In this document: in pieces, positions 1 to 64,000 of the stretch | Position numbering within the stretch: position 1 is the stretch's first letter | Layout of the letters: each line of letters starts with the position of its first letter | Assembly: GCA_019421015.1 (NCBI GenBank) | Contig: JAHZGC010000002.1 | Span: 1,619-65,618 of the forward strand | Direction: 5' to 3' | Source of the DNA: Coriobacteriaceae bacterium | GTDB lineage: Bacteria > Actinomycetota > Coriobacteriia > Coriobacteriales > UMGS124 | Length of the DNA stretch: 64,000 bases | The notes under the pieces: model-generated | What the model saw: the letters and a program-made list of their open reading frames with translations, nothing else | What the model was told of the DNA's origin: nothing | Database searches by the model: none | Made by a program: the position numbers and the translations under genes

Positions 1-420
1 GCCGACGACCTGGCCACGCTGGCCGGCTACCTGGGCCTGACGGGCGACGCCGCCGAGAACTTCGTGGCGTCGGTCGAGCGCTACTCGCAGTTCGCCGAGG
101 CCGGCCGCGACGAGGACTACGCCAAGCCCGCCGACATGATGTGGCCCATCAACGAGGGGCCCTTCTACGCCGAGAAGAACACCCGCAACGCGAACATCGT
201 GCTCGTGACGCTGGCGGGCCTCTACATCGACGGCAACGGGGCGGTGCTCGACCAGTCCTTTGAGCCCATTCCCGGCCTCTACGCCACCGGCAACGCGAGC
301 GGCGGCCGCTTCCCGCTGCAGTACACGGCGCCCATGAACGGCATCTCGATCGGATTTGCCACGGTGTTCGGCGCGCTTTTGGGCGAGTATCTGGGCACCC
401 AGGCGCCTGTGGTGGCGTAG
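1..420 (+). CDS. FAD-dependent oxidoreductase (fumarate-reductase/urocanate-reductase-like flavoprotein), C-terminal part; 5' end outside window
   Basis: Frame 1 is open from base 1 to TAG 418-420. The tail ...PGLYATGNASGGRFPLQYTAPMNGISIGFATVFG matches the C-terminal FAD-contact segment of the full-length paralogs at 15693-17612 and 21756-23681. Confidence 0.8.
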   Translation, partial: ADDLATLAGYLGLTGDAAENFVASVERYSQFAEAGRDEDYAKPADMMWPINEGPFYAEKNTRNANIVLVTLAGLYIDGNGAVLDQSFEPIPGLYATGNASGGRFPLQYTAPMNGISIGFATVFGALLGEYLGTQAPVVA

Positions 421-480
421 GGGAGAAGGCGCAGCTCGGCCAGAAGGGTTGGCTGACGAATAGAGAAGACGGATTGCTAG

Positions 481-520
481 GGGTTTCTCGGCTGGACCAC
501 GGTCGGGAAACCCTTTTGTG
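481..520 (+). terminator. Intrinsic terminator candidate
   Basis: GGGTTTC ... GAAACCC stem followed by TTTT, about 60 nt after the stop codon at 420. Confidence 0.5.
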
Positions 521-634
521 TGTATCCGCTTGCATACCGTATGCTGCTTACAATATAACGAAGAGGAGACCTCGAATAGGTCGATGGATACTTGTGTGCG
601 ATAAGGGGCCCACGAGCGAAAGGACCGCATTGCC

Positions 635-910
635 ATGAGTCAATTCAATTATACGAGATGGTCCCCAATGCTTCGCGTGTTTGAAGGCTGTGTAGCCAAT
701 GCCATATTCTCAAACAGGGAGTACGCCCAGCAATTGTACGAAGGTCTCCAGCCCGGAGGCGTTCGGACGGACGTCAGCGAGTCTGAAATTGCTTCGTATC
801 TTGAGGAACATAAATGGAGTGCCTTGCAATACATTATGGATCGCTATGACGAAGAGGGGGCCGTGCGCGTCCACTTTGAATCGGAGATACGCAAGGCGGT
901 AGAGCGGTAA
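635..910 (+). CDS. Hypothetical protein (91 aa)
   Basis: ORF-track ORF with lower GC than its neighbours and a weak GAAAGGA SD about 12 nt upstream. No recognisable domain. Confidence 0.45.
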   Translation: MSQFNYTRWSPMLRVFEGCVANAIFSNREYAQQLYEGLQPGGVRTDVSESEIASYLEEHKWSALQYIMDRYDEEGAVRVHFESEIRKAVER

Positions 911-964
911 TCGGACGACTCGGTGCTGACGCGGGGAACCGTGGTTTGCGGAGACGGCCAAATC

Positions 965-1180
965 GGCAGATAGCACCGCATAATCAGGCTTCTGGATAGG
1001 GCCGCAAGGCCCTCGATGTTCCGAGGTGCTTGCAAGTGGGGATGATCTTGCGGGTAACGACCCTTCTGAACTGCGGGTTTTCTGGACCCAGGGTCGCACG
1101 GGGGAGCGGGCAGACCGGCAAAGTGCGATGGAGCCCCTCCCGCGCCTATCCAGAACCCTCATTCTGCGGAAGTATCTCGC
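965..1180. repeat. ~215-bp TIR element, copy 1 (MITE/REPIN-like)
   Basis: GGCAGATAGCACCGCATAATCAGGCTTCTGGATAGG (965-1000) is inverted at 1145-1180 (CCTATCCAGAACCCTCATTCTGCGGAAGTATCTCGC). The same ends occur at five other loci in the window. Confidence 0.8.
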
Positions 1181-1275
1181 TTCGGCGCTCTTTGCGGCAA
1201 AAGGCATGGAGGCTCCAGCTGCAAAGCAGCTGTGCCAGCGGTCGCCGCTCGCCCCGCTCGTCCCTCCCCCTCTCC

Positions 1276-2730
1276 CTACCCCCATGCCCGCACGAGCGCC
1301 TGCACGCCGGGGGCCACCTCGTCAGGGTCGATGGCCGAGAAGCCCACGATGACCTGCGGGGGATACGGCCGCCCCGAGCAGCGGTAGATGCTCGAACGGT
1401 ACACCTGGGCCCCCTGGGCGCGGGCACTGCTTACCAGCTCGTCTTCGCTCATGCCGTTGGGCAGCCCAACGCAGAAATGCAGCCCGGCGTTGGTCCCCTG
1501 GAGCGCGATGCGGTCGCCGAAGCCCTGGCGCAGGCAGCTCAGCAGACGGTCGTGGCGTTGCCTGCCGGCTGCCACCATCTTGCGCACCTGTTGGTCCATG
1601 GCACCGGTGGCGATGAAGCGGGCTAACACCTCCTGGGTTATGAGCGACACGGCGGTGCTGGCCGACCAGAACCGGTCGAAGTAGCGCTCGAGCAACCGCT
1701 CGGGCACCACGGCGTAGGCCACGCGCAGGCCGGGGCACAGCGTTTTGGAGAAGTTCCCTAGGTAGCACACGCGGCCCTGGGCGTCGAGGGAGCTGAGCGA
1801 GGGCACCGGGTCGGTGTCGTAGCGGTACTCGTTGCACGAGTCGTCCTCGATGAGAAAGACGTCGTTGGCGTTGGCCCAGCTCAGGAGCTCGGCGCGCGTG
1901 CTCAGGGGCATGACGGCCCCGGTGGGGAACTGGTGCGAGGGCGTCACAAAGGCGACGCCGGAGCCTGCGGTGCGCAGCGCGTCCAGAAAGGCGGCGTCCC
2001 CGCGGTCCACCGGCAGTGGGTCCACGGAGAAGCCCAGGCGCCGGGCGACCTCGACGCAGCCGGTGTAGCCGGGCTCCTCGCAGCCCACGCGGTGGCGCCC
2101 TGGGTCAAAGAGCCCCAGCAGCGTGGTCAGGGCGACGTCGGTCGACGGCAGGACGACCACCTGCTCGGGGGCGCACACCACGCCGCGGGTGCGCCGCAGG
2201 TAGCGGGCGAGCTCGCGCTGCAGGGCGCTCGGCCGGTGCTCGAGGGGGTAGTTGCCCAGCAGGTCGTCGTCGGCGTAGTGCAGCACCTCCTGCTCCAGGC
2301 GCAGCCAGGTCTTGACCGGGAAGCTGCCCGGGGCGAGCCGGGCGAAGGCAAAGTCGTAGGGCACGTCGGGGCCGTGCTCGAACTCCTCAAAGAACGCCAC
2401 CCGCCGGGCCGGTAGCTTCACGTGGGGCGCCTCGCGCGGGGCGGCCGCCGACTGCAGGAACGCCGTCTGGAGCCGGCGCACCCGATGGCCCGAACGTGCG
2501 ACGGCGTCCACATAGCCCTCGACCGCAAGCTGCGAGTAGGCGCGCTCCACGGTGCAGCGGGCCACTTCGAGTCCCGATGCCACGCTGCGGGTGGTGGGGA
2601 GAAGGTCGCCCTCCCGCAGGGCTCCGGCCACTATGGCGTCGCGCAGGCGCTGGTAGATCTGCTGGTAGAGAGGTTCGGGGGCCGTGCGGTCGAGCACAAT
2701 GTCGACCTGGGCGCTGCGCGACGTTCGCAT
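1276..2730 (-). CDS. MocR/PdxR-type regulator (GntR HTH fused to class I/II aminotransferase-like domain)
   Basis: N-terminal GntR winged-helix pattern (PLYQQIYQRLRDAIVAGALREGDLLPTTRSVASGLEVARCTVERAY). C-terminal aminotransferase fold with the FSKTLCPGLRVAY lysine motif. GGGAGG SD before ATG 2730. Confidence 0.85.
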   Translation of the reverse strand: MRTSRSAQVDIVLDRTAPEPLYQQIYQRLRDAIVAGALREGDLLPTTRSVASGLEVARCTVERAYSQLAVEGYVDAVARSGHRVRRLQTAFLQSAAAPREAPHVKLPARRVAFFEEFEHGPDVPYDFAFARLAPGSFPVKTWLRLEQEVLHYADDDLLGNYPLEHRPSALQRELARYLRRTRGVVCAPEQVVVLPSTDVALTTLLGLFDPGRHRVGCEEPGYTGCVEVARRLGFSVDPLPVDRGDAAFLDALRTAGSGVAFVTPSHQFPTGAVMPLSTRAELLSWANANDVFLIEDDSCNEYRYDTDPVPSLSSLDAQGRVCYLGNFSKTLCPGLRVAYAVVPERLLERYFDRFWSASTAVSLITQEVLARFIATGAMDQQVRKMVAAGRQRHDRLLSCLRQGFGDRIALQGTNAGLHFCVGLPNGMSEDELVSSARAQGAQVYRSSIYRCSGRPYPPQVIVGFSAIDPDEVAPGVQALVRAWG

Positions 2731-2897
2731 GGGTGCCTCCCGGAGTTGCGGCGCGGGGGATTTGGGGCCAGGTGCTCCGACCTGTCGGTCGGGGCCATTC
2801 TGGTTTGGTCAAATATACGCTTTCTGGGCCTTCTCACCGGCCATCGCGGGTCGTAGATTGGGCCAAGAGGCCGTTTGCGGCCAAGGATTGCAGGTAA

Positions 2898-3520
2898 GAT
2901 GCGGGGTCGATCGCCGGTTGCTTTACCGGCTACGACGTGCACGGGCCTGCGGGCGCGGGCATGAGCTGCATGGACTGCCACAACATCAACGAGATTCACG
3001 GTGACGGTGTGGAGCGTTCCACCATGGCCCACAGCGGTGCCATCACCACCGAGTGCGAGGACTGCCACGCGGTCGAGTCCCTTGAAGGGCCTGGCACAAC
3101 GAGGGGCACCTCGAGGCCAACGAGTGCTGGGCCTGCCACTCGGGCACCTATCGAACCTGCGAGTCGTGCCACGGCTGGATGGCCGAGGGCCGCGGCGACG
3201 TGCCCTTTGAGTCCCGCGACGTGCTGTGCCTGGGCTACGACCTGGGCAACGGTAAGATCACCACGCTCGTGAAGGCGCCCGTGGACGGCGGCATGCTCGG
3301 CGACTCCACCACCGCCCTCACGATTCCCGACGAGCTGCTGAACAACGGCAGCACCTGGTACGCCGGCTTTACCCACGGCGTGATCCTGCCCGAGGCGAAC
3401 GAGGAGTTCTGCTCGCGCTGCCACGGCGAGGGGACGAACCTGCTCACCGAGGCCGACCTGCAGTACCCCGACTACGAGCGGGAGCAGGTCGTGGCCCCGC
3501 TGCCCGAGGTGCAGCCGTAG
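2898..3520 (+). pseudogene. Multihaem cytochrome c remnant (5'-truncated and frameshifted)
   Basis: Five CxxCH motifs (CMDCH, CEDCH, CWACH, CESCH, CSRCH) are split over two frames that switch near 3083-3100. The first frame only opens at 2898, with no start codon, SD or signal peptide. Confidence 0.7.
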
Positions 3521-3639
3521 GGCTGGAGTGCAAGGATTGGCGTGCAATCGCATACGGTAGGCAACGGGCCCCGGGCCCGCTGGGTGGAGAAGCCCGGCGG
3601 CCCCGGGGCCTTGTGGGTTTGGGGTGGCCGAGAAACCCT

Positions 3640-4386
3640 CTACACGGGCATCCGTAGCAGCGCCTGCGCCATGGCGTAGGGAGATGGGTCCTTGACGAGC
3701 TCGTAGGTGTAGGAGGTCACGGTGCCGTCGGGGGCGGTGACGGTCGCTATGCAGCCGTTCTCGTCGTAGGTGAACGTGAACGCCTGCGGCTTGTCGCCGT
3801 CCGTGGAGACGTACATCTTGGTGACGGCCCCGTTCTCGTTGATTTCGTACACGTAGGACACCTCGTGCACGGTGCCGTCGCTGTCGGTGACCGTCTCCTC
3901 CAGCGGCCAGCCGTCGCGGTCGTAGCGCTTGGTCTGGGAGCGGCCGTCGGCCCGGGTGACCTCGACCGTCTCGATGCGGCCGCGCACGTCGTAGTAGGTG
4001 TAGGTTATCTGGCCGCCGTCGAGGTCGGTGGTGATCGAGATGCTGGTAGGTTGCCCGCGGTCGTCGAGCTCGACGGCGGTGTCGATGGAGGCGTCGTCCA
4101 AGGTGGGGCAGCCGTTCGCGACGCCGTAGGAATCGTAGGTGTACTCGATGGTGCTGCCGGCCTCGCCCTGCCGCTCGGCGACCGTCACGGCGTTGCCATG
4201 CTCGTCGAGGGTGTAGGTCTTCACGAGGTCGGGCCTCCCGTCGGCGTAGCGGACGGTCTCGGAGGTCGGGATATAGACGTCGACGTCGGTGGCCTCGCAG
4301 CCCGTGAGGGCAAGGGCAAGCCCGATCGAGGCCAGGGCCGCCCCGATCAGGGCGAGCGGTTTGCGGATGCGCGCGCGTGTGGCCAT
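3640..4386 (-). CDS. Lipoprotein with YD-repeat-like beta-hairpin repeats
   Basis: Signal peptide ending in lipobox LALTGC. AAGGAG SD 9 nt upstream. Recurrent YTYD/YVYE..G..T motifs. Confidence 0.7.
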   Translation of the reverse strand: MATRARIRKPLALIGAALASIGLALALTGCEATDVDVYIPTSETVRYADGRPDLVKTYTLDEHGNAVTVAERQGEAGSTIEYTYDSYGVANGCPTLDDASIDTAVELDDRGQPTSISITTDLDGGQITYTYYDVRGRIETVEVTRADGRSQTKRYDRDGWPLEETVTDSDGTVHEVSYVYEINENGAVTKMYVSTDGDKPQAFTFTYDENGCIATVTAPDGTVTSYTYELVKDPSPYAMAQALLRMPV

Positions 4387-4571
4387 GCTGTGTTGGCTCC
4401 TTGTGCGAGTGGGGATGGTGGGAGCGGCGTTGGGCGATTATAGCAAGCAACTGTGGTGGCGGGACTTGTGCCCGGCGCGTGTTCTGAGGAGCGCGTCTCG
4501 GCAGGCTTGCGGTGCGACGGCGTCGTATGGGTGTGCCGATGGACGGAACTGCGACTTTCTCGACCGATTGG

Positions 4572-4787
4572 GGGTGCGTGGTGCTGCTGAATCGCCGCGC
4601 CAGCCCAGGCACCCAGCTTAAGGCCGTCGCCGGTGTTGGTGGGGTTGCCCTCCACGTCGAAGTTCATCCACAGCGACGCGATGTTGTTGGCGATGACCTC
4701 GGGGCAGTAGTGGGCCACAATTTCCTGGTTGCTGCCGTGGTCGCCGGTGGCCAGGATGACGCCCTTAGAGGCGGTGGCCTTCACCAT
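4572..4787 (-). pseudogene. Internal fragment of a flavoprotein reductase
   Basis: KGVILATGDHGSNQEIVAHYCPEV...NTGDGLKLGAWAGAAIQ resembles the middle of the intact reductases. A TGA lies directly upstream of the first codon, and downstream the frame runs into unrelated sequence overlapping gene 3640-4386. Confidence 0.55.
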
Positions 4788-5346
4788 TCAAGGCACGTTG
4801 TCGCTATCATTTGGGAATGGTATGGCTCACACGGTGCGAGAACCCGGCATTTGACGCGTTCGTCGAAGACATGCGGGCGGCGTTTTGCCGGATTCATGGC
4901 GCTGACGGTCTGTAGCCTGGCAGGATTCCGATGGAATCGGCGGGGTTGGAGGCCGGCGTTTGCCCAAAAGGGCCCTTCGGTGGCCGCATGCGAGGGTCGT
5001 GCGGGATCGTAACAAAGCCGTTGGCGTAAACAGTCAGGTGCAGGATGGTATCAAATTACTAAATTAGCAGGTAGGACGTTTGTGATCCTTGCCCAACTTC
5101 TCAGGCATCGTTGAATTGGCGCTCGGTCATCCCGCACGACCCACCGATGCGGCCACTTGGGAAGCATAAACCGAGAATCGAGGGCATATAACTTTTTATA
5201 TTGATTATCATTTCCCTTCGGCCCCCCGTTCTCACAGCCCATCCCTACCTCGGCCCCCGGCTTTCGACCCCCTGACCTCCATACTTAGGGGGCCGACCCG
5301 CATCCGCAGGCCGGCCCCAGCAGCGAGCCCTTTCTCCCTCTCGCCC

Positions 5347-7059
5347 TTACCCGCGGGCCTGCTCGATGCAGTCGGCCACGGCGCGCAGCAGCGCGATCGA
5401 GGTGTGGGTGGCGCCGCCCACGATGTCGACGTCGGTGCCGTTGGCGGCCGCAATCTCGGCGGGCAGCTGGTCAAAGGCACGGGTGCCGAAGACCGGCGTC
5501 TCGCGGTTCTCGCCCACCTCGACGGCCGCGATGACGCCGCCCTCGATGGTCACGGTCACGTTCATGGGGCCGCCCAGACCGTTGCGCACGGCCTCGTAGG
5601 TGCCGTCGGCGCAGCCCTCGGCCGACACCACGGGCTTCTGGTCCACGAGCCAGTTGTACTTGGCGTGCGTGGCCTCGTCGGCGGCAAGGCTCGCCTCCAC
5701 GGCGTATTCGGGCAGCTCGGTGCCCTCAAAGTCCACGATGCGGTTGGTGGCCATGCGGTCCACCGAGCTCCACACGATCTGGTCGAGCAGGTACGGCTTG
5801 GGGGGAATCTCGTCTTCGGGCTTGAGCTTGAGGATGCGCGCGTCGGCCGGGCACACCAGGGCGCACTGGCCGCAGCCCACGCACCACTTGTCCATGATGC
5901 ACAGGCCGTCCTCGTCCTGGCGCACGGCCATGAGCGGGCAGCGCTCCACGCAGGCCCCGCAGCGCAGGCACTTCTCGGCGTCGTAGTCCAACACGTAGGC
6001 CGAGGCGTTGGGGAACGTGCCGGTCTCGCCCTGCAGCGAACGGTAGGTGCCGAGCAGCGCGCAGTTGTCGCTGCGGCAGAAGCACATGATGTCGGGGTAG
6101 TCGGCGTAGGCGCCCTCGGGTACGTAGCCCAGGTCCACGAGCTTCTCGGCCTCGGCCAGGGCCTCTTCCTTGGTGATGGCGGGCACACCGGTCTCGATAA
6201 AGAACTCCGCCAGCTCGCCAAAGACCATGCAGTGGCAGATGCCCTCCTCGTGCTCCTCCTCGTGGCCGCGCAGGATGGCCTTGTTGCGGCAGCCGCAGGG
6301 CTGGGCGGTAAAGACCGTGTTGCGCTCAAAGATGGCGCGCCAGTCGCGGTAGGGGGCCAGCTTGCCGCCCTCGACCACGTCGGCGCTCACGGGAAACACG
6401 TCGTAGATGGGGTACTGGGCGCCGTTGCCGGCGTCCACGCCCAAGAGGCGGTCGTTCTTCTCGATGAAGTCCTTGTCGATACGGTAGTACAGGTTGGGAA
6501 TGAGCGCGCCCGGCCACGAGTACACGTAGAACCAGTCGACGCCGGCGCGGGTGATGCGGTTGATGAGGCGGCGGTTGGCCAGGTCGTTCAGGATGTCGAG
6601 GGCCTCGGCCTCGCTGCGGTCGGTGAGGCAGGCGTAGTCGTAGGCCGAGAAGCGCTCGAGCAGCGGCAGCTCGTTCCAGTGCTCGGCGTCCTCGAGGCTC
6701 CAGAGCTCCAGGATCATGTCGAAGCTGTAGGCGCCCGGCGTGTTGTTGAGGCCGTTGCTCAGGCGGTTGAGGCGGTTCCACAGGGTCACGTAGGTCTTGT
6801 CGATCACGCGGCCGTCGGGCAGCGTGAGGTCCTCGGTGGCCACCGGCGCGTCCTGGACCATCTTGATCAGCACGTCGCGGTTCTGGTCGAGCAGCTCGTT
6901 GTTAGAAAAGCCGGTGGTGCGCGCCGGCGCGGTGGAGCCGCCGTCGACGTCCTCGGCGAGCGCGACGCCGACTGCGGGGACGGCTGCGGCAGCTGCGGCC
7001 GCGGCTCCCATGGCCCCGATAAAGCCTCTGCGCGAAACGTTCTGGGTGGAGTCGTGCAT
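5347..7059 (-). CDS. Tat-exported 4Fe-4S dicluster protein with C-terminal FMN_bind domain (paralog 1)
   Basis: Start moved to ATG 7059 (GGAAGG SD; the ORF track starts at 7092). Twin-arginine signal SRRGFIG. CxC cysteine clusters and two CxxCxxCxxxCP motifs. C-terminal FMN_bind-like domain with VDIVGGATHTS. Confidence 0.8.
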   Translation of the reverse strand: MHDSTQNVSRRGFIGAMGAAAAAAAAVPAVGVALAEDVDGGSTAPARTTGFSNNELLDQNRDVLIKMVQDAPVATEDLTLPDGRVIDKTYVTLWNRLNRLSNGLNNTPGAYSFDMILELWSLEDAEHWNELPLLERFSAYDYACLTDRSEAEALDILNDLANRRLINRITRAGVDWFYVYSWPGALIPNLYYRIDKDFIEKNDRLLGVDAGNGAQYPIYDVFPVSADVVEGGKLAPYRDWRAIFERNTVFTAQPCGCRNKAILRGHEEEHEEGICHCMVFGELAEFFIETGVPAITKEEALAEAEKLVDLGYVPEGAYADYPDIMCFCRSDNCALLGTYRSLQGETGTFPNASAYVLDYDAEKCLRCGACVERCPLMAVRQDEDGLCIMDKWCVGCGQCALVCPADARILKLKPEDEIPPKPYLLDQIVWSSVDRMATNRIVDFEGTELPEYAVEASLAADEATHAKYNWLVDQKPVVSAEGCADGTYEAVRNGLGGPMNVTVTIEGGVIAAVEVGENRETPVFGTRAFDQLPAEIAAANGTDVDIVGGATHTSIALLRAVADCIEQARG

Positions 7060-7514
7060 GATGGTTTCCCTTCCTCTTCCCGTTCCCCCCACGGGTGGTT
7101 CCCGTGGGAGTTCTCCCTATGGGCCGGCGTTGGCGCTTGGGCGCTTTGGTGTTTTGGCGCTTGGACGCGGCCGGCTGCACGGGGCCCTATGTTGGGCGCG
7201 GAGGGGCGGGCCGTCATGACTACAAAATCGCGCATTTGGCGGAGAAGACCCCCAAAAACCGGGGGCGAAGAACGGGGGAGGAGGGCGCGAAAAACGGAGG
7301 AATACCTGGTGGGGAGGGGTAAATGTGATGGCATACCCCGTGGCATGTAAAGGGTGCACTTTTTGCGAGGTGCTCGTGGGAGGGAGATGGAACGGTGGTG
7401 TTGGGATGGTGGTGGCTGGAGGCATGGGGTGAGAACGGGGCCGAGCACCGAGGAGGGGCGGACGCTGGGGGCTGAAAATCATTCTTCTATATGACCTGCG
7501 CTTGATCGCAAAAC

Positions 7515-7747
7515 ACACCCGCAAAACAGGGGTTCGTGTACCGTATGGTGTTTGATGTATACATGGCCATATGACATTATGAATATGATATTTAAGAAAA
7601 CCCCCGGTAGATGCGATATCCTAAAATCGCCCGGCTCTGGCGGAGCCTGCTTTTGTCGATCGGACACGCGCCGTGGGGCGCAGATGAAGCCCAAAATGGG
7701 CGCGTTGTCTCGAAGCCGCGGTACACGAACCCCGGTTTTGCGGGTGT
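7515..7747. repeat. 29-bp inverted-repeat pair enclosing 175 bp, upstream of gene 5347-7059
   Basis: ACACCCGCAAAACAGGGGTTCGTGTACCG at 7515-7543 and its reverse complement (28/29) at 7719-7747. An AT-rich tract follows at 7750-7800. A second pair lies at 43033-43254. Confidence 0.8.
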
Positions 7748-7877
7748 AGTTTCCTAAAAAAGAGTTAATTTTTAATAAGTTGATATATGGTCCACGGCTA
7801 ACGACTACTGTGAGAACGTTGGTCTACCCAATGGGTTGGAAGTTTCCCCTGGAAACCGGGAGCCTTCCCCCAATTAT

Positions 7878-9569
7878 CTACCCCTGCTCGTCCATAAGCG
7901 TCAAGAACGCCTGCTTGCCGTTCACGCCGGCGCGGGCGTAGGCGCGGGCGTAGGCGCGGGCGAGCCCCGACTTCACGGTCTCGCGCGAGATGCTCAGGCG
8001 GTCGGCGATGTTGTCGATGGTGTAGCCGTGGATGGCCGTGAAGAGGATCTCGCGCTCGCGTTGGGTGAGGCCGTGGGCGTTGCAGGCCAGCTCGAAGCGG
8101 CGGCAGAAGTCCGCCTCTTGTTGGGCGAAGGGTGGGACAGCGGAGGAGTTTCCGGAGACGTCGGGGCACCCGGGAATGTCGACCTGCGACACGGCCGCGC
8201 GTACCCTGGGCTGAGGTCGCGCCCCTCCCGCCGAGGGTTTCTCCGCTGCGGCGCCCTGCGCTAACCCGCTCCGGGCCAAGCGGTCGGCCACCGACCCGCC
8301 CCGCGCCCACATCAGGAAGAAGTCCGCCGTGCCTGCGGTGGCGATTGCGCCCAGGGCCACCACGACCGTGTGGTCCACCACGGCCGCCGTGCTGTTGGCC
8401 GGCGAGCTGCCCAGCACGGCAAGGCCGACGATGCGGGTGAGCTGGTTCGAGAGCATCACGGCGCTGGCCAGGCAGAACAGCTGGCCGGCCTGGGCGGGCC
8501 GGGCGGTCGCCACCTCGTAGGCCCACAGCAAGATAACGGTCTGCAGCACGTTGTAGCCGGTTTCGAGCAGGAGCTCGCCCAGATGGCCGGCGTCGGTGCC
8601 CCACCCCAGGGCGGTCGTGACCAGGGCGACGCACCAGATCAGGGCAAGCGTAGCCGCCGAGGGCACGGGACGCGGGCTGCTGGCGACAAAGACGCAGTAC
8701 AGCACCACGAGCACGCGGGTCGTGAACGAGAGGATGTCGCCGGCAGCCCCGAAGCGCGCCCCCTCGCCGGTGGCGCCGTAGCCGGTGGCCTGCACCACGA
8801 ACCCCTGCACCAGCATAAGGGCCAGCGCCACGACCGTGGCGGCGGCCCAGGGGACGAGCGAGGGGGCGGGTGGGCAACCCTGGGTCGCGTTGGCGGAGAG
8901 GGGCCCGTTGCCGAGGGTCGCTGCTGGGCCCTGCGGCTCCGAGGGTGTCTCGGCGGCTCCGCACCCAGGTGCCGGTGCCTCGCGGGTCTGGGAATCTCGC
9001 AAACACAGGGCGCACAGGGTGAGCACGGCCAGGTCGGCGACTACCCATTGGGCGAGGCCTACGCCGGCGCCCAGGTTCGAGAAGACCAGGCTGTAGGCGG
9101 TGGCGACCAAAAACCCGAAGGCTATCGCCAGCCGGGCTCGCGTGCGGTCCAGACGCAGCGTGGCGTTCAACAGGCAGGGGAGTGCCACCGTGATGAAGAT
9201 GCCGTCGATCACGCAGGCGGCAAAGCCGAGAGCCGCCAGGTCCTGCGGGGCCGCGGCGAACCGTGCGAATAGCAGGCAGCCGATGTGGCCGGCAACGGCG
9301 GCCGCGGCAATGGGCAGGAGCACGGGGTTTCCCACGGGGCGCCGTGCCAGCGCACAACCCCAAAGGACCAGCAGGATTGTGGCCACGGCTCGGCCGCCCG
9401 GAAGATACACGGGGCCGCCGAAGACGTCTTGGGCGCGCGAGGCCCAGATCGACCCCAGCAAAAGGCCGATGCCGGCTGCCACAATCGCGGCAAGGGCCGT
9501 GGCGCTTGGGGGGCGTTTAGCCAAGGCCGGCTGCCACCCGACGTTGCTGTGCGTGGATGAGTTGTCCAT
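7878..9569 (-). CDS. Membrane-anchored LuxR-family transcriptional regulator
   Basis: The first ~450 aa are multiple hydrophobic helices. The C-terminal LuxR HTH reads REREILFTAIHGYTIDNIADRLSISRETVKSGLARAY. Confidence 0.8.
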   Translation of the reverse strand: MDNSSTHSNVGWQPALAKRPPSATALAAIVAAGIGLLLGSIWASRAQDVFGGPVYLPGGRAVATILLVLWGCALARRPVGNPVLLPIAAAAVAGHIGCLLFARFAAAPQDLAALGFAACVIDGIFITVALPCLLNATLRLDRTRARLAIAFGFLVATAYSLVFSNLGAGVGLAQWVVADLAVLTLCALCLRDSQTREAPAPGCGAAETPSEPQGPAATLGNGPLSANATQGCPPAPSLVPWAAATVVALALMLVQGFVVQATGYGATGEGARFGAAGDILSFTTRVLVVLYCVFVASSPRPVPSAATLALIWCVALVTTALGWGTDAGHLGELLLETGYNVLQTVILLWAYEVATARPAQAGQLFCLASAVMLSNQLTRIVGLAVLGSSPANSTAAVVDHTVVVALGAIATAGTADFFLMWARGGSVADRLARSGLAQGAAAEKPSAGGARPQPRVRAAVSQVDIPGCPDVSGNSSAVPPFAQQEADFCRRFELACNAHGLTQREREILFTAIHGYTIDNIADRLSISRETVKSGLARAYARAYARAGVNGKQAFLTLMDEQG

Positions 9570-9778
9570 AGCCCGTGCGCCCCCTCAAAGCAGCGGCCTG
9601 CTTTACGGGATGAGTCTACCGTTGGGTCGTGTCCGTCGCAAGCGGCCTGCTGGTCCTTGCCGGGTGTGCGTGGGTGCTCGCGGGGGTGCTGGGTGCTCGC
9701 GGGGGTGCTGGGTGCGGGCCGCTTCATGCCGGTGCCCGAAACGGCAGATGCGCCTAAGTTTTCGGCGAGCCCCGAATC

Positions 9779-9993
9779 GGCAGATAGCGCCGCGCTTTGG
9801 GGGTTCTGGATAGGCTCGCAGGTTGCCTGGGTGTCCCTGTTGAAGCGTGGTGTCTCCGGAGTTCTCTGCGCACCTGGTAAAACCACAGTTCAGGAGGTTG
9901 TTGGCAGCGAGGGTTTTCCGCTGCGGGCGAACGGGGTGCATCAGGGCCCCTTGCGGGCCTATCCAGAACCTCCTTTATGCGGAAACATCTCGG
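9779..9993. repeat. ~215-bp TIR element, copy 2
   Basis: GGCAGATAGCGCCGCGCTTTGGGGGTTCTGGATAGG (9779-9814) and CCTATCCAGAACCTCCTTTATGCGGAAACATCTCGG (9958-9993). Internal AAAACCACAGTTCAGGAGG block. Confidence 0.8.
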
Positions 9994-10136
9994 TCGAGAG
10001 TTGCTATCAAAATTAAAAAACCGTACATTGCCGCAGTCCCGTACATCCCGTAAATCCGTGGAACCCGCCGAACATCGCTGCTGTTTGGCGGGTTCCATGA
10101 GGCGTATATGCTTGCGGGTCTTGCAGTTCTCTCGTG

Positions 10137-10535
10137 CTATGCGCAGAGGCTCACGAGCGTGCCGTCGTCCACGGGTTTCTCGCTGAGCACCCTGATCGAC
10201 TCGATGTAGAGCTCGTCGCCCGAGAACACGCGGTACTTCTTGTAGGCACCGCAGCGCGGGCACGACCAGGTGTCGGGGTCGCGCACGTCGATGGGAAAGA
10301 TGTCGCCGCACTCGTGGCACCGAACGTTGAGCGGCACGCGGCGAACAGTGACCTCGGCCTCGGCCGCGATCGTGCCGCGCGCCAGGTAGCGGAACAGGTC
10401 GGGCACGTAGGCGTCGATCATGTCGTGGAGCTGTCCCACCACGAGGTCGATACCCTCCACCTTGGTTATGCCCTTACCCGCGCACTCTTCGAGGACGATG
10501 TTCACGATGCTTCTGACCAGCGACATCTCGTGCAT
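10137..10535 (-). CDS. hypA: HypA-like nickel metallochaperone (zinc-finger)
   Basis: Start set at ATG 10535 (GGGAGA SD). N-terminal MHEMSL (the MHE Ni-binding motif). CHECG...CPRCG double CxxC zinc site. ~132 aa. Confidence 0.75.
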   Translation of the reverse strand: MHEMSLVRSIVNIVLEECAGKGITKVEGIDLVVGQLHDMIDAYVPDLFRYLARGTIAAEAEVTVRRVPLNVRCHECGDIFPIDVRDPDTWSCPRCGAYKKYRVFSGDELYIESIRVLSEKPVDDGTLVSLCA

Positions 10536-10549
10536 GGTGTTCTCCCTGT

Positions 10550-12028
10550 TTACCAGATCAGGCCGGCCTCGAAGCGGCGGGCGCACAGCATGTTGTTCAT
10601 GTCAAAGATGTCCTGCGGCAGCGGGGGGAAGGAGTCCTCGGGCAGGGGCTCCAGGATGCGCGTGCTCACCGGGCAGACGATGGTGCACTGGCCGCAGGCA
10701 AAGCACAGCTCTCCCACCTGCGGGGTACCGTCGGGGCCGTCCATGGTGATGCACTGCATGGGACAGCGATCGGCGCAGGCGCCGCACTTGAGGCACTGGT
10801 CGAGGTCGGCCGTGATCTTGTAGTGGCGGTTGACCTGCCAGGTGTTGGAGTCGGCGAGGATGCCCTCGTCGTGTAGGGCCTTGAACGAGGCGATCTCGTT
10901 GCAGCAGTCGCCGTGGCAGGCGCAGATGGTCTCGGCCTCCTTGGAGAGGATGTGCTGCAGGATGAACCCGTCCTCCACGTGGCGGTCGATCATCGCGAGG
11001 GCCTCTTCGCGCGAGATCTCGCGGCCCACGCCGTGGTCGATCCAGAACTGGGCCTCCTCGCCGCAGGAGAGGCAGGTCTCGTAGCGGTGGCCGCAGGGCT
11101 CGGTGTAGGCTTCGCTCAGGTCGTACTCGCCAAAGCCGTAGTTGGGGTCGCCGTTCACGAGTTCGAGCTTGCCCAGGTTGCTGTTGAGGAAGCGGCAGGA
11201 GCAGGGCGAGAGAGAGAACTTGTTCTTGGTGGCCCAGATGGCGCGGAGGTCGTCGTAGGGGTAGATGGCGCCGTCTTTGACCGACTCGCGGCTCACGGGG
11301 GCGGGGCCAAAGAAGTGCGCGCCGCTCTTGTCGTAGGCAACGTGGTTGATGTCACCGCTCATGAGCAGGAAGTCGAAGTAGTTGTCCATGCTGCGGGCAA
11401 AGTCGACGTCGTGGTACTCATAGATGCCCTGGACAAACGACACCTGAGCGTACAGGGTGCCGCGGTCATTGTTGATGACGTTGAGCCAGGCGCGGGAGGC
11501 CAGCGACTCGCAAACGCGCTCGCACTGCTCGAGGTCGCGGCCCGACTCGGCGGCGAACTCGTAGGCGGTGAAGTGACGGCCCATGGGCATGTCGAGGAAG
11601 CACTCGGCCTCCTCCTCGGACATGTCTTTATAGGCAAAGGTGTAACTCATATCGCTCTCGTCGTTGCCCAGGCCGTAGCTGTAGAGGCCAACGAGACGGG
11701 TGACCTTCTTAAAGACCACGGGGATCACGGTGCCGTCGGAGCACACGTAATCCTCGGTCATGGAGTCGAGGTACAGCTTGCGCCGGTAGTTGAGCTCCTC
11801 GAGCGGCATGGTGCAGCCGCCCACGGCCTTGATGGCCTCGGGGGTGCCGTTCCAGTCGCCGAGGTGCGAACCGGGGCCGCTCCACGGCAGCCCGGCGCCG
11901 CGCGGGTCGATGCCCGACTCGTCCAGGCCCGCGAACGCCTGGCTGGCACCAAGGCCGACGCCCATCGCGCCCATGCCGGCGGCCATGGCGGCCGCGCCCA
12001 TGAAGTTCCTCCTGCTTAGTTCGATCAT
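10550..12028 (-). CDS. Tat-exported 4Fe-4S dicluster protein (paralog 2)
   Basis: Start set at ATG 12028 (GGAGAAGG SD). Tat signal SRRNFMG. SPCSCR, CGHRYETCLSCG and CACHGDCC cysteine clusters. CLKCGACADRCP and CFACGQCTIVCP motifs. Confidence 0.8.
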   Translation of the reverse strand: MIELSRRNFMGAAAMAAGMGAMGVGLGASQAFAGLDESGIDPRGAGLPWSGPGSHLGDWNGTPEAIKAVGGCTMPLEELNYRRKLYLDSMTEDYVCSDGTVIPVVFKKVTRLVGLYSYGLGNDESDMSYTFAYKDMSEEEAECFLDMPMGRHFTAYEFAAESGRDLEQCERVCESLASRAWLNVINNDRGTLYAQVSFVQGIYEYHDVDFARSMDNYFDFLLMSGDINHVAYDKSGAHFFGPAPVSRESVKDGAIYPYDDLRAIWATKNKFSLSPCSCRFLNSNLGKLELVNGDPNYGFGEYDLSEAYTEPCGHRYETCLSCGEEAQFWIDHGVGREISREEALAMIDRHVEDGFILQHILSKEAETICACHGDCCNEIASFKALHDEGILADSNTWQVNRHYKITADLDQCLKCGACADRCPMQCITMDGPDGTPQVGELCFACGQCTIVCPVSTRILEPLPEDSFPPLPQDIFDMNNMLCARRFEAGLIW

Positions 12029-12301
12029 AGCGTGTGCACCTTCTCCCCTGGTTCTGTAAAAGGCATTGCCCACCGGGACCGCTCCCGTGTATGGGGCGCC
12101 CGGTGCTGAGGTCATGCTACGGGCGGGGGAGGGGGCCTCTCAACAAAATGCACCCTATCGAAACGGGGCATCCAAAAGAGCGAAGTACCGTTCGGGTTTT
12201 CCGAATTCCCCGGCGCGCGTCGGAGGCACCGGCCTTGAACGGGCGGTCGGGCGGCTGGTACTATCGGCATTGGTTTTGTCGGGATTGGAGAGGGGGAGCG
12301 C

Positions 12302-13255
12302 ATGAGAATCGAGCTGCTGGAGGAGTTCATCGAGCTTTCCTGCGACCTCGACTTCAAGGCAACGGCCGCGCGGCTCAACCTCTCTCCGTCGTCGTTTTCG
12401 GAGCACATGGACAAGCTGGAGCGCGAGGTAGGCTTTGCGCTGGTCACGCGATGGCCGAACCGCGCCCTCACCCCGCAGGGCAGCCGGTTCCTCAAGTACG
12501 CCCACAAGATCACGAGGCTGTATGCCGAGGCGCTGCAGAGCTGCGCCAACCCCAGAAGCGTTGCCCGGCAGCGCATCCGGGTGTCGTGCACGGGCATGTC
12601 GCCGCGCGTGCACGACTGCTTCTTTGCCCTGTTGGCCGAGTACGGCAACGAGCGTCCCGAGGTCGAGTTCGCGTGCGGGGAGTACACCAAAAAGGGCGGC
12701 AACGTGCAGGCGCTGGCCCGCGGGGCGGTCGACATAGCGTTTGTGGTGCGAAAGCCCGACGTCTCGCTGGTCGACTTGGAGCGTAGGGGCGTGGTGTGCT
12801 CGGTGTTCTGCCGGGAGGAGGCCGGCGTGTGGCTCCTCAAGTCGAACCCCCTGGTCCAGAAAAAGGGCCTGCGCATGGACGACTTCGATCTGTGCAGCTT
12901 TCCGCTCATGAGCGACAGCACCTACGACGACTTTAAGGCGAGCGTCGAGACGAGCTTCTCCGAGGCGGGCGCCACGCCGATCATCACGCCCTACTACACG
13001 AGCTCGTTCGAGGAGTACCTCTCCAACGCGTTTGGTGAGGACGAGATGTTCACGGCGACGCGGTCGTTCTTTGAGGACATTCCCGCCTTTGGCCTGCACC
13101 CGGAGCGCACCGTGGTCTATTACGACCCGCCGGTCTTCTCGCCGTTTTACCTGGGCCGGCGCATCGACGAGAGCTCGCAGGCTGTGCTCGACCTGTATAA
13201 CTGGCTGTTGGAGCAGGCCAACGAGATTGACGTCACGGGGCTGGTGGGGGCGTAG
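12302..13255 (+). CDS. LysR-family transcriptional regulator
   Basis: N-terminal LysR HTH (LEEFIELSCDLDFKATAARLNLSPSSFSEHMDKLEREVG). ~300 aa substrate-binding-type body. Divergent from 10550-12028. Confidence 0.85.
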   Translation: MRIELLEEFIELSCDLDFKATAARLNLSPSSFSEHMDKLEREVGFALVTRWPNRALTPQGSRFLKYAHKITRLYAEALQSCANPRSVARQRIRVSCTGMSPRVHDCFFALLAEYGNERPEVEFACGEYTKKGGNVQALARGAVDIAFVVRKPDVSLVDLERRGVVCSVFCREEAGVWLLKSNPLVQKKGLRMDDFDLCSFPLMSDSTYDDFKASVETSFSEAGATPIITPYYTSSFEEYLSNAFGEDEMFTATRSFFEDIPAFGLHPERTVVYYDPPVFSPFYLGRRIDESSQAVLDLYNWLLEQANEIDVTGLVGA

Positions 13256-13396
13256 GGCGGCCGTGGGGCTCGATGGCTTGGGGTGCGGCGAACCATAATG
13301 AAGCATTACCGAAGCAATAGTGGGCCTCTCTGCCTGTCCTGGGGCATCGGAGTCCGGCCACCCGCGACAACTTGCACTCACGTCCGACGCCAAACC

Positions 13397-13611
13397 GGCA
13401 GATAGCGCCGCGCTGTGGGGGTTCTGGATAGGCGGTCCGGGGCCGAGGGAGCCCTTCTGCTCCCAAGGTCTTCTCCGCCGCAAAGGGGCACCCAATAAAC
13501 CCGCAGGTCAGAAGGGTGTTGGCTGCGAGATTTTCTCCCCTGCGCGCACATGGGGTACATCGGACCCCTCGCGAGCCTATCCAGAACCCTCATTCTGCGG
13601 AAGCATCTCTG
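13397..13611. repeat. ~215-bp TIR element, copy 3
   Basis: GGCAGATAGCGCCGCGCTGTGGGGGTTCTGGATAGG (13397-13432) and CCTATCCAGAACCCTCATTCTGCGGAAGCATCTCTG (13576-13611). Confidence 0.8.
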
Positions 13612-13644
13612 TTTCGGGGCCCCCTCGCCTGCACCGCCTCCCTC

Positions 13645-14727
13645 TTATGCTGCCTCGGCTTCCGGAGCCGCCTCCGGGACTGTTAGCAGGCTCGCCATCG
13701 CCGGGGCGTCCGCTATCGATCCCCGGTCCTTCTCCACCTGGCCCTTCTGCCCTTCGTCGGGCAGGATCCGCGTCGCGATCTTTGCCATCACTCCGATAAA
13801 GGGCAGCCACAGCAACGTCATGATCACGTTGAACAGCGTGTGGGCGTTGGCGATCTGCCGCGCGACGACCTCGACCTCGGGGCCTGCGGGCGAGACGGCC
13901 TGTACCAGCGCGGCAAACGGCACCACGAGCCAGATGAAGATCAGGCAGCCCGAGAGGTTAAAGAGGCAGTGCGAGGCGGCCACCCGCTTGGCGGGGCGCG
14001 CCAGGGCGAGCGACGCGAGGACGGCGGTGATCGTGGTGCCCAGGTTGTCGCCCAAAAGGATTGGGATCGCGCCCTCCAGGCCCAGGATGCTCGAGGTGCC
14101 GTCGGCGGCGGGCTGGCTCGCGAAGTTCTGGAGCACCGCGATGGTGGCGCTCGAGCTCTGGACCACCACGGTCATGAGGGTGCCCACCGCCACGCCGAGC
14201 ACGGGGATGTGGGCCACCTGCTCGATGAGCGAGAGGAACACTTCGCTTTGGGCCAGCGGCTTCATAGCGCCGCCCATGGTGTCGATGCCCAGGAACAGCA
14301 GGCCAAAGCCAAAGACGGAGCGCCCGATCTCCTTGGTGCGCGCCGAGCGCCCCAGGGTCATGGCCACAAAGCCGACAAACACAAAGAGCAGCACGTAGTC
14401 CGAGAGCTTGAAGGCGATGATCTGGGCCGTGATGGTGGTGCCGATGTTCGCGCCCAGGATGATCGAGATGGCCTGGGGCAGCCCCATGAGGCCCGACGCC
14501 ACAAAGCTGATGGCCATCACGGTCGTGGCGCTCGAGCTTTGCAGCACCGCCGTTGCCAGCGCGCCGGCCAGCACGCCGAGCACGGGGTTGCGGGTCACGG
14601 CCGAAAGGATCGACTTCATGCGGTCGCCGGCCACGCTTTGCAGGCTGTCGGTCATAAGGTTCATGCCGTACAAGAAGAGCGCGAGGCCTCCCAAGAGGCC
14701 GAGCAGGGTGGGAATCGCCGTAGGCAC
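13645..14727 (-). CDS. Na/Pi cotransporter family (NptA-like) membrane protein
   Basis: LFLYGMNLMTDSLQ...LQSSSATTVM...ANIGTTIT repeats typical of Na/Pi-cotransporter II-related proteins. Start set at GTG 14727 after AAGGAG; the ORF-track start 14880 adds an implausible Arg/Pro-rich leader. Confidence 0.75.
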   Translation of the reverse strand: MPTAIPTLLGLLGGLALFLYGMNLMTDSLQSVAGDRMKSILSAVTRNPVLGVLAGALATAVLQSSSATTVMAISFVASGLMGLPQAISIILGANIGTTITAQIIAFKLSDYVLLFVFVGFVAMTLGRSARTKEIGRSVFGFGLLFLGIDTMGGAMKPLAQSEVFLSLIEQVAHIPVLGVAVGTLMTVVVQSSSATIAVLQNFASQPAADGTSSILGLEGAIPILLGDNLGTTITAVLASLALARPAKRVAASHCLFNLSGCLIFIWLVVPFAALVQAVSPAGPEVEVVARQIANAHTLFNVIMTLLWLPFIGVMAKIATRILPDEGQKGQVEKDRGSIADAPAMASLLTVPEAAPEAEAA

Positions 14728-14951
14728 GGTGCTCCTTGCAGGTCGGGGTGGTCGTCCGCGGCGTTCGCAGGAGAGAAGACCGTGGGGGAGAAGCCCTGTG
14801 ATTCGGCCGAGAAGCTCTCGCGACGCGCCGGCGGATGCTTGCCGGGACCAGCATACGGGGGGCGGGCAAAGGATTGGCAAGGGCGGTGTAAAGGCTGCGT
14901 AAAGTCGGGGGAGGGGGTGCGCGGCTGGGGGTCGGGGCTAACGGTTTCGGG

Positions 14952-15245
14952 TGGCGCCAAAGGCGGGTTCGGTAAGGGTTAGCGGATTTGGGTGGCACCG
15001 GACCCGAATTGTGTAAGGGTCAAGTCCGAAGGCTGGCGCCAAGCTCGAGTTTTGTAAGGGGAAGGGCTGGGTGCTGGCACCAAAAGCGAGTTCTGTAAGC
15101 GCGCAATCCGACTTTCCGGACGAGAGGCCCTCGAATTACTTACACAGCGCCGATTTGGTGCCATTCTCACCCACTGATTCTTACAAAACTCTAGTTCGGT
15201 GCCACCATCCCGTTGGCAAGTTTACAGAACTCGCATTCGGTGCCG
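14952..15245. repeat. Phased motif array, family 1, locus A (4 direct + 3 inverted units)
   Basis: TGGC[A/G]CC-N11-12-TGTAAG units start at 14952, 14993, 15034 and 15075. Inverted units start at 15139, 15180 and 15221. Phasing is 41 bp with a 64-bp central step. Confidence 0.9.
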
Positions 15246-15692
15246 GACTCTCTGCGAATGTGCTTGCGAGACGGAGGCGCTACGGCGTTCGGACGGTCGG
15301 AGTTCGCTCGAAAAGGCCCTTTTCTGGCCGCGTCGCCGGGTCGTGCGGGACGTCGCAGTTCCTTGAAGGCACGCCTGTTAAGGTTTCTCAACTATCAAAT
15401 TGCTAAAACCGCAGGTATCGTCGGTGAACCTCCCGGGTGACACCTTGCTTTCGCCGTACATCGATGCGCGGCGCCGCCCGGCTATCCCGCACGACCGCCC
15501 CATGCGGCCACCGAAGGGGCTCAAACCAGAAAAGAAGAAGCAATTCATTTGTAAAATGATATATGCAGCGCTGGCGCGGGCGTCGCAGAGCCACAAACGG
15601 CCGGCTGCCCCGACTTTCGGACAACCGGCCGCCACGTCTTTCGCTTGCGCGTTCGTCCACCTGCGCGCTTGCCTTTATCTGCGCGTCTCGCC

Positions 15693-17612
15693 TTACTTGG
15701 TGTAGCTCACCGGCGTGCCGTCCACCGTGCCCTCGAGGCTCTCGAGCACGTAGTTGTAGACGATCGGGATCTCGTGGGTCGCGGCGATCTCGGCGCCCTC
15801 GGACTCGGTCACGTTCACGACCATCTCCATGGCGTCGATCTTCTGGCCGGTCAGGGCCTCGATCGAGGCAAAGAAGGCATCGTGGGCGCCGTCGCCCTTG
15901 CTCACCGTGCAGGGCGAGTCGGCCGCAGTGATGCCCAGGTCGGCGATGTTGAGCTGGTTGACGATGGTCTTGACCGCGGTGTTGGGGTTGGTGATCGAAG
16001 GCGCCGGGACCTCGGTGGTGCCCACCAGCTCGTGGGCGCAGTTGGCGGCGGTGCGGGCCGAGTTCACGCCGTGGCAGCTCATGGAGCCGTTGATGTCGAG
16101 GCCGTACACGTGGTTGTAGAGCATGCCGCCGTCAGCGCCGATGGCAAAGAGGTTCTCGAAGGCCTGGTCGCGGCCGGGCTTCTTCACGTGGAAGGTGCGG
16201 TCGGTCTTGACGCCGCCCGAGTACAGGCCCTCGAGCGCCCCGCGGATCAGGCCACAGTAGAACGGTGCGGTCTCGATGGGCATGAGGTACTGCGGGTCCT
16301 TGCCGTAGTCGCCGTCGATGCCGTTGGCCACGTGCTCGTTGTAGGTCGCGACCTGGGCCAGGAACAGCTCCTTGTCGACGCCCATGATGTCGGCGAGCTC
16401 CTCGAGGGTGTTGGCGGTGTAGGCGTCGTCGCCCTCGGCCACCATCTCGTCCCACAGGGTGCGGGCCTCCTCGTCGCCGTCGATCATGGCCTCGAGGATG
16501 TTGGCGTCGTACACGGCCCAGCAGGTGCCTCCGGCCAGACGCACGGGCACGTTCTGCAGCTCGAAGTTGTGGGTATAGGTCGAGACGGCCTCGTCGCTGA
16601 AGCGCTCGCCGTTGATGTCGACCCACAGGCTCGGGCCGCCCCAGCACAGCTTGTCCCAGATGGGGCCCCAGGGGCCGGCCGACCCGATGATGTTGGTGCA
16701 GCCAAAGGCCGGGGCGCCGTGGTCGATGCCGCCTGCCTCGATGATCATGTTCACACCGTCGCCGTAGTGGCCCGGGGTGCCGATGATGCGGATGTCCTCG
16801 ATGTCCATGCCCAGGCGCGCCCAGTGCTCGGCGTCCTCGCCAAAGCCGCCGGTGCCCACGATGATGGCGCGGGCGTTGATCTTGACCACGTCGCCGTAGG
16901 TGTCGGTGGCGTAGGCACCGGTCACGTTGCCGTCGGCGTCCTGGGCCAGGCTGCGCACGCGGGTGCCCATGCGCAGGTTCACGCCGTGGTCGGCCATCTG
17001 CTTCTTCATGGCCGGGAAGAAGCCCTGACCGGCGGCGCCGTTGGCGTACACGTAGTCAAAGCTGTACTCGGCACGGTAGCGGCCGGCCTTGTACATCTCG
17101 AGGTAGGCCGGGTCGAGCTCCTCGGTGGGGGTGTACTGCACGCCGTTGTCGATGAGCCACTGCACGTTGTCGGCCGCGTGGCTCACCATGTCGCGGATGA
17201 ACATCTGGTTCACGGTGTAGGCCTGCGACTTGGCCTCGAAGGCCACCATCTCGCCCAGGGTGACGTCGGCCGAGTTGGGGTGCAGGCCAAAGGCGTTGGT
17301 GCACTCGATGCCCAGGCCGTTGCCGCCCAAGAAGGTCTGGCCCTCTGCCAGGATGACCTTGTCGCCGTTCTGGGCCGCCTGCACCGCGGCGCAGGTGCCC
17401 GAGAAGCCGCCGCCCACCACGAGCACGTCGCAGGAGAGCTCCTCGGTGACCTTGCTCTCCCAGTCGTCCCCGGCGCGGGTGGCCACCTCGTACATCACGT
17501 CGTCGGCTGCGGCGTCGGCAAAGGCAAAGGCCGTGGGCACGGTGGCCAGAACGGCCGCGGCGCCGGCGCTCAGGATAAAGTTCTTACGGGTCAGAGCGGT
17601 AGAAGCTGCCAT
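15693..17612 (-). CDS. Exported FAD-dependent reductase (fumarate-reductase-like flavoprotein)
   Basis: Tat-like signal TRKNFILSAGAAAVLATVPTAFAFA. Dinucleotide fold DVLVVGGGFSGTCAAVQAAQNG. Conserved C-terminal FAD segment. Confidence 0.85.
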   Translation of the reverse strand: MAASTALTRKNFILSAGAAAVLATVPTAFAFADAAADDVMYEVATRAGDDWESKVTEELSCDVLVVGGGFSGTCAAVQAAQNGDKVILAEGQTFLGGNGLGIECTNAFGLHPNSADVTLGEMVAFEAKSQAYTVNQMFIRDMVSHAADNVQWLIDNGVQYTPTEELDPAYLEMYKAGRYRAEYSFDYVYANGAAGQGFFPAMKKQMADHGVNLRMGTRVRSLAQDADGNVTGAYATDTYGDVVKINARAIIVGTGGFGEDAEHWARLGMDIEDIRIIGTPGHYGDGVNMIIEAGGIDHGAPAFGCTNIIGSAGPWGPIWDKLCWGGPSLWVDINGERFSDEAVSTYTHNFELQNVPVRLAGGTCWAVYDANILEAMIDGDEEARTLWDEMVAEGDDAYTANTLEELADIMGVDKELFLAQVATYNEHVANGIDGDYGKDPQYLMPIETAPFYCGLIRGALEGLYSGGVKTDRTFHVKKPGRDQAFENLFAIGADGGMLYNHVYGLDINGSMSCHGVNSARTAANCAHELVGTTEVPAPSITNPNTAVKTIVNQLNIADLGITAADSPCTVSKGDGAHDAFFASIEALTGQKIDAMEMVVNVTESEGAEIAATHEIPIVYNYVLESLEGTVDGTPVSYTK

Positions 17613-17938
17613 GGTTTCTCCCCTTTGGCGTCAGGGGCGGGTCCCGTGCCCGCCCACCTGTGTGGCTGCCGGGCGTGCGGAGCGTGGGGGCGTCCGCCGT
17701 GCCCGGCGTGACCCCAGCGTGCCACGGCGCGGAAGGGCCCGGGTCGCGACAAACGGGCGATTGGGGGAGAAGTCACCCGATTGTGACGAGATGTTGACAG
17801 TACGTCAACACGGGTAGAAGGTCACGGCGGAAAAGCCCTGGGGATATCCGGCGGGGCGCACCTCGGCACGCCGCGCCCCGGCGCACCTCGGCACGCCGCG
17901 CCCCGGCGCGCCTTGTGCAGGGACTTTCTCAAAATGCT

Positions 17939-19579
17939 CTAAGTCTCCTGCTCCTGCACCAGGTCGAGCAGCTCCTGGCGTGTGTGGATGTCGAGCTTGG
18001 CGTAGATGTGGCGCACATGGGTCTTCACGGTGTTCTGCGACACGCATAGCTGCTCGGCGATGTAGGGGGCGCTGCGGCCGGCGAGCAGCAGCCCGAGCAC
18101 GCCCGCCTCGCGCTCGGTGAGGAAGTAGCGGGCCGCCATGGCGTTCACGGCGCTGACGTGCGCAGGTGTGGACCCTGCCGCCCCCGCCTCCGCGTGCTGG
18201 CATGTGGCCGATCCCGTGCGGTTCGGTTCTTGCGCCGGTAGGTTGTCGAGGCCGCTACCGGCGGATGCGCCAAAGGGTGCGCCGGGTTTTGTCGCCCTTC
18301 CTGATCGCACGCCGCCCGCCCGTACGCTGCCCGCGTGCGCGGCCTCCTCTGCAGGGAGGGCCCCGCGCAGGTCGTCGCGCACGGAGTGGGGGCGGCCCAG
18401 CACCAGAAGGGCCACCGCGAGCAGGGCTCCTCCCAGCACCATGGCCGCAAGGTCGATCCAGCTCTGCTGGGGGAGCAGGACGGCCAGTGCCATCCCGGCC
18501 GAGATCCCCACACCGTCGATGGCGTAGGCGATGCAGAGGAACCGGCGCATCGAGAGCGCCGACCCGTGGTGCACGATGACCAGCATGGCCCAGATGAGCA
18601 GGTCGAACACCGCATAGCCCGTCAGTACGAGCAGGTGCGAGAACACCGTGGCCACCGGTCCGAGTGCCGCCGTGGGCCCCAGGGCCAAAAGTCCGGCGGC
18701 GATGAGCGCGATGGCCACGACCAGAAACGTCTGGGGCTGCTTGGAGTAGAACACGTAGGCGCAGAACACCGCCAGCGCGCAGACGCCGCGGATGAGCAGC
18801 GACGCGTAGTCGAGGAAGGCGACCCCAAAGGCGTCTCGGGCGGTGGCGGGGTCCTGCGCCTCCATGAATCCGAAGGCCGCCGTGACCAGGATGAGCAGCA
18901 CGACATAGCCGCCGTAGCGTGGGTGCTCACGGTGCGATCTGGCGCTGTGTTGCGAGGTCTTCTCCACCGTGGCGAGGTTTTGGGCGTTGGTCCCGCGCAC
19001 TAGGAACACCTGGTAGCTCAGGGCCGAGAGCAGGGGGAGGAGCGCGCAGAGCACCACGGCCGCCCCGGGCTGCAAAAACATGCCGAGCAGCACGAACACC
19101 ACGTTGAAGGGCAGGCAGGCGGCAATGTGGATCAGGGCGTTGGTCTTGCCCTGGCATACCGCCACGCACCCCACCACGGCGGCGCCGACTCCCTGGTAAA
19201 GACCGGTGAGCACGGTGCCGCCCACCAGAAGTGCCGCCCAGCCGGTGGCAAAGCCGCCGTAGAGCGCGAGCGACCCCGCACCGCCCAGGACTAAAGACGC
19301 CCCGGCAAAGTAGGAGGGCTTGAGGCTGAGCGAGCGCAGGCGCCCCGAGAGGGCGTAGGCTGCCAGGGCCACCGCCCCGAGCAGCACCGACGCGACGGGT
19401 ACCCAGGCGAGGGGCCGGGCCATGGCAGCCTGGGGCAGAAGCGGGCTAAAGGGCACGAGGTCGAACCACGACCAGAAGAACGTGGAGACCATGAGCGCCG
19501 AGGGCGAGAGGTTGCCCACGAACCGGTCGAGGAAGCTGCGCAGGGGCAGTCCTTGTGCGCGGGGTTCGGTGACGGTCAC
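17939..19579 (-). CDS. Membrane-anchored LuxR-family transcriptional regulator
   Basis: C-terminal HTH LTEREAGVLGLLLAGRSAPYIAEQLCVSQNTVKTHVRHIYAKL. Start set at GTG 19579 after GAAGGAG. The ORF-track extension to 19888 runs through repeat array B. Confidence 0.75.
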   Translation of the reverse strand: MTVTEPRAQGLPLRSFLDRFVGNLSPSALMVSTFFWSWFDLVPFSPLLPQAAMARPLAWVPVASVLLGAVALAAYALSGRLRSLSLKPSYFAGASLVLGGAGSLALYGGFATGWAALLVGGTVLTGLYQGVGAAVVGCVAVCQGKTNALIHIAACLPFNVVFVLLGMFLQPGAAVVLCALLPLLSALSYQVFLVRGTNAQNLATVEKTSQHSARSHREHPRYGGYVVLLILVTAAFGFMEAQDPATARDAFGVAFLDYASLLIRGVCALAVFCAYVFYSKQPQTFLVVAIALIAAGLLALGPTAALGPVATVFSHLLVLTGYAVFDLLIWAMLVIVHHGSALSMRRFLCIAYAIDGVGISAGMALAVLLPQQSWIDLAAMVLGGALLAVALLVLGRPHSVRDDLRGALPAEEAAHAGSVRAGGVRSGRATKPGAPFGASAGSGLDNLPAQEPNRTGSATCQHAEAGAAGSTPAHVSAVNAMAARYFLTEREAGVLGLLLAGRSAPYIAEQLCVSQNTVKTHVRHIYAKLDIHTRQELLDLVQEQET

Positions 19580-19777
19580 GGAGACTCCTTCGGGGGAGGG
19601 CGGTGTCGTGCGGTGCTGTCTTGCGGGAGTATAGCGCGGCCTGCGGTGGCCCGTGCTCGTCGGGGTTGGGTGGCGTAGCGGGGCGCGTGCGGCATGGGAG
19701 CGCGCGTGGCATAAAACCGCGCAAATCGGGACGTTCCCGTCTGGCACGCCGTCGGCCGAAGGTGCCGGTGGCGTGCC

Positions 19778-20030
19778 GGGCACCAGGCTCGCGTTATGTA
19801 AGCCTCCGCGGCCCTGGGTGGCACCAACGGCGAGTTCTGTAAGTCCCGAAAGGAGAGAATGGCACCGAATCGGCGTTCTGTAAGTCACGGGGCGCGCATG
19901 TTGCCGGTTTTTGCCCCCCGGTCCTTACAAAACCCGCGTTCGGTGCCGCAGGAAGTCTCGCCGGTTTACACAACTCGCATTCGGTGCCAGCCCTGCCCGG
20001 GCGCCCTTACACAACGCCGGTTTAGTGCCA
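19778..20030. repeat. Phased motif array, family 1, locus B (3 direct + 3 inverted)
   Basis: Direct units start at 19778, 19819 and 19860. Inverted units start at 19924, 19965 and 20006. Same 41/64-bp geometry as locus A. Confidence 0.9.
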
Positions 20031-20064
20031 CCTGCCGGCCGTTGCTGCCTGTTTTCGCCTGCGC

Positions 20065-21550
20065 CTACCCCTTCCCGGTGTCGTAGGCGATGTCGAGCAG
20101 CTCGGACTGGGTGTGGATGCCCAGTTTCTTGTAGATGTGGGTCAGGTGGGTCTTGACCGTGCCTTCGGAGAGATGCAGCTCCCGGCACATGTTCTGCCGG
20201 GTCTCGCCCTTCACGAGCAGAACCAGCACCTCGCCTTCGCGGGCCGAGAGCGCGTATTCCTGGGCGACGTTTGCGCACCGCAGCTCAAGGGCTTCCTGCA
20301 GCATCTTTCCGTTGACGCCTGCGGTGAGGCGGCGCTCGCCGTCGAGCACGAAGGCGTTCAGGTCCTCCTCGCTGCTCGACGACCGCAGGTTCGTGCGATT
20401 GAACGCCTGGGGGTACACCATGCACGCGATGATGATGAGGTAAAAGACGATGAACACGGCCGACTCGGCGGCGGCCATCCGGTGCTCTAGGAACACGCTC
20501 CATACGAGGCCGGTTACGCTGCACGACAGCAAGCCGACACTAAACGCCCGGTAGATGGGCCAGCCCAAAGAGCCGGCAGCGTCGAGGGCCACGACCCAAA
20601 AGAGGATGTGCGCGTAGTTTTCGACCGTGACGAGCAGCCCGTCCACCACCTCGGCCGGCAGCGCGTAGAGCATCTGGCGCGACGACGTCAGGGCAAAGGC
20701 CGTGATGAGCACCAGCAGCGAGCTCTGGTAGCGCAGGGCGAGCGGCTTGCGCTCCTTGGACAAGAAGGTCGCGCGGCAGAGAAGCACCACGAGCAGGCAT
20801 TCGGCCATGGCGGCCAGGATAGACCACGTTTCGCCGGCATACTGGCCGCTGCCGGCGTTGCCCCAGATCCCCACGGTGCTCATGGCCCCGCAGGCTACCA
20901 GGCCCACGCCGGTCATGACGCACAGGGCCACGAAGTAGCGCTGGGCCGCGGCACCTCCCACCTCAGAGGGGGCGGCGGTGCGGCGGGGGCGGCAGTGGGC
21001 AAAGAGCCGGTCCGACAGCAAGAGCGCACCGACGCCCAGGACGGGAAGCGCGTAGGAAGCGACGATGAGCGCGGTCTCGTTCAGCAGGTAGCCGACCGTT
21101 TCCGCAGCCAGGCGCTCGAGGACTTGGGCCGCCACCAGCACGTACAGGGCTTCTCGCCGGGAATCGACGCAGGCGATGTAGGCGTACACGGCCGAGACGG
21201 CCCATATATGGCTGGCCCCTAGGAGCAGGGAGCCTGCGGCGCAGACCAGCAGCGGGTCGAACAGAGACTGATGGAACCCGAACGAGTAGAGCACCGTGCT
21301 GCCCAGCATGAGCCCGAGCACAGCGGGGGCCAGGCGTCCCGGCGACCAATCGATTTGGCGGGGGGAGAAGGGCGAAGAGGGCTGCGACCGCGACGCGCCC
21401 TACGTAGCACGCATAGTGGGCGGCCTCTTTTGCCCGGTCGGTCGCGGAGGGGTCGGCAAAGACGTCGAGGTAGCCGGTTATATCGACCCAGACGCCTATG
21501 AGCACGAGCGCGGCAAGGGACGCAAGCGATGCCCTGTGTTTGGTTAACAT
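20065..21550 (-). pseudogene. Membrane LuxR-family regulator interrupted by a +1 frameshift in a C6 (plus-strand G6) run
   Basis: The N-terminal 63 codons (frame of ORF 20963-21550) and the C-terminal 418-aa body with its LuxR HTH (ORF 20065-21321) join if one base is removed from the G run at 21360-21365. Confidence 0.7.
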
Positions 21551-21755
21551 AGCGTCAACACCTTGCCCCTCTTATCGGACAAACCGGATGATACCGCGCT
21601 TTAGCTGGCATTTGTAGCCCTTTGTCCGATAGGGGCGGCCGACGGGTCGTGCATCATTCGAGCCGTTGCCTACGCCCGGCGCAAACAACGCCCGGGTGCC
21701 CATCGGCGGGGTTGTACCGAAGGTGCCCCCGACTCACGAACCCAAGGAGCTCAAC

Positions 21756-23681
21756 ATGATCGATTGCATCGGTGTCATTGGCGGAGAAGCCCGTTCCCTG
21801 AGCCGCCGCTCGTTCATCGCTGCCGCCGGTGTTGCGGCGGCGGCCGTCCTGGGGCCCCGCACGGTGCTGGCTACCGAGTCGAGCGCACCGGCCGTGCAGA
21901 TGACTCCCGGTGTTTACGAGGTCACGGCCCAGGGATGCTACGCCCCCTACACCGTCGAGGTGGAGGTGTCCGAGGATGCCATTGTGGATGTGCGCGTGAC
22001 CGACACCCACGAGTCCAAGTACATGGGCCAGCGTGCGCAGGAGACCATCGCCAAGAACGTCGTGGAGCACCAGACGGTCAACGTCGACAGCATCACCGGC
22101 GCCACGATCACCACGACGACCATGAAGGACGCGATCCGCCAGGCTTTGACCGAGGCCGGCGCATCGGAAGACATGTTTGCCGACGACGCGGTGACCCCTG
22201 AGCCCGCCGGTGTCGACGGGGAGCTTGCGGAGTTTGCCCCCGACGTCATCGTGGTAGGCGCGGGCATCGCCGGTCTCACCGCGGCTCTTACCGCGGCTGA
22301 CCGGGGGGCCAAGGTGCTGGTCCTGGAGCAGAACACGTGCTTCGGCGGCTCCACCATGTACAGCGGCGGCTACATCGCCGCGGCCGGCGGCACCACGCTG
22401 CCCCAGTACGGCTACGAGACCGACCCCGACCGGCTGTACGCGTGGTTCATGGACGGCGATGAGTCCACGTTCCGTCCCGAGCTCTCGTACGTGGCCGCCT
22501 ACAACAGCGGCGCCGCCCTCGACATGCTGACCAAGTACGGCGCCGCCTGGCTCGAAGGCGGTCCCATCGGCGACGGCGTGGGCGCCCACAGCAACAACGC
22601 CTCCGCGGGCAACTCCACCGAGGGCGTCGACTACTTCGCGGCCTACCTCATCTCCTCGGAGCAGCGCGGCCTGAGCATCTTCGAGGGCACTGCCGACGCC
22701 GTGCAGGGCCTCGTCGACGAGGGCAAGCTGGCCTATGCGCTTAACGCCAAGGTGGTCGAGCTCGTCACCGACGAGGCCGGCGCTGTGGTGGGTGTGCGCA
22801 CCGAGGACGGCGGCGAGTATCGTGCGCCTGCGACGATCCTCTCGTGCGGCGGCTACTGTGCCAACGAGGAGATGCTCTCCGAGATCTACACCCGCTGGGC
22901 GCGCTCGGGCAACTCGAGCTCCATCGGCAACATGTTCGCCGCCGCCACCGCGATCGGTGCCGTGCTGCACGACATGGACTTCTGCCGCACCGACGGCGGC
23001 ACGCTGCCCATGTACGAGGGCAACGGCATGCCCGTGCACCGCGAGATCCAGTTCAAGACCCCCGGCCTGGTGTGGCTCAACACCGACGGCGTTCGCTTCT
23101 GGAAGGAAGGCTCCAGCCCGGCCCGCGCCTACTTCGACACCGACCGCAACACGGTGTACTGCGTTGCCAACCAGGCGCTTCTCGACACCGTCGACATGAT
23201 CTACTACGGTAACTACGCCACCTACGTGACCGACAGCAACAACGAGGAGCTCGAGCGCCTGGCCCAGGAGGGCAAGGTCGTGTTCAAGGGCGAGACCATC
23301 GAGGAGGCGGCCGAGAAAGCCGGGCTTGACCCGCAGGTCGTGGCCGCCGAGATGGCCAAGTACAACGGCTACTGCGCCGCCGGGGTCGACGAGGACTTCG
23401 AGAAGGACGCCAGCGCGCTCATCGCCATGGAGGAGGGGCCCTTCTACATCTTCGAGACCATCCCCAACGTCAAGAACACCTACGGCGGCCTGGTCATCGA
23501 CGAGGGTGCCCGCGTGGTCGACGCCGCCGGCGAGCCCATCCGCGGCCTCTATGCCGCCGGCGAGACCGCGGGCAACTATAACATCGTGCGCCCCACCGCC
23601 TCGTACTACGGCGGCAACCTGCACCGCGGTGCCACCTTTGGCTACACGGCCGCACTGAGCGCCATCGCCGACTTCGCGTAA
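21756..23681 (+). CDS. Tat-exported FMN_bind + FAD flavoprotein reductase (urocanate/fumarate-reductase-like)
   Basis: ATG 21756 after AAGGAG. Tat signal LSRRSFIAAAG. FMN_bind domain with VDSITGATITT. FAD fold DVIVVGAGIAGLTAALTAADRG. Confidence 0.85.
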   Translation: MIDCIGVIGGEARSLSRRSFIAAAGVAAAAVLGPRTVLATESSAPAVQMTPGVYEVTAQGCYAPYTVEVEVSEDAIVDVRVTDTHESKYMGQRAQETIAKNVVEHQTVNVDSITGATITTTTMKDAIRQALTEAGASEDMFADDAVTPEPAGVDGELAEFAPDVIVVGAGIAGLTAALTAADRGAKVLVLEQNTCFGGSTMYSGGYIAAAGGTTLPQYGYETDPDRLYAWFMDGDESTFRPELSYVAAYNSGAALDMLTKYGAAWLEGGPIGDGVGAHSNNASAGNSTEGVDYFAAYLISSEQRGLSIFEGTADAVQGLVDEGKLAYALNAKVVELVTDEAGAVVGVRTEDGGEYRAPATILSCGGYCANEEMLSEIYTRWARSGNSSSIGNMFAAATAIGAVLHDMDFCRTDGGTLPMYEGNGMPVHREIQFKTPGLVWLNTDGVRFWKEGSSPARAYFDTDRNTVYCVANQALLDTVDMIYYGNYATYVTDSNNEELERLAQEGKVVFKGETIEEAAEKAGLDPQVVAAEMAKYNGYCAAGVDEDFEKDASALIAMEEGPFYIFETIPNVKNTYGGLVIDEGARVVDAAGEPIRGLYAAGETAGNYNIVRPTASYYGGNLHRGATFGYTAALSAIADFA

Positions 23682-23696
23682 GACGTGGAGTGGGGT

Positions 23697-23736
23697 ATGC
23701 GGCGGGTGTCCCGTGAGGGATGGGCTCCCGCCGCAT
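23697..23736 (+). terminator. Hairpin downstream of reductase gene
   Basis: ATGCGGCGGG (23697-23706) pairs with CCCGCCGCAT (23727-23736). The loop is 20 nt and there is no clear U-tail. Confidence 0.4.
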
Positions 23737-23753
23737 GCCGTTGTGGTCTTTCG

Positions 23754-24046
23754 TGGCGCCAAAGAGGGTTCTGTAAGTCCGGGACGCCCCGGGTGGCACC
23801 GAATGCTTGTTTTGTAAGTCTCGACGACCCCGGGTGGCACCAGACGCGAGCTCTGTAAGCCCGGGTAGCGGAATATGGCACCGGATCGGTGTTTTGTAAG
23901 CCCGGGTGTGCGCATAACGCCGGTTTTTGCGTGCGAGTTCTTACAAAACTTGCATCTGGTGCCAGCTTGGGCCAGCTGGCCTTACACAACGCCGATCCGG
24001 TGCCATTGGCTGCGCCGGACTTTTACCAAACCCGTATTCGGTGCCA
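23754..24046. repeat. Phased motif array, family 1, locus C (4 direct + 3 inverted)
   Basis: Direct units start at 23754, 23794, 23835 and 23876. Inverted units start at 23940, 23981 and 24022. Central step 64 bp. Confidence 0.9.
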
Positions 24047-24078
24047 CCCGTCCAGGACCGCCCCTACTCCCCTCATGG

Positions 24079-25443
24079 CTATCGTCGCCCCCCGAACGGC
24101 CCCTGGTCGCAGCTCGTCTCCACCGCAAAGCGCGCCAGCTCGTCGACGACCACCGCATGTCGCCCTGCAGGGGAAAGCCCCGGCACCCCCAGTATCCCAA
24201 GCGCCCTCCCGAGTTCTTCTCCCAGCCCGCTCTGGGCGAGAAGCCCCGCCACTTGGTCTGCCAGGTCAAAGTAGTACGAGACGGACTCGGGCTTTGAGAT
24301 GCGGTAACGGCAGCCGAACGCGCAGCGCTTGTCGAGGGCCTGGAGCTTGCGGGGCGAGAACGGGTGGCAGTGGCCGGGCTCGTGGAGAAACAGCAGTGTG
24401 GCGGCCGTGCGGTAGGTGGCGCTTGCCGATGGCCGGGCAACGGCGCTGCAGATGAGGCTGCGCTGGCGCTCGATAAGAACGGCGCAGGCGTCCGTGAAGG
24501 GGGCGATGCGCTCCTCAAGCGGGCGGTCGGGGGAGAAGAGCCTGCCGAGGGCACCCCCGAAGACCTCGGGTTCTTGGCTGGTAAAGACGCCCAGCTCCCT
24601 ATAAGCACCCCGGGCGCCGCATTCGTCCAGCAAGGGCGCCCCGTCTTCGAGGCATCGGCCGAGCATCGACGGTAAATCGGGCGTCGCAGGATCCCAGTGC
24701 CGGCCAAAGTCCGCAGCCGCCCGGGCCGACGCCGGGGCCTGGCGGGTGGGGCGCTCCCCCAACCGGTCGAGGAACTCCCGGGCGAGCCCCTCTGTCTGCT
24801 CAGGGTCGATGCGGGGCGCTCGCCTCTGCGGCAGGGCGGGGGTGGCGCCGCGTGCTAGGGCCTCCAGGAACTCGGGGGGCGTGGAGGGCGTGCCTGCTGG
24901 GGGGGCCACCCGCAGGGGGTCGATCCGCCACTGCTGCGTCGCCAGGCCCGTGCGGGCGGGGATTTTGGACCGGGCGACGGCGTCATAGGCGTGAATAAAG
25001 GCGCAGACAAGGGCGTCGCGCTCGTCCGCATCCTCGGCATCGCCGGCGGACAGCCCCATGGCGGCGGCAAACAGGTCCCACAGCCGCTCGATCTCCTCGC
25101 CCATGGTTTTGTCCCGGTGCGAGAACATGCGCACCTGATAGTCCTCGACCTCGGGGCAGTCATAAAACGAGGGGGTCTCAGCTACCTCGAGCTCCAGGGC
25201 TTCGCAGACCAGCAGGAACAGGCGTTCCTTGCGGGCCTCGGGCATGGGGCGGCACCAGGCGGCCATGAAGGTGAAGGGGTCCAGGGCGTCGAGCGCCTCT
25301 CCGGCTTCTACGATGGGGAACTGCACGCAGCAGGTTTCGAGCGCCCAAGAAAGGGAGTCGACGAGCCCCTCTTTGTCGTTGCGGCGCGCGAGCAGCCTCT
25401 TGGCCACCGATCGGTGAGCCTGCGCCCAGCTGGGTTTTTCCAT
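24079..25443 (-). CDS. Hypothetical protein (454 aa), no recognisable domain
   Basis: Long ORF with GC-rich third positions and a GGAGAGGAGA SD before ATG 25443. No TM segments or motifs recognised. Confidence 0.6.
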   Translation of the reverse strand: MEKPSWAQAHRSVAKRLLARRNDKEGLVDSLSWALETCCVQFPIVEAGEALDALDPFTFMAAWCRPMPEARKERLFLLVCEALELEVAETPSFYDCPEVEDYQVRMFSHRDKTMGEEIERLWDLFAAAMGLSAGDAEDADERDALVCAFIHAYDAVARSKIPARTGLATQQWRIDPLRVAPPAGTPSTPPEFLEALARGATPALPQRRAPRIDPEQTEGLAREFLDRLGERPTRQAPASARAAADFGRHWDPATPDLPSMLGRCLEDGAPLLDECGARGAYRELGVFTSQEPEVFGGALGRLFSPDRPLEERIAPFTDACAVLIERQRSLICSAVARPSASATYRTAATLLFLHEPGHCHPFSPRKLQALDKRCAFGCRYRISKPESVSYYFDLADQVAGLLAQSGLGEELGRALGILGVPGLSPAGRHAVVVDELARFAVETSCDQGPFGGRR

Positions 25444-25569
25444 AGCGAGGTCGTCTCCTCTCCGCCCAGGGGTTTCTCAAAACTCCCTGGCCAACGGGCC
25501 GAACCCGCCGAGGTGCGGAGCCGGCCCGTCGTTATCTCGCCCATGCGGCGCAAGCCGCCGCACTTCTCT

Positions 25570-26040
25570 TTAGATCTCGATGCTCGGGATCTCCGCGTGG
25601 GCGTCTCCGCCGGCGGCGTTGATGCCCGCCATGCGCCCGAAGGTCACGCAGCGGCCGTGGCCGATGCCGGCGACGAAGGTGGGGTAGTCGCCTGCGCCGA
25701 AGAAGTCGCCGGCGGCCGAGCCGCAGACGTAGAGCCCCTCGATGGGCTGGTCGTCCTCGTCGAGCACGCGGCACTGCAGGTCGGTGCGCAGGCCGCCGCA
25801 CATGGTGAGCAGGCAGGCCTGCAGGTGGCCGGCGTAGAACGGCGGGTTCTTGACCGGGTAGAGGATCTCGGCGCGCTTGCCGAAGTCCTCGTCGTTGCCG
25901 TTGTCGCAGAGCTCGTTGTAGCGCTCGACCTCGGCCACGAACACGGCGGGGTCGCAGCCGATCTGCTCGGCCAGCTCCTCGAGCGTGTCGGCCTGGAAGG
26001 TCAGGCCGCTTTCGAGCTCGCCCTCCAGGGTCGCCTTCTG
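25570..26040 (-). pseudogene. C-terminal remnant of a flavoprotein reductase (5' part deleted)
   Basis: ...ADTLEELAEQIGCDPAVFVAEVERYNELCDNGNDEDFGK...PIEGLYVCGSAAGDFFGAG... aligns with the last ~155 aa of the intact paralogs. There is no N-terminal domain or start. Confidence 0.7.
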
Positions 26041-26074
26041 GGCGTCGATAGGCCGGGGTTGCAACCGGGGTTCC

Positions 26075-26221
26075 ATCGCCGACGAGCACGGTGTGTCGCG
26101 CGAGACCGTGAAGACCCACATCGCCGGCATCTACCGCAAGGTCCACGTCCATTCGCACCAGGAGCTGATCGCCGCCCTCGAGGCGAGGGCGGCCCAGGTC
26201 GAGAAGGACGAGACGACGTAG
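26075..26221 (+). pseudogene. C-terminal stub of a LuxR-family HTH
   Basis: IADEHGVSRETVKTHIAGIYRKVHVHSHQELIAAL is only the second half of a LuxR HTH. The upstream sequence is the opposite-strand reductase remnant. Confidence 0.65.
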
Positions 26222-26254
26222 GGGCGGGTGGGGTGGAGAGGGGAGATACCCTAT

Positions 26255-27568
26255 CTATGGCTTCAAACATCCCAGCGGCACCACATATACCCCGTCCGGC
26301 CTGCGATAGGCATAGTGCGTGGGGGTGATGACCAGCAAAAACGACGGCGCGCCCATCACATCGTGGTCGATGCGCCCGGCGAGCTTGAGGAGGTTTGCAG
26401 CCCCCTCGTCCACGAGCGATGCGCCCAGCTTGACCTCCACCAGGCCCCAACGTCCGTCCCGAAGCACGACCGCGGCGTCGGCCTCGAGGCCCGTTGCGTC
26501 GCGGTAGTGGAACACATCCCCTTTGAGCGTCTGGGCGTAGACCCGTAAATCGCGCACGGCCATTGACTCGAACAGGAGGCCCAGGGTGGGAAGGTCTTTG
26601 AGCAGGATCGCGGGGCTGGCTCCAAGTGCGGCCACCGCTAGGGAGGGGTCAACGAAGTGCCTGGTGGGGGTGGTCGCTATCCGGGTCTTTGAGCGTAGCG
26701 ACGGTGTCCAGGCCGGGAGGTCCTCAAAGACGTAGAGGGCTCGCAAGGCCGCCACATAGGAGTCCACCGTTCCGCGCGAGAGCTCGCTTTTTTGGGCCTT
26801 GATGGTTCCGCGAATGGTGGCCATGTCTGCTTGTGTGGCCGTGCACCGCGCGTAGGCCTGCATGATGAGGCGGGCGTACTGGGGATTTCTGCGGGCTCCG
26901 TCCACACGCGATACGTCTTCTTCGGCAACGGCCTCGATGTAGTCGTAGGCGGTTTCGAGCGCGTCTTCACCTCCGAGCACAACGGCTGCCGGCCATCCCC
27001 CACGGCATAGCGAGTAGACCATGGGTTCCAGGTTTCCGGGCGCTGAGCCGCGTATCTCTCCACCGTCAAAGAGCGTCGAAAGCGAGACTTCGCCGCTGGA
27101 CTCCTGCGATTCGAACAACGACATGGGTCTCATGGTGAGAAAAGAGAAGCGCCCTGTGCCCGAGTGCTTTGGACGCTCGTTGGCATGCAGGGGTGTTGCC
27201 GATCCCGTGAGGATAAAACGACTCTTTTCTCCGCTTTGATCGACGGCAAACCGTACGGCATCCCATAGTTGGGGGGCGACCTGCCACTCGTCGATGAGGT
27301 GCGGAGCCGCTCCATCCAAGAGCAACGACGGCTGGGCCTGCGCAGCAATCAGGTTGTTCTCGTAGCTGTTGGGGTCTTGCATGTAGACGGCACTGTTTGC
27401 CTGTCGGGTACAGGTGGCGGTTTTGCCGCACCACTTTGCCCCGCGAACGAGGACTGCGCCCGAGCGATTGAGTTTTCCGGTGAGTTCTTGGTCGGCAAAG
27501 CGAGGTAGATAAGCGGAAGGCAAGATAGCTCCAAAGCGTTGTAGTAAAATACCTGGTAAATAGCTCAA
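26255..27568 (-). CDS. AAA-type ATPase with DUF4143-like C-terminal region
   Basis: YLPRFADQELTGKLNRSGAVLVRGAKWCGKTA (Walker A-like GxxGxGKT variant) and overall similarity to the common stand-alone 'ATP-binding protein/DUF4143' family. TTG start is uncertain. Confidence 0.75.
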   Translation of the reverse strand: MSYLPGILLQRFGAILPSAYLPRFADQELTGKLNRSGAVLVRGAKWCGKTATCTRQANSAVYMQDPNSYENNLIAAQAQPSLLLDGAAPHLIDEWQVAPQLWDAVRFAVDQSGEKSRFILTGSATPLHANERPKHSGTGRFSFLTMRPMSLFESQESSGEVSLSTLFDGGEIRGSAPGNLEPMVYSLCRGGWPAAVVLGGEDALETAYDYIEAVAEEDVSRVDGARRNPQYARLIMQAYARCTATQADMATIRGTIKAQKSELSRGTVDSYVAALRALYVFEDLPAWTPSLRSKTRIATTPTRHFVDPSLAVAALGASPAILLKDLPTLGLLFESMAVRDLRVYAQTLKGDVFHYRDATGLEADAAVVLRDGRWGLVEVKLGASLVDEGAANLLKLAGRIDHDVMGAPSFLLVITPTHYAYRRPDGVYVVPLGCLKP

Positions 27569-27572
27569 TTGT

Positions 27573-27658
27573 GCAGATTGCAGCGTTTCCGTTAGGCAGA
27601 TTGTAGCACTTTCATTGTGCAGATTGCAGCGTTTCCGTTAGGCAGATTGCGGTCTGCC
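27573..27658. repeat. 23-bp tandem repeat x3.7 in divergent intergenic region
   Basis: GCAGATTG[C/T]AGC[G/A][T/C]TT[C/T]C[G/A]TT[A/G][G/T] units start at 27573, 27596, 27619 and 27642. Confidence 0.85.
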
Positions 27659-27737
27659 CCCTTCGCGCGCCGTCCTTCTCGCCCACGAACTGCGCTACAC
27701 TGGGCAGCCACTCCAAAATAATCGGGAGGAGGCCCCC

Positions 27738-29642
27738 GTGCCCGAGGACGTACCCAACGCGGCCACCGCGACCGTCGCAACCACTGAGCCCAATGTGCCC
27801 AATGCATCCACCGAGTTTGCCCCACCCACCGCGCCGGCGGACGCCCCCAGCGCGCCGTCGTCCGCGCGCTGGATAGCCTACCTCGTCAAATCCGCCGTGC
27901 TCATCGGCCTGCTGTACCTGTTCGCCCGCTGTGCGGGTATGCTGCCGCCGTTGGTCATCGCGTTGGTATGGGCGGTTCTGAGTGCCGTCTCGGCCGTGGG
28001 GCTTACCTACCACCGTGTGGTGCGCAAGACCCTCAAGCAGCACGAATACGCCGAGAAGGGCCTCCTCTCGCGGCTCAACAACGGGCGTGTGGTCTGCCTT
28101 GTGGTGTCGTTTGCCGCCTCGGCCTGGTGCATGGCGGGGCTTATCCTCGAAGCGCCTACCTGGGATTTGGCCGAGTGGGTCCTCATGGCGGTCGCCATAC
28201 CCCTCTACCTGGGCGTTTATCTGCTTGTGCAGCGCTGTCTGCGCCGTGAGTATAAGCCGGTGTACCGCGCTTCGAGGGTAACGCTGCTCAGCTGCACAAT
28301 CGCGGCCGTTCTGTTGGCTGCAGCCTATGCGGGCATCGGCCAGCTGCAGCCGGCCCAGACCTTCACCAGCGCGTCCGAGGCATTCCTCTCGGTGGATCAG
28401 CCTTTCGAGAGCTCCCCGTCCGCCCTGGCAACCGAGGCGGGCACGATATATGCGCTGGTCGACGGCTTTGCGGCCTACGGCACCGCGCGCGCAGCGGAAG
28501 CCTCGCCGGTCGGTTATGTCCTCTGCCGGGCGCTGCTGGTCTTCTCGGCCCTCTGCGGCGTTGCGAGCCTTCTGGGCCTGTGCTCCCTGCGCTGGTCCGA
28601 GCTCAAGCGTGTATTTCTGCCGCTCGATGCGGGTACCTCGCCGGATGCGGTGCCTACTCAGGTCGTGAAGCGCAACATCGTGGTGGCCGTCGTGCTGCCC
28701 GTCGCACTCGTGGGACTGTACACGGCGGCCGACTCCGCGGTTGCCAAGGCCGCCCAGACCCAGGAGTACACCGCGGCTCAGCTCTTCGTGCGCGACCAGG
28801 TTGACCTGGCCGTCTACGTGCTCGACGGCACTTACTACGAGTACCAGGCCGTGCAGGAGGCGCTCAACCAGGCCAAGCTCGACGCGGCGGCGCTGGCCGA
28901 GGAGGCCCAGGCGACCCTGGTGCCGCTGATCAACGCCTCCTACGACGCGCGCGTCGCCAACGTCGACGCCTACCTGGACTGGTACTACAGCCTCCCAGCC
29001 GACTACGAGCGCTTGCTGAGCCTCATCACCGGCTCGGTGGAGGAGTTCGCGCAGGACCAGTTCGTGGCGCAGATCGAGGCCGGCGTCGACGACACCGCCT
29101 TCGAGGCCCAGCTCCAAACCTACTGGGACCGCGCCGAGGCCCTCAAAGACAACCTTATGGAGCAGATCGCCGAATGCGAGATTGCCGGGATCCCGGAGTG
29201 GCTCCCCGAGGTAAAGGACGAGGTCACGGCCGACGCTTTGCTGGAGCCCCTTGAGCCGAGCGAGCAGTTTGCGAGCGCGGGCGAGCGCCTGCTGACCAGC
29301 GCCGGAACGGGCACGGCCGTGGGCGTGGGCACCGGCATCGCAGCAAAGAAGCTGGTAGGCAAGGTGGTGGAGAAGTCCTTCTTCAAGACGATCGTCTCCG
29401 AGATCACCAAGCGTCTGGGCTCCCGGGCCGTGGGGTCGGCGGTTGGCGGCGTTGTGGGTGCCGTGGGCGGTCCGGTTGGCGTCGTGGCGGGTGTTGCGGC
29501 CGGAGGGGCCGCAGGCGTCGGCGTGGACTACGGGCTGCTCAAGCTCGACGAGCTCTGGAACCGTGAGACCTACAAGGCCGAGGTCGTGCAGACCATCGAG
29601 GACGCCCGCGCCGAGATGCTCGCGGCGGTGGAGGGGGAGTAG
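27738..29642 (+). CDS. Large polytopic membrane protein with C-terminal glycine-zipper segment, unknown function
   Basis: GTG 27738 after GGGAGGAGG. Several hydrophobic helices in the first ~330 aa, then an acidic helical middle. C-terminal SAVGGVVGAVGGPVGVVAGVAAGGAAGVGV. Confidence 0.65.
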   Translation: MPEDVPNAATATVATTEPNVPNASTEFAPPTAPADAPSAPSSARWIAYLVKSAVLIGLLYLFARCAGMLPPLVIALVWAVLSAVSAVGLTYHRVVRKTLKQHEYAEKGLLSRLNNGRVVCLVVSFAASAWCMAGLILEAPTWDLAEWVLMAVAIPLYLGVYLLVQRCLRREYKPVYRASRVTLLSCTIAAVLLAAAYAGIGQLQPAQTFTSASEAFLSVDQPFESSPSALATEAGTIYALVDGFAAYGTARAAEASPVGYVLCRALLVFSALCGVASLLGLCSLRWSELKRVFLPLDAGTSPDAVPTQVVKRNIVVAVVLPVALVGLYTAADSAVAKAAQTQEYTAAQLFVRDQVDLAVYVLDGTYYEYQAVQEALNQAKLDAAALAEEAQATLVPLINASYDARVANVDAYLDWYYSLPADYERLLSLITGSVEEFAQDQFVAQIEAGVDDTAFEAQLQTYWDRAEALKDNLMEQIAECEIAGIPEWLPEVKDEVTADALLEPLEPSEQFASAGERLLTSAGTGTAVGVGTGIAAKKLVGKVVEKSFFKTIVSEITKRLGSRAVGSAVGGVVGAVGGPVGVVAGVAAGGAAGVGVDYGLLKLDELWNRETYKAEVVQTIEDARAEMLAAVEGE

Positions 29643-29841
29643 AGGACGCGTTCAGGGTAAAATCACCCACAGCCAAAAGGGGCGGTTTCGCGCGTGCGCG
29701 CCGACGTAGCGGAGGATTTGGGCTACGCCGAACCTGGCGATTTGGTCGTCGCCGCGACGAGCGAGCACGTCGAGGACGTTTGCAAGGCGGTCGATATCAA
29801 GAAGTCTATGCTCGAGAAGATGTTTGTTTAGGAGGGCGGGA

Positions 29842-30402
29842 ATGGAAAAGCTGATTCTGTTTCACGGTGCTCCTGACAAAGTCGTAGTGCCAACATACGG
29901 TAGGGGCGAAGAAAAGCACGACTACGGCCGTGGTTTCTACCTTACCGGAAGCCTAGACCTTGCGAAGGAATGGGCAGTTTGCAGGCCTAGTTAAGTGAAC
30001 GGCTGGGTTCATAAATATGAACTTGATACCAGTGATCTTAAAATCTTGGATTTTCAAAACGAGGGCGTTCTTCCTTGGCTTGCCGAGTTGATGAAGCATA
30101 GGGATGCGGCGGACTCCAAACGCTATCGCGTGCTCGCAAAGAAGTTTATCGATAAGTATGGCGTGGACACTGCCGGATTCGATGTCATCAAGGGCTGGCG
30201 GGCGAATGCCTCCTATTTTTATATTGCCAGGGAATTCGTGCGGGACAATATCGACATGGACATTCTCGAAGAATTACTTTCTTTGGGAGATTTAGGCATC
30301 CAGTACTGCATTAAATCAGAGCTTGCGTACTCCAAGCTCCATGAGCTCGAAAGCGATTTGCAGGCTGTGCCCTACGAAGAGTTTAACGAGAGGTATAACT
30401 AG
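29842..30402 (+). pseudogene. DUF3990-like (putative ADP-ribosyltransferase-fold) gene with in-frame TAA at codon 51
   Basis: MEKLILFHGAP...HDYGRGFYLTGSLDLAKEWAVCRPS-TAA(29992-29994)-VNGWVHKYELD... The same frame continues to 30402. GGAGGG SD before ATG 29842. Confidence 0.7.
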
Positions 30403-30494
30403 AGAGACGTTATTGCCAGGCGAAAGATGTGCGAACTTGTTGACTCCGACGCTAACCGTGTGACAAGGGTGTTCAGCACGCTATTTGAGGAGCG

Positions 30495-30920
30495 ATGACC
30501 ATGGGGGCATATGCACAAGACTATCTAAACGATGTGGTCGAAAATCAAGGTAAGCTCTTTGATATCATCGCTCAAACCCACCCCGAGGCCGACACCGAGG
30601 ATTTCATCAAGGCCTATATGGCAAGCAAGACGAGAAAAGGCATCGATGAGGGAAAAGCCTACGTTAATACCATGAGCGCCAAAGAGCTGTGGGCCTACTT
30701 TACCGAAACGGAAGGATATTCCCTGAAGCCCGGCAAGGCGCTTGATGGCTTTATGCCCGACTGGATTGGGGAGTTCTATGCCTACTATCAGTGGTATTAC
30801 GATATCCCAAGCAGCGAAGTGCTGAAAGAGGTGCCGCTTGAGTTTTTAAAGAAGGCCTACTGCGGCTTGCATGACCTAGAGCTTGACCTAGCGGTGCAAA
30901 AGGTCGGCGGAGCGAAATGA
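30495..30920 (+). CDS. Hypothetical protein; C-terminal half resembles DUF3791
   Basis: 141-aa ORF in the lower-GC island. GAGGAG SD (the start may be the second ATG at 30501). The tail ...AYCGLHDLELDLAVQKV resembles the Y-x2-LH end of DUF3791 proteins, which usually accompany DUF3990. Confidence 0.5.
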   Translation: MTMGAYAQDYLNDVVENQGKLFDIIAQTHPEADTEDFIKAYMASKTRKGIDEGKAYVNTMSAKELWAYFTETEGYSLKPGKALDGFMPDWIGEFYAYYQWYYDIPSSEVLKEVPLEFLKKAYCGLHDLELDLAVQKVGGAK

Positions 30921-31390
30921 GCATCGTCTGCTTTCATAATCCCGATGAAGACAACGGCTTCATGAGCAACTGGTATCTCTCGCGATTCGTTGTGGATGAC
31001 ATCGCGTTCTCTTCGGTGGAACAGTTCATGATGTACCGAAAGGCGGTCTGTTTCTGCGATGAACCTGCGGCGGAGCAGATACTCGCCACAGACGATGTGG
31101 CTCGGATTAAGACGCTCGGAAGGCTTGTGTCAAACTACGATGAGGGCCTTTGGAACGGTGTTCGGCAAATCGTTGTCTACGAGGGACTTCTGGCGAAGTT
31201 CTCGCAAAACGATGATTTAAGAGGGCGACTAAAGGCAACTGGCGATTCGGTGCTGGCGGAATGTGCTGTACAAGACAAGATTTGGGGTACTGGCCTGTCG
31301 ATGAAAGATCCCAATAGGTTTGATCAATCCAAATGGAAAGGCCAGAATTTGCTTGGGTATACCCTGATGATGGTGCGAGCTGCTACATAG
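30917..31390 (+). CDS. NADAR (YbiA/DUF1768) family protein
   Basis: GFMSNWYLSRFVVDDIAFSSVEQFMMYRKA...KIWGTGLS...GQNLLGYTLMMVR matches the NADAR pattern (F-S-N-[FW]-Y ... E-[HQ]-x-[FM]-x-x-x-K ... W-G). Overlaps the previous gene by 4 nt. Confidence 0.8.
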   Translation: MSIVCFHNPDEDNGFMSNWYLSRFVVDDIAFSSVEQFMMYRKAVCFCDEPAAEQILATDDVARIKTLGRLVSNYDEGLWNGVRQIVVYEGLLAKFSQNDDLRGRLKATGDSVLAECAVQDKIWGTGLSMKDPNRFDQSKWKGQNLLGYTLMMVRAAT

Positions 31391-31521
31391 AGCGTCTTGA
31401 GAACGCCTATGAGGATATTGACGGTCTGGTTGCGACCGGTAGGTATGCTTGGTGATACAAACGACGGCTCTTTGTGCCGCAATATATGCTGGCGGTCGGC
31501 TCTTCAGGGTAGTGCAATTGT

Positions 31522-31841
31522 ATGCAGATGTTCAAGGACCGTCAGGGCGACTTCTGGAAGAGCTGCACGGGCAACCTCAACTTCGGTGCCGCCGAGGGCG
31601 ACGGCATCAAGGCATGCCTGTGGGCCGGCGCATCACCAACGAGTCGATGGACGGCATCGTCACCGATGACGAGTACCGCGCGCTGACCCCCGAGGGAGAG
31701 GTCATCGAGGGCCTTTACGTGACCGGCAACGACTGCGGCTGCAACCACCTCGACAGCTATCCCAACCAGGGCGCCGGCACCTGCTGCGGCCGCAGCGCCG
31801 TAAACGGCATGCTCGTGGGCAAGGCTCTCGCCGCGAAGTAA
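31522..31841 (+). pseudogene. Flavoprotein reductase remnant (two non-contiguous pieces fused out of frame)
   Basis: ...NFGAAEGDGIKACLWAGA (a mid-protein motif) shifts frame near 31625 into ...GIVTDDEYRALTPEGEVIEGLYVTGNDCG...GRSAVNGMLVGKALAAK (the C-terminus). Confidence 0.6.
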
Positions 31842-31869
31842 GAGGCGCGGTTAAGGCCAAGACGCAAGA

Positions 31870-31916
31870 GGGCGCGGCCCCGGGGCAACTGCCTTCTGGG
31901 GTCGCGCCCGTTTTTT
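31870..31916 (+). terminator. Intrinsic terminator
   Basis: GGGCGCGGCCCCGG ... CTGGGGTCGCGCCC stem followed by GTTTTTTGG. Confidence 0.55.
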
Positions 31917-31967
31917 GGAGCGCGTGAGACTGAGGTCCTCTGCTGGCCGTTCTTCGCCGGTTCGCCC

Positions 31968-33416
31968 TTAACGCCGCACGTATCGGTAGGACTTGCCGAT
32001 TCGTACGTGCTCCAACTCCCCGGCTTCCTCTAGGCCCTTGAGGCGTTTTTGGGCGGCACGGACGCTTAGCCCAAAGCGCTGGTTCAGGAGCGCGGCCGTT
32101 ATAAAGCCGGCTTCGTTGCATGCTTCCAGGATAGTTGCGTTGTCGATGGGCTTAGTTGTCGCATGTTTTGCCGGAATAGCTTGCAGCGGGAGCTCCATGC
32201 GCACCTCAGCGGGGGCATGGGTCTCAAGAAGCAGGGGCTCCTGCCAGTCCATGGAGCGCCAGGTGGTAAAAATCTTGCAGATCCCGCTGCCGGCCCGATC
32301 GATAACCCCTACCTGCCCAAAGATTCTCATAAGGGTGGGGTTGCGCGGCTCAGAGAGGCCGCCTTCTATGGCGACTGCGCGGTCGACCAGGAACGACCCC
32401 GAATTCGTGACGGTCAGCCGGTCGGGATGCAGCACGACGCGCACGGTGCTGCTGCTTCCGTAGTAGGCGTGTACCAGCGCGTTGGCCATCGCTTCGTGTA
32501 CAGAGTCTTTGACGTCGTTTGACGATACGTGGCGCATGCCGGATGTGTCGACCTTAAAAGGCGTTGCGAGCGCGCGGTCGATGCGGTTGGCGACTGTGAA
32601 GTAGAAATCGACCAGGTTTCCGCTCCAATCGCCGCTGGTGGATACCACGCGGTCGTCCCAGCGGAGCTCCCCCGATGTTTCCTGGCGGTAGTCCAGCAGG
32701 AAGTGTGGAAAGAGCGCTGTGATGTCGTATTCGTTTCCAAAGGCTAGCAGCCCGGCTCTGGTGGGGCGCAGAAGACCGTCGGCATCCTTGGCTGCCGCGC
32801 CGATGTGGTAAAGAAAATCGGCGTCGGTGTCGGATCGCCAGGGATGCGTGGGCTTGTCGGCGGCAAACAGGGCGCGATAGGACGAGATTGTTTGGGAATT
32901 AAGGGAGTCGAGCGAAAGCTCGCGCAACGGCTGGCGATCGGCCGCGGGAATCGCGTCGTACTCCATGAGCCGGATATCGTCCTGACCGCATTGGATATCC
33001 GAGCTGCCGCGGCGTACGAACGCCACGAGAGCTTTCGCTCGACGGTTCCACACGGTAACCGGCCTGTCGGATCGTTCGGCACGTGGTACCGTAATGATAA
33101 CGACCGTGCTGTCGTTAATTTTGACCGAACGCACGCCGTCTGGCAGCATGACATCGCGGGAGACTTTGGACGGGTTGCGCACAACATCCCAGAAGGCTTT
33201 GATGAGGGTATCCGCGTCGGGCACCCCTTGAATCGTAAAGACGGACGGCCGCCCCTCCTGTGCCTCTTCACGAACGCCAAGGACGATTTCGCCGCCTTCG
33301 GTATTCGCGAACGCCGAATAGGTCTCCCAGATGTCCTCGGGGAGTCCGGCGAAGGCCTCTTTAAACTCTAGTTTTTGGTGCTCATGGAGGTTGTTGAGCT
33401 CGTTCATGAATGCCAT
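31968..33416 (-). CDS. AlbA_2 (Schlafen-like) / HATPase_c_4 putative DNA-binding protein ('RecG-like' regulator family)
   Basis: N-terminal HEHQKLEFKEAF...FANTEGGEIVLGV (AlbA_2). RNPTLMRIFGQVGVIDRAGSGICKI motif. C-terminal winged-helix-like tail. ATG 33416 after AAGAGG (the ORF track uses GTG 33422). Confidence 0.75.
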   Translation of the reverse strand: MAFMNELNNLHEHQKLEFKEAFAGLPEDIWETYSAFANTEGGEIVLGVREEAQEGRPSVFTIQGVPDADTLIKAFWDVVRNPSKVSRDVMLPDGVRSVKINDSTVVIITVPRAERSDRPVTVWNRRAKALVAFVRRGSSDIQCGQDDIRLMEYDAIPAADRQPLRELSLDSLNSQTISSYRALFAADKPTHPWRSDTDADFLYHIGAAAKDADGLLRPTRAGLLAFGNEYDITALFPHFLLDYRQETSGELRWDDRVVSTSGDWSGNLVDFYFTVANRIDRALATPFKVDTSGMRHVSSNDVKDSVHEAMANALVHAYYGSSSTVRVVLHPDRLTVTNSGSFLVDRAVAIEGGLSEPRNPTLMRIFGQVGVIDRAGSGICKIFTTWRSMDWQEPLLLETHAPAEVRMELPLQAIPAKHATTKPIDNATILEACNEAGFITAALLNQRFGLSVRAAQKRLKGLEEAGELEHVRIGKSYRYVRR

Positions 33417-33526
33417 GGGCACCTCTTCTTTGCCGGTCGGTTGTCTCCCATAATACGCCCGATTATGGCTGGCTATGGCGGTACTGCCCGGGATATCGAC
33501 GTTCTCTATGAGCGTGTTTGCGCCCT

Positions 33527-33646
33527 GTTCGCGAACGGTTCGCGCACGGCTGCCCTGTTCGCGAACGGTTCGCGCACGGACGCCCGGTTCGCGAACGGTT
33601 CGCGCACGGACGCCCGGTTCGCGAACGGTTCGCGAACGGACGCCTA
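33527..33646. repeat. 30-bp tandem repeat x4 containing palindrome GTTCGCGAAC
   Basis: Units start at 33527, 33557, 33587 and 33617. Each unit reads GTTCGCGAACGGTTCGCG[C/A]ACGG.... The last unit overlaps the PFOR stop codon. Confidence 0.9.
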
Positions 33647-36600
33647 CTCCCCATACACCCCCACCGTGCGCGAGAGCACCTGGTACTCGCGGTCGCAGTC
33701 CTTGGCGAGCTCACTCTGCAACCGGCTCGAGAGTTCGGGCTTGCGGCTGGCCAGTCGCGCATAGCGGTCCTGACCTGCAAGGAAGTCCTTCATCGAGCCG
33801 TTGGGCGCGGCGCAGTCCACGGTGAGCGGGTCCTTGCCCTGCCGGGCCAGCCGCGGGTCGAACCTGAACAGCGGCCAGTAGCCCGCCTCCACCGCCTCCT
33901 TGGACGCCCGGATCGAGGTGCCCATGCCCGCCTTGAGCCCCCAGCTGATGCACGGGCACAGCGCGATCACGATGCTCGGCCCGTCGTAGTTCTCGGCCTC
34001 GCGCAGCGCGTCGATGGCCTGCTGCATGTTGGCGCCCAGGCAGATCTGCGCCACGTACACGTAGCCGTAGGCCATCATCATGCGGCCCAGGTTCTTCTTG
34101 GGCGTGGCCTTGCCGTTGAGCGCAAAGCCGCTCACGCTGCCCAGTTGGGTGGCCTTGCTCATCTCGCCGCCGGTGTTGGAGTACCCCTCGGTGTCGAGCA
34201 CCAGCACGTTGAGGTTCTCTCCGCTGGCCAACACCTCGTCGAGGCCGCCGTAGCCGATGTCGTAGGCCCACCCGTCGCCGCCCACGGCCCAGACGCTCTT
34301 CTTGCCGAACATGCTCCCGCAGTCCAGGATCTCGCGCACCTGGGCGAGAAGCCCCCGCGACCTTGCGGCGGCCTCCGTGGAAGCGCCGTTGTCCGGAGCG
34401 CCTGCGGTTCCCGAGCTTACCGCCACTCCGCTTATGCCGTCCATTCCCGAGGTCTTCTCCGCCCCCTGCATCCAGCTGCGCAGCGCATCCTGGGCTGCCT
34501 GACCTGCGGCGTAGGCAGCGTCGGCGTCGTCGCGCACGGCGATCCACGCCTCCAGGAGCGTCTTGACCTCGGTGGGCGTCTCCGCTGCCTGGGCCACCGA
34601 GGTGGCCAGGTTCACCAGGTGCTGGCGGCGCACCTTGACCGCCTTGGCGATGCCGTAGCCGTACTCGCCGTTGTCCTCGAAGAGCGAGTTGCCCCAGGCC
34701 GGCCCGTGGCCACGGCGGTTCACGGTGTAGGGCATCGCGGGGCTGTAGGCGCCCCAGATCGAGCTGCACCCGGTGGCGTTGGCCATGATGAGCCGATCGC
34801 CGAAAAGCTGGGTGAGCAGCTTTACGTGCGGGGTCTCTCCGCAGCCGCCGCAGCAGCCCGAGAACTCGAGCAGTGGCTGCTGGAGCTGGGTGCCGGGGAT
34901 GCTGGTGGCGGGGATCAGGTCGTCTTTGATCGAGACGTTGGCCTGGGCAAACGCCAGGTTCTGCCTCTGTTCGTCGAGCTGGCTGGCCAGGGGCCGCATG
35001 ACCAGGGCCTTACCCGGCGCGGGGCAGTTGTCGGCGCACGAGCCGCACCCCACGCAGTCCTGCGGGTACACCTGGATGCGGAGGTTGAGCCCCTCGAGCC
35101 CCTTGAAGCTGGCCTTCTTGGTGGCGTAGCCGGCCGGCGCGCCCTCGAGCTCGGCATCGGTGGCCAGGTAGGGCCGGATGGCCGCATGGGGGCACACGAG
35201 CGAGCACTCGTAGCACTGCACGCACTTGGCCACGTCCCACTCCGGGATCTCAAAGGCCACGGTGCGCTTCTCGTAGGCGGCTGTGCCTGGGGGAACGATG
35301 CCGGCGGGATCGAGCTTGGACACCGGCAGCGCGTTGCCCTCGAGCCGCTCGATGGGCCAGAAGACGTCGTCCAGGTAGGCCTGGGAGGGGCCTCCGTGGG
35401 GTCCGACCGAGGGCGACGGCCCCGCTGTGGTCGCGCCACCTTGACTCTTCGCATCGGAGAAGCCCTCGTCTTCCGGGGCCTTCTCCGATGCGGTACCCCA
35501 GCTGGCGGGGTAGTCGACCTGCACGATGGCCCCGGCTGTGGCGTCGATGGCCTGGATGTTCTTGGCCACCACGTCGGACCCCTTGGAGGCGTACATCACC
35601 TGCACGTCCCGCTTGAGGGCGCTTGCCGCGGCGTCGAAGTCCATGGCGCCCGAGAGCTTGAAGAAGGCCGTCTCCATGACCATGTTGATGCGCGCACCAA
35701 GCCCCACCTGCGCCGCGATGGCCGAGGCGTCGATCACGTAGAAGCGCGCCTTCTTGGCCGCGATGGCCTGCCGCAGCGTCGCGGGCAGCTCTCGTTCGAG
35801 CTCGCCGACCGTGGTCCAGGGGGCGTTGAGCACAAAGACGCCGCCTTCCTTGAGGTGCTCGAGCATGCGGTAGCCACGCTTGACGTAGATGTCTTTGTGG
35901 CAGGCCACGTAGTCGGCGCGGTCGATGAGGTAGGGGGCATCGATGGGATCGGGGCCCAGCCGCAGGTAGGTGATCGTGAGGCCGCCCGACTTCTTGGAGT
36001 CGAACCACGAGTATTCCTGCACGTAGGCGCCGGTCTTGTCGCTCACGATCTTGGCGGCCTCCTTGCTGGCACCCACGGTGCCGTCGCTGCCGAAGCCGTA
36101 GAAGATGCACTGGGTGAGGCCGCGTCCCTCCAGCAGGTCGAGCTCCGGGCCTACCGGCAGCGACAGGTGGGTCACGTCGTCGTCGATGCCCACGGTGAAG
36201 CGCGGCTTCATGGGGGCGGCGGCCGAGGTCCCGCCGTCGCTCAGAGCGGGTTCTCGGCCGCAAGGTGCCGGGAGGTGAGGCGTACTAGATGTACGTGAGC
36301 CTTCCGGGAACGCGGCGGCCGAGGTTCCGCCACCATCCCTCATGTTGTCGAAGACGGCGCGCACCATGGCGGGGGTAAAGTCCTTCGAGCTCAGCCCATA
36401 GCGGCCGCCGATGGCCCGCACGTCGCCGCGCCCCTGGCTCATGAGCGCGCAGCATACGTCCTGGAGCAGGGGTTCTCCCTGGCTGCCGGGCTCTTTGGTG
36501 CGGTCGAGGGCGCACACCACGCGCGTGCTCGCCGGTAGGGTCGCCACAAAGCGCTCAGCGTCGAAGGGCCGGTAGAGGCGCACCTTCACGAGGCCCACCT

Positions 36601-37516
36601 TCTCGCCCTGGGCGTTAAGGTGGCGCACGGTCTGCTCCACCACCGAACAGCTCGAACCCATGGCCACTACCACGCGCTCGGCATCGGGTGCCCCCACGTA
36701 GTCAAAGGCGTGGTAGCTGCGGCCGGTAAGGGCTGCTACCTGCGCCATGGTCTTCTCCACGATGCCCGGCAGCGCGTCGTAGTAGCGGTTGGGTGCCTCG
36801 CGGTTCTGGAAGTAGATGTCGGGGTTCTGGGCGGTGCCGCGAATCTGCGGGTGCTCTGGGTCCATGGCGCGGGCGCGGAACGCACGGACCTTGTCCCAGT
36901 TCACCAGGCCGGTCATGGCCTCGGGCGCGATGGTCTCGATGGTGCAGATCTCGTCGCTCGTGCGAAAACCGTCAAAGAAGTGCGCAAAGGGGAGCGACCC
37001 CTCGATGGCGCTCAGGTGTGCCACCAGGCTCAGGTCCATGCACTCCTGCACCGACGAGCTGGCCAGCATGGCCACGCCCGTGGCGCGCACGGCCATGATG
37101 TCCTGGTGGTCTCCGAAGATCGAGAGCGCGTGGGCCGCCAGCGACCGGCACGTGATGTGGAACACGCCGGGCAGCAGCTCGCCGGCGATCTTGTACATGT
37201 TGGGGATCATGAGCATGAGGCCCTGGGAGGCGGTGAACGTGCTGGCCAGGGCCCCGCCGGCCAAGGCGCCGTGGAGCGCGCCGGCCACGCCCTTCTCAGA
37301 CTGCATCTCCTTGACCGCCACCGGCTGGCCAAAAAGGTTCGGGCGCCCGGCCGCCGCCCACGACTCCACGGTCTCGGCCATGTGCGACGCCGGCGTGATG
37401 GGGTAGATGGCCGCCACGTCGCTGAGCGCGTAGGCCGCCCACGCTGCGGCGGTCATGCCGTCCATGGCCTGGCGGGCGGGGGAGGACGAAGGTTGGGGGT
37501 TCGGGGTGGTCGTCAT
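33644..37516 (-). CDS. nifJ: Pyruvate:ferredoxin (flavodoxin) oxidoreductase
   Basis: AAWAAYALSDVAAIYPITPAS...EMQSEKGVAGALHGAL. Two CxxCxxCxxxCP motifs. TPP-binding C-terminus GGDGWAYDIGYGGLD. Start set at ATG 37516 (the ORF track starts at 37576). Confidence 0.9.
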   Translation of the reverse strand: MTTTPNPQPSSSPARQAMDGMTAAAWAAYALSDVAAIYPITPASHMAETVESWAAAGRPNLFGQPVAVKEMQSEKGVAGALHGALAGGALASTFTASQGLMLMIPNMYKIAGELLPGVFHITCRSLAAHALSIFGDHQDIMAVRATGVAMLASSSVQECMDLSLVAHLSAIEGSLPFAHFFDGFRTSDEICTIETIAPEAMTGLVNWDKVRAFRARAMDPEHPQIRGTAQNPDIYFQNREAPNRYYDALPGIVEKTMAQVAALTGRSYHAFDYVGAPDAERVVVAMGSSCSVVEQTVRHLNAQGEKVGLVKVRLYRPFDAERFVATLPASTRVVCALDRTKEPGSQGEPLLQDVCCALMSQGRGDVRAIGGRYGLSSKDFTPAMVRAVFDNMRDGGGTSAAAFPEGSRTSSTPHLPAPCGREPALSDGGTSAAAPMKPRFTVGIDDDVTHLSLPVGPELDLLEGRGLTQCIFYGFGSDGTVGASKEAAKIVSDKTGAYVQEYSWFDSKKSGGLTITYLRLGPDPIDAPYLIDRADYVACHKDIYVKRGYRMLEHLKEGGVFVLNAPWTTVGELERELPATLRQAIAAKKARFYVIDASAIAAQVGLGARINMVMETAFFKLSGAMDFDAAASALKRDVQVMYASKGSDVVAKNIQAIDATAGAIVQVDYPASWGTASEKAPEDEGFSDAKSQGGATTAGPSPSVGPHGGPSQAYLDDVFWPIERLEGNALPVSKLDPAGIVPPGTAAYEKRTVAFEIPEWDVAKCVQCYECSLVCPHAAIRPYLATDAELEGAPAGYATKKASFKGLEGLNLRIQVYPQDCVGCGSCADNCPAPGKALVMRPLASQLDEQRQNLAFAQANVSIKDDLIPATSIPGTQLQQPLLEFSGCCGGCGETPHVKLLTQLFGDRLIMANATGCSSIWGAYSPAMPYTVNRRGHGPAWGNSLFEDNGEYGYGIAKAVKVRRQHLVNLATSVAQAAETPTEVKTLLEAWIAVRDDADAAYAAGQAAQDALRSWMQGAEKTSGMDGISGVAVSSGTAGAPDNGASTEAAARSRGLLAQVREILDCGSMFGKKSVWAVGGDGWAYDIGYGGLDEVLASGENLNVLVLDTEGYSNTGGEMSKATQLGSVSGFALNGKATPKKNLGRMMMAYGYVYVAQICLGANMQQAIDALREAENYDGPSIVIALCPCISWGLKAGMGTSIRASKEAVEAGYWPLFRFDPRLARQGKDPLTVDCAAPNGSMKDFLAGQDRYARLASRKPELSSRLQSELAKDCDREYQVLSRTVGVYGE

Positions 37517-37662
37517 GGCGAGAGGCACCTTCTTGGGGTCGGGGGGTACGGGCGGGCGTTTGCGTAGATGGCGCACGCGTGTTTGGGGCGGTATGTACCC
37601 GGTCGGGTTCGGGGACGTTGGGGATGCCGCCGGAGGTGCCCAAGTCTGCAGAAGCTGTGGGT

Positions 37663-37782
37663 TGGCAAGAAATTCGAGATATCAGGATGTTTTACATGCT
37701 TGGAGGGCCTCTGTCATCCTGATATCTTGCATTTTTTGCCAATGGGGCCGGAAAACTTCCTGATTTATCGCAATTCTTGCCA
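37663..37782. repeat. Phased motif array, family 2, locus F (1 direct + 2 inverted)
   Basis: TGGCAAGAAATTCGAGATATCAGGA at 37663. Inverted TCCTGA...TTGCCA units start at 37717 and 37758 (41 bp apart). Confidence 0.8.
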
Positions 37783-37860
37783 GCGGTCCTCGCCCCCCGG
37801 GTAAATCATGAAATGGAGGCGAGACCGCCGACAGCGTGCCGGGATTCCCCCAGGTCGAGC

Positions 37861-38072
37861 TGACACCAAACTGGCGTTCTGTAAGTGGAATCGACCTGTG
37901 TTGGCACCGAATACGAGTTTTGTAAGCAGGGTCGGGGGCTTATCGCCCAAAATCGAGGGCCCGGGCTTACAGAACGCCGGTTTGGTGCCACTTTCCGCTC
38001 GACGGGCTTACAAAACTCGCATCCGGTGCCAACGCGCGCCCCGCGCCCTTACAAAACTCGCATTTGGTGCCG
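37861..38072. repeat. Phased motif array, family 1, locus D (2 direct + 3 inverted)
   Basis: Direct units start at 37861 and 37902. Inverted units start at 37966, 38007 and 38048. 41/64-bp geometry. Confidence 0.9.
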
Positions 38073-38174
38073 CGAGCCACCTGTCGGCCAACCCGCCGAC
38101 CACCCACCAGCCGGCCGCCAACCATCCCACCCGGCCACCCCATCCGGCGTCCCACGCCGTCCGCCTGTGCGCTC

Positions 38175-39446
38175 CTACCCCACAACCCCCTTCTCCCGCA
38201 GCTCGTCCACCTGCGCCTCCGTGTACCCCAGCTCGCTCAGCATGCGTGCGGTGTCGGCCCCCAGCGCCGGTGCCGGCCCAATGGTCGGCTGCCAGCCCGA
38301 GAACAGAATCGGGCATCCTACCAGCTTGAACGTCCCGCGCGCGCCGCCCTGGTCCACGCTTGCGATAAGTCCGGCCTGTGCCAGTTCGTCGTCGGCCGCA
38401 AGCTCGGCCCAGCTCAGCACCGGCCCGCAGGGCACGCCGGCCGCCCCGAGCGCCTTCGTCACCTCGTACTTGTCGCGCGTGATCGTGTATTTCTCCGCGG
38501 CGGCGTAGATATCGCGCTTGTGTTCGAAGCGGGCCTCGGGGGTGTTGTAGCGCGGGTCGGTCTTCCAGCTCTCGAGCCCCAGCGCGTCGCAGAACTCCTC
38601 GAACCCCTTGCCCGCCCGCTGCACCACCACGTACACGTAGGCGTTGGGGTCGGTCTCCCAGCCCTTGCACCGGTAGCACCACCCCAGCTCGCCGCCGCCC
38701 TCGGCGTTGGCCACGCGGGGCACGGCCCGCCCCTGCTTCTGGTAGGGGTAGTTGGGGTATTCGGGCAGGTAGCCCTTGGCGTCGAGGAACGCCTGGTCGT
38801 GCATGCGCACGCGCCCCAGGTTGAGCACCGCGTTTTGCATGGACTGCTCCACGTGGCAGCCATCGCCGGTGCGGGAGCGCTGCTGCAGGGCGGCAAGCAA
38901 CCCAATGAGCAGGTGCATGCCGGCGTTCACGTCGCCCAGCGACGAGCCCGAGAGCAGCGGCGCGTCGTTGGGCCCCATGTTCCAGCCGGTGTTCGAGGCG
39001 GCTCCGCCCATGCACTGGGCCAGCGCGTCGAAGGCCTCGGCCGGCTGATAGCGGTAACCGGGGTTCGTGCAGCTCAACGACCCCATGATGAGCCGCGGGT
39101 TCAGGGTGTGCACGCTGTCCCATGCCAGCCCCAGACCCTCGAGGGCCGCAGGGCCGCGGTCTTCCACAAAGAGGTCGGCCTGGGCGAGAAGGTCGCGCAG
39201 GATGCGCGCGCCATCGGGGGAGGCCAGGTCCACCGCGATTGAGCGCTTGTTGGTGTTGAGCTGCACAAATCCCAGGCTGTCGGTATCGGGGACGTCCTGC
39301 AGGCAACGGCGTTCGGGATCGCCTGTGCCAAGCGGTTCCACCTTAACAACGCTTGCGCCGAGCCATGCAAGCATTTGTGTGCAAGAGGGACCTGCGATGC
39401 CTTGCGTTATATCTATTACGTGCAGATATTCCAACGGAGCAACCAT
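38175..39446 (-). CDS. frc: Formyl-CoA:oxalate CoA-transferase (family III CoA-transferase)
   Basis: Similar along its length to the Oxalobacter Frc sequence as I recall it (VIDITQGIAGPSCTQMLAWLGA..., GWCYRCKGWETDPNAYVYV, VPCGPVLS). Adjacent to oxc. Confidence 0.85.
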   Translation of the reverse strand: MVAPLEYLHVIDITQGIAGPSCTQMLAWLGASVVKVEPLGTGDPERRCLQDVPDTDSLGFVQLNTNKRSIAVDLASPDGARILRDLLAQADLFVEDRGPAALEGLGLAWDSVHTLNPRLIMGSLSCTNPGYRYQPAEAFDALAQCMGGAASNTGWNMGPNDAPLLSGSSLGDVNAGMHLLIGLLAALQQRSRTGDGCHVEQSMQNAVLNLGRVRMHDQAFLDAKGYLPEYPNYPYQKQGRAVPRVANAEGGGELGWCYRCKGWETDPNAYVYVVVQRAGKGFEEFCDALGLESWKTDPRYNTPEARFEHKRDIYAAAEKYTITRDKYEVTKALGAAGVPCGPVLSWAELAADDELAQAGLIASVDQGGARGTFKLVGCPILFSGWQPTIGPAPALGADTARMLSELGYTEAQVDELREKGVVG

Positions 39447-39621
39447 TTTTTATAACCCTTCCGATTGTACCAGAACCAATAGTGAATAAAACATCTTAGA
39501 GGTGCTAAAACAGTCTTATCAGTGTGTGATTATTACCATTAGATATGCCAAAGTTTCTAGAAAATGACGGGAAAGGGAACAGGTCTTACACGTTCATTCG
39601 TTACGTGTTTGGAGGCTGTTT

Positions 39622-41409
39622 ATGGCTACGACTGTTCCCGCCGCCGCAACGGCGGTTCCCGCCGCTTCCGCCACGGCGCCTGCGGCCAACCTCACCGACG
39701 GCATGCACATGCTGGTAGAGGCCCTGCTCACCAATGGGCTCAATAAGATGTACGGCGTGATCGGCATTCCCGTGACCGACGTCGCCCGTATCGGTCAGGG
39801 CGAGGGCATCCGCTACATCGGCATGCGCCACGAGGCCGACGCGGGCAACGCCGCTGCGGCAGCCGGCTTCATCACCGGCAAGCCCGGCGTGTTCATCACC
39901 GTCTCGGCCCCCGGCTTCCTAAATGGCCTGCCCCCGCTGAAGGAGGCCACCGAGAACGGCTGGCCCGTGATCATGATCTCGGGCTCCAGCGACCGCCAGC
40001 TCATCGACATGGGCGAGGGCGACTACGAGGGCCTGGACCAGTACAACTTTGCCAAGCCGTTCTGCAAGGCGGCCTACCGCATCGACAAGCCCGAGGACAT
40101 CGCCCTGGGCGTGGCCCGCGCCATCCGTGCCGCCCTGTCGGGCCGTCCCGGCGGCGTGTACCTCGACGTTCCTGGCGAGCTGCTGGGCGCCACCATGGAC
40201 CTCGACACGGCCAAGGCGACCATCTACGCGGTGAACGAGCCTGCCCCCGCCATGGTTCCCTCCCAGACGTCGGTCGACGCGGCCCTCAAGCTGCTGGCCG
40301 AGGCCAAGAATCCGCTGATCTACCTGGGCAAGGGCGCCGCCTACGCCCAGTGCGATCAGGAGATCCAGGACTTCGTGCACCAGACGGGCATCCCCTACCT
40401 GGCCATGTCGATGGCCAAGGGCCTCATCCCCGACACCGACCCCCAGAACGCCGCCTCGGCCCGCGGCCTCGCCATGCGCACGGCCGACGTGGTGATGCTG
40501 GTGGGCGCGCGCCTCAACTGGATGCTCAACTTCGGCAAGGGCAAGCACTGGAACGAGAACGTCAAGTTCATCCAGATCGACATCGACCCCACCGAGATCG
40601 ACAACTCCCGCAAGATCGACGCCCCCATCGTGGGCGACATCAAGAGCGCCATGGCCATGCTGCTCAAGGGCCTCAAGACCACGCCGATCAAGGTCGACCC
40701 CGCCTGGCCGCAACTGCTCGACGCCGACAAGCAGAAGAACGACGCCAAGTTCGCCGGCAAGACCTCCGAGGTCACCGAGCCGCTCAACCACTTCAACGCC
40801 CTGGGCGCCATCAAGAAGGTCATCGACCAGCACCCCGAGGTCTACATCACCAACGACGGCGCCAACGCGCTCGATGACTGCCGCGACATCATAAACATGG
40901 CCCTCCCGCGCCACCGCCTTGACTGCGGCACCTGGGGCGTCATGGGTGTGGCGACCCCCTACGCCATCGGCGCCGCCGTGGAGACCGGCCAGCCCGTGGT
41001 GGCCATCAGCGGCGACTGCGCCTTTGGCTTTGCCGGCATGGAGATCGAGACCATCACCCGCTTCAACCTGCCCGTGACCCAGATTGTGCTCAACAACGGC
41101 GGCATCTACCGCGGCGACTTCGAGAACCTGGGCACCGACGGCGACCCCTCGCCGCTGACCCTCACCGCCACCGGCCGCTACGAGAAGATTATGGAGGCCT
41201 TTGGCGGCGCGTCCTACTACTGCACCACGCCCCAGGAGATCGAGACCGCCCTTACCGAGGCCATCGCCTCCAAGAAGCCGGCCATGATCAACGTGCAGCT
41301 GAGCATCCACTCGGGCAAGGAGAGCGGCCACATCAGCTACCTGAACCCGCAGCCTGTGCGCGGGCCGTTGGCCACCAGCGAGATGGAAGATCTCACTAAG
41401 ACCATCTAG
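39622..41409 (+). CDS. oxc: Oxalyl-CoA decarboxylase (TPP-dependent)
   Basis: GGAGG SD. TDGMHMLVEALLTNGLNKMYGVIGIPVTD...; TPP-binding GDCAFGFAGMEIETITRFNLPV...LNNGGIY. ~595 aa, divergent from frc. Confidence 0.9.
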   Translation: MATTVPAAATAVPAASATAPAANLTDGMHMLVEALLTNGLNKMYGVIGIPVTDVARIGQGEGIRYIGMRHEADAGNAAAAAGFITGKPGVFITVSAPGFLNGLPPLKEATENGWPVIMISGSSDRQLIDMGEGDYEGLDQYNFAKPFCKAAYRIDKPEDIALGVARAIRAALSGRPGGVYLDVPGELLGATMDLDTAKATIYAVNEPAPAMVPSQTSVDAALKLLAEAKNPLIYLGKGAAYAQCDQEIQDFVHQTGIPYLAMSMAKGLIPDTDPQNAASARGLAMRTADVVMLVGARLNWMLNFGKGKHWNENVKFIQIDIDPTEIDNSRKIDAPIVGDIKSAMAMLLKGLKTTPIKVDPAWPQLLDADKQKNDAKFAGKTSEVTEPLNHFNALGAIKKVIDQHPEVYITNDGANALDDCRDIINMALPRHRLDCGTWGVMGVATPYAIGAAVETGQPVVAISGDCAFGFAGMEIETITRFNLPVTQIVLNNGGIYRGDFENLGTDGDPSPLTLTATGRYEKIMEAFGGASYYCTTPQEIETALTEAIASKKPAMINVQLSIHSGKESGHISYLNPQPVRGPLATSEMEDLTKTI

Positions 41410-41454
41410 CCCGTTAGTACGGTGGCGGAACCCCGCTCGCCGCGTTTTTACTCG

Positions 41455-41496
41455 CGCGGCGGAGAAGCCCCCGATTCCCAGGTCTTCTCCGCTGCG
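41455..41496 (+). terminator. Hairpin after oxc (stem GCGGAGAAG/CTTCTCCGC)
   Basis: GCGGAGAAG at 41459-41467 pairs with CTTCTCCGC at 41484-41492. No U-run. Confidence 0.45.
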
Positions 41497-41535
41497 AAAA
41501 GCCTCTGATCACCGATCCCCCTGGAAGGTCGGACC

Positions 41536-42708
41536 ATGGAAAAAATCTTGATACAGGACATATTGCCGATCCTGGTGATCATGATTCTCGGCTACATCTG
41601 CGGCAAGTTCAGCTACTTCGACGACGACCAGCGCCAGGGCCTCAACAAGGTCGTGCTGAACATCGCCCTGCCCGCCGCTCTGTTCGTCTCGATCGTCAAG
41701 GCAACGCGCGAGATGCTGTTCAGCGACCTGACCCTCACGATCCTCTCGGTCGTGGGCGTGGTGGGCATGTTCATGCTCAGCTACTGGCTGTGCCGCAAGC
41801 TGTTCCACCACAGCATGCAGGAGGCCGCCGTCTGCGCCCTGATCGCCGGCTCGCCGACCATCGGGTTCCTTGGTTTTGCCGTGCTCGACCCCATCTACGG
41901 CGACTCCGTCGACACCAACCTGGTCATCGCCATCGTGGCCATCGTGGTGAACGCCATTACGATTCCCATCGGCATGTACCTCATCAACCGCGGCCAGGCC
42001 AAGGATCTTGAGAAGGCCGCCAAGGCCGTCTCGAACAACACGCTGGCCGCCGAGGCCGTCCCTGCCGCCGCCGTTGCGGCCGGCACCGTGGCGGCTGGCA
42101 CCACCGCCAGCGGGGGCGCCGCGGGGACCAAGGCCCTCATGACCGAGCACGAGGCCAAGAAGGCCGGCAACAAGGACGCCGAGCTCCTGGTGGCCGACGG
42201 CTCCAAGAACGGTCAGGCCGCCAAGACCAGCAAGAACTCGAACGCCCTGGTCAGCGCCTTGAAGCAGCCGGTCTGCTGGGCGCCTATCCTCGCCGTGGTG
42301 TTCGTGCTCGTGGGCATTCGCGTGCCCGACCCGCTCGACCCCTGCTTCGACCTGATCGCCAAGGCCAACTCGGGCCTGGCCGTGCTCGCCGCCGGCCTGG
42401 CGCTCTCGACCGTGAAGTTCAGCCTCGACAAAGAGGTGCTGTGGAACACCTTCTTCCGCCTGATCCTGACCCCCGCCGTGTTCCTGGTGGCCGGCATCTT
42501 GTGCGGTATGGCAAGCGACCCCAGCAAGCTCGGCATGCTCATCATGGCTGTGGCCCTGCCGCCGGCGTTCTCGGGCATCATCATCTCGAGCCGCTATAAC
42601 ATCTACGTGCGCGAGGGTGCGAGCTCTGTGGCCGTCTCGACCGTGGGCTTTGCCGCGACCGTGATTCTGTGGGTCTGGCTCGTGCCCGTGGTGGCGCACA
42701 TGTTCTAA
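41536..42708 (+). CDS. AEC (auxin-efflux-carrier) family transporter
   Basis: GGAAGG SD. N-terminus MEKILIQDILPILVIMILGYICGK. Two 5-TM halves separated by a long Ala/Gly/Lys-rich loop. Confidence 0.8.
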   Translation: MEKILIQDILPILVIMILGYICGKFSYFDDDQRQGLNKVVLNIALPAALFVSIVKATREMLFSDLTLTILSVVGVVGMFMLSYWLCRKLFHHSMQEAAVCALIAGSPTIGFLGFAVLDPIYGDSVDTNLVIAIVAIVVNAITIPIGMYLINRGQAKDLEKAAKAVSNNTLAAEAVPAAAVAAGTVAAGTTASGGAAGTKALMTEHEAKKAGNKDAELLVADGSKNGQAAKTSKNSNALVSALKQPVCWAPILAVVFVLVGIRVPDPLDPCFDLIAKANSGLAVLAAGLALSTVKFSLDKEVLWNTFFRLILTPAVFLVAGILCGMASDPSKLGMLIMAVALPPAFSGIIISSRYNIYVREGASSVAVSTVGFAATVILWVWLVPVVAHMF

Positions 42709-43032
42709 GGGTTGCGCGCGGGTAATAACGGCCGTGCGATAACGGCTGCGCGGACAGCTGGTGCGACGCGCTTGCCAAACGGTTCCGTCGCCTGGGGGAG
42801 AAACCCCTGGGCGGCGGGACCGCTTGCGTGGGGGAGAAGGGCTGGCGGGTGGGGGCCCGCTGTTGGGATGGGTTTGCGGCCGGATGTGGTCTTTGGGGTG
42901 GGGGGCGCCCGCAACGGGGGACGCCCAGAGCGGGGGACGCCCAACATTACCTATGGGGCGTTGACGCGGGCGCCACGGGAGGGGGTGCGATATGCATCAT
43001 ACATTGAATATTTAACTGTTTTGAACGCAATT

Positions 43033-43254
43033 ACACCCGCGAAAAGGGGGTTCGTGTACCGCGTAACATCTCCGTTTTTTACGCAAAGGGGAGCAAAGGG
43101 GTCGTTGGCGCCATCCCAATGATGGTCGAACGGGGAGCCGCAATTCCGGGTAACACTCTGACCAGGGGTTTTGCCATGGCGTGATTGCACGGCCTTCAGT
43201 CGGGCGGTCAATATCAAACACTGCACGGTACACGAACCCCCGTTGTGCGGGTGT
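43033..43254. repeat. 29-bp inverted-repeat pair enclosing 164 bp, upstream of gene 43326-44171
   Basis: ACACCCGCGAAAAGGGGGTTCGTGTACCG at 43033-43061 and CGGTACACGAACCCCCGTTGTGCGGGTGT at 43226-43254. 26/29 identical to the arm at 7515-7543. Confidence 0.8.
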
Positions 43255-43325
43255 ATTCCCTGTGGCCGTATTTCGCTTCTCGAGAAGATGGTCGTGGCCA
43301 AAGAGGAGATTCCGGAGCTGTAACC

Positions 43326-44171
43326 ATGAAGACAACAACTGCGCATCGTGTGGCCGCTTTAACCGGTTCGGCGCTCATGCTGGCCGGGATGGGCGCGGGA
43401 GGGGGTTTTGCCTCTGCGGGCGAGGCCCCGGCCACCGTTTCCCAAGAGGGCGTGTTTCAGAAGGTTGCTGCCGATAAGGGCGCTGTGGCCAAGGCCCCAG
43501 CCGTCGCCAGAACGTTTGCCTACAGCCAGGGTGCGCCTGCTTCCATCGACACGATCGCCCGGGTCATGGGCACACCTCGATACGCCCGCAGCTCCACCTA
43601 TGCGGGTGCCCCGCAGAGCCTCAACGCCCTGGACTGGACCATCGAGGTGGGTGGCGCCGTAGAAAACGAGTTTGTCGCCACGGTGGGCGATCTGGTAGAG
43701 AACGGACCCATGAACATCGTCATGGGTTGCAGCTGTGCGAGCAACCCGGCCAACGGCGTGGCCTCCGCGGACACCGACGTGAGCGGTGTCATGTTTCGCT
43801 CCATCGTCGATGCGGCCAACCCTGACGCTGGGGTAAACACTGTGGTCTTCACCTCGGCGGACGGCTACGAGGTGGCGCTTCCCCTGCGCTATTTGGACCA
43901 GCGCTACTCCCTCATCGGGTTCGACGTTAACGGCCAGCCGCTGAGCGATTCCATGGGCGGCTCCAACCAGCTTTGGCTCTCGGGCACCTCGGCCAACAAC
44001 CACGCTTTGTGCGGTTGGTCGGCCCCACAATCTCCCCCTGGGTCGCGGGGCCGAGGACGCTTGCCCGCCATGGCAAGAAACCACGGAAATCAGGATGCCG
44101 GCCGGGTCTTACGGCAGGAAATCAAACTAATCAGGATGTTCGGGGGTTTACGGTGGCAGAAAATGGCATAA
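43326..44171 (+). CDS. Secreted molybdopterin-oxidoreductase-domain-like protein (Oxidored_molyb/YedY-like); 3' end uncertain
   Basis: Signal peptide MKTTTAHRVAALTGSALMLAGMGAGGGFASA. WTIEVGG...FVATVGDL...MGCSCASN...VVFTSADGYEVALPL...FDVNGQPL...GGSNQLWL pattern. The last ~45 codons run into repeat array G. Confidence 0.55.
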   Translation: MKTTTAHRVAALTGSALMLAGMGAGGGFASAGEAPATVSQEGVFQKVAADKGAVAKAPAVARTFAYSQGAPASIDTIARVMGTPRYARSSTYAGAPQSLNALDWTIEVGGAVENEFVATVGDLVENGPMNIVMGCSCASNPANGVASADTDVSGVMFRSIVDAANPDAGVNTVVFTSADGYEVALPLRYLDQRYSLIGFDVNGQPLSDSMGGSNQLWLSGTSANNHALCGWSAPQSPPGSRGRGRLPAMARNHGNQDAGRVLRQEIKLIRMFGGLRWQKMA

Positions 44172-44293
44172 AACCTCGTAAATCAGGAAATTTACCAGGC
44201 ATTTGGACTGGTCGGCTACCATCGGGTTCCTGATTTCTCATGTCTCTTGCCGTTCGGTACCTTGGGCATCCTGATTTCCCGGACTTTTTGCCA
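44071..44293. repeat. Phased motif array, family 2, locus G (3 direct + 2 inverted)
   Basis: Direct units start at 44071, 44112 and 44164. Inverted units start at 44228 and 44269. Steps are 41, 52, 64 and 41 bp. Confidence 0.85.
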
Positions 44294-44355
44294 TATGGTC
44301 TCCGCGACTCGGGTAGTATGGAGCCATCCCCCCCGTCCGTGAACTAAGCGACCGC

Positions 44356-44608
44356 TGGCACGAAACTGGAGTTATGCAAGGGGGCAGAGCGTCCACTGGT
44401 ACCGAATGCGAGTTTTGTAAGGGTGCCCGGAGCCATCTGGCACCAAATCGGAGATATGAAAGGGCTCGCGGACAAAAACCGGTATCGTGCGTGCTCCCGG
44501 ACTTACAAAACTCGCGTCTTGTGCTATCTCCGCGCCTCTTGGCTTACAGAACCCGCATTCGGTGTCACCTCCCTCCCCGGGGGCTTACACAACTCGCGTC
44601 CGGTGCCA
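44356..44608. repeat. Phased motif array, family 1, locus E (3 degenerate direct + 3 inverted)
   Basis: Direct units start at 44356, 44397 and 44438. Inverted units start at 44502, 44543 and 44584. 41/64-bp geometry. Confidence 0.85.
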
Positions 44609-44887
44609 TCCTGCGTTCCCACCGCCCCGTGTCCCCATCCCTTCCCCTCAGCGCAAGAATTAACCCCGCCTTACTCTCCATGAATGCTACACAACTCCGA
44701 TTCCATAGCACTTTTAGACGGGCCGCCCTCAGTGTCAACGCCTGGTTACACAACCCTCAAAGGCGTCTAATAAACGCAGGTCAAGGGGGCTTTTCTGACA
44801 CCTGATAACCGTGCTTAAATACGGCTTGGGGGGTTACCGAACCACAAAGCAATACGTCAGCAAGACCTTTGGAGAGAGGGGATAGTT

Positions 44888-46399
44888 ATGTCTGACATCA
44901 CCACGACCCGTCGCGCGTTTGTGGGTGGCATGGCCGCTATGGGTGGCATGGCCGCGATGGCCGCCGCCGCTGCCAAGGCCGGTATCGCTGTGGCCGACGA
45001 GGCCGCCGCTGCCGATCCCGCTACCACCTACGAGCTCGAGGACCCGAGCGAGTACTGGGGCGAGGGCGTCGTTGCCCCCCACACCACCCGCGAGTCTGCC
45101 TACGAGAACGTCCTGCCCGAGCTGGCCGACGCCTCCATGTCCGAGCTCGTCGACATGGTCCAGGATACCCTGCCCCTCGACGAGATCGAGGACGCCGTCC
45201 TGCCCGACGGCACCACCGTGCCCGCCGTGTACGTCAAGCTGCGCAACCACATCAACCGCATCGGCTCCGGCATCGGCGGCACCCCGCTGCCCAACTCCTA
45301 CGAGATGATCATGTCTCTGTGGAGCGAGGAAGACGCCCAGCACGAGATCGAGATGCCCTACAACAAGTACTTCGACGCCAACGACTACCACTGGCTGAGC
45401 GGCCGTCCCGTCGAGGAGTGCACCGAGATCTGCGACGATCTGGCCTCCCGCGGCATGATCATGCGCGCCAATCACTCCGGCCACATCGTGTACCACCTGC
45501 TGCCCTACATCAACGGCTTCTGGGAGTTCAACGAGCTGCGCGCCTACTTCGAGAACGGCGGCGACCCCGACGGCGTGGCCGAGGCTCCCGAGGCCTACGC
45601 CGCCGCTGGCGCCTTTGACGCCCTGGGCATCGGCGGCGCCGAGCCCGGCTCGTCCTTCGAGGCCCTCGTGCCGCTGTTCCACACCTACCCCGTGAGCGCC
45701 GACGTCGTGGAGGAGGACGAGCTCGCCCCCTACATGGACTGGAAGGCCATCATCGAGGCCAACGAGAAGATCACCGTCTCCCCCTGCCAGTGCCGCCTCA
45801 TGTGGAAGTCCTTCGGCGCCCCCATGTGCCACGGCGACGGCGACCACCCCTTCGAGACCTGCCTGTCCTTCGGTGAGCTCGCCGAGTACTTCGACGAGAT
45901 CGGCATCGGCCGCTACATCAGCCAGGACGAGGCCATCGCCATGGTCGAGAAGTGCATGGACGCCGGCATGGTGCCCGAGTCCCTCAGCATGAAGGAAGTC
46001 GACATCATGTGCATGTGCCACGGCGACTGCTGCGGCAACCTGAGCGGCTACAAGGCCATGGGCGGCCAGGCCCACGCCAACGTGAACGTGAACGCCTACC
46101 TGCTCAAGTACGATCCCGAGAAGTGCATCAGCTGCGGTGCCTGCGCCGAGCGCTGCCCCATGGAGGCCATCAGCCTCAACGAGGACGGCATCTGCCTGCA
46201 CAACAACGCCTGCGTGCGTTGCGGCCAGTGCGTCACCGTGTGCCCGGCCGACGCCCGCATCCTCAGCTACCGCGGCGACTACCCCGAGCTCGGCCGCGAC
46301 TACGTCGAGGCCGTCGAGATGCTGTCCGCCGAGCGTATGCGCCGCGGCATGATCACCGACTTCGCCGGCGGCGAGGTCCAGGCCCCGGCCGAGGCGTAA
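44888..46399 (+). CDS. Tat-exported 4Fe-4S dicluster protein (paralog 3)
   Basis: Tat signal TRRAFVGGMAAMGG. SPCQCR and CMCHGDCC clusters. CISCGACAERCP and CVRCGQCVTVCP motifs. GGAGAGAGGGG SD. Confidence 0.8.
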   Translation: MSDITTTRRAFVGGMAAMGGMAAMAAAAAKAGIAVADEAAAADPATTYELEDPSEYWGEGVVAPHTTRESAYENVLPELADASMSELVDMVQDTLPLDEIEDAVLPDGTTVPAVYVKLRNHINRIGSGIGGTPLPNSYEMIMSLWSEEDAQHEIEMPYNKYFDANDYHWLSGRPVEECTEICDDLASRGMIMRANHSGHIVYHLLPYINGFWEFNELRAYFENGGDPDGVAEAPEAYAAAGAFDALGIGGAEPGSSFEALVPLFHTYPVSADVVEEDELAPYMDWKAIIEANEKITVSPCQCRLMWKSFGAPMCHGDGDHPFETCLSFGELAEYFDEIGIGRYISQDEAIAMVEKCMDAGMVPESLSMKEVDIMCMCHGDCCGNLSGYKAMGGQAHANVNVNAYLLKYDPEKCISCGACAERCPMEAISLNEDGICLHNNACVRCGQCVTVCPADARILSYRGDYPELGRDYVEAVEMLSAERMRRGMITDFAGGEVQAPAEA

Positions 46400-46467
46400 G
46401 AAAGGCAGCCCGTCGGGTGTCCTGTTGAGCGCCCGCCGTGCCTTGCAAGCTATAGCTCGGTTCTAAC

Positions 46468-46507
46468 CAGCGGAGAAGTTCTCGGAGTTCCGGGGGCTTC
46501 TCCGCTG
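46468..46507. terminator. Bidirectional hairpin between convergent genes (same stem as 41455-41496)
   Basis: CAGCGGAGAAG at 46468-46478 pairs with CTTCTCCGCTG at 46497-46507. Confidence 0.5.
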
Positions 46508-46522
46508 CGTTTGGGCGGCTGC

Positions 46523-47485
46523 CTACCCAAAGAAGCCCCCCGGCACAGCCAGGCCGTCGGGGTGCGCCCGCACGGCGTCCCAGGTGAACGTCTCGGCCAG
46601 CTCGGCGGCGGTCACGGGCCCGTCGGTCTCGCGCAGACCGCCCAGCTTGGCAAGACGGCCCAGCAGCACCTCGGGTCGCCCAAAGAAATCCCGCATAAAG
46701 CCCAGGTCGCAGTCGTGGTCGCGCTTCGAGAGCCTGCGTTCGCGGCCGGTCGAGAGCAGCAGCGGGACGTGGGCGTAGGAGGGCTGCGCAAAGCCGAGCA
46801 GCCGCTGCAGGTAGGCTTGGCGCGCCACCGACGTCAGCAGGTCGTTGCCGCGCACCACGCGGTTCACCCCCATGAGCGCGTCGTCCACGACCACGGCCAG
46901 CTGATAGGCGTGGACCCCGTCGCTGCGCCGCACGATGAAGTCGCCGCACTCGTGAGCCAGGCACTCCTGCCGGGGGCCGCACACGTCGTCGACAAAGGCC
47001 ACCGTGCCGGACGCGTCGTCCTCCGGGGGTACCGCCAGGCGAACGGCCGGGTTTCTCCGTTGCGCCTTTAAGGCCCGTTCCTCGGGGGAGAGGTCCCTGC
47101 AGGTGCCGGCGTACAGGGGCGTGCCGTCGCTGGCGTGGGGGGCCTCGGCGGCGTGCAGGTCGGCCCGCGAGCAAAAGCACGGGTAGGTGAGCCCGAGCTC
47201 CTCGAGCCGTTCCAGGTAACTCGCGTATATGGCGGAACGCTCGCTCTGGTAGACAGGCTCGCCGTCCCAGTCGAGGCCGAGCCAGCGCAGGTCGTCCATG
47301 AGCAGCTCGTCGGCTCCGCGAGGCAGCCGCGGGCGGTCAAGGTCCTCGATGCGCAAGACCAGCTCGCCGCCGCGGGAGCGCACGTCGAGCCATGCGAGCA
47401 GTGCGCACCACACGTTGCCCAGGTGCATACGGCCCGAGGGGGTGGGGGCAAAGCGCCCGCGGAGAGGTGGGTTCGCGCCGGTCAT
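46523..47485 (-). CDS. gluQ: tRNA glutamyl-Q(34) synthetase (GluQRS)
   Basis: RGRFAPTPSGRMHLGNVWCALLAWLDVRSRGGELVLRIEDLD. A truncated GluRS catalytic domain of ~320 aa with no anticodon-binding domain. Confidence 0.85.
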   Translation of the reverse strand: MTGANPPLRGRFAPTPSGRMHLGNVWCALLAWLDVRSRGGELVLRIEDLDRPRLPRGADELLMDDLRWLGLDWDGEPVYQSERSAIYASYLERLEELGLTYPCFCSRADLHAAEAPHASDGTPLYAGTCRDLSPEERALKAQRRNPAVRLAVPPEDDASGTVAFVDDVCGPRQECLAHECGDFIVRRSDGVHAYQLAVVVDDALMGVNRVVRGNDLLTSVARQAYLQRLLGFAQPSYAHVPLLLSTGRERRLSKRDHDCDLGFMRDFFGRPEVLLGRLAKLGGLRETDGPVTAAELAETFTWDAVRAHPDGLAVPGGFFG

Positions 47486-47506
47486 GGGAGGGGCCTTTCG
47501 GGCCGG

Positions 47507-47941
47507 TTATTGCTGCTGGGCACGGTAGCGGGCCATGGCGGCGTGCTCCGCGCTTACCTCGCGCACCAGGTCCCCAAAGGCCCAGCGGCGGTTGTGCTCG
47601 GTGAGCGCGGCCTTGCACCCGATGGCCACCCCGGCCGGGCGCATGGCGCGGATAACGGCCATGACCTGGTCTTCCTCCATGTTGCACAGCAGCAGGAACT
47701 CTTCGGTGGGCAGTGGGTCCGATGCAGGGGCGGGGGTGCCTGCGGGTGCGTCGGCGGGGCAGGGAGAGAAGCCCGGCAGCCCGGCGAGATGTCCCACCGA
47801 CTGATTGAGCTCTTCGGGTCCGACCGGCCTCACCGCCACGCCGGCCCCGTCGAGCAGCGCGCGCAAGGCGGCTCCCTTGGGCGAGGTGAGATCGATGTTG
47901 AACGTGAGGGCGAGCGGCGAGGGGTTCGTGTCGGGGGTCAT
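47507..47941 (-). CDS. DUF3783-like protein
   Basis: Start set at ATG 47941 after AAGGAG. ...EEFLLLCNMEEDQVMAVIRAMRPAGVAIGCKAALTEHNRRWAFGDLVREV resembles the DUF3783 C-terminal pattern (KA..T..N..W....L..E). Confidence 0.65.
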   Translation of the reverse strand: MTPDTNPSPLALTFNIDLTSPKGAALRALLDGAGVAVRPVGPEELNQSVGHLAGLPGFSPCPADAPAGTPAPASDPLPTEEFLLLCNMEEDQVMAVIRAMRPAGVAIGCKAALTEHNRRWAFGDLVREVSAEHAAMARYRAQQQ

Positions 47942-48202
47942 GGGACTCCTTTGGGGTGGCTCGGGACGGGCTGGGAACGGGCTTGAGGTGAGCGGCTCCG
48001 CCCTGGGGGGCGGACACGGCCTGCAACCGTGCAAGTATAATTGTTGCGATATAAAAAACCATGCGCACAGGTGATTCGCGCGCGCATTACGGCGGGTAAA
48101 AAACGTGCGTGACGCATAGCCTGGCCACCGACACCGCACCGCCCGGCCAGCCGACGCGCAACAGCCCGGCGGCGCGGTTTGAACAAGGATTGAGAGGTCA
48201 TC

Positions 48203-48628
48203 ATGAAGAAACAGACTCAGCGCCCCTCCGCCTCCTTTGCCGACGCCGTTGCACAATGTCACAAGGCCATTGAGCCCGGCATGGTCGCCGGGGCGTTTGG
48301 CGTGCCCGGCTGGGTCGACTGTGCGAGCGGTTGCCTCAGCCGCGTGCAGGGTTGCGCGCAGGTCACGGTGGGCGACATCATGGTGGCCGCAAGCGACCTG
48401 GCCGCCCGATTCAACGGCGAGATAGTGGACTTCTCCCTGCGCTCCGAGGGCGGCGCGCGGGTGTACGCTTTTGAGATCGCTTTCGAGCGCGACGGCGAGG
48501 CGTGCTTGGGGACCGTGGGGTTCTCACCTATCGCCGACGGGACGGTGAGCGTGTTCGCGGCTGCCTGCGGCGCCGACTCCGCCCTGGGCTTTGGGCCCGT
48601 CTACACGCATACGGAGGTCGCGGCGTAG
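48203..48628 (+). CDS. Hypothetical protein (141 aa)
   Basis: ORF with a GAGAGG SD. No recognisable domain. Confidence 0.5.
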   Translation: MKKQTQRPSASFADAVAQCHKAIEPGMVAGAFGVPGWVDCASGCLSRVQGCAQVTVGDIMVAASDLAARFNGEIVDFSLRSEGGARVYAFEIAFERDGEACLGTVGFSPIADGTVSVFAAACGADSALGFGPVYTHTEVAA

Positions 48629-48661
48629 GCGGCGGCATGGCGCGGCAAGCGTGCAGTTTGA

Positions 48662-48700
48662 GGGCCCCGGACCGCGTGCATCGGTCCGGGGCCCTTGTGT
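48662..48700 (+). terminator. Intrinsic terminator
   Basis: A perfect 12-bp stem, GGGCCCCGGACC (48662-48673) with GGTCCGGGGCCC (48683-48694), then TTGTGT. Confidence 0.6.
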
Positions 48701-48807
48701 CGGGTCTGGCTGGAATGGGCCGCTGGTTTCTCCGCCGCGTAGCCCCCATAAGCGCTACACTGTTCCCCATGCGCAATCGACGCACACCAACAAGCTAGGA
48801 GGCACCC

Positions 48808-50046
48808 ATGGCTATGAAGCCGTTCCAGTACGAGCTCATCATGCGCGAGCTCGCCACCATCAAGGAGCGCAGCCCGTTCTACGCCAAGAAGTTCGCCGAC
48901 ATCGACATGGCGACCATCAAGACTCCCGAGGATTTCACCAAACTGCCCTTCTCCGAGAAGGCCGACCTGCGCGAGGCGTACCCGCTCGGTATCCAGGCGG
49001 TGCCCGACGAGCAGGTGGTGCGCATCCACTCGTCGAGCGGCACCACGGGCACGCCGGTCATCATCCCCTACACCCAGAAGGACGTGGACGACTGGGCCGA
49101 TATGTTCGCCCGCTGCTACCGCGTGATCGGCTGCACGCCCACCGACCGCATCCAGATCACCCCGGGCTACGGCCTGTGGACCGCCGGCATCGGCTTTCAG
49201 CTGGGCGCCGAGCGCATGGGCGCCATGGCCATCCCCATGGGTCCCGGCAACACCGAGAAGCAGCTGCGCATGATGATGGACCTGCAGTCCACCGTGCTCT
49301 GCGCCACCTCGAGCTACGCGCTGCTGCTGGCCGAGCGCATCGCCCAGGAGGGCATCCGCGACCAGCTGGCCCTCAAGAAGGGCCTCATCGGCAGCGAGCG
49401 CTGGGGCAAGAAGATGCGCGAGCGCATCGCCAACGAGCTGGGCGTCAAGCTCTACGACATCTACGGCCTGACCGAGATCTACGGCCCCGGCGTGGGCGTG
49501 AGCTGCGAGTACGACTGCGGCATCCACGTGTGGGACGACTACGTGTACCTCGAGGTCGTCGACCCCAAGACCGGCGAGCTGCTGCCCGACGGCGAGGTGG
49601 GCGAGCTCGTGATCACCACGCTCGTGAAGGAGGGCGCGCCGCTCATCCGCTACCGCACCCACGACCTCACGAGCATCATCCCCGGCGAGTGCCCCTGCGG
49701 TATGGGCCACACGCGCATCAGCCAGCTGGTGGGCCGCACCGACGACATGTTCAAGGTCAAGGGCGTCAACATGTTCCCCGCCCAGGTCGAGGAGGTCTGC
49801 GCGGCCGTCGACGGCGTGAGCAGCGAGTACCAGGTCATGATCGATCACCTCAACGGCAAGGACATCATGACGGTCTACTTCGAGTGCACCACCGACGACG
49901 CCATGGAGCGCCGCGCCATCGAGGCCACTGTGCTCGAGACCTTCAAGAACCGCATCGGCGTGACCGTGGTCCCCAAGGCCGTGGGCGTGGGCGACCTACC
50001 CCGCTCCGAGAAGAAGTCCACGCGCATCCTGGACAACCGCTACTAG
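48808..50046 (+). CDS. Phenylacetate-CoA ligase family (PaaK/F390-synthetase-like adenylating enzyme)
   Basis: AGGAGG SD. ...LPFSEKADLREAYPLGIQAV...RIHSSSGTTGTPVIIPYTQKDVDDWA... Confidence 0.8.
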   Translation: MAMKPFQYELIMRELATIKERSPFYAKKFADIDMATIKTPEDFTKLPFSEKADLREAYPLGIQAVPDEQVVRIHSSSGTTGTPVIIPYTQKDVDDWADMFARCYRVIGCTPTDRIQITPGYGLWTAGIGFQLGAERMGAMAIPMGPGNTEKQLRMMMDLQSTVLCATSSYALLLAERIAQEGIRDQLALKKGLIGSERWGKKMRERIANELGVKLYDIYGLTEIYGPGVGVSCEYDCGIHVWDDYVYLEVVDPKTGELLPDGEVGELVITTLVKEGAPLIRYRTHDLTSIIPGECPCGMGHTRISQLVGRTDDMFKVKGVNMFPAQVEEVCAAVDGVSSEYQVMIDHLNGKDIMTVYFECTTDDAMERRAIEATVLETFKNRIGVTVVPKAVGVGDLPRSEKKSTRILDNRY

Positions 50047-50109
50047 CGGCGAAGGGCGACGCGGGGTGCTGCGGCGCGAAGCGCGGCGGCCGGCGTCTCA
50101 CAAGGCGTA

Positions 50110-50153
50110 AACCAACCAGGGCACCTGGGGGAGAAACCCTCAGGTGCCCTGTG
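50110..50153 (+). terminator. Terminator hairpin after the ligase gene (left copy of a duplicated hairpin)
   Basis: CAGGGCACCTG (50117-50127) pairs with CAGGTGCCCTG (50141-50151). It is preceded by AACCAAC, whose complement GTTGGTT follows only the second copy, at 50647-50653. Confidence 0.6.
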
Positions 50154-50273
50154 TGTTTGGGGCGGCTGAGCTAGGCCGGCGTTGAGCCATGCCCCCGTGG
50201 TAAGATTCCCCTGTGCCAGCGGGCTGCGCTACCCAATGCCGAAAGGCGGGCGGCGCAGAAAGGCACGGTAACG

Positions 50274-50435
50274 ATGGAGAAGCTCTACTTCTACGCAACC
50301 TTGGCCGCCGCCCTGGCGACCGTCCTAGACGTCCTCGGCAAGCCCCTCGCTCACGCTGCGGTGCGAGGTGTCAAGAGGTTGACGGGCGGTAGGAGGGGAG
50401 GCGGTGACAAAACGCCCGAAGCACGACCCCGCTAG
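50274..50435 (+). CDS. Small hydrophobic peptide (53 aa), candidate type I toxin-like ORF
   Basis: MEKLYFYATLAAALATVLDVLGKPLAHAAVRGVKRLTGGRRGGGDKTPEARPR has one predicted TM helix and a basic tail. GAAAGG lies 10 nt upstream. Too short for codon statistics. Confidence 0.3.
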   Translation: MEKLYFYATLAAALATVLDVLGKPLAHAAVRGVKRLTGGRRGGGDKTPEARPR

Positions 50436-50466
50436 GCGAGTTCCGCGGTAGGGGGTAACCCGCCCC

Positions 50467-50556
50467 CAAAAAAAGAAGAGGCCGGGTACCCCTACCCGGC
50501 CTAAGTCTCAAACCGCGCTGCCCGCCCACACGACTAGGCATGGCTCGCTGGCACAC
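50467..50556 (-). ncRNA. Candidate ~85-90-nt sRNA convergent with the small ORF
   Basis: On the minus strand, TTCTCA (50589-50584), a 17-nt spacer and TATAAT (50566-50561) form a promoter. A perfect 10-bp hairpin AGGCCGGGTA/TACCCGGCCT (50502-50479) is followed by CUUCUUUUUUU. Confidence 0.35.
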
Positions 50557-50611
50557 ATCCATTATACCCGCCGTCAACGACTTTGAGAAGAGTCGTAGCA
50601 TCCCAATCAAT

Positions 50612-50653
50612 CAGGGCACCTGGGGGAGACACCCTCGGGTGCCCTGGTTGGTT
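50612..50653. repeat. Right copy of duplicated terminator hairpin
   Basis: CAGGGCACCTGGGGGAGACACCCTCGGGTGCCCTG (50612-50646) is 33/35 identical to 50117-50151 and is followed by GTTGGTT. Confidence 0.8.
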
Positions 50654-50761
50654 GAGGATGTCTTCGCGATTGGCTGACCGAACGGCTTGCTTTTAAACGT
50701 GTTATTATACGGGTATTTATTTGTGCATATAACCGCGCATTTGTCATCCATAGGAGTACCC

Positions 50762-51127
50762 ATGGTTCCCAACGCCATCCTCGACAGGGTCAACGAGGTG
50801 CGAAACGCCGTAACCGGCTGTCGCAGAATCAGCGTGACCGACCTCACCCGCGGAAAAGATTGGCGCTCGATGCTGCCAGAGGCCGGCATCATGGAGGTTA
50901 CCGACCGGGGGGACACGGCCGGCTGGCTGGTGTCCGACTCCGACATGCGGGCTATGGTCGAGGAATATAACCGCCTTGAGGAGGAGCTCGAACGCGCGCA
51001 AATCGCCGCGATGTTCGCAGAACGGGAAGCGTCGCATCCTTTGACGGGCAACGACCTGGCCGCTGGCGTGCGTTCCGTGTTCGAGGCCCGCAAACAGGAG
51101 CTCATGGGGATTGTTGCTGATGATTAG
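50762..51127 (+). CDS. Phd/YefM-like antitoxin
   Basis: ATG 50762 after AGGAG. ...RISVTDLTRGKDWRSMLPEAGIMEVTDRGDTAGWLVSDSDMRAMVEEY fits the Phd/YefM N-terminal fold pattern. Overlaps the next gene by 8 nt. Confidence 0.55.
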   Translation: MVPNAILDRVNEVRNAVTGCRRISVTDLTRGKDWRSMLPEAGIMEVTDRGDTAGWLVSDSDMRAMVEEYNRLEEELERAQIAAMFAEREASHPLTGNDLAAGVRSVFEARKQELMGIVADD

Positions 51128-51518
51128 CGAGGCGGTGCTGCTCGAAGCCGCCGAGGCCGTCTCCGCCGTCAAAGGGCTGGCCATGGATCCGAACGACCTT
51201 GTCGAGGACGTCTTTCTTCTTGCCTACGCCTTTCCCGAAGAACGGGACTTCAAGGCCGCCGTAGCGAGCACGTGTCGTGCCCTGGGGCGTCTGGTCGCCG
51301 AAGCCGTGACACCCTCCGATTTGAAGTATGACCTGTCCGGTTGGAGCTCGTATCACTACCAGCCCTGGGTCGGGCAGGGCGTCAGGGCGATGTGCCGGAT
51401 TATGTTCAGACGCATCGAAGGCGGCATCGAGGTCAAGGGGTTCGGGCACCGGCGCATCCCCGAAGACTTTTACCGCCGCATGGGCGCGGGAAGGATGCCG
51501 GCCGATCCCAGCGCATAG
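51120..51518 (+). CDS. RelE/ParE-superfamily-like toxin (long form)
   Basis: C-terminal ...CRIMFRRIEGGIEVKGFGHRRIPEDFYRRM resembles the RelE/ParE signature (R-I-x-[YF]...I-x-V-x-x-[IF]-G-H-R...Y). ATGATTAG start/stop overlap with the antitoxin. Confidence 0.5.
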   Translation: MISEAVLLEAAEAVSAVKGLAMDPNDLVEDVFLLAYAFPEERDFKAAVASTCRALGRLVAEAVTPSDLKYDLSGWSSYHYQPWVGQGVRAMCRIMFRRIEGGIEVKGFGHRRIPEDFYRRMGAGRMPADPSA

Positions 51519-51567
51519 CCGGGTCTACGGTCGTTCTCCCCGCGCCCTAACACGTGCGGCGCCTGCC

Positions 51568-53148
51568 TTACGCCTTGGCCAGGTGCTCCAGGCGGAAGTT
51601 GCCCAGGGGCGTCTGGATCCAGCCGGTGATGTCGGTGCGGTAGGCGTTGCACCAGGGGGTCACGAACAGCGGGATGTTCACGGCCTGCTTGCGGAACGCC
51701 TGCTGGATCTGGGCGTAGAGCTCCTTGCGGATCTCGTTGTCGAGCTCCACGTTGGCGGCGTCGTTGATGGCCACCAGCTCCTCGGGCTGCTCAAAGTTGG
51801 TGAAGCAGCCGTAGTTCACGTCAAAGCTGAACAGGAAGTGCATGAACTCCGCCGGGTCCTGGACGTCGTCGCTCCAGCCCGAGACCAGGATGTCGAAGTC
51901 GCGGTCGGCGCGGGCCTGCGAGAACGATGTGGCCTCGCGCGCGTCGAGCTCCAGGGTCACGCCGATCTGGGCCCACTGCTGCATGAGGATCATCGCGATC
52001 TGCTCCTGGGTGGCGTTGCCGCCGCGCAGAAGGACGCGCAGGCTAAAGCCGTCGGGGTAGCCGGCCTCAGCGAGCAGCGCCTTGGCGGCCTCGACGTTTG
52101 CCACCGCCGGCTCGATCGAGTGGTCGCAGAACTCCGAGGTCGGGGCAAAGACGCTGCCCACGGCCGTGGCGTAGCCGTACGAGAGCGCGTCGACGAACTC
52201 TTGGGCGTCGGTGGCCTCGTAGAGCGCCTCGCGCACGGTCTCGTTGGCCAGGTACTCGTTGGCCACGTTGCACGAGAGGAAGGTGACGTTGGTCGAGGGG
52301 TCGGGGCTCACGACCACGCTGCTGTCGCTCGAGAGCTGCATGAGCGTGGAGAAGGGCAGGTCGGTGGCGATGTCGATGTCACCGGCCTGGAGCTGGAGCT
52401 GGCGCGAGGTGTCCTCGGCAACCACCTTGAACTCGATCTCCTGGGTGAGCGGCAGCCCGGCCTCGCGGTAGTTGGGGTTGGCGGCCAGGGTCAGGTACTC
52501 GCCCTTCCTCCACTCCTTGATCATGTAGGGGCCCGCGCCGATGACGTCGGTCATGTAGCCCTCGTCGCCCACCTGGTCAAAGTGGGCCTTGGACTGCACG
52601 CCCAGCGTGAAGATGCACAGGTTGGCCATGGTGGAGGCGGCCGGCTCCTTGGTCACGACGATCACCGTGGTGTCGTCGGGGCACTCCACGTGGTCGATGT
52701 TCTCGACGCACATGTGCCAGTTGGAGTCCTCGGCCTCGATGGCGCGGTTAAAGGTGAACTCCCAGTCGGCGGCGGTCACGGGGGTGCCGTCCGAGAAGAG
52801 CAGGCCGGGCTTCACGGTGAACGTGTAGGTGGTGCCGTCCTCGGAGACCTCCCAGCTTTCGGCCAAGCAGGGCTCGATGGACTCGCCGTCGTCGGAGGTC
52901 TTGACGAGGCCTTCGAGGATGAGGTTGAACACGAAGATGTTCTGGTTGCCGATGCAGGTCACCGGGTCGAGGTTGTCGGAGTCGACGGCGCGGCCGATGA
53001 CGATGCGGCTGGAAGCGCTGGCGTCGGCGCTGTCGGCGAGCGCGGCACCGGTGCCGTTCAGCGCGTAGCCACCGAAGGCGACCAGGGCACCGAGGGCGGC
53101 GGTGCCGCGCAAAAAGCCGCGACGGTCGAGGCTGGACAGGCAGTTCAT
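51568..53148 (-). CDS. ABC transporter substrate-binding protein, family 5 (peptide/nickel type)
   Basis: Start set at ATG 53148 after AAGGAGG. Tat-like signal LDRRGFLRGTAALGALVAFGG. Typical SBP_bac_5 body (...LEGLVKTSDDGESIEPCLAESWEVSEDG...). Confidence 0.85.
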   Translation of the reverse strand: MNCLSSLDRRGFLRGTAALGALVAFGGYALNGTGAALADSADASASSRIVIGRAVDSDNLDPVTCIGNQNIFVFNLILEGLVKTSDDGESIEPCLAESWEVSEDGTTYTFTVKPGLLFSDGTPVTAADWEFTFNRAIEAEDSNWHMCVENIDHVECPDDTTVIVVTKEPAASTMANLCIFTLGVQSKAHFDQVGDEGYMTDVIGAGPYMIKEWRKGEYLTLAANPNYREAGLPLTQEIEFKVVAEDTSRQLQLQAGDIDIATDLPFSTLMQLSSDSSVVVSPDPSTNVTFLSCNVANEYLANETVREALYEATDAQEFVDALSYGYATAVGSVFAPTSEFCDHSIEPAVANVEAAKALLAEAGYPDGFSLRVLLRGGNATQEQIAMILMQQWAQIGVTLELDAREATSFSQARADRDFDILVSGWSDDVQDPAEFMHFLFSFDVNYGCFTNFEQPEELVAINDAANVELDNEIRKELYAQIQQAFRKQAVNIPLFVTPWCNAYRTDITGWIQTPLGNFRLEHLAKA

Positions 53149-53341
53149 GGGGGTCCTCCTTGGTTGCTTGCTGTGCCCGGTAACCCGGGTGCCGTACAAC
53201 CTACTCTTTTGGTTCTGCGATGTCGAGGGGTACATGGTGGTTTTTGGAGGACGAGCGGCATGGGGAGTGGTTGGCTGACCGGTGGGATAGCCTGGTTGGG
53301 TGGCGGGGATGGCGCGTGGGTACGTGGGAGGGTGGGCTTGC

Positions 53342-53565
53342 TGGCAGGAATCGGGACTTTGCGACTTTCCGGGTGGTCCGACTGGCGGAAATCCGAACTT
53401 TGCGACGTGGTTTTGGTGGTAGGGAAGAAGGGTGTGGAGGTCGGTGCGTCTCTCACCTGTGGTGATACTGATGCTAATAGTGGTGCTACCGTAAAAGCGA
53501 GTCGCATAGTTCGGATCCCTGCCATTCCCAACCCTGCTCAAGTCGCAAAGTTCCGATTTCTGCCG
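53342..53565. repeat. Phased motif array, family 3, locus H (2 direct + 2 inverted)
   Basis: TGGC[A/G]GGAA(A)TC[G/C]G[G/A]ACTTTGCGAC at 53342 and 53383. Inverted GTCGCA...CTGCC[A/G] at 53501 and 53542. 41-bp phasing within each arm. Confidence 0.8.
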
Positions 53566-53715
53566 GTTTCTGCCGGACTGTGGGCAGACCGCGCCAAAAG
53601 CCGTGGGTTCCTAATGCCTCGCTCTTACAGTAAACAGTTGTAAAATACCCTCAGCCCCTCTCCACCCGCATCCCTGCCGCCCGCTTGCCGCTCACCCCAC
53701 CCTGGGAGCCTCGCC

Positions 53716-55200
53716 ATGAACCTCTCCAAGTCGCGCTACGTCAAGGGCATCCAGTGCCCCAAGATCCTCTGGATGGACCTCCACATGCCCGAGCAATTCA
53801 ACGACGCGGCCTTGAATCAGGCAGCGCTCGACACCGGCAGCGCGGTGGGCGACCTGGCCATGGGCTACTTCGGCGACTACGTCGAGGTGCCCTTTGCCCC
53901 GCAGGGCTTCTCCGCCATGGCCGCCACGACGCGGGAGTTGCTCGACGCTGCGACGCCCGTCGTCTGCGAGGCCACATTTGCCTGCGACGGGTGCCTCTGC
54001 ATGGTCGACATCCTGCTCACGGAGCCCGACGGCGTGCGTCTCGTGGAGGTCAAGTCGTCCACCTGCATGAGCGACATCTACCTGCACGACATGGCGTTCC
54101 AGACCTGGGTGCTGCGCCGCTGCGGGTTCAACGTCAAGTCGGCGGCCCTCATGCATCTCAACAACCAGTATGTGCGCCGGGGAGAGCTCGACCTGCGGCA
54201 GCTCTTCACCGTTGAGGACTGCACCGAGCAGGTGTTTGCGATGCAGCCCGAGGTGGGGGCTGCCGTCGAGCGGCTCAAGGCCGTGGCGGAGCAACCCGAC
54301 GAGCCGCCGATCGCCTGCGGTGCCCGCTGCAAGAAGCCCTACGAGTGCGGCTACTGCGGCTGGTGCTGGCGCGAGCTGCCCACGCCCAACGTCTTTGACC
54401 TGAGCCGCATGCAGATGAAGAAGGGTCTGGAGCTGCTCGACCGGGGAATCGTGAGCTTCCAGGACCTTCTCGACCACAAGGTTAAGCTGAATGGCCGGCA
54501 GGCGGTGCAGGTGCGCTGCGAGGTCGAGGGGCTCGACACCGTTATCGACCGCAAGGCCGTGGCCGGGTTCCTGGACGGGCTGAGCTTTCCGCTGTACTTC
54601 CTTGACTTCGAGACGTTCCAGCCGGCCGTGCCGCCCTTCGACGGCGTGCGTCCCTACCAGCAGATTCCCACCCAGTACTCGCTCCACGTACTCCGCGAGC
54701 CGGGGGCCGAGCTGGAGCACCGCGAGTTTTTGGCCGAGGCGGGCAAGGACCCCTGCCGCGCTGTGGCCGAGCGTCTGGTGGCCGACATCCCCATGGGCGC
54801 GTGCACGCTCGCCTACAACATGACCTTTGAGAAGGGCCGCATCGGCGAGCTGGCCGCGGCCTTCCCCGACCTGGCCGAGCACCTGCTGGCCATCAACGCC
54901 GGCATGGACGACCTGCTCAAGCCGTTCAGCAGCGGTGCCTACTACGCCCGGGCCATGGGCGGCAGCAACTCGATCAAGCGGGTGCTGCCGGCGCTGTTTC
55001 CCGACGATCCCGAGCTCGACTACCACAGCCTCGACGGTGTACATAACGGCAGCGAGGCCATGGCCGTCTACGCCGACCTGGTGAACATGGCTTCCGAGGA
55101 GGCTGCGCGCACGCGCGAGAACCTGCTGCGCTACTGCGAGCTCGACACCTACGCGATGGTGAAGATCTGGCAGAAGCTCGTCGAGGCCGTGGAGGGGTAG
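53716..55200 (+). CDS. DUF2779-like protein (PD-(D/E)XK/Cas4-like nuclease fold family)
   Basis: N-terminus MNLSKSRYVKGIQCPKILWMDLHMPEQF is the characteristic DUF2779 start. A cysteine cluster CGARCKKPYECGYCGWC lies mid-protein. Confidence 0.75.
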   Translation: MNLSKSRYVKGIQCPKILWMDLHMPEQFNDAALNQAALDTGSAVGDLAMGYFGDYVEVPFAPQGFSAMAATTRELLDAATPVVCEATFACDGCLCMVDILLTEPDGVRLVEVKSSTCMSDIYLHDMAFQTWVLRRCGFNVKSAALMHLNNQYVRRGELDLRQLFTVEDCTEQVFAMQPEVGAAVERLKAVAEQPDEPPIACGARCKKPYECGYCGWCWRELPTPNVFDLSRMQMKKGLELLDRGIVSFQDLLDHKVKLNGRQAVQVRCEVEGLDTVIDRKAVAGFLDGLSFPLYFLDFETFQPAVPPFDGVRPYQQIPTQYSLHVLREPGAELEHREFLAEAGKDPCRAVAERLVADIPMGACTLAYNMTFEKGRIGELAAAFPDLAEHLLAINAGMDDLLKPFSSGAYYARAMGGSNSIKRVLPALFPDDPELDYHSLDGVHNGSEAMAVYADLVNMASEEAARTRENLLRYCELDTYAMVKIWQKLVEAVEG

Positions 55201-55303
55201 GAACGCCGGCGGCCCTTTGCGGCCACGACCGGGACCAACAAGGGTGGGCCGAAGCGCCTGGCATCTGCCAGTGTCGAGGCCCCCGTGAGAAAGGATGTTC
55301 ATC

Positions 55304-55492
55304 ATGGCGACCATCGATGTCGACGCGCTGCGCGACTATATGGAGGACTACTACGGTACCGCGATGTTCAACGGGTTTGCGCCGGCGCTGGGGGACCTGG
55401 CGGACGTGAGCTCCATGGACCCGTACGAGTTGTGTCAAAAGGCCGAGGAGGAGGGCGTCGACCTGCGGCGCTTCGAGGTGGAGGAGGAGTAG
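55304..55492 (+). CDS. Small acidic hypothetical protein (62 aa)
   Basis: MATIDVDALRDYMEDYYGTAMFNGF.... GAAAGGA lies ~10 nt upstream of ATG 55304. Confidence 0.45.
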   Translation: MATIDVDALRDYMEDYYGTAMFNGFAPALGDLADVSSMDPYELCQKAEEEGVDLRRFEVEEE

Positions 55493-55676
55493 AAGGGCTC
55501 ACGCGGAAGGCGACTGCCCGGTTTGGGCCATTGTTTCCGAAGCATGCAAACGCCCCGTCGCCTTCGCCGCGTCTCCGCCGGGTGTGAGGGGGGGCTTGGA
55601 CTGGGCTTGCCCGTTGCTCTCGATGTGTTTACAGAACCTGCTGTTCCACGAGCGCTAGCGCGGGATCATTGCGCGC

Positions 55677-55904
55677 ATGGGCGAGCTGCTCACCATGTAC
55701 GTGAGCCACGCGTTTCCGGGCGACGCCACGGCGACGGGCCCCTCGGCTCTGCAGTCCCTGTTCGAGCACGCCCGCAACCGCGGGTTCGACGTGGTGGGCG
55801 ACTACTACGAGGAGTCGGTCTGCCGCTGGCCCCAGGTGTTCGACGAACGCGGAGAGATCTTGGTGCACTGCCGCCTGCCGGTGCGGCAGGGGGAGCGGAG
55901 GTAG
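55677..55904 (+). CDS. Possible fragment of a GyrI-like/effector-binding-domain protein
   Basis: The 75-aa ORF ...YYEESVCRWPQVFDERGEILVHCRLPV resembles the C-terminal end of GyrI-like domains. An in-frame TAG lies just upstream. Confidence 0.3.
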   Translation: MGELLTMYVSHAFPGDATATGPSALQSLFEHARNRGFDVVGDYYEESVCRWPQVFDERGEILVHCRLPVRQGERR

Positions 55905-55939
55905 GGCGTCGCGGAGGCGCGCCGACTGCCCGTGGGCGC

Positions 55940-56182
55940 GGACAGAATCGCGACTTTCTTGGCCCATGGGGTCTTTCCGGCGGGTCTCTTGGACGGAACC
56001 TCGACTTTCTTGGCCGATTTTTCGGACGGCCTGGTGACCTGCGGGATAAAGCTGCTGGTAGATGACTCGCCCCCTCAGAAATCCTGACAAGGGGAGGTCC
56101 ATATCGGTCGAGAAAGTCCGCAATCTTGTCCGCCGGCGCCCCCTCAGGCACCGAATAGGTCGAGAAAGTCGAGGTTTTGTCC
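55940..56182. repeat. Phased motif array, family 4, locus I (2 direct + 2 inverted)
   Basis: GGAC[A/G]GAA[T/C]C[G/T]CGACTTTCTTGGCC at 55940 and 55991. Inverted GGTCGAGAAAGTC...TTGTCC at 56106 and 56158. 51-52-bp phasing. Confidence 0.8.
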
Positions 56183-56209
56183 ACAGGCTGGCCCCTAGCC
56201 GAAAACCCT

Positions 56210-56710
56210 TTATTCCACCTCGAGCAGGGTCTGCACCAGAGCGACCATCGTGTCCTTCTCCGTCGGTGCCGAAAGGGCAACCATAAGCGCTATGGCAGCC
56301 AGGGCGTTGGGTTCGACGGGCTGGCGCGCAGGGCTTAGCAACCCGTTGCGCTCCAAAAAGTACACGAACAGGGCGGCGGCGCAGCGCTTGTTTCCGTCGT
56401 AGAAGGGGTGGTCCTTGACCACCTGGTACAGCAGGTTCGCCGCCTTGGCCTCCAGCGACGGGTAGAGTTCGAACCCGGCGAACGACTGGTAGAGCCCCCG
56501 TACAATGCCCTCGAAGGAACCATCGCGTTCACGGCCGAAGAGATCCGAGGTCTCGTAGAACGGCAATTGCTGGATGAAGGCTCGGGCATCCTCGTAGGTC
56601 AGCTCCCAGGTGGCGGCCTGCCCCTTGGGTGCGATTACCTCGCCCTCGTCGTAGCGGGCCAGCAGCTCCAGGGCCGGAAGGTATTTGCGGATAAGGGCGG
56701 CCGTTCCCAT
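56210..56710 (-). CDS. Fic/Doc-family protein (death-on-curing type)
   Basis: HPFYDGNKRCAA matches the Fic/Doc motif HxFx(D/N)(G/A)NKR. The flanking ...ELYPSLEAKAANLLYQVVKD... is typical of Doc toxins. Confidence 0.75.
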   Translation of the reverse strand: MGTAALIRKYLPALELLARYDEGEVIAPKGQAATWELTYEDARAFIQQLPFYETSDLFGRERDGSFEGIVRGLYQSFAGFELYPSLEAKAANLLYQVVKDHPFYDGNKRCAAALFVYFLERNGLLSPARQPVEPNALAAIALMVALSAPTEKDTMVALVQTLLEVE

Positions 56711-56818
56711 GGATGTCCTTTCGTGCAGGGATGCTGGGTCTCAGGGTAGCACGGATATGGAGCGTGAAGGACAAGGTGGGAGAGGACCCTGTCATTTGCC
56801 TGCAGTCTGCCGGTTGCC

Positions 56819-57027
56819 TGCCAGAAAAAGCAGCTTTATTTGGCAAGAGGGCTCTTCGGGAAAGGCCATGCCAGATAAACCTACTTTATTTGGTAGGCCA
56901 TCTGCCTGCGGAAATAATGAAAAACAGCTGGTAGATGGACCTGTTTTTGTTTGCCAAATAAACCAGCTTTGTTTGGCGGCACTCCCTTGGAGAAGGGCTT
57001 CTGCCAGAAAAGCCTACTTTATTTGGC
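56819..57027. repeat. Phased motif array, family 5, locus J (four quasi-palindromic 26-27-bp units)
   Basis: TGCCAGAAAAAGCAGCTTTATTTGGCA-type units start at 56819, 56869, 56952 and 57002 (50-bp steps within pairs). Confidence 0.8.
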
Positions 57028-57206
57028 AGTCTCCACCTCGCTCGGCAGTCCCAGCCCCGCTTGGCCGCCCCCGGTCTGCCTTCCACCCGCCTCCCCCCAC
57101 CGCGAGTTCCTCCCCCGTGCCCTCCACGTCGCTCGGGTACTATACCTTGCACAACTACCGTACCTCCGGCCCCGCGCTTCTATCCTCCCGAAAGGTTTCC
57201 GCCCCC

Positions 57207-59720
<2,514 letters not shown>

Positions 59721-59865
59721 GGCGAGCGGCGCGGGCGGGGCGAGGCGAGCGATGTGTGCGGCCTGGGCGGCGCGGGCGGGGCGATGGCGTGCGGGCTGGA
59801 GAGTGCGGGCGACCCTCCCAATATGGGAACACCTGTCTGTATGAATCGCTCCCTCGACTTGCAAG

Positions 59866-60092
59866 CCGAGATGCTTCCGCAGAAAGGGGGTTCTGGATAG
59901 GCGCAATCTTTTTTGTTCGAGTTTGCGCTCGGCGGTTGCTTCAAGGGCTAGCGGAGAAATACCTGGTAGATGGGCTGTTTTTATAAGCAGGTACCCACCA
60001 ACTCCAAGGTTTTCTCCCCTAGGGCTGCTACCGGGGGCGTTTGGGCGGTCGAGTTGCCTATCCAGAACCCTGATTATGCGGCGGTATCTGCC
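59866..60092. repeat. ~215-bp TIR element, copy 4 (variant interior)
   Basis: CCGAGATGCTTCCGCAGAAAGGGGGTTCTGGATAGG (59866-59901) and CCTATCCAGAACCCTGATTATGCGGCGGTATCTGCC (60057-60092). Confidence 0.8.
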
Positions 60093-60169
60093 AAAATGGC
60101 CTCCGTAGGCGTTCTGCGGAGAAGTCCCGGAGGTAGTCGGCGAGCGCCCATGCGTGATAGCCTCCCTCC

Positions 60170-61270
60170 ATGGATACGATCATCTGCCTCGAGTCGGCAC
60201 TCGAGATGTATCATGCGGCGCGCATCGTCGACGACCAACGGGGCTCGTCGGATCCTGCCGTGCGGTTATCGGCGCTTTCGCTTAAGCGTTTGAACTGCGG
60301 CAATGTGGGCAGTCGCGCCCCCTCGCCCCAAGATGTCGACCTGCTCTTGCGCCAGTTCGGCCGGTTCTCGGACGCTTGCCTCAAGGAGGGGCCGTGCCCC
60401 GTTGTGGGGTTGACGCCGCCGGTGCACGTTTTGGTTCCCCACGACGTCCCGCGGTGGCAGACCGATCGCCGCGTTTCGCACCGCGCGCCAGCCCGGGTGC
60501 CCGACGGCTCCTTGGTTCGTTTTGAGGACGGCCTGCTTCTGAGCTCGCCCGAGTATCTTTTTCTCCAGGCCGCCATTCAGCTTGATGTGCTCGACCTCGT
60601 TTGGCTGGCCTGCGAACTGTGTTCTCTGTATACCATCCATCCCCGGTGCCGGGGTGCGCTGCTGCCCGCTCGGCCCCTTACCACGCCGCAGCGTCTCGTC
60701 GGCTATGTGGAGAAGGCCTGCGAGCTGGGAGCTTATGGGGCAAAGAAGGCCTTGCGCGCCGCAGGCTATGCGTTGGGACATGCCGCCTCTCGCCGCGAGG
60801 TTGCGTTGGCGCTGTTGGCGACGCTGCCCCGGTCGATGGGTGGGCGGGCGATCCCAAAGCCGCAGCTCAACTACGACATCAAGATCGACGGTCGGCTGGG
60901 GGCAATCCACAATTGGCGGTCGTTTGACGTCGACGCCTGCTGGCCCAACGAGAAGGTCGTGCTTGAGTACGACAGCGACACGCACCATCTGAAGGGTTGG
61001 CGCAGGGCGCGCGACAACGACAAGCGGGAGGCCCTGCGGACGATGGGCTACCGGGTGGTCGAGGTGTCGACGCAGCAGTTCGACTCCTTGGTGATGGTCG
61101 ACGATTCCCTGTTGCGCCTGTGCAACTATCTGGGCGTTCGCAACCGGGCCGGCGAGTCTCGCTACGATTGGCAGCAGCGGCGCTCTGACCTGCGGCGGCG
61201 TCTCTACCGGCTGGACGAGCGGGGGATCGAGTGGTCGCCCACGGGCAGGCGCCGCTCCGGTTCTGCGTAG
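60170..61270 (+). CDS. Hypothetical protein with C-terminal DUF559 (Vsr-like endonuclease fold) region
   Basis: C-terminal ...FDVDACWPNEKVVLEYDSDTHH...RDNDKREALRTMGYRVVEVS matches the DUF559 pattern. No clear SD. Confidence 0.6.
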   Translation: MDTIICLESALEMYHAARIVDDQRGSSDPAVRLSALSLKRLNCGNVGSRAPSPQDVDLLLRQFGRFSDACLKEGPCPVVGLTPPVHVLVPHDVPRWQTDRRVSHRAPARVPDGSLVRFEDGLLLSSPEYLFLQAAIQLDVLDLVWLACELCSLYTIHPRCRGALLPARPLTTPQRLVGYVEKACELGAYGAKKALRAAGYALGHAASRREVALALLATLPRSMGGRAIPKPQLNYDIKIDGRLGAIHNWRSFDVDACWPNEKVVLEYDSDTHHLKGWRRARDNDKREALRTMGYRVVEVSTQQFDSLVMVDDSLLRLCNYLGVRNRAGESRYDWQQRRSDLRRRLYRLDERGIEWSPTGRRRSGSA

Positions 61271-61327
61271 GGCGCAGGGCCGGGAAGCCTAAAACCGGCA
61301 GGCCGCGAGACCGAGAAGCTGCGAAAC

Positions 61328-61543
61328 CCGAGATGCCTCCGCATAATCAAGGTTCTGGATAGGCGGAGGTGGGCGCCGTGCGCTACCCGATGGCCCGCCT
61401 TCGCTCTCGTGCGATTTCGGCCCCAGCAAAATCGCAGTTCAGGAGGGTCATTGCCTGCGGGACCTCCCTGCGTTGCGGGCATCCGGGGACATCGGGGCGC
61501 TCGCGGGCCTATCCAGAACCCTCATTCCGCGGCGCTATCTGCC
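61328..61543. repeat. ~215-bp TIR element, copy 5
   Basis: CCGAGATGCCTCCGCATAATCAAGGTTCTGGATAGG (61328-61363) and CCTATCCAGAACCCTCATTCCGCGGCGCTATCTGCC (61508-61543). Confidence 0.8.
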
Positions 61544-61720
61544 CTTGGGGCTATCCGCCTGTAAGACTGCCGGGCAATCGGGCGTCCGTCGGGGATGACA
61601 ATTCGTGCGTGCGCCGGCAATGCCCATGGGTATGCTCTAGTAGTATGACAGGTGATGTACAATTGCATCTTACATTATGCCCATCACCAGTCGCGTTGCC
61701 AGCTTGTAGAGGAGGCTCAT

Positions 61721-62248
61721 GTGGCCCAGGCGGTTCTGAGCGTGCGCATGGACGAAGAGACCAAGCGCGCCTTTGTGGACTTCTGCGATCAGATTGGCAT
61801 GAGCGTGTCGACAGCAATCAACATGTTTGCTCGCCAAACGCTTAGGGAGCAGCGGCTGCCGTTCATCCCTTCGCTTAGCATGCCCAACACCCCCGCCGCT
61901 TTCGATTCCGGCCCTGGTTTTGGCAGTCCAACCGAGATTCCCGTTGCGCTTAGCCGTCTTGATATAGCGAAGGCGGTGGAACGGGCGGCCGCGCCCTTTG
62001 TTGCCATCGATCGCGTCGTCCTGTTCGGATCCCATGCACGTGGGGACGCGCGCCCCGACAGCGACATCGACCTGCGCATCGTTCGTGCAACGGCGGCCGT
62101 TCTCACCTGCGCGAACATTGCGGCTTTTAGCGAGGCCGTTGGGGTGGAGACGGGCAGGAGGGTCGATGTGGTCTCCGCGCGTGTCATCAAAGACGAAGCG
62201 TTGGCGGCCGCCATTGAGCGAGAGGGCGTCGTGGTCTATGAGCGCTAA
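61721..62248 (+). CDS. RelB/DinJ-like RHH domain fused to MNT-type nucleotidyltransferase (antitoxin of a HEPN/MNT pair)
   Basis: GTG 61721 after GAGGAGG. The N-terminal SVRMDEETKRAFVDFCDQIGMSVSTAINMFARQ is RelB/DinJ-like. VVLFGSHARGDARPDSDIDL is the nucleotidyltransferase GS-x9-DxD motif. Confidence 0.7.
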   Translation: MAQAVLSVRMDEETKRAFVDFCDQIGMSVSTAINMFARQTLREQRLPFIPSLSMPNTPAAFDSGPGFGSPTEIPVALSRLDIAKAVERAAAPFVAIDRVVLFGSHARGDARPDSDIDLRIVRATAAVLTCANIAAFSEAVGVETGRRVDVVSARVIKDEALAAAIEREGVVVYER

Positions 62249-62551
62249 GGGTACGGATATCAAACGTGTCAGGGAACTGTATGCCGTCATCCAAGAAACC
62301 AAGGAGCGGCTGGCCCATCTGAACCTCACCAAGGAAGACTTCTTGAGCGATGAGACCGTCGGAGGCCGCTTGGCGGCGGATGGCCTGCTCATGTGTGTTT
62401 TAGGGCTACCGAAGAGGCCGGGGCCATGTCGCAGGAGACGCGGGAGGCGTATCCGTCTATCTACTGGGCCGGCATAAAGAGCATGCGCAACATTTTGGCT
62501 CACGACTACGGGGCCGCCGATCGGGAGGCTATCTGGGACAGCATCGAGTGA
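62238..62551 (+). pseudogene. HEPN (DUF86) toxin gene with a 1-nt deletion in a T-run
   Basis: The frame starting at ATG 62238 ends at TAA 62475. The -1 frame from ~62396 encodes ...VFRATEEAGAMSQETREAYPSIYWAGIKSMRNILAHDYG (the R-x4-H HEPN motif) up to TGA 62549-62551. The switch is at TTTT 62398-62401. Confidence 0.7.
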
Positions 62552-62691
62552 GACTTTCCCGAGCTTGAAGAGTTTTGCATAGCGTACTGCGAGGATCACG
62601 GGGAATCGGTGGAGGGGTAGCGACGGGGAGCGCGACAATGGTGGTCGCAAGATGTGCTACGGACTGATCGGTTTTCAGCAAGCTGAGAAGT

Positions 62692-62903
62692 CCGAGATGC
62701 TTCCGCGGAATTGGGGTTCTGGATAGGCGGGTGGGGGTGCTTTGCGCGCCATGGCGGGTCATCTTTGCCTCGCGGGTCCAGGTCTAGTAAAACCGCAGTT
62801 CAGGAGGGTCATTGCCTGGGGGCCTCCCTGTGCTGCGGGCTCGTGGGGACATCGGGGCGCTCGCGGGCCTATCCAGAACCCTCATTCCGCGGCGCTATCT
62901 CCC
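62692..62903. repeat. ~215-bp TIR element, copy 6
   Basis: CCGAGATGCTTCCGCGGAATTGGGGTTCTGGATAGG (62692-62727) and CCTATCCAGAACCCTCATTCCGCGGCGCTATCTCCC (62868-62903). The right half of the interior is nearly identical to copy 5. Confidence 0.8.
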
Positions 62904-63144
62904 GATTCAATGATAATCAAAAGCACAAGTTAGCCTGTCCCGCCCGTGTTGCCCTCATTTAGACAATCGACCCCCGTTTGTCGCGGGTTTGGGTGTTGCG
63001 TCCCCACGCAGGGTACAAGCTCCCCCAAGGCCCCGGTATCCGCGCCGCGCCTACGTCCCGCCCGTGCGTGCTTGCCGGGCGGCGCTTCCCTTGAGTGCGC
63101 GGGCTTCTCGGGCCGGACAACCCGCGTCATGCAAAGGAGTCCAC

Positions 63145-64000
63145 ATGATGGAGAACATCACGCGTCGCACGTTCGTCGCCGGGGCATCTGCCTTGGCCGC
63201 CACCGCCGCCGCAGAGGGAGCCGCCTCCGCCTTGGCCGATGCTGCCAAGGCTGATGACGACGCCAAACCCGCCGACGGCGCCCTGCCTGCCGATGGCGTC
63301 TACGTCGAGGAGGTCGAGGGCCGCAACGGCCTCGTGACCGTCGAGGTCACCTTCGGCAACGGCCAGATCGTCTCGGTGGTGGTCGTGGACCAGCAGGAGA
63401 CCGAGGTTTTCACGGCCGACGCCATCCCGCAGCTGTGCCAGGAGATCGTGGCCGCCCAGTCGTTTGGCATCGACGGCGTCTCGGGCGCGACCTTCACGAG
63501 CGCGGCTATTCTTACCGCCGTGCGCCAGGCCATCGTGGATGCCGGCGGCGACCCCGAGCAGTTCAACAAGCCCAGCCAGGTCGAAAAGGGCACCGACGAG
63601 ACCGTCGACGTCGACGTGGCCGTGGTGGGCGCCGGCATGAGCGGCATCCTGACCGCCGCCCGCGCCGCCGAGGCCGGGGCCACCGTGGCCCTGGTCGAGA
63701 AGGTGCGCCTCATCGGCGGCTGCTCGCTCATGAGCTTCATGAGCGCCATGTACGCGCCCGAAGACGCCAGCACCACCATGGTGCAGTGGGTTACCAACCA
63801 GATGTACCTGGCCGACCCCTCGCTGGTCTTTACCTATGTGCAGAACACCACGCCGGCCGTGCAGTGGCTGGCCGGGGCCACGCAGACCAGCATGTTCCCG
63901 TACCTCTCCGACCCCAACTCGATGTTCCCCACCATGCTCGAACCCTATATGGACCGCCCGACCACCTACAGCGAGCTCATGGACTCCACGGTGCTGGCCA
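63145..64000 (+). CDS. Tat-exported FMN_bind + FAD flavoprotein reductase, N-terminal part; 3' end outside window
   Basis: AAAGGAG SD. MMENITRRTFVAGASALAATAAA Tat signal. FMN_bind with IDGVSGATFTS. FAD fold DVAVVGAGMSGILTAARAAEAGA. The frame is open to the window end. Confidence 0.85.
   Translation, partial: MMENITRRTFVAGASALAATAAAEGAASALADAAKADDDAKPADGALPADGVYVEEVEGRNGLVTVEVTFGNGQIVSVVVVDQQETEVFTADAIPQLCQEIVAAQSFGIDGVSGATFTSAAILTAVRQAIVDAGGDPEQFNKPSQVEKGTDETVDVDVAVVGAGMSGILTAARAAEAGATVALVEKVRLIGGCSLMSFMSAMYAPEDASTTMVQWVTNQMYLADPSLVFTYVQNTTPAVQWLAGATQTSMFPYLSDPNSMFPTMLEPYMDRPTTYSELMDSTVLA

Follow-up and report, generated by a model that had tools for sequence, protein, structure and literature searches.

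Transposon ends with arrayed transposase sites are known from Tn5090/Tn402, Tn7, Mu and IS21, from the IR/DR ends of Sleeping Beauty, and from derived MITEs. In such ends, asymmetric sites of ~20-25 bp that mostly start with TG occur two to four per end, direct within an end and inverted between the two ends; the motif is lineage-specific, several related families can share a genome, and presence varies by strain. We found the same features in a set of non-coding arrays in a 64-kb stretch of a Coriobacteriaceae genome, the whole of which is referred to as the window herein. The sites of the main family, family 1, are likewise direct within an arm and inverted between arms, and the window holds five family-1 arrays, each with 2-4 direct and three inverted copies of TGGCACCRAAYNSGMGTTNTGTAAG:

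Array A, 14952-15245, no strand assigned: four direct and three inverted 25-bp units at a 41-bp period; starts + 14952, 14993, 15034, 15075 and - 15139, 15180, 15221; 39-bp centre 15100-15138.
Array B, 19778-20030, no strand assigned: 3 + 3 units; starts + 19778, 19819, 19860 and - 19924, 19965, 20006; centre 19885-19923 with CCGGTTTTTG at 19904-19913.
Array C, 23754-24046, no strand assigned: 4 + 3 units; starts + 23754 (a 24-bp unit), 23794, 23835, 23876 and - 23940, 23981, 24022; centre 23901-23939 with CCGGTTTTTG at 23920-23929.
Array D, 37861-38072, no strand assigned: 2 + 3 units; starts + 37861, 37902 and - 37966, 38007, 38048; centre 37927-37965.
Array E, 44356-44608, no strand assigned: 3 + 3 units, more degenerate; starts + 44356, 44397, 44438 and - 44502, 44543, 44584; centre 44463-44501 with CAAAAACCGG at 44473-44482.

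A first-pass annotation of this DNA had placed seven units in array A, with 41-bp steps and a 64-bp central step, and had reported the same motif, phasing and central step at four further loci. All of these units lie where they had been placed, and the steps are 41 bp and the central step 64 bp throughout, the sole exception being the outermost unit of array C, which is one base short. The elements span 212-294 bp, have two opposed arms and carry no coding signal. As the annotation had proposed a motif scan against a shuffled control, we note that TGGCRCC-N11-12-TGTAAG has 17 exact matches in the window, versus 0.01 expected from shuffles, and that all 17 are confined to the five loci; when up to two mismatches were allowed, every unit listed in the annotation was recovered. 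The top self-similarity lag of the window is also 41, with 227 positions versus 121 positions for the next lag, which belongs to an unrelated 30-bp tandem repeat. The motif and phasing of the family-1 arrays are far beyond chance.

The consensus TGGCACCRAAYNSGMGTTNTGTAAG derives from 36 family-1 units, and ~20 of its 25 positions are informative. The outer half-sites are conserved, as had been suggested, yet conservation is not limited to them. Position 1 is T in 30 of the 36 units and position 2 is G in 35, with several outermost units beginning with C or G. At position 13, 24 units have C and 12 have G, which defines the two core types that the annotation had recognised. Its further observation that the innermost pair always mixes the types was correct for all five window arrays and extends to a sixth family-1 array, in the sister strain L007 (chance ~0.008 for six of six, given the type frequencies). 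Oriented by the core-type pattern, most arrays read [..1] centre [2,1,1]. Relative to this pattern, CAAAAACCGG in the centre of array E is inverted when compared with arrays B and C and the L007 array. It looks as if the 39-bp centre alone had flipped, and the array E centre has the same orientation in L007 as in the window.

Between arrays, the units are 75% identical. The spacers, which had been called unrelated, are at the random level, with 32% identity against 29% expected from composition, and the flanks are 30% identical. The centres are 35% identical overall, but the figure is 49-64% among array B, array C and the L007 array, all three of which have CAAAAACCGG at a constant offset. Although the spacers are saturated, none of 24 spacers and none of six centres has changed in length. 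As unit likeness is the same within an array (19.0/25) as between arrays (19.1/25), each unit is held to a common consensus and not copied locally, and local tandem duplication or homogenisation was rejected on this basis. The k-th left and k-th right units agree at 18.5-19.7 of 25 positions, versus 19.1 for random unit pairs, and hence show no covariation across the arms. Taken together, these two results mean that neither local copying nor selected arm complementarity explains the pattern. The spacers and the 39-bp centre are also non-complementary, in agreement with the earlier statement that the arms are not truly self-complementary. In orthologous arrays of different strains, 22 changes were counted in 425 unit positions and 21 in 176 spacer positions (Fisher p = 0.005), a unit rate roughly half that of the spacers, with most of this comparison coming from locus E, whose L007 orthologue is 16.6% diverged (units 12.7%, spacers 28%). 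The slower change of the units in place suggests that they have a role beyond past mobility.

Family 1 is one of at least four related array families. Family 2, also in the window genome, has 24-bp units (TGGCAA-N12-ATCAGG), a 41-bp period and opposed arms. Families 3 and 4 are found in a sister species (GCA_029782595.1), which is without families 1 and 2 and whose pyruvate:ferredoxin oxidoreductase (PFOR) and reductase are 83% and 93% identical to those of the window. The arrays of these families are as follows:

Family-2 array, 37663-37782, no strand assigned: 1 + 2 units, between array D and the PFOR gene start.
Family-2 array, 44071-44293, no strand assigned: 3 + 2 units with steps of 41, 52, [65] and 41 bp, 62 bp from array E.
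Family-2 array, L007 23301-23512.
Family-3 copies, L008 4194-4324, 9862-9992, 13163-13293 and 14575-14705, and L005 10931-11061.
Family-4 element, L005 8640-8860: unit TGGCGGATT...GTGTACGA, two direct and one inverted, 3' of PFOR in the sister species.

The family-2 array near PFOR has 1 + 2 units in the window (with a single unit, 37663-37686, on the PFOR-proximal arm) versus 4 + 2 in L003, L006 and L007, and this strain difference is an exact indel of 123 bp (3 x 41). Two of the three family-2 arrays have a family-1 array as neighbour, 62-78 bp away; the order of the two is the same in both cases and the linker is partly conserved (CGGGTA...ATGGAG), which suggests that the adjoining arrays form a composite element. 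The family-3 unit (TGCCAAAAC...GTGTACG, 25 bp) occurs as 2 + 2 units, at a period of 32 bp and with 42 bp for the inner step, giving an intergenic imperfect palindrome of 131-150 bp. Five copies occur in 28 kb, and since they are near-identical over their whole length, spacers and centre included, they imply recent spread. At the position that corresponds to the sister-species family-4 element, directly 3' of the PFOR stop, the window has four tandem copies of a 30-bp unit, GCCCKGTTCGCGAACGGTTCGCGCACGGAC, with the palindrome GTTCGCGAAC in each (33512-33640).

Families 1, 2 and 3 share the frame TG(G/C)CA.... The first 16 positions are common to families 1 and 2, and families 1 and 3 have in common the TG(G/C)CA start and TGTA at positions 20-23 of the 25-bp unit; the shared frame would fit related two-part binding proteins. 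At two loci, the sister species has arrays of a different family at equivalent positions, one 3' of the reductase gene and 5' of the Na/Pi gene, and the other upstream of an unknown gene of 613-634 aa. In ~90 kb from four more distant relatives (L004, L009, L015 and L016), none of the four families and no comparable array was found. The arrays are restricted to a narrow clade of two sister species.

Spacings near whole helical turns are a feature of all four families. They are 41 and 64 bp in family 1, 41, 52, 54, 55 and 65 bp in family 2, and 32 and 42 bp in family 3, and all of them are within ~1/4 turn of whole helical turns at 10.5 bp per turn. The family-2 variants differ by 10-11 bp, and families 1 and 3 differ by 9 bp in period and 22 bp in centre. 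Array lengths thus vary only by whole turns, which would be expected if the bound proteins need to occupy a single duplex face. The conservation results speak for a protein that recognises duplex DNA on one helical face rather than for a hairpin of RNA or DNA. The annotation had already proposed a binding site repeated on one DNA face, and the phasing, the slowly evolving units, the fixed lengths and the lack of covariation are consistent with this proposal, the binding itself being what we infer from them. The best-supported mechanism would be that a dedicated protein, specific to the lineage, binds cooperatively to the phased sites of the two arms.

The window is 65% G+C, and its genes were mapped from frame-specific GC3. 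By Pfam, they include FAD/FMN reductases, membrane LuxR (GerE) regulators, PFOR, a CoA-transferase and ferredoxin-domain proteins, and the best named relatives of the window PFOR are from Adlercreutzia and Eggerthellaceae (~64% identity), which identifies the organism as an uncultured member of the Eggerthellaceae. All five family-1 arrays are intergenic. Array A lies between the stop of a FAD reductase gene (15693-17612, -) and a Na/Pi cotransporter gene (13645-14880, -). Array B is 35 bp from the stop of one LuxR gene (20065-21321, -) and upstream of another (17939-~19580, -), and 103 bp separate array D from the CoA-transferase stop. Arrays A, B, D and E are located between co-directional genes, 35-448 bp from the stop codon of the upstream gene. 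Since array C lies between convergent gene ends, with the stop of 21666-23681 (+) on one side and that of 24079-25443 (-) on the other, it is not in a promoter region. One family-2 array in L007 is also at convergent ends, and no array lies between divergent genes. Apart from array A (448 bp), the distance to stop codons is 33-140 bp. Orientation with respect to flanking transcription is not fixed, as arrays A and B differ. Pfam searches of the window revealed no transposase, recombinase, integrase or cas gene and no candidate binding protein. Short ORFs at 25570-26130 and 31449-31841 match only the C-terminal part of FAD_binding_2 reductases and are likely gene remnants, which fits frequent rearrangement of reductase modules.

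Several known identities were tried and rejected. A sigma-54 promoter (TGGCAC-N5-TTGC) does not fit, as in the consensus of type-1 units the GC is 2 bp too close, and type-2 units have CGGC in place of TTGC as the -12 element. A scan of the array D region revealed no sigma-70 promoters in the units. A CRISPR array, with near-identical direct repeats in one orientation and spacers of 21-72 bp, is contradicted by the two orientations, the 16-bp spacers, the 75%-alike units and the absence of cas genes from the window. The element ends are TGGCACC / GGTGCCA in family 1 and TGCCAAAAC / GTTTTGGCA in family 3, and the window has no integrase, so that an integron attC was also rejected. As for a REP/BIME unit, the family-1 consensus contains no more than a weak dyad of 6 bp, in which one mismatch is fixed, and the family-3 unit has none, and units form two opposed blocks instead of alternating. 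No tRNA gene was found, which rejects a tRNA-linked element, and no known RNA family is present, with 0 Rfam matches at gathering score across the whole window. The annotation had noted that the pattern does not look like a hairpin RNA, a CRISPR array or coding sequence, and we reach the same view from the lack of covariation, the two orientations and the lack of coding signal.

Loci D and E are also present in L003, L006 and L007, and locus B in L012 and L018. As these are independent assemblies of the same species from other samples, the arrays are not an assembly artefact. Array D is identical to that of the window at every aligned base in L003 and L007 and differs at 3/212 positions in L006. 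L007, which is ~99% identical to the window, has its sixth family-1 array (20006-20258) at a synteny break relative to the window. Array A is specific to the window strain, and three other strains (L011, L012 and L018) have an AAA_14-DUF4143 gene at the site. Between the reductase stop and the Na/Pi gene there is a sharply bordered hot spot with strain-variable content, consisting of array A plus 319 bp in the window, and of a family-3 copy, two genes and a second family-3 copy in direct orientation in the sister species. In L008, two direct family-3 copies flank a 3.3-kb two-gene segment that is missing in other strains. The family-3 copy of L005 combines these two: its left flank and outer left unit are those of one flanking copy, and its right arm is exactly that of the other. 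The comparison of sister strains that the annotation had called for therefore revealed differences in array presence as well as variation in unit number by 3 x 41 bp. No clean 'empty site' for array A or B was found in other strains, which have the AAA_14-DUF4143 gene or a different upstream gene instead. In two relatives, the spacer between CoA-transferase and PFOR holds another ATPase-like gene and no arrays, and the orthologous PFOR upstream region of relatives is without arrays. As for target-site duplications, a 5-bp repeat, CGAGC, flanks array D exactly at its unit borders (37856-37860 and 38073-38077); no flanking repeat was found at A, B, C, E or the L007 family-1 array, and family 3 shows no evident duplication. 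An autonomous copy, in which a gene would lie between the two arms, was not encountered.

When genome contigs were scanned for a two-unit pattern, the only match was a chance one within Butyrivibrio coding sequence. No array was matched in viral contigs, plasmids or phages, and the metagenome scan gave one true array, truncated at a contig end. This array (L002 10991-11056) consists of two family-1 units at the very end of contig OGPW01002286.1, the remainder of which is mixed and of lower G+C (42-63%) and could represent either a mobile island or an assembly chimera.

Two other features recur in these regions. Genes for AAA ATPases, either AAA_14-DUF4143 or AAA_16-like (window 26255-27660; L012 4648-6040; L005 3683-4860; L004 19330-20500), come and go between strains at intergenic hot spots that hold arrays elsewhere. 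Each is preceded by its own short direct repeats with a 19-23 bp period, such as GCAATCTGC... in the window, and these genes may be mobile themselves. A conserved non-coding segment, TGCTGCAAACYCTTGGGTGYCATCTTAGCCAARCGG...GCATGCGGGAA, is found in varied contexts (L012 4500-4570, L011 5720-5790, L018 7130-7200 and L008 13030-13090), and its GGGTGCCATCTT stretch is the left flank of two family-3 copies. As GGGTGCCATCTT, common to the family-3 left flank and the L012 junction, is part of this other segment, it was rejected as an array feature.

The clade limits, the near-identical family-3 copies, the strain-specific array A and the variation by 3 x 41 bp indicate that the arrays behave like mobile DNA, and they are probably mobile interspersed repeat elements. 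Since their geometry is that of arrayed-site transposon ends with 39 bp between them, the explanation that we place first, with a probability of roughly 0.45, is that they are a modular non-coding interspersed element that is a cargo-less (MITE-like) or domesticated relative of a transposon with arrayed transposase sites. Such an element would act as duplex DNA, with each 25-bp unit serving as the asymmetric recognition site of one lineage-specific DNA-binding protein. The whole-turn spacing of the units would line the bound proteins up on one face, and the opposed arms, with 2-4 and three sites, would face each other across a short centre that is asymmetric and contains an A-tract, which could allow them to be bridged into one higher-order complex. 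The protein binding, arm synapsis and transposon ancestry are all putative. Several findings speak against this reading: the window encodes no binding protein, transposase or recombinase, no autonomous copy and no consistent target-site duplication are seen, the outermost units often lack T at the first base so that TG...CA termini are not strict, and the family-1 spacers are dissimilar, unlike those of a recently spread MITE.

The main rival, which we consider rather unlikely, is that the sites are owned by the host and have no link to a transposon. A nucleoid-associated, topological (gyrase/BIME-like) or boundary protein would coat the phased sites at transcription-unit ends and would organise or insulate neighbouring gene modules. 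The constraint on units and geometry in place is consistent with this idea, as are the location of arrays close to stop codons (33-140 bp, A 448 bp) with two at convergent ends and none between divergent genes, the variable orientation relative to flanking transcription (A versus B), and the presence of other-family arrays at two equivalent positions in the sister species. Host-owned sites would, however, be at odds with the very narrow clade and the array-free PFOR upstream region of relatives, with several motif families per genome, with strain-dependent presence, with the recent spread implied by family 3, and with a window that encodes no candidate protein. Positional evidence also bears on a regulatory role, in which the arrays would be promoter-upstream activator sites for the PFOR, Na/Pi transporter, LuxR and ferredoxin protein genes. 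Of the five arrays, four are followed downstream by a co-directional gene, a family-1 and a family-2 array both occur upstream of PFOR, and unit number differs between strains. Since array C and the L007 family-2 array lie between convergent gene ends, no array occupies a divergent promoter region, PFOR and other genes have array-free orthologues in relatives, and the one region scanned, around array D, has no promoter-like hexamers, we regard this role as highly improbable.

Folding of the arms into a long interrupted hairpin, in transcribed RNA or single-stranded DNA, would allow the element to stabilise or terminate the upstream mRNA, or to serve as substrate of a hairpin-binding enzyme in the style of REP/RAYT, ERIC or Correia elements. 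Relative to shuffles, the family-3 element does fold much better (-84 kcal/mol, z = -10) and array B, as a single strand, folds better (z = -4.9), and the arrays are at gene 3' ends; but any inverted arrangement would fold better than shuffles. Moreover, paired units are no more complementary than random pairs (18.5-19.7/25 versus 19.1), the innermost pair always combines different core types, the spacers and 39-bp centre are not self-complementary, spacers of exactly 16 bp exceed what a hairpin needs, and orientation relative to transcription varies. With no Rfam match, and with one terminator-like site in the array D region, the region scanned, at a chance level of 0.9, a hairpin function seems improbable. 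We judge equally improbable that the arrays are attC- or attP-like sites at which a site-specific recombinase inserts, excises or exchanges reductase/LuxR modules. Arrays do lie at module boundaries, the two-gene segment of L008 lies between direct family-3 copies, the L005 copy combines parts of both, the synteny break between the window and L007 adjoins an array, and the centre of array E is inverted relative to its arms. Yet there is no recombinase gene near any array, the units are asymmetric with neither an R''/R' core (RYYYAAC/GTTRRRY) nor a dyad core site, any intergenic repeat will be found where modules adjoin, and ordinary deletions also arise between direct repeats.

In Eggerthellaceae, the sets of reductase/LuxR gene modules are very large and highly variable, and they determine how drugs and dietary compounds are transformed by gut bacteria. 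As an element that is found at module borders, varies by strain and has a strict predicted docking geometry, the array is a concrete candidate for a role in the expansion and reshuffling of these sets. A more speculative proposal, which we think unlikely, is that a dedicated protein on phased sites at reductase/LuxR module borders forms a genome-organising system of the Eggerthellaceae clade, its complexes being boundaries or exchange points that drive cassette-like module gain, loss and shuffling; if true, this would be a previously unrecognised, non-integron cassette system. If the arrays are purely selfish, they would be an unusually clear case of a bacterial repeat in which sites and spacing are conserved and the intervening sequence is randomised. 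In addition, the four related motif families form a natural series with which to look for the cognate proteins.

Despite the features shared with arrayed transposon ends, the arrays differ from them in having only 39 bp between the arms and no transposase gene, in their strict 41-bp regularity, and in the absence of a consistent target duplication. They also keep the sites while randomising the spacers, and have no sequence similarity to known ends. Enterobacterial BIME/REP elements are similarly species-specific intergenic mosaics, mostly at gene 3' ends, with a short unit of two types, linkers of fixed length and a strain-variable number of units. They are bound by proteins (gyrase, IHF and Pol I), a property that we infer for the arrays. 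REP units are, however, palindromic and alternate, whereas the array units are asymmetric and form two opposed blocks without hairpin covariation. The BOX elements of Streptococcus pneumoniae are also modular, non-coding and interspersed, with a variable number of internal module repeats and mutually complementary outer modules; in contrast to the arrays, they repeat only the middle module, in one orientation, have copies that are alike over their whole length, and are thought to act as RNA. Palindromic MITEs of the ERIC/Correia type resemble family 3, which is an intergenic imperfect palindrome of 131-150 bp with near-identical copies, but have simple terminal inverted repeats and target duplications without internal phased sub-repeats, and family-1 copies have only their units in common.

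Phased sites on either side of a centre are also found in plasmid centromeres and iterons such as R1 parC and P1 parS, the latter with a central IHF bend. P1 parS shares with the arrays a two-part recognition motif, and its arms are bridged across the bend, as those of the arrays may be. Whereas these plasmid sites are single loci beside par/rep genes, the arrays are multi-copy and chromosomal, with no par/rep genes nearby and no plasmid match. Integron attC sites, for example the Vibrio VCRs, are imperfect palindromes that are species-specific and located at module 3' ends, and they have two binding boxes per arm, as family 3 putatively does. The arrays differ from them in that they have no RYYYAAC/GTTRRRY cores, no integrase gene was found, and the modules that they border are multi-gene and in both orientations. 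A literature search and the Rfam, phage, plasmid and viral collections gave no description of phased opposed-arm arrays. The annotation's claim that no element of this architecture has been described thus stands for the exact combination of opposed phased multi-unit arms, fixed geometry, randomised spacers and co-existing families. It does not extend to the kind of element, as the arrays are interspersed intergenic repeat elements, a kind that is already known and has its counterparts in transposon ends, BIME, BOX and P1 parS.

Follow-up and report, generated by a model that had tools for sequence, protein, structure and literature searches.

The array at positions 19778–20030 (locus B) of the 64-kb stretch of DNA analysed here, hereafter the window, is one copy of an interspersed intergenic repeat of a gut Eggerthellaceae bacterium, F1, that combines an unusual, strictly phased multi-site architecture with evidence of constraint at the level of the host, and of which we found no published description in full-text searches of the literature. 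The reading we favour, and to which we give roughly an even chance, is that locus B is a resident copy of a lineage-specific, non-coding MITE/BIME-like repeat that serves as a phased binding platform, as predicted from its layout, with a host-level role in cis.

Anatomy of the F1 arrays and related families

Locus B contains six 25-nt units, three direct and three inverted, at the starts given in an earlier note on this DNA (Table 1). The 41/64-bp geometry claimed in that note also holds, with spacings of 41 and 41 bp between units of the same orientation, 64 bp between the inner inverted pair and a centre of 39 bp. In the arrays, the TGTAAG ends of the units point inward to the centre and the TGGCACC ends outward. 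The motif GCCGGTTTTTGC, which had been said to recur at the centre of array C and, inverted, of array E, is exact in B (19903–19914) and C (23919–23930), at the same offset of 18, but at E only 10 of its 12 positions are matched, in inverted orientation (44472–44483). Taken whole, the B centre shows 64–69% identity with that of C and, in inverted orientation, that of E, and the asymmetry of the centre gives each F1 array a polarity.

The consensus derived from 30 F1 units is T-GGCACC-RRAYNCGRG-TTNTGTAAG, 25 nt long and non-palindromic. A search of the window for GGCACC-N9-TTCTGTAAG with up to three mismatches returned 31 matches against 1.10 expected, a count reached by none of 100 shuffles. 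The F1 position weight matrix (PWM) gave 30 matches, every one of which scored above 26 bits, with the range from 10 to 26 bits empty; on shuffled sequences, zero to two matches exceeded 10 bits. Because these scores are strictly bimodal, with nothing at 10–26 bits, the window holds no solitary or decayed F1 units. All 30 units fall inside five arrays of identical geometry, with inverted arms of 64–123 bp and total lengths of 212–294 bp. When a further array, on metagenome contig L005, is added to those of the window, units of the same orientation are spaced by 41 bp in 24 of 24 cases and the centre is 39 bp long in six of six. Conservation is confined to the sites: units are 75–77% identical, those of the same array being no more alike than those of different arrays, and the spacers are near random, with an overall identity of 0.29–0.33 against 0.27 expected. 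A coding array is ruled out by the 41-bp period, and a CRISPR array by repeats that are degenerate and set in two inverted arms, by spacers of 16 nt and by the lack of cas genes.

Table 1. Coordinates of the F1 arrays, the parts of locus B, arrays of other families and neighbouring genes (positions in the window)
Feature	Position	Strand	Remarks
F1 array A	14952..15245		4+3 units
F1 array, locus B	19778..20030 (253 bp)		3 direct + 3 inverted 25-bp units, 41/41/64/41/41
Unit L3 (outer left)	19778..19802	+	GGGCACCAGGCTCGCGTTATGTAAG; weakest unit, 26.8 bits
Unit L2	19819..19843	+	TGGCACCAACGGCGAGTTCTGTAAG
Unit L1 (inner left)	19860..19884	+	TGGCACCGAATCGGCGTTCTGTAAG
B centre, 39 bp	19885..19923	+	asymmetric motif GCGCAT..GCCGGTTTTTGC; T-tract 19903-19914
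Unit R1 (inner right)	19924..19948	-	CGGCACCGAACGCGGGTTTTGTAAG
Unit R2	19965..19989	-	TGGCACCGAATGCGAGTTGTGTAAA
Unit R3 (outer right)	20006..20030	-	TGGCACTAAACCGGCGTTGTGTAAG
GC-rich 14-nt inverted repeat	19743..19777		GGCACGCCGTCGGC / GCCGGTGGCGTGCC; abuts left edge of array B
F1 array C	23794-24046 (whole 23754..24046)		3+3 units plus defective fourth outer unit 23754-23777; between convergent genes
F1 array D	37861..38072		2+3 units; perfect 5-bp direct repeat CGAGC on flanks
F1 array E	44356..44608		3+3 units; centre inverted relative to B and C
F2	37663-37782 and 44071-44294		TGGCAAGAAAT.CGAGAAATCAGGA
F3	53342-53567		
Membrane LuxR	17939..19579	-	546 aa; GerE HTH at residues 487-540; GTG start at 19579 behind a GGAG ribosome-binding site (GGAG-N5-GTG); intact in every lineage compared
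LuxR orthologous to 494-497-aa proteins	20065..21550	-	frameshifted in window; large deletions in L101-L103
Candidate -10 hexamer TATACT for gene 17939-19579	19628..19633	-	by eye; outside array; not called by consensus scan

Counting F1, intergenic regions contain at least eight related arm-centre-arm families, which together amount to about 20 arrays per 64 kb and occupy about a third to a half of the intergenic regions of the window. Besides F2 and F3, the window carries F4, F5, F6 (at least six copies), F7 and F8, and partial motifs (TGGCA.., ..CGAG.. and GTTC.G.A..) are common to the families. The phasing of F2 and F3 is exactly 41 bp, as in F1; other spacings are 51/52 and 62 bp, and the inner distances across the families are 54, 64 and 118 bp, with differences of approximately whole turns. 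In F2b, a 10-bp duplication turns 41 into 52 bp, and helical phase is therefore kept, while the unit number of F2a is polymorphic (2+1 in the window and 2+4 in L009), the difference of 123 bp being three times 41. The constant length of the centre, together with inter-arm distances that differ by about whole turns, suggests constraint on the array in situ.

Distribution, copying and selection between lineages

On the sequences searched, F1 is lineage-specific. Exact-pattern scans of 185,579 species genomes, for a single unit and for two phased units, returned no F1 match; the closest PFOR in this collection is at most 67% identical, which indicates that the genus is not represented in it. The same scan for F2 returned only seven scattered single matches in unrelated phyla, at about chance level. 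No F1 match was found in 1.66 Mb of comparison loci outside this species, the scan of viral contigs yielded only an unrelated AT-rich 41-bp tandem repeat, and plasmid BLAST gave no match. A plasmid or phage centromere or an iteron origin was rejected on the five chromosomal loci, the lack of Par/Rep domains and of a plasmid match, and the unrelated nature of the viral matches. Two metagenome contigs whose G+C is lower do carry F1: on L005 there is a complete 2+3 array, again in 41/64 geometry, and on L004 a single arm at the contig end. Relatives have array families of their own, namely L008/L094, the Eggerthellaceae MAG L070, Adlercreutzia (L014 and L017) and Raoultibacter massiliensis (one element), and array density varies strongly between sister species.

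Arrays B, C and D are kept in the same-species contigs L010 (99.8% identical), L093 (~97%) and L009 (97.8%). In sister species, whose proteins are 81–86% identical, F1 is absent at the orthologous places: L007 and L008 have another gene in place of array D, and in L007 the orthologue (85% identical) of the reductase 21666–23681 is followed by a gap of 120 bp with no array. The L094 contig places the Na/Pi transporter gene 157 bp after the orthologue of LuxR 20065–21550, so that the whole block consisting of B, LuxR 17939–19579, its reductase gene, F8 and A is absent there. In L101 (~95% identical), an F2 array follows the reductase instead of F1-C and its neighbouring gene. This F2 array and the F2b array of the window, which lie in different contexts, are homologous from the outer TGGCA to the outer TGCCA and only there, with 78% identity in units, 50% between units and 32–39% outside. 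As the homology spans just the array, arrays are copied or moved as whole units whose boundaries are the outer TGGCA and TGCCA. The 64–69% identity retained by the centres of F1 arrays B, C and E points to whole-array copying as well.

The selection comparison aligns the window with L101 over 2,244 ungapped bp and rests on one locus and two or three lineages. The units differ at 1 of 150 positions, the spacers at 3 of 64, other non-coding positions outside the array at 15 of 350 and third codon positions of the adjacent LuxR gene at 43 of 547; the centre, with 5 of 39 positions changed, is the fastest-evolving part between the strains. The unit count (1/150) is lower than that of all other non-coding positions (23/453; Fisher p = 0.014) and that of third codon positions (43/547; p = 0.0004). 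The sole unit change is a departure from the consensus specific to the window, at position 7 of unit R3, where the window has T and other lineages have the consensus C. In L101–L103, the upstream LuxR and reductase genes have lost 764 and 310 bp, respectively, and all six B units are intact. In strain L093, unit R1 has a 1-nt deletion, and units can thus decay. At the level of these sequence comparisons, the substitution counts show purifying selection on the resident B units between host lineages.

Position of array B and competing explanations

Array B begins 34 bp past the stop of LuxR 20065–21550 and ends 199 bp before the GTG of LuxR 17939–19579. It covers 253 of the 485 bp (52%) between the two genes, about half of the gap and not almost all of it, as the earlier note had it. 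Nor is LuxR 20065–21550 a single open frame in the window: it is frameshifted relative to intact 494-aa orthologues, and its closest named relatives are from Raoultibacter and Gordonibacter (63–64% identity). The proposal that the array occupies the promoter space of 17939–19579 stands insofar as it lies upstream of that gene, but this is not the core promoter space. A consensus scan called no sigma-70-type promoter anywhere in 19400–20300, including the array centre, and TATACT is the sole good -10-like hexamer noticed by eye. It is likely that array B is upstream of the core promoter of this LuxR gene and not on it. At array A, the promoter block conserved with the sister species, that of the Na/Pi transporter, is downstream of the array. 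The distance from the start codon, the position of TATACT outside the array, the lack of a scan call, the convergent genes around C and the promoter block downstream of A argue that F1 does not constitute a class of promoter but an interspersed repeat, copies of which can be located upstream of promoters. Across the family, arrays are closer to stop codons (33–113 nt at B, C and D) than to start codons (225–345 bp at A, D and E), C has no downstream gene, and no common regulatory geometry is visible. A sigma-54 promoter (TGGCAC-N5-TTGC, with GG and GC ten bases apart) was rejected, since most units have no TGC and, where present, it is two bases too close (GG-N8-GC).

In the mechanism that we propose, each 25-bp unit, with its three conserved blocks (GGCACC, CG.G and TGTAAG) about one helical turn apart, would be the site of a single sequence-specific DNA-binding protein or protomer. 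With a spacing of 41 bp, approximately four turns, the units of an arm would all lie on the same side of the helix and, with the arms facing each other across the 39-bp T-tract centre, a cooperative oligomer could fold or wrap the ~250 bp. Given the turn-spaced blocks, the four-turn period, the constant geometry and the scrambled spacers, the arrays look like sites to which a protein binds cooperatively along one face of the duplex. The binder could be a transposase-like protein, a membrane LuxR regulator or another factor. Array B lies ~145–400 bp upstream of the position at which the promoter of the LuxR-reductase pair 17939–19579 / 15693–17612 is likely to be, and its candidate roles in cis are upstream regulation of this LuxR-reductase module or its insulation from read-through. 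Because the units are kept constant in the population, a host-level role in cis is the most likely one at B, and because the array is retained along with the module even as its other neighbour is being lost, the most plausible form of this role would be to control the pair from upstream or to insulate it.

The arrays can only have spread by MITE/BIME-type copy-and-paste, given the multiple families, their lineage-specific expansion, whole-array homology elsewhere, the TG...CA ends and the 5-bp duplication at D. That F1 is nothing other than a selfish non-autonomous MITE, whose units are transposase sites and whose arms synapse across a bent centre, with no host function at B, is possible but in our judgement doubtful. 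It would account for inverted arms with outer termini 5'-TGGCA...TGCCA-3' in a non-coding element of ~250 bp, for many related families at sharply different densities in sister species, for whole-array copies in different contexts, for the absence of F1 at orthologous sister-species sites and a different family at the same site in L101, for the presence of the motif on contigs of different G+C and for the location of arrays nearer to stop than to start codons. Target-site duplications were sought for all array families with several boundary offsets, and the perfect CGAGC flanking array D also points this way; its chance is ~0.0015 per site and ~0.03 after multiple tests, and it is present in both strains, but as one shared insertion. 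However, the other five of the six F1 arrays (A, B, C, E and that of L005) have no such duplication, and neither an autonomous partner nor a transposase was detected in the window or in any comparison locus examined. Purifying selection on the B units is not predicted for a selfish copy, and the lack of decayed or solitary units in 64 kb, the constant centre length and the whole-turn differences between arms also speak against it. Because a selfish element predicts neither unit selection, nor the lack of decayed units, nor a helical-phase constraint between arms, we favour a functional platform in situ. That preferred reading has to accommodate a density of ~20 arrays per 64 kb, which is far above that expected of specific operators and could reflect selfish spread alone, as well as array-to-start distances that vary from 199 to 345 bp with no downstream gene at C, a target-site duplication at only one F1 array in six, the lack of any transposase, integrase, recombinase, Par or Rep gene in the 64-kb window, selection seen at one locus and in two or three lineages, and the deletion in R1 of strain L093. 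Arrays are often found at synteny breaks, and A, B and C coincide exactly with the borders of blocks that vary from one lineage to another. With the polarity given by the asymmetric centre and an arrangement of arms around a core that resembles attP arm sites, this would suit sites for site-specific recombination that delimit gene modules and shuffle them, as att or attC sites do. We regard such a role as extremely improbable: there is no recombinase nearby, the 'empty' site of L094 carries no array and so cannot have arisen by simple excision, the oxalate module that D and E flank here occupies its ancestral place without arrays, and array density is such that coincidence with breakpoints is expected.

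The gene content of the window is typical of Eggerthellaceae, with membrane LuxR/GerE regulators accompanied by flavin reductases, PFOR, ferredoxin-domain proteins and an oxalate module. F1 could accordingly comprise operators of the expanded membrane-spanning (10–12 TM) LuxR regulators, namely the sites of LuxR 17939–19579, with B autoregulatory and A–E forming a regulon or membrane tethers. We consider this unlikely, even though B is upstream of that gene, A and B bracket the LuxR-reductase module 17939–19579 / 15693–17612, and the block running from B to A is wholly absent from the sister species L094. This LuxR protein also resembles F1 in lacking close relatives among the species genomes (45% at best), the plurality of motif families would parallel that of the LuxR paralogues, and the unit ends CTGTAAG and TGGCA resemble half-sites of a lux-type box. 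In Eggerthella lenta, DadR protein increased after dopamine exposure, which suggests possible autoregulation of such regulators (PMC9734109); the same paper gives no operator, and the literature searched offered no known operator of this membrane LuxR family for comparison. Against an operator role, C and several arrays of other families are flanked by convergent genes, no array is present in the classical divergent LuxR-reductase intergenic region (21550–21756), arrays also stand next to housekeeping genes, LuxR flanks are not enriched (3/5 against ~40% of all intergenic regions), and dimers of GerE-type HTH proteins do not typically recognize non-palindromic sites of 25 bp. A broader version, in which F1–F8 would be DNA targets of the Eggerthellaceae membrane LuxR family or of another paralogous family of binders, one motif family per regulator group, with arrays bracketing modules and anchored oligomers folding ~250 bp so as to tether and insulate whole metabolic modules at the membrane, seems to us improbable to a similar degree. 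An element acting as RNA, in which the arms of transcripts from either side would fold into a long imperfect hairpin that terminates or stabilizes the 3' ends of neighbouring genes, as in REP, BIME and ERIC, is very unlikely. Array B does fold far better than shuffled sequences (RNA z = -6.03; DNA z = -3.64), arrays B, C and D begin shortly past stop codons, and C is situated between convergent genes. But the similarity of symmetric partner units does not exceed that of non-partners (0.53 vs 0.54 vs 0.56), partner-specific co-variation is absent, and the hairpin potential is therefore a by-product; hairpin RNA or a cruciform as the selected form was ruled out on this ground. The spacers are neither complementary nor conserved and would form 16 x 16-nt internal loops, there are no compensatory pairing changes, Rfam and tRNA searches gave no match, and the B centre has no canonical intrinsic terminator, with one weak terminator-like site lying inside unit R1. 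What is conserved is sequence and helical spacing, not pairing, a pattern that fits double-stranded DNA sites for a protein and does not fit an RNA or DNA hairpin.

Relation to known repeats and binding arrays

Eggerthellaceae are involved in the gut metabolism of drugs, phytochemicals and neurotransmitters, and, to our knowledge, the cis elements that regulate their dozens of reductase/LuxR modules are not known. Should the arrays be bound by a dedicated protein and have effects in cis, they would constitute a major unrecognized layer of genome organization or regulation in this clade. If they are transposon-derived, they would provide a clear example in bacteria of miniature elements with multiple (IR/DR-like) sites that selection at the host level maintains, and, if the membrane-LuxR reading is true, genes would here be controlled in a new way, through operator cassettes that are mobile and phased. 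Under either reading, the 25-bp unit is a ready bait for finding the binding protein.

Plasmid centromeres and iterons, such as R1 parC (5+5 repeats) and F sopC (43-bp repeats), likewise consist of phased repeats for a wrapped nucleoprotein complex, which in F1 would be a prediction from the layout, and parC also has two arms around a centre. They are, however, single loci beside par or rep genes with repeats that are all direct, whereas F1 has five chromosomal copies and no Par/Rep genes. Phased operator arrays (MalT boxes at malK/malE, the six Lrp sites of pap and NarL heptamers) share with F1 several asymmetric direct and inverted sites at whole-turn spacing and, if the F1 sequence pattern is read correctly, cooperative assembly with DNA bending. 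They differ in being anchored to promoters and few per genome, while F1 is found between convergent genes and at variable distances from start codons, in a superfamily of ~20 arrays per 64 kb.

The BIME/REP elements of enterobacteria, especially BIME-1/RIP, in which two inverted REPs surround an IHF site, resemble F1 in being abundant and intergenic, with short conserved units, protein-bound in BIMEs and presumably so in F1, that are inverted around a central bend-type motif. Variable linkers, species-specific families and frequent location at 3' ends or between convergent genes are also common to both. REP units, however, are imperfect palindromes that form hairpins recognized by RAYT transposases and alternate in orientation, whereas F1 units are non-palindromic, form direct triplets in each arm with strict 41-bp phasing, and are accompanied by no RAYT-like (Y1 transposase) gene in the 64-kb window. 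The F1 unit, having no internal dyad, is not a hairpin and therefore falls outside the definition of REP.

The remaining likeness is to MITEs and to multi-site transposon ends, such as the TnsB sites of Tn7, L1-3/R1-3 of Mu, IS21 and the IR/DR elements Sleeping Beauty and Tc3. Shared with F1 are a size of about 250 bp without coding capacity, inverted arms that each contain two to four direct copies of an asymmetric site of 22–30 bp, TG...CA termini, many copies, whole-element copying and lineage-specific expansion. F1 has the terminal inverted repeats, small size, non-coding nature and multiple copies of a MITE, as well as presence/absence polymorphism (F1 is absent from L007, L008 and L094, and F2 replaces F1-C in L101) and copies in unrelated contexts. 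Neutral decay of resident copies, which is expected of MITEs, is contradicted by the units of B (1/150) and the lack of degenerate units, and F1 thus belongs to this class only in part. It also differs in having a duplication at one of six copies and no autonomous partner found, in resident units that are under purifying selection at the host level, and in the identical 41-bp spacing of both arms around a constant centre.

Phased arrays of family F2 and other intergenic repeats

The 41-bp phasing of F1, the family of phased arrays of 25-bp units, is common to F2, and in the window the F2 arrays directly adjoin the F1 arrays D and E. The number of F2 units varies by strain, 2+1 versus 2+4, with a length difference of 123 bp, and in L101, a lineage about 95% identical, a whole-array F2 homologue lies at a different locus. 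The remaining arm-centre-arm families are listed with F2 below. The arms of F6 measure about 42 nt (..AGAT..CCGC..GGTTCTGGATAGGC) and are separated by 110-155 nt; conservation is found in these arms, the interior being mostly unconserved. The units of F5 are 28-nt palindromes, and F3 has a close relative at 11305-11501 of L070, a distant Eggerthellaceae MAG. F1 array A has F8b as its neighbour.

Intergenic repeat families and one protein-coding gene of the variable island
Feature	Sequence	Positions	Remarks
F2	window	37663-37782, 44071-44294	unit TGGCAAGAAAT.CGAGAAATCAGGA
F2	L009 (same species)	450-692	
F2	L101	889-1108	
F3	window	53342-53567	arm-centre-arm
F4	window	55940-56183	arm-centre-arm
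F5	window	56819-57029	arm-centre-arm
F6	window	968-1177, 9790-9973, 13391-13612, 59869-60089, 61331-61540, 62694-62901	at least six copies
F7	window	7510-7752, 43032-43255	arm-centre-arm
F8	window	4980-5156, 15314-15521	arm-centre-arm
DUF8425 protein	window	24079-25443	in variable island

Array edges and tandem repeats

At two array edges (44154-44173 and 53553-53576), the first ten bases of the unit form 10-bp tandem duplications (TGGCAGAAAA and CCGGTTTCTG). In F2b, the second F2 array of the window, such a duplication stretches the 41-bp spacing to 52 bp, with the helical phase kept.

Further tandem repeats were detected. A 30-bp repeat, CGCCCGGTTCGCGAACGGTTCGCGCACGGA, in about 4-5 copies of 92-94% identity (33491-33644), lies immediately next to the stop codon of PFOR; L008 and L094, from the sister species, have a different phased array there, TGGCGGATTGTCCTGGGATGTGTACGA, with 62-bp spacing. 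A 23-bp repeat of 3.4 copies (27568-27650) lies between genes 26255-27568 and 27738-29642, and a perfect 25-bp repeat of 2.4 copies (17855-17913) separates LuxR 17939-19579 from its reductase. The viral contigs L011 (44-400) and L012 (13984-14158) carry an unrelated 41-bp tandem repeat that is AT-rich and contains a GGCACAAAAAAAGTGCC hairpin, its match to the phased pattern being due to chance.

The LuxR gene upstream of array B

The gene upstream of F1 array B, LuxR 20065-21550, contains a frameshift: residues 1-63 follow the frame of ORF 20963-21550, all later ones that of 20065-21399, whereas intact orthologues have 494-497 aa. In L101-L103, deletions of 764 bp and 310 bp affect the counterpart of this gene and the adjacent reductase. 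Together, the two genes constitute a decaying regulator/reductase module.

Other gene modules and the variable island

Upstream of the Na/Pi cotransporter gene, a non-coding block conserved between species (14840-14904; L094 10406-10470), CTTTACGCAGCCTTTACA..TTGC.A..TTTGCCCG..CCGTATGCTG, is likely to represent a promoter. The true start of the cotransporter lies near 14727 rather than 14880.

The region 24079-33422 is a variable island, with contents that differ from those in L094 and L101. It includes AAA_14/DUF4143, a fragment of a FAD_binding_2 gene and an AlbA_2/HATPase_c_4 gene, and its G+C content is low (53%) at 30-32 kb, a stretch with DUF3990 and NADAR genes.

Beside PFOR, three genes (38175-42708), one resembling formyl-CoA transferase, one for a TPP enzyme similar to oxalyl-CoA decarboxylase and one for a Mem_trans permease, likely form an oxalate-degradation module. 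In the window, F1 arrays D and E flank these genes on both sides, and their synteny is kept in the sister species L007 and L008.

Follow-up and report, generated by a model that had tools for sequence, protein, structure and literature searches.

A set of precisely phased repeats lying between two genes that converge upon it raises the question of what such a structure might be for, and of how it came to be there. The set discussed here, array C, occupies positions 23754-24046 of a 64-kb stretch of DNA (the window, meaning the whole of the stretch analysed) and consists of four direct and three inverted copies of an asymmetric 25-nt unit, TGGCACC-N10-TnTGTAAG. All seven unit starts listed in the original prediction (23754, 23794, 23835 and 23876 in direct orientation; 23940, 23981 and 24022 inverted) were found again, together with the central step of 64 bp and the GCCGGTTTTTGC centre.

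Array C and its neighbouring genes

The left arm of array C lies on the + strand. Its outermost unit, L4 (23754-23777), has lost one base and is thus 24 nt long, shows the variant TGGCGCC, and is separated from L3 by a step of 40 rather than 41. It is followed by L3 (23794-23818, TGGCACCGAATGCTTGTTTTGTAAG), L2 (23835-23859, TGGCACCAGACGCGAGCTCTGTAAG) and the innermost left unit, L1 (23876-23900, TGGCACCGGATCGGTGTTTTGTAAG). The right arm is inverted and reads on the - strand, with R1 (23940-23964) innermost, R2 (23981-24005) next, and R3 (24022-24046), which has two mismatches, outermost. Between the arms lies an oriented core of 39 nt (23901-23939, + strand) which contains GCGCATAACGCCGGTTTTTGC. 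This gap accounts for the 64-bp step from start to start across the centre, and GCCGGTTTTTGC is found within it at 23919-23930.

The gene whose 3' end faces the array from the left encodes a flavin reductase with the Pfam domains FMN_bind and FAD_binding_2 (21756-23681, + strand); strain contigs L004 and L005, where the gene is called at 641 aa, place its start at the same position. From the right, an ORF of 454 aa (24079-25443, - strand), to which precomputed Pfam annotation of its homologues assigns DUF8425, converges on the array and forms the first gene of a strain-variable island. The same island, beside array C, holds a 186-aa ORF (25570-26130) that matches only the C-terminal part of FAD_binding_2 and, judging by that match, is probably a reductase gene fragment.

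A GC-rich hairpin with a U-rich tail (23694-23739, + strand; inverted repeat I8) with a predicted RNA fold of -41.9 kcal/mol is the probable intrinsic terminator of the reductase gene. As this strong hairpin follows the stop codon of the reductase and comes before the first unit, the reductase appears to terminate ahead of the array. The array had been described as lying between two converging 3' ends, with no promoter to regulate, and both statements hold: the reductase (+) ends at 23681, the ORF at 24079-25443 (-) runs towards it, and the terminator at 23694-23739 precedes the array. The conclusion drawn from this placement, namely that a structural or selfish role is to be preferred over that of an operator, is further supported in that the units are never solitary and no regulator gene is consistently adjacent to the arrays. 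A role related to transcription, for instance as a roadblock or terminator, may nevertheless apply. A scan for sigma-70 promoters and terminators returned nothing beyond shuffled expectation, and a sigma-54 promoter was rejected on reading the sequence: the unit opens with TGGCAC, but the distance from GG to GC, at 10 nt, falls short of 12 nt, and TTGC is missing.

A family of six arrays with fixed geometry

Array C belongs to a family (family 1) of which five members, A to E, are spread over 30 kb of the window, while a sixth, F, is found elsewhere in the same species. Besides C, these are array A (14952-15245; 4+3 units), array B (19778-20030; 3+3), array D (37861-38072; 2+3), array E (44356-44608; 3+3, with its core flipped with respect to B and C) and array F (positions 62-314 of contig L045; 3+3), the last lying 140 bp downstream of another flavin reductase gene. 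Array F was the only new locus returned by a search of a representative library with spurious translations of the unit (LTKLAFGA, LQNSHSVP and YKTRIRCH). Its contig is without similarity to the window, and the sample from which it comes carries a protein identical to one encoded in the window. The arrays span 210-295 bp, and all six are intergenic, non-coding and multi-copy.

The geometry of the family is close to invariant. Steps within an arm are exactly 41 bp in 25 of 26 cases, the step across the centre is 64 bp in all six arrays, and the core is 39 nt long throughout. Expressed in helical turns, these steps amount to ~3.9 (41 bp) and ~6.1 (64 bp), which would place all sites on one face of the helix. 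Array C and its family are far above chance expectation, with five matches to the strict unit pattern in the window against none in 100 shuffled sequences. Beyond the arrays we found only matches with three mismatches, at chance level, and conclude that the units never occur singly. In a logo of 30 units each of the 25 positions carries information (TGGCACC-RRA-y-n-s-G-r-G-TT-n-TGTAAG), whereas the 16-nt spacers amount to approximately zero bits. The consensus of the unit, TGGCACCGAATGCGAGTTTTGTAAG, has no internal dyad on direct reading. The outermost units are the most degenerate, the inner ones less so, and an observer approaching an array from either side would meet identical unit polarity, as in terminal inverted repeats.

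All six arrays are situated 34-450 bp downstream of the 3' end of some gene, and none lies between divergent promoters; arrays other than C are, in addition, at least ~200 bp from the next start codon. The original prediction had proposed a genome-wide comparison of positional classes, which we made for the window: four arrays are tandem, one is convergent and none divergent, relative to 18, 7 and 7 gaps of these classes, and five arrays are too few to establish a bias. LuxR-type genes flank arrays A to C, and none neighbours D, E or F. The gene content of the window is typical of the Eggerthellaceae, with many FAD_binding_2 reductases accompanied by LuxR/GerE-type regulators, as well as PFOR and frc/oxc. 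The large complements of reductase-plus-regulator modules carried by these bacteria decide which drugs and dietary compounds they transform. The arrays bracket functional modules: a reductase and a LuxR-type regulator lie between A and B and again between B and C, and frc, oxc and a transporter between D and E.

At none of the six loci was a transposase or recombinase gene found between the arms or next to them; at each locus the arms are separated by the 39-nt core only, which holds neither a transposase gene nor cargo. Pfam searches of 40 ORFs, 30 of them from the window, likewise revealed no transposase or recombinase in the window. Inspection of the flanks for target-site duplications yielded a 5-bp direct repeat, CGAGC, at array D only, and none at the unit boundaries of A, B, C and E.

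Several other repeats were noted in the window. A second dispersed family of ~225 bp (965-1179, 9772-9994, 13390-13612, 59866-60101, 61316-61543 and 62680-62907) has conserved terminal inverted repeats of ~35 nt (GAGATAGCGCCGCAGAATGAGGGTTCTGGATAGGC) and a diverged interior, giving it the look of a classical MITE. Two of its copies bracket the gene at 60170-61270, which codes for a protein of 366 aa with a weak C-terminal signature resembling REase_MTES_1575/DUF559 endonucleases and is encountered on many short contigs. Four tandem 30-bp repeats, each with two palindrome-like GTTCGCG(A/C)AC motifs, abut the PFOR stop codon (33521-33644), and a 23-bp unit, GCAGATTGCAGCGTTTCCGTTAG, is repeated 3.4 times at 27573-27650, ~90 bp ahead of a gene that starts at 27738.

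Conservation within the arrays

When arrays are aligned with one another, their units align while the 16-nt spacers remain at chance identity. The units themselves betray little of how an array was assembled. Symmetric partners (L1 and R1, for example) are no more similar than non-partners or units of different arrays; at variable positions, units of one array are no closer to each other than to those of other arrays; and units at equal positions in different arrays show no raised similarity. The core behaves differently from the spacers in some members: those of B and C are identical at 25 of 39 positions, and that of E, once flipped, matches them at 26-27 of 39, relative to an expectation of ~12. 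The core is thus a module with a direction, and by this measure array E runs opposite to B and C. That entire arrays descend from one common copy was rejected, there being no position-specific homology among units and a common core in B, C and E alone.

The inverted arrangement of the arms suggests a hairpin, and the predicted RNA fold of array C (-155.5 kcal/mol) is indeed far more stable than that of shuffled sequence (z = -6.8). However, when spacers of opposite arms are set against each other as they would have to pair, ~4 of 16 positions agree, no more than chance predicts, and the best predicted pairing is out of register, joining L1 with R2. Given that arm spacers lack complementarity and partner units match no better than others, palindromy is confined to the orientation and geometry of the units. 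Selection for a hairpin was rejected on these two counts, both being at chance, and Rfam gave no match either at gathering thresholds or at E<=1. Conservation confined to units, with unrelated and non-complementary spacers between them, favours an array of protein sites acting at the level of DNA over an RNA hairpin, a CRISPR array or an operator.

Strain variation and constraint

Arrays A to E are kept in place wherever strain contigs (~96-99% identity with the window) were recovered, and these contigs revealed presence/absence polymorphism for none of the five. The phasing is not absolute, as the ortholog of array C in one strain (L005, 11020-11424) has a 3-nt insertion and substitutions in the spacer between R1 and R2, as well as a 1-nt deletion in that between R2 and R3. 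Among strains at least 96% identical, conserved unit positions varied at 6 of 558 sites, compared to 39 of 1496 in flanking intergenic DNA (p = 0.04) and 16 of 748 in the rest of the arrays (p = 0.19). A more diverged comparison, between contig L047 and the left part of array E, found two units differing at 2 of 48 positions and the spacer with its adjacent 66-nt flank at 21 of 80 (p = 0.0016). Small as these numbers are, they point to purifying selection on the units in place.

Strains also differ in gene content at 5347-9569, where the window and contigs L008 and L009 carry a reductase and GerE-regulator module and contigs L006, L007 and L011 an IS256-family transposase instead. The ends of this IS256-family element contain TGTGTAAGTCC and GGGTTTGTAAG, words of the family-1 unit. 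A link between the two is no more than a weak lead: the likeness is limited to an 8-11 nt word (TGTGTAAG/GGGTTTGTAAG), a limit that counts against an origin of the arrays from transposon ends.

An inversion between arrays D and E

One contig departs from the gene order of the window. L047, of 851 bp and from another sample, begins with the PFOR-side flank and array D, through the spacer between R2 and R3, at 96% identity, and continues as the reverse complement of units L2 and L3 of array E and of the left flank of E; its positions 1-851 correspond to 37663-38071 and 44070-44462 of the window. The switch falls inside a single unit, within a block of 19 nt that is identical in R3 of array D and the reverse complement of L2 of array E. 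Read from the sequence, this junction is the one that an inversion of the ~6.4-kb D-E segment would be expected to leave, with array D as one breakpoint and array E as the other. The segment is an oxalate-degradation block comprising genes for a CoA-transferase, an oxalyl-CoA-decarboxylase-like protein, a transporter and a Mo-oxidoreductase. Its order in the window is the same as in the sister species, and is thus ancestral.

The product array in L047 has 2+4 units, and exchange of this unequal type would account for 4+3, 3+3 and 2+3 arrays occurring side by side. The reciprocal D/E junction was not recovered, and the remaining strain contigs follow the order of the window. A single event at 19 nt of identity is compatible with homologous and with site-specific recombination alike.

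Distribution across genomes

The nearest genomes, Raoultibacter massiliensis and a Coriobacteriales MAG, encode reductases of 74-78% amino acid identity, and no units were found at their reductase loci. Scans of 185,579 GTDB species genomes with exact unit patterns, in collections that do not include the host genome, gave no match; a control scan of GTDB with another pattern, that of the sister-family unit, returned matches, chance ones only, which indicates that the scan works. Viral contigs, plasmids and phages had no unit match either, and no autonomous partner with the same ends was found in any of these collections. The sole match in a JGI metagenome scan is a truncated array, a pair of family-1 units spaced at 41 bp where contig L003 ends (10990-11056). 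The organism of that contig has a lower GC content (45-61%), and the genes beside the units, encoding a PPIase and an Rce1-like protein, are ordinary ones.

Two contigs of sister species, L019 and L020, are syntenic with the D-E region (PFOR of 81-83% amino acid identity), and neither contains a family-1 unit. The reductase beside array C has an ortholog (85% amino acid identity) in L019 only of the two, where it is followed by a hairpin terminator and, after 119 bp, by a different converging gene, with no array. The genes downstream in L001, L002 and L019 are not orthologous, so that none offers an exact empty site for array C. In the gap between CoA-transferase and PFOR where the window has array D, L019 encodes (8484-9521) a homologue, 38% identical, of the 366-aa protein described above.

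Contig L020, from sister species GCA_029782595.1, has arrays of its own. One (8645-8885) is a composite inverted array of a 27-nt unit, TGGCGRATTNTCYTGGGATGTGTACGA, with a 62-bp period; the other (10916-11062) has 2+2 copies of a 25-nt unit, TGCCAAAACGCCCCCGCCGTGTACG, with a 32-bp period. Both units have the ends TG.C...GTGTA.G, as the family-1 unit does, and one of the two arrays directly follows the PFOR stop codon. With their own units and periods, these arrays indicate a design common to a small clade in which unit sequence and period vary by species.

Interpretation of the arrays

The explanation we favour, tentatively, is that these are paired, transposon-end-like arrays of multiple binding sites, the product of a single episode of spread as a non-autonomous element, and that at present they are fixed, under constraint and recombinogenic. 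Array C would then be one copy of a lineage-restricted interspersed element made of two opposed blocks of 2-4 units with a 41-bp phase around a 39-bp core, most likely acting as DNA. We infer that each unit would bind a single protein monomer, sequence-specific and with a bipartite binding domain. Steps of 41 bp (~4 turns) and 64 bp (~6 turns) would set the sites on one face, allowing cooperative assembly in which the arms pair across the core in a complex of the synaptic type. Such an architecture would be that of two transposon ends, each with several sites for transposase binding, paired without cargo, and the element would have spread in an ancestor of the species after its split from the sister species. 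Today the arrays would persist as fixed features with units under constraint, serving as crossover points for rearrangements.

Several observations lead to this reading. Firstly, the geometry is near-invariant, information is confined to the units, and these change less than neighbouring DNA. Secondly, the arrays are restricted to one lineage, their arms show identical polarity towards the outside, and solitary units are absent. Thirdly, the species-specific units and periods in L020 suggest a fast co-varying specificity, typical of the ends of mobile elements. Lastly, the crossover of the inversion lies inside a unit, and a second, classical MITE-like family occurs in the same window. Other observations oppose it. 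No transposase or recombinase lies at the six loci, the collections searched gave no partner element, there is no clear duplication of the target, and insertion polymorphism was not seen. The copies have no spacer sequence in common, which is unusual for a family descended from one master copy. The outer units are the more degenerate ones, whereas the terminal site is the critical one in transposon ends, and constraint on units in place is not expected of a purely selfish relic.

Alternatively, the arrays may be host boundary elements, that is, platforms for a host DNA-binding or nucleoid-associated protein selected at operon borders. Such a platform might act as a two-way polar roadblock to transcription, an insulator or supercoil barrier, or a nucleation site for chromosome folding; REP/BIME elements act as supercoil barriers for gyrase. 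This reading is possible, if rather unlikely. Units that seem constrained in place, strict geometry with free spacers, fixation in all strains recovered, and the position of all six arrays 34-450 bp past a 3' end, none of them between divergent promoters, are consistent with it, as is the equal unit polarity that polymerases would meet from both sides. However, a host architecture would be expected to be conserved among relatives, while one sister species has different units and periods and GTDB genomes have none, and arrays are missing both from the D-E region syntenic in sister species and from behind the orthologous reductase. The positional classes fit random placement among intergenic gaps, and the phasing is broken by +3 and -1 nt in one strain.

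We regard as improbable a function at the level of RNA, in which the array, as a 3' UTR, would fold into a long interrupted hairpin and, in the manner of REP-like elements, terminate transcription or shield the mRNA from 3' exonucleases. The stability of the predicted fold, the location of all arrays downstream of 3' ends, and the lack of any other terminator before the array for the (-) strand gene beside array C speak in its favour. Opposed to these are the chance-level complementarity of the arm spacers, partners that match no better than non-partners, the out-of-register L1-R2 pairing, termination of the reductase at its own hairpin ahead of array C, and the lack of any Rfam match; furthermore, it is hard to see what a strict 41-bp phasing would mean for a hairpin of RNA.

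An equally improbable reading at the level of DNA would have the arrays as cis-sites of a DNA-binding or recombination system that is undescribed and still active, such as a domesticated transposase or recombinase, whose protein would coat the units, pair the arms and promote inversion or exchange of modules. If true, this would amount to chromosomal module-shuffling in gut Eggerthellaceae, with a unit sequence and period particular to each species. The narrower proposal that the units are sites for a recombinase which inverts or shuffles metabolic gene modules between arrays, akin to a shufflon, appears distinctly unlikely. The junction in L047, where the PFOR-side flank of D is joined within one unit to the reverse-complemented left flank of E, would follow from it, as would the bracketing of functional modules (A-B, B-C and D-E), and the 4+3, 3+3 and 2+3 variants fit unequal exchange between units. 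Yet only one event was seen, its reciprocal junction was not recovered, the other strain contigs are collinear, and no recombinase gene is nearby; with the crossover in a 19-nt identical block, ordinary homologous recombination suffices. Finally, it is highly implausible that the arrays serve as operators of a local transcription factor such as the LuxR-type regulators that neighbour arrays A to C, as array C follows a terminator between two 3' ends and has no promoter, arrays D, E and F have no LuxR neighbour, and the unit is asymmetric, 25 bp long and nowhere found as a single site.

Returning to paired transposon-end-like arrays, the combination of strict geometry and free spacer sequence provides a clean handle for finding the putative DNA-binding protein. 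Should that protein be derived from a transposase, the arrays would be one of few examples in bacteria in which paired ends with multiple sites have been preserved as a fixed part of the genome. As constrained elements at module borders, one pair of which coincides with inversion breakpoints, they could help to insulate or rearrange the gene sets of Eggerthellaceae.

Comparison with known systems

We found no description of such arrays in Eggerthellaceae in the literature searched. Two familiar types of repeat array were rejected. A CRISPR array has one orientation, many units, spacers of ~21-72 nt and a leader or cas genes close by, whereas the arrays have opposed blocks of 2-4 units and 16-nt spacers; no cas domains were detected in the scanned ORFs, the only trace being a sub-threshold Cas4-like match at 53716-55200. 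An iteron origin or plasmid-type centromere, of which a replicon has one or a few beside rep or par genes, is at odds with five arrays within 30 kb and the absence of rep or par domains among their neighbours.

Transposon ends with several transposase-binding sites are found in Tn7 (3+4 TnsB sites), Mu (L1-3/R1-3), Tn402/Tn5053 and IS21. Like the ends of Tn7, Mu, Tn402 and IS21, the arrays comprise several asymmetric sites of ~19-25 bp which point in one direction per arm, with the arms inverted and the counts unequal (4+3). Their units begin with 5'-TG, and the element is short, non-coding, intergenic and multi-copy, as are transposon ends and the MITEs derived from them. Unlike transposon ends, the arrays are perfectly regular (41 bp) in both arms and most degenerate at their outer sites, and they differ from both ends and derived MITEs in having no clear target duplication, insertion polymorphism or common spacer sequence, and no partner element in the collections searched.

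Opposed arms around a bent centre are also a feature of cooperative nucleoprotein sites such as P1 parS, the arm sites of lambda attP, the 4+3 hexamers of P1 pac and the left and right DnaA-box arrays of oriC. The arrays resemble these in their opposed, phased sets of sites and fixed-length centre, which would imply a folded higher-order complex. Unlike those sites, which occur once per replicon beside the genes of their own proteins, five arrays lie within 30 kb and none of those genes was found. The polar barriers formed by Tus-Ter sites and by the TTF-I Sal-box arrays behind rRNA genes are similar in that asymmetric sites of ~20 bp are repeated downstream of genes, and their effects depend on the orientation of the site. 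Opposed Ter groups, in contrast, are megabases apart as opposed to 39 bp in the arrays.

The BOX elements of Streptococcus pneumoniae consist of boxA, tandem 45-nt boxB units and boxC. As with BOX and the BIME/REP elements of E. coli, the arrays are intergenic mosaics of modular build, specific to a species, in which the number of internal units varies. BOX units, however, are tandem in one orientation and conserved throughout, while REP units are imperfect palindromes (hairpins) that alternate; the arrays have asymmetric units in two one-way, opposed blocks with free spacers. BOX elements are mentioned in PMC10969869, which also treats the Correia/NEMIS elements as prokaryotic MITEs with a central IHF site. 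These, too, are small, palindrome-like intergenic repeats with a functional centre, and Correia elements affect neighbouring genes and genome plasticity (PMC10969869). A Correia element, though, has a single terminal repeat per end, conservation over its whole length and a TA duplication (PMC10969869), whereas the arrays are conserved in their phased units only.

Measured against MITEs in general, the arrays are small, non-coding, intergenic and multi-copy and possess terminal inverted repeats in the form of arms that are inverted blocks of units; their copies do not align over the whole length, and neither insertion polymorphism nor empty sites were seen among close relatives. What sets the arrays apart within the interspersed intergenic repeats of bacteria is their construction from two opposed, phased blocks of asymmetric units, with conservation limited to the units and their geometry.

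Follow-up and report, generated by a model that had tools for sequence, protein, structure and literature searches.

The window, the whole 64-kb stretch of DNA that was analysed, has a G+C content of ~65% and carries genes for FAD/FMN reductases, LuxR-type regulators, pyruvate:ferredoxin oxidoreductase, a formyl-CoA transferase and an oxalyl-CoA-decarboxylase-like enzyme. The closest named homologues of its proteins are found in Eggerthellaceae and other Coriobacteriia, the gene content suggests an actinobacterium of the Eggerthellaceae, and the contigs that match it come from samples whose labels we take to denote human gut metagenome studies. Between the genes lie arrays of short oriented repeat units that begin with TGGCA and fall into three sequence families, or dialects (families 1, 2 and 3). 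The family-2 array at locus F is located 146-265 bp upstream of a likely oxidoreductase start codon at 37517, and a family-1 array starts 79 bp to its right. The units of locus F and the arrays of the window are the following:

37663-37687, forward strand: family-2 unit TGGCAAGAAATTCGAGATATCAGGA, the sole forward unit left of the four present in strain L001
37688-37716, no strand: centre of the family-2 array at locus F, 29 nt (39 nt in the other two family-2 arrays)
37717-37741, reverse strand: family-2 unit TGGCAAAAAATGCAAGATATCAGGA, from sequence read and pattern match
37758-37782, reverse strand: family-2 unit TGGCAAGAATTGCGATAAATCAGGA, 41 bp from the unit at 37717
37861-38072, no strand: family-1 array F, two forward units (37861, 37902) and three reverse units (37966, 38007, 38048) around a 39-nt centre (37927-37965)
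44071-44293, no strand: second family-2 array, three forward units (44071, 44112, 44164) and two reverse units (44228, 44269)
44356-44608, no strand: family-1 array G, three forward and three reverse units
14952-15245, no strand: family-1 array A, four forward and three reverse units
19707-19731, forward strand: lone family-2-like unit TGGCATAAAACCGCGCAAATCGGGA, left of array B
19778-20030, no strand: family-1 array B, three forward and three reverse units
23753-24046, no strand: family-1 array C, four forward and three reverse units, with convergent genes on either side
53342-53565, no strand: family-3 array, two forward units at 53342 and 53383, two reverse units at 53500/1 and 53541/2, with 41-bp steps and a central step of 117 bp

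The sequence-only reading had placed three family-2 units at locus F, at 37663 (forward), 37717 (reverse) and 37758 (reverse), with the two reverse units 41 bp apart. Reading the sequence finds all three at these positions and with this spacing. It had also claimed that a family-2 array followed by a family-1 array recurs elsewhere, which is borne out: the order at 37663-37782 and 37861-38072 is repeated at 44071-44293 and 44356-44608. The lone family-2-like unit at 19707 likewise precedes the family-1 array at 19778-20030. The family-2 pattern TGGCANNAAANNNNNNAAATCAGGA, with up to three mismatches allowed, has nine matches in the 64-kb window vs. 0.04 expected from shuffles, all of them confined to 19707, 37663-37782 and 44071-44293, and a looser family-1-type pattern that covers both families has 31 matches vs. 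0.42 expected. Arrays are absent from positions 1-14900 and 44700-53300 of the window and from the 10 kb to its left; within the DNA examined they cluster in ~30 kb of the window, with one further array at 53 kb.

Genes around the arrays

All arrays are intergenic. Four are found between tandem genes, array C between convergent genes, and the family-3 array between divergent genes, in the region separating an SBP_bac_5 gene from a DUF2779 gene. The arrays are located at gene-module edges, with reductase and LuxR-type regulator genes between arrays A, B and C and frc-oxc-transporter genes between F and G; modules of 4-6.5 kb separate successive arrays, and most arrays have one end 33-103 bp from a stop codon. 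The 64-kb window contains no transposase or recombinase gene and no candidate for a unit-binding protein, paralogous or other. A 454-aa protein encoded next to array C was considered as a cognate protein and rejected, having no family or solved-structure match and no tie to the arrays.

Other features of the region deserve mention. A gene with a molybdopterin-oxidoreductase domain (43327-44171) runs into the second family-2 array, reaching the first units before any stop codon, and is probably a decaying pseudogene because it has a 95-bp deletion in strain L041 (~3043-3044). FAD_binding_2 gene fragments at 25570-26130 and 31449-31841 look like remnants. At 33517-33640, four copies of a ~30-bp tandem repeat (GTTCGCGAACGGTTCGCGCACGGACGCCCG) containing the palindrome TTCGCGAA abut and slightly overlap the stop codon of an oxidoreductase gene (33644-33646); this repeat is unrelated to the TGGCA arrays. 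The segment at 29995-33422 has a low G+C content (49-58%), encodes DUF3990, NADAR and Schlafen/AlbA_2-HATPase_c_4 proteins, and appears to be a defence-type islet gained by horizontal transfer, with array C on one side and array F on the other. Finally, a 366-aa protein encoded at 60170-61270 has a faint match to REase_MTES_1575 and a 38%-identical homologue in a related species (L036, 11327-12805). The gene for that homologue is inserted precisely in the gap separating frc from the oxidoreductase gene, with an identical 34-bp palindrome on each side (GGGGCTTCTCCGCTGCG/CGCCGCGGAGAAGCCCC), and the gene for such a protein may be mobile.

Phased units in three dialects

All three families are built from 25-nt units spaced 41 bp apart in two converging blocks, with the TGGCA heads facing outward. 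In family-1 arrays, two to four forward units are followed by three reverse units whose 3′ words face a 39-nt centre. The spacing is strict: pairs of TGGCA occur at a lag of 41 bp nine times, compared with zero or one time at each other lag from 35 to 47, and ~24 of the steps within family-1 blocks measure 41 bp, with one of 40. The central step of family 1 is 64 bp in 6/6 arrays (the five in the window and one in metagenome contig L004). In family 2 it is 64 bp from 44164 to 44228 and in L004, and 54 bp at locus F, the difference between the 29-nt and 39-nt centres corresponding to one helical turn. The array at 44071-44293, with its 64-bp central step, has forward steps of 41 and 52 bp. Taken together, the exceptions to the spacing (-10, +11, +53 and 3x41 bp) leave helical phase or period intact.

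The family-1 consensus is TGGCACC-RRA-nnn-G-n-G-TT-n-TGTAAG and the family-2 consensus is TGGCA-AR-AAA-n6-AAATCAGGA. The terminal word is indeed swapped between these dialects, as had been proposed, with AAATCAGGA as the 3′ word of family 2 vs. GTTNTGTAAG in family 1. Autocorrelation at lag 41 uncovered a third dialect, TGGCAG-RAATC-SGRACTTTGCGAC, with the 3′ word ACTTTGCGAC; its presence at 53342-53565 strengthens the notion of one architecture with several recognition words. When the three profiles are compared in register, all pairs (F1-F2, F1-F3 and F2-F3) are similar (p = 0.005-0.009, column permutation), and more so than in any shifted register. This similarity is carried by TGGCA and the R-A-A at positions 8-10, and p rises to 0.12-0.25 when the head is removed. 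Hence, of the skeleton that the sequence-only reading took to be common to families 1 and 2, the TGGCA head and the purine/A block at positions 8-10 stand, while the GAAAT-N-CGAG part fails the permutation test. Kinship among the dialects is best supported by their identical 41/64 geometry, and unit length, phase, layout, central step and head support family 2 as a true sibling of family 1.

Units are ~65-78% identical from array to array, compared with ~20-44% for the 16-nt spacers; motif positions and spacing thus persist from array to array, and the spacers between units are randomised. Conservation of head and tail bases, with free cores, free spacers of fixed length and indels that keep the phase, argues that a protein recognises the double-stranded DNA from one side of the helix.

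Several other identities were considered for the arrays. We reject a fixed composite of a family-2 and a family-1 array, since G has the opposite orientation to B and C, yet family-2 sequence lies on the left of both B and G; furthermore, a GNAT gene separates the two arrays in contig L004. The inversion of G with family-2 sequence on the same side of B and G also rules out an orientation set by chromosome polarity. Coding repeats are incompatible with a period of 41, which is not a multiple of 3, and with a stop codon in one frame of every forward unit. The sigma-54 promoter motif is TGGCAC-N5-TTGC, with a GG-to-GC spacing of 12 nt, compared with 10 nt in the units, which moreover form arrays. 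CRISPR arrays have near-identical repeats in one orientation and unique spacers of at least about 21 nt; here the repeats are only ~65-78% identical, orientation flips in mid-array, spacers measure 16 nt and no block exceeds four units. In a weak alignment, the unit leaves no room for the 6-8-bp central region of a Xer/dif-like site.

Strain variation and distribution

At locus F, contig L001 (99.4% identity to the window) carries four forward units of family 2, 41 bp apart, vs. one in the window, a clean difference of 123 bp (3x41). The array in the window derives from the longer form by deletion, through recombination between units. A 941-kb contig (CBFFOQ010016950.1 of GCA_965643355.1) covers array A and the left end of the window. 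In contig L040, an IS3-like element is inserted inside a family-1 unit, with the breakpoint at window position ~37917. The element (1607-2381 of L040) encodes an OrfA/OrfB-type protein with HTH_23/HTH_Tnp_1 matches, and has CGGCAGGAAGTTGGAC close to its tip, followed by a perfect GC-rich palindrome; in a post-hoc comparison, CGGCAGGAAGTTGGAC was the top match of the family-2 and family-3 head profiles in that stretch of L040. A change in unit number and an IS insertion are the only array changes seen between strains. All strain contigs that cover loci A, B, F, G and the family-3 locus carry the array, with no empty sites, and neither the presence/absence polymorphism of a MITE nor copies at new sites were found among the strains examined. 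Many short-read contigs terminate at arrays, which, together with the IS insertion and the whole-period deletion, is the behaviour of repetitive DNA.

Between the divergent strain L041 and the window, differences in family 1 amount to 11/108 for conserved unit positions and 22/103 for spacers; in family 2 the corresponding counts are 3/85 and 9/98. Motif positions therefore diverge about half as much as spacers, which suggests constraint, though the counts are small. In family 3 there were no differences between strains in the two forward units and their spacer, and 2/50 in the reverse units, within a tract that is 6% divergent between strains; the family-3 array exists as two haplotypes among strains, whose 93-nt centres differ at nine sites.

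Strains that are otherwise nearly identical have their differences clustered in tracts beginning or ending at arrays (14845-15383, 19584-20993, 52906-53545 and 42700-44700), and the non-coding segment at 42.7-44.7 kb is unusually divergent as a whole. In the genes flanking the divergent tracts, 4-fold sites show only 0-4% differences. The arrays thus coincide with borders of recombination tracts or with hypervariable non-coding segments. Hypermutable centres were considered as well and rejected, given that their excess of differences is no greater than that in the surrounding divergent recombination tracts.

The arrays are lineage-restricted and locally clustered. Among 185,579 species-representative genomes, the family-1 pattern had one match, by chance, and a metagenome scan gave five matches, two of which were true arrays (contigs L003 and L004) at loci unrelated to the window. 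Pattern scans of viral sequences and BLAST searches of plasmids and phages returned no real array, and a profile built from translations of the arrays (spurious ORFs), used to find more of them, retrieved nothing at E <= 10. The related organism represented by L036 has a formyl-CoA transferase 77% identical to that of the window and keeps the transporter-oxc-frc-oxidoreductase synteny; the 21 kb of its syntenic locus hold no arrays and no 41-bp periodicity. In the literature, no description of a repeat of this type was found, and searches with unit sequence strings returned primer coincidences only.

A possible transposon-end origin and competing readings

IS256 elements have terminal repeats of ~24-31 bp and generate 8-9-bp target-site duplications. 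In ISCth4, an IS256-family member, binding needs no more than the first 26 bp of the end, the HTH domain contacting bp 7-11 and the N-terminal domain bp 14-25, and a subterminal TGTAAA is a hallmark of the family (PMC7780238). Conservation in family-1 units is concentrated in two blocks, bp 1-10 and 14-25, and TGTAAG occupies bp 20-25 in 27-31 of 31 cases; a bipartite end of the IS256 type with TGTAA(A/G) is seen in family 1 only, TGTAA being absent from families 2 and 3. Two IS256-family elements have CTGTGTAAG at bp 17-25 from their tips, one in contig L057, which matches the chromosomal region of the window, and a distant relative in L067-L076. The L057 element (6515-8156, transposase gene at 6735-7982; also in L056, a second assembly) has the ends GGGTTTGCCAAGAATCCTGTGTAAGTCC/GGGTTTGTAAGATTGTCTGTGTAAGTCC and replaces ~5 kb (window ~4500-10100) that encode a LuxR-type regulator and an Fe-S/FMN-binding protein. 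Between its ends and family 1, nothing beyond the GG at bp 2-3, the A at bp 10, the T at bp 18 and the TGTAAG agrees, and a scan with the full family-1 profile misses IS256-type ends. Given the different heads and the failure of the profile on IS ends, this is a resemblance of design and not proof of a cognate pair.

The likeness to IS256 elements and MITEs extends to other traits: the arrays are non-coding, intergenic and lineage-restricted, their outward ends read 5′-TG...CA-3′, and, as for MITEs generally, there are multiple homologous copies in both orientations. However, each end of an IS256 element or ordinary MITE has a single repeat, whereas the arrays have two to four copies per side in 41-bp phase; three or four phased copies of the end on each side are not known from the IS256 family. 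Unlike IS256 elements, the arrays have no 8-9-bp target duplication, no direct repeats of this kind flanking the five family-1 and three family-2 arrays, and no transposase gene between their blocks. The missing target duplications could reflect decay, since the spacers are saturated. Nested self-insertion as an origin of the 16-nt spacers is rejected, as no matching duplications flank the inner units. An autonomous copy, with forward and reverse blocks flanking a transposase gene, was not found in the DNA examined.

Ends with several sites are known elsewhere. Mu, Tn7 and Tn7-like elements and Tn552 have several oriented transposase sites of ~20-25 bp per end, in unequal numbers. In IS21, L1/L2 and R1/R2 are direct repeats, two in each 55-bp end, both of which are needed (PMC10122671). 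Like the arrays, these ends are blocks of oriented sites, and related elements keep architecture and tip while changing the site sequence. In contrast, they flank kilobases of transposon genes, with spacing that is irregular or contiguous (two sites in 55 bp in IS21), whereas the array blocks are 39 nt apart with units at a fixed 41 bp. No rve/TnsB/MuA-type gene was found in the window. REP, BIME and REPIN sequences resemble the arrays in being species-specific intergenic inverted doublets with fixed spacing and higher-order clusters, and in REPIN-RAYT systems a genome holds several sequence families, each of which goes with a paralogous protein of its own. REP units, however, are palindromic hairpins whose single strand is cut by a tyrosine (HUH) transposase, while the array units are asymmetric, the head unlike the tail, and have no internal complementarity. 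Moreover, REP blocks lack direct 41-bp phasing, and what the arrays conserve is motif positions rather than a master sequence.

Evidence for insertion comes from comparing whole arrays. The 39-nt centres of arrays B and C are 64% identical; the centre of G, once inverted, matches either of them at 67-69%. With G turned in this way, the spacers of the three arrays reach ~40% identity, vs. 20-34% in the opposite orientation. The homology of B, C and inverted G indicates that whole arrays share an ancestor and can face either way, as would be expected from insertion.

The reading that we prefer, as a tentative one with a real chance of being right, is that the arrays are non-autonomous, transposon-end-derived sets of phased binding sites, each dialect being read by its own related protein. 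We infer that a protein binds the units, that it is a transposase or derived from one, and that the arrays spread by transposition. Against this reading stand the failure to find an autonomous partner, target duplications or empty sites in the DNA examined, and the local clustering of the arrays. Each array would be a non-coding, non-autonomous element made of several 25-bp sites resembling TIRs, with bipartite units consisting of an outward head (TGGCA and R-A-A, to ~bp 10) and an inward 3′ word (bp 14-25). Both parts would be read by the same protomer of a sequence-specific protein, for which a DDE transposase or a protein derived from one is the likeliest candidate. The 41-bp spacing (~4 helical turns) would place all bound protomers on one face of the DNA, and the converging blocks (up to four and three units) around the 39-nt centre could pair into a complex of synaptic type. 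Families 1, 2 and 3 would then be sibling elements that kept head and architecture and exchanged the 3′ word, each with its own related protein. The earlier suggestion that different proteins read different dialects is a reasonable one that fits this anatomy: a constant head with a swappable tail is what related proteins with a conserved and a variable domain would be expected to read.

A use of the arrays by the host accounts for some of these observations. A host DNA-binding protein family, possibly a domesticated transposase and possibly unrelated to one, could oligomerise on the phased units to form a boundary, roadblock or insulator between accessory modules. The maintenance of motif positions and spacing beside saturated spacers agrees with such a role, as do the indels that preserve helical phase, the location at module edges, and a converging layout that presents the same unit polarity from either side, with array C between convergent genes. 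That motif positions diverge about half as fast as spacers of the same locus between strains would be predicted by host function and not by decaying selfish copies, but these constraint statistics rest on few sites. Furthermore, the related species has the same modules and synteny without arrays, and the arrays are likewise missing from the representative genomes, which would be unusual for regulation; whole arrays are homologous in both orientations, pointing to insertion; strains tolerate the loss of three of four forward units and an IS insertion; and the window offers no candidate protein. On balance we regard a host architectural role as possible and rather unlikely, and sites for host transcription factors as a less likely explanation than transposon-end origin. 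A combination of the two ideas, in which the arrays are working landmarks of the chromosome and paralogous transposase-derived proteins, one per dialect, form symmetric complexes on the phased units that insulate accessory metabolic modules (reductase and LuxR-type genes, oxalate catabolism) or organise their recombination, as a bacterial boundary-element code, seems doubtful. Modules of this sort are what makes Eggerthellaceae genomes so variable.

Two further explanations operate on the transcript or on the inter-array DNA, and both appear improbable. Transcribed hairpins could act, in the manner of REP/BIME elements, as bidirectional terminators or as stabilisers of upstream mRNAs, and most arrays do have an end 33-103 bp from a stop codon. 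Family-1 array F folds strongly (MFE -119.9 kcal/mol, z = -7.0; z = -2.6 for the family-2 array), but this folding is a trivial result of the inverted repeats. The variable cores of partner units show neither nested similarity nor compensatory change; specific head and tail bases are conserved, with a free core, and pairing is not; U-tract terminator-like sites occur at chance level, and the window has zero Rfam matches at gathering thresholds. Nor is there an RNA rationale for 41-bp phasing and phase-preserving indels, or a need of hairpins for three dialects of one geometry. Alternatively, the arrays could be site-specific recombination sites that bound mobile modules, in the manner of pdif or integron cassettes, with a recombinase exchanging or inverting the DNA between arrays. 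The 4-6.5-kb modules between successive arrays would suit this model, as would the single GNAT gene between a family-2 and a family-1 array in L004, the coincidence of tract ends and rearrangement breakpoints with arrays, and a partly conserved centre that could hold a crossover site. Yet no recombinase gene lies beside any array, the units are asymmetric 25-mers rather than paired half-sites around a short overlap, and no strain has a module inverted, excised or swapped between arrays. The breakpoint in L040 is explained by IS insertion and the 123-bp deletion by homologous recombination between repeats.

If the transposon-end reading is true, the arrays would represent a previously undescribed design of bacterial non-autonomous element, in which end sites are stacked in phase and several dialects share one tip. 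They would also provide a natural series in which transposase specificity diverges while transpososome geometry is kept. In practice, short-read assemblies break at the arrays, exactly where modules meet, and this affects metagenome-based studies of gene context. Should the host make use of the arrays, they would delimit the drug- and diet-metabolising modules of a human gut actinobacterium and could explain how such modules are insulated or shuffled.
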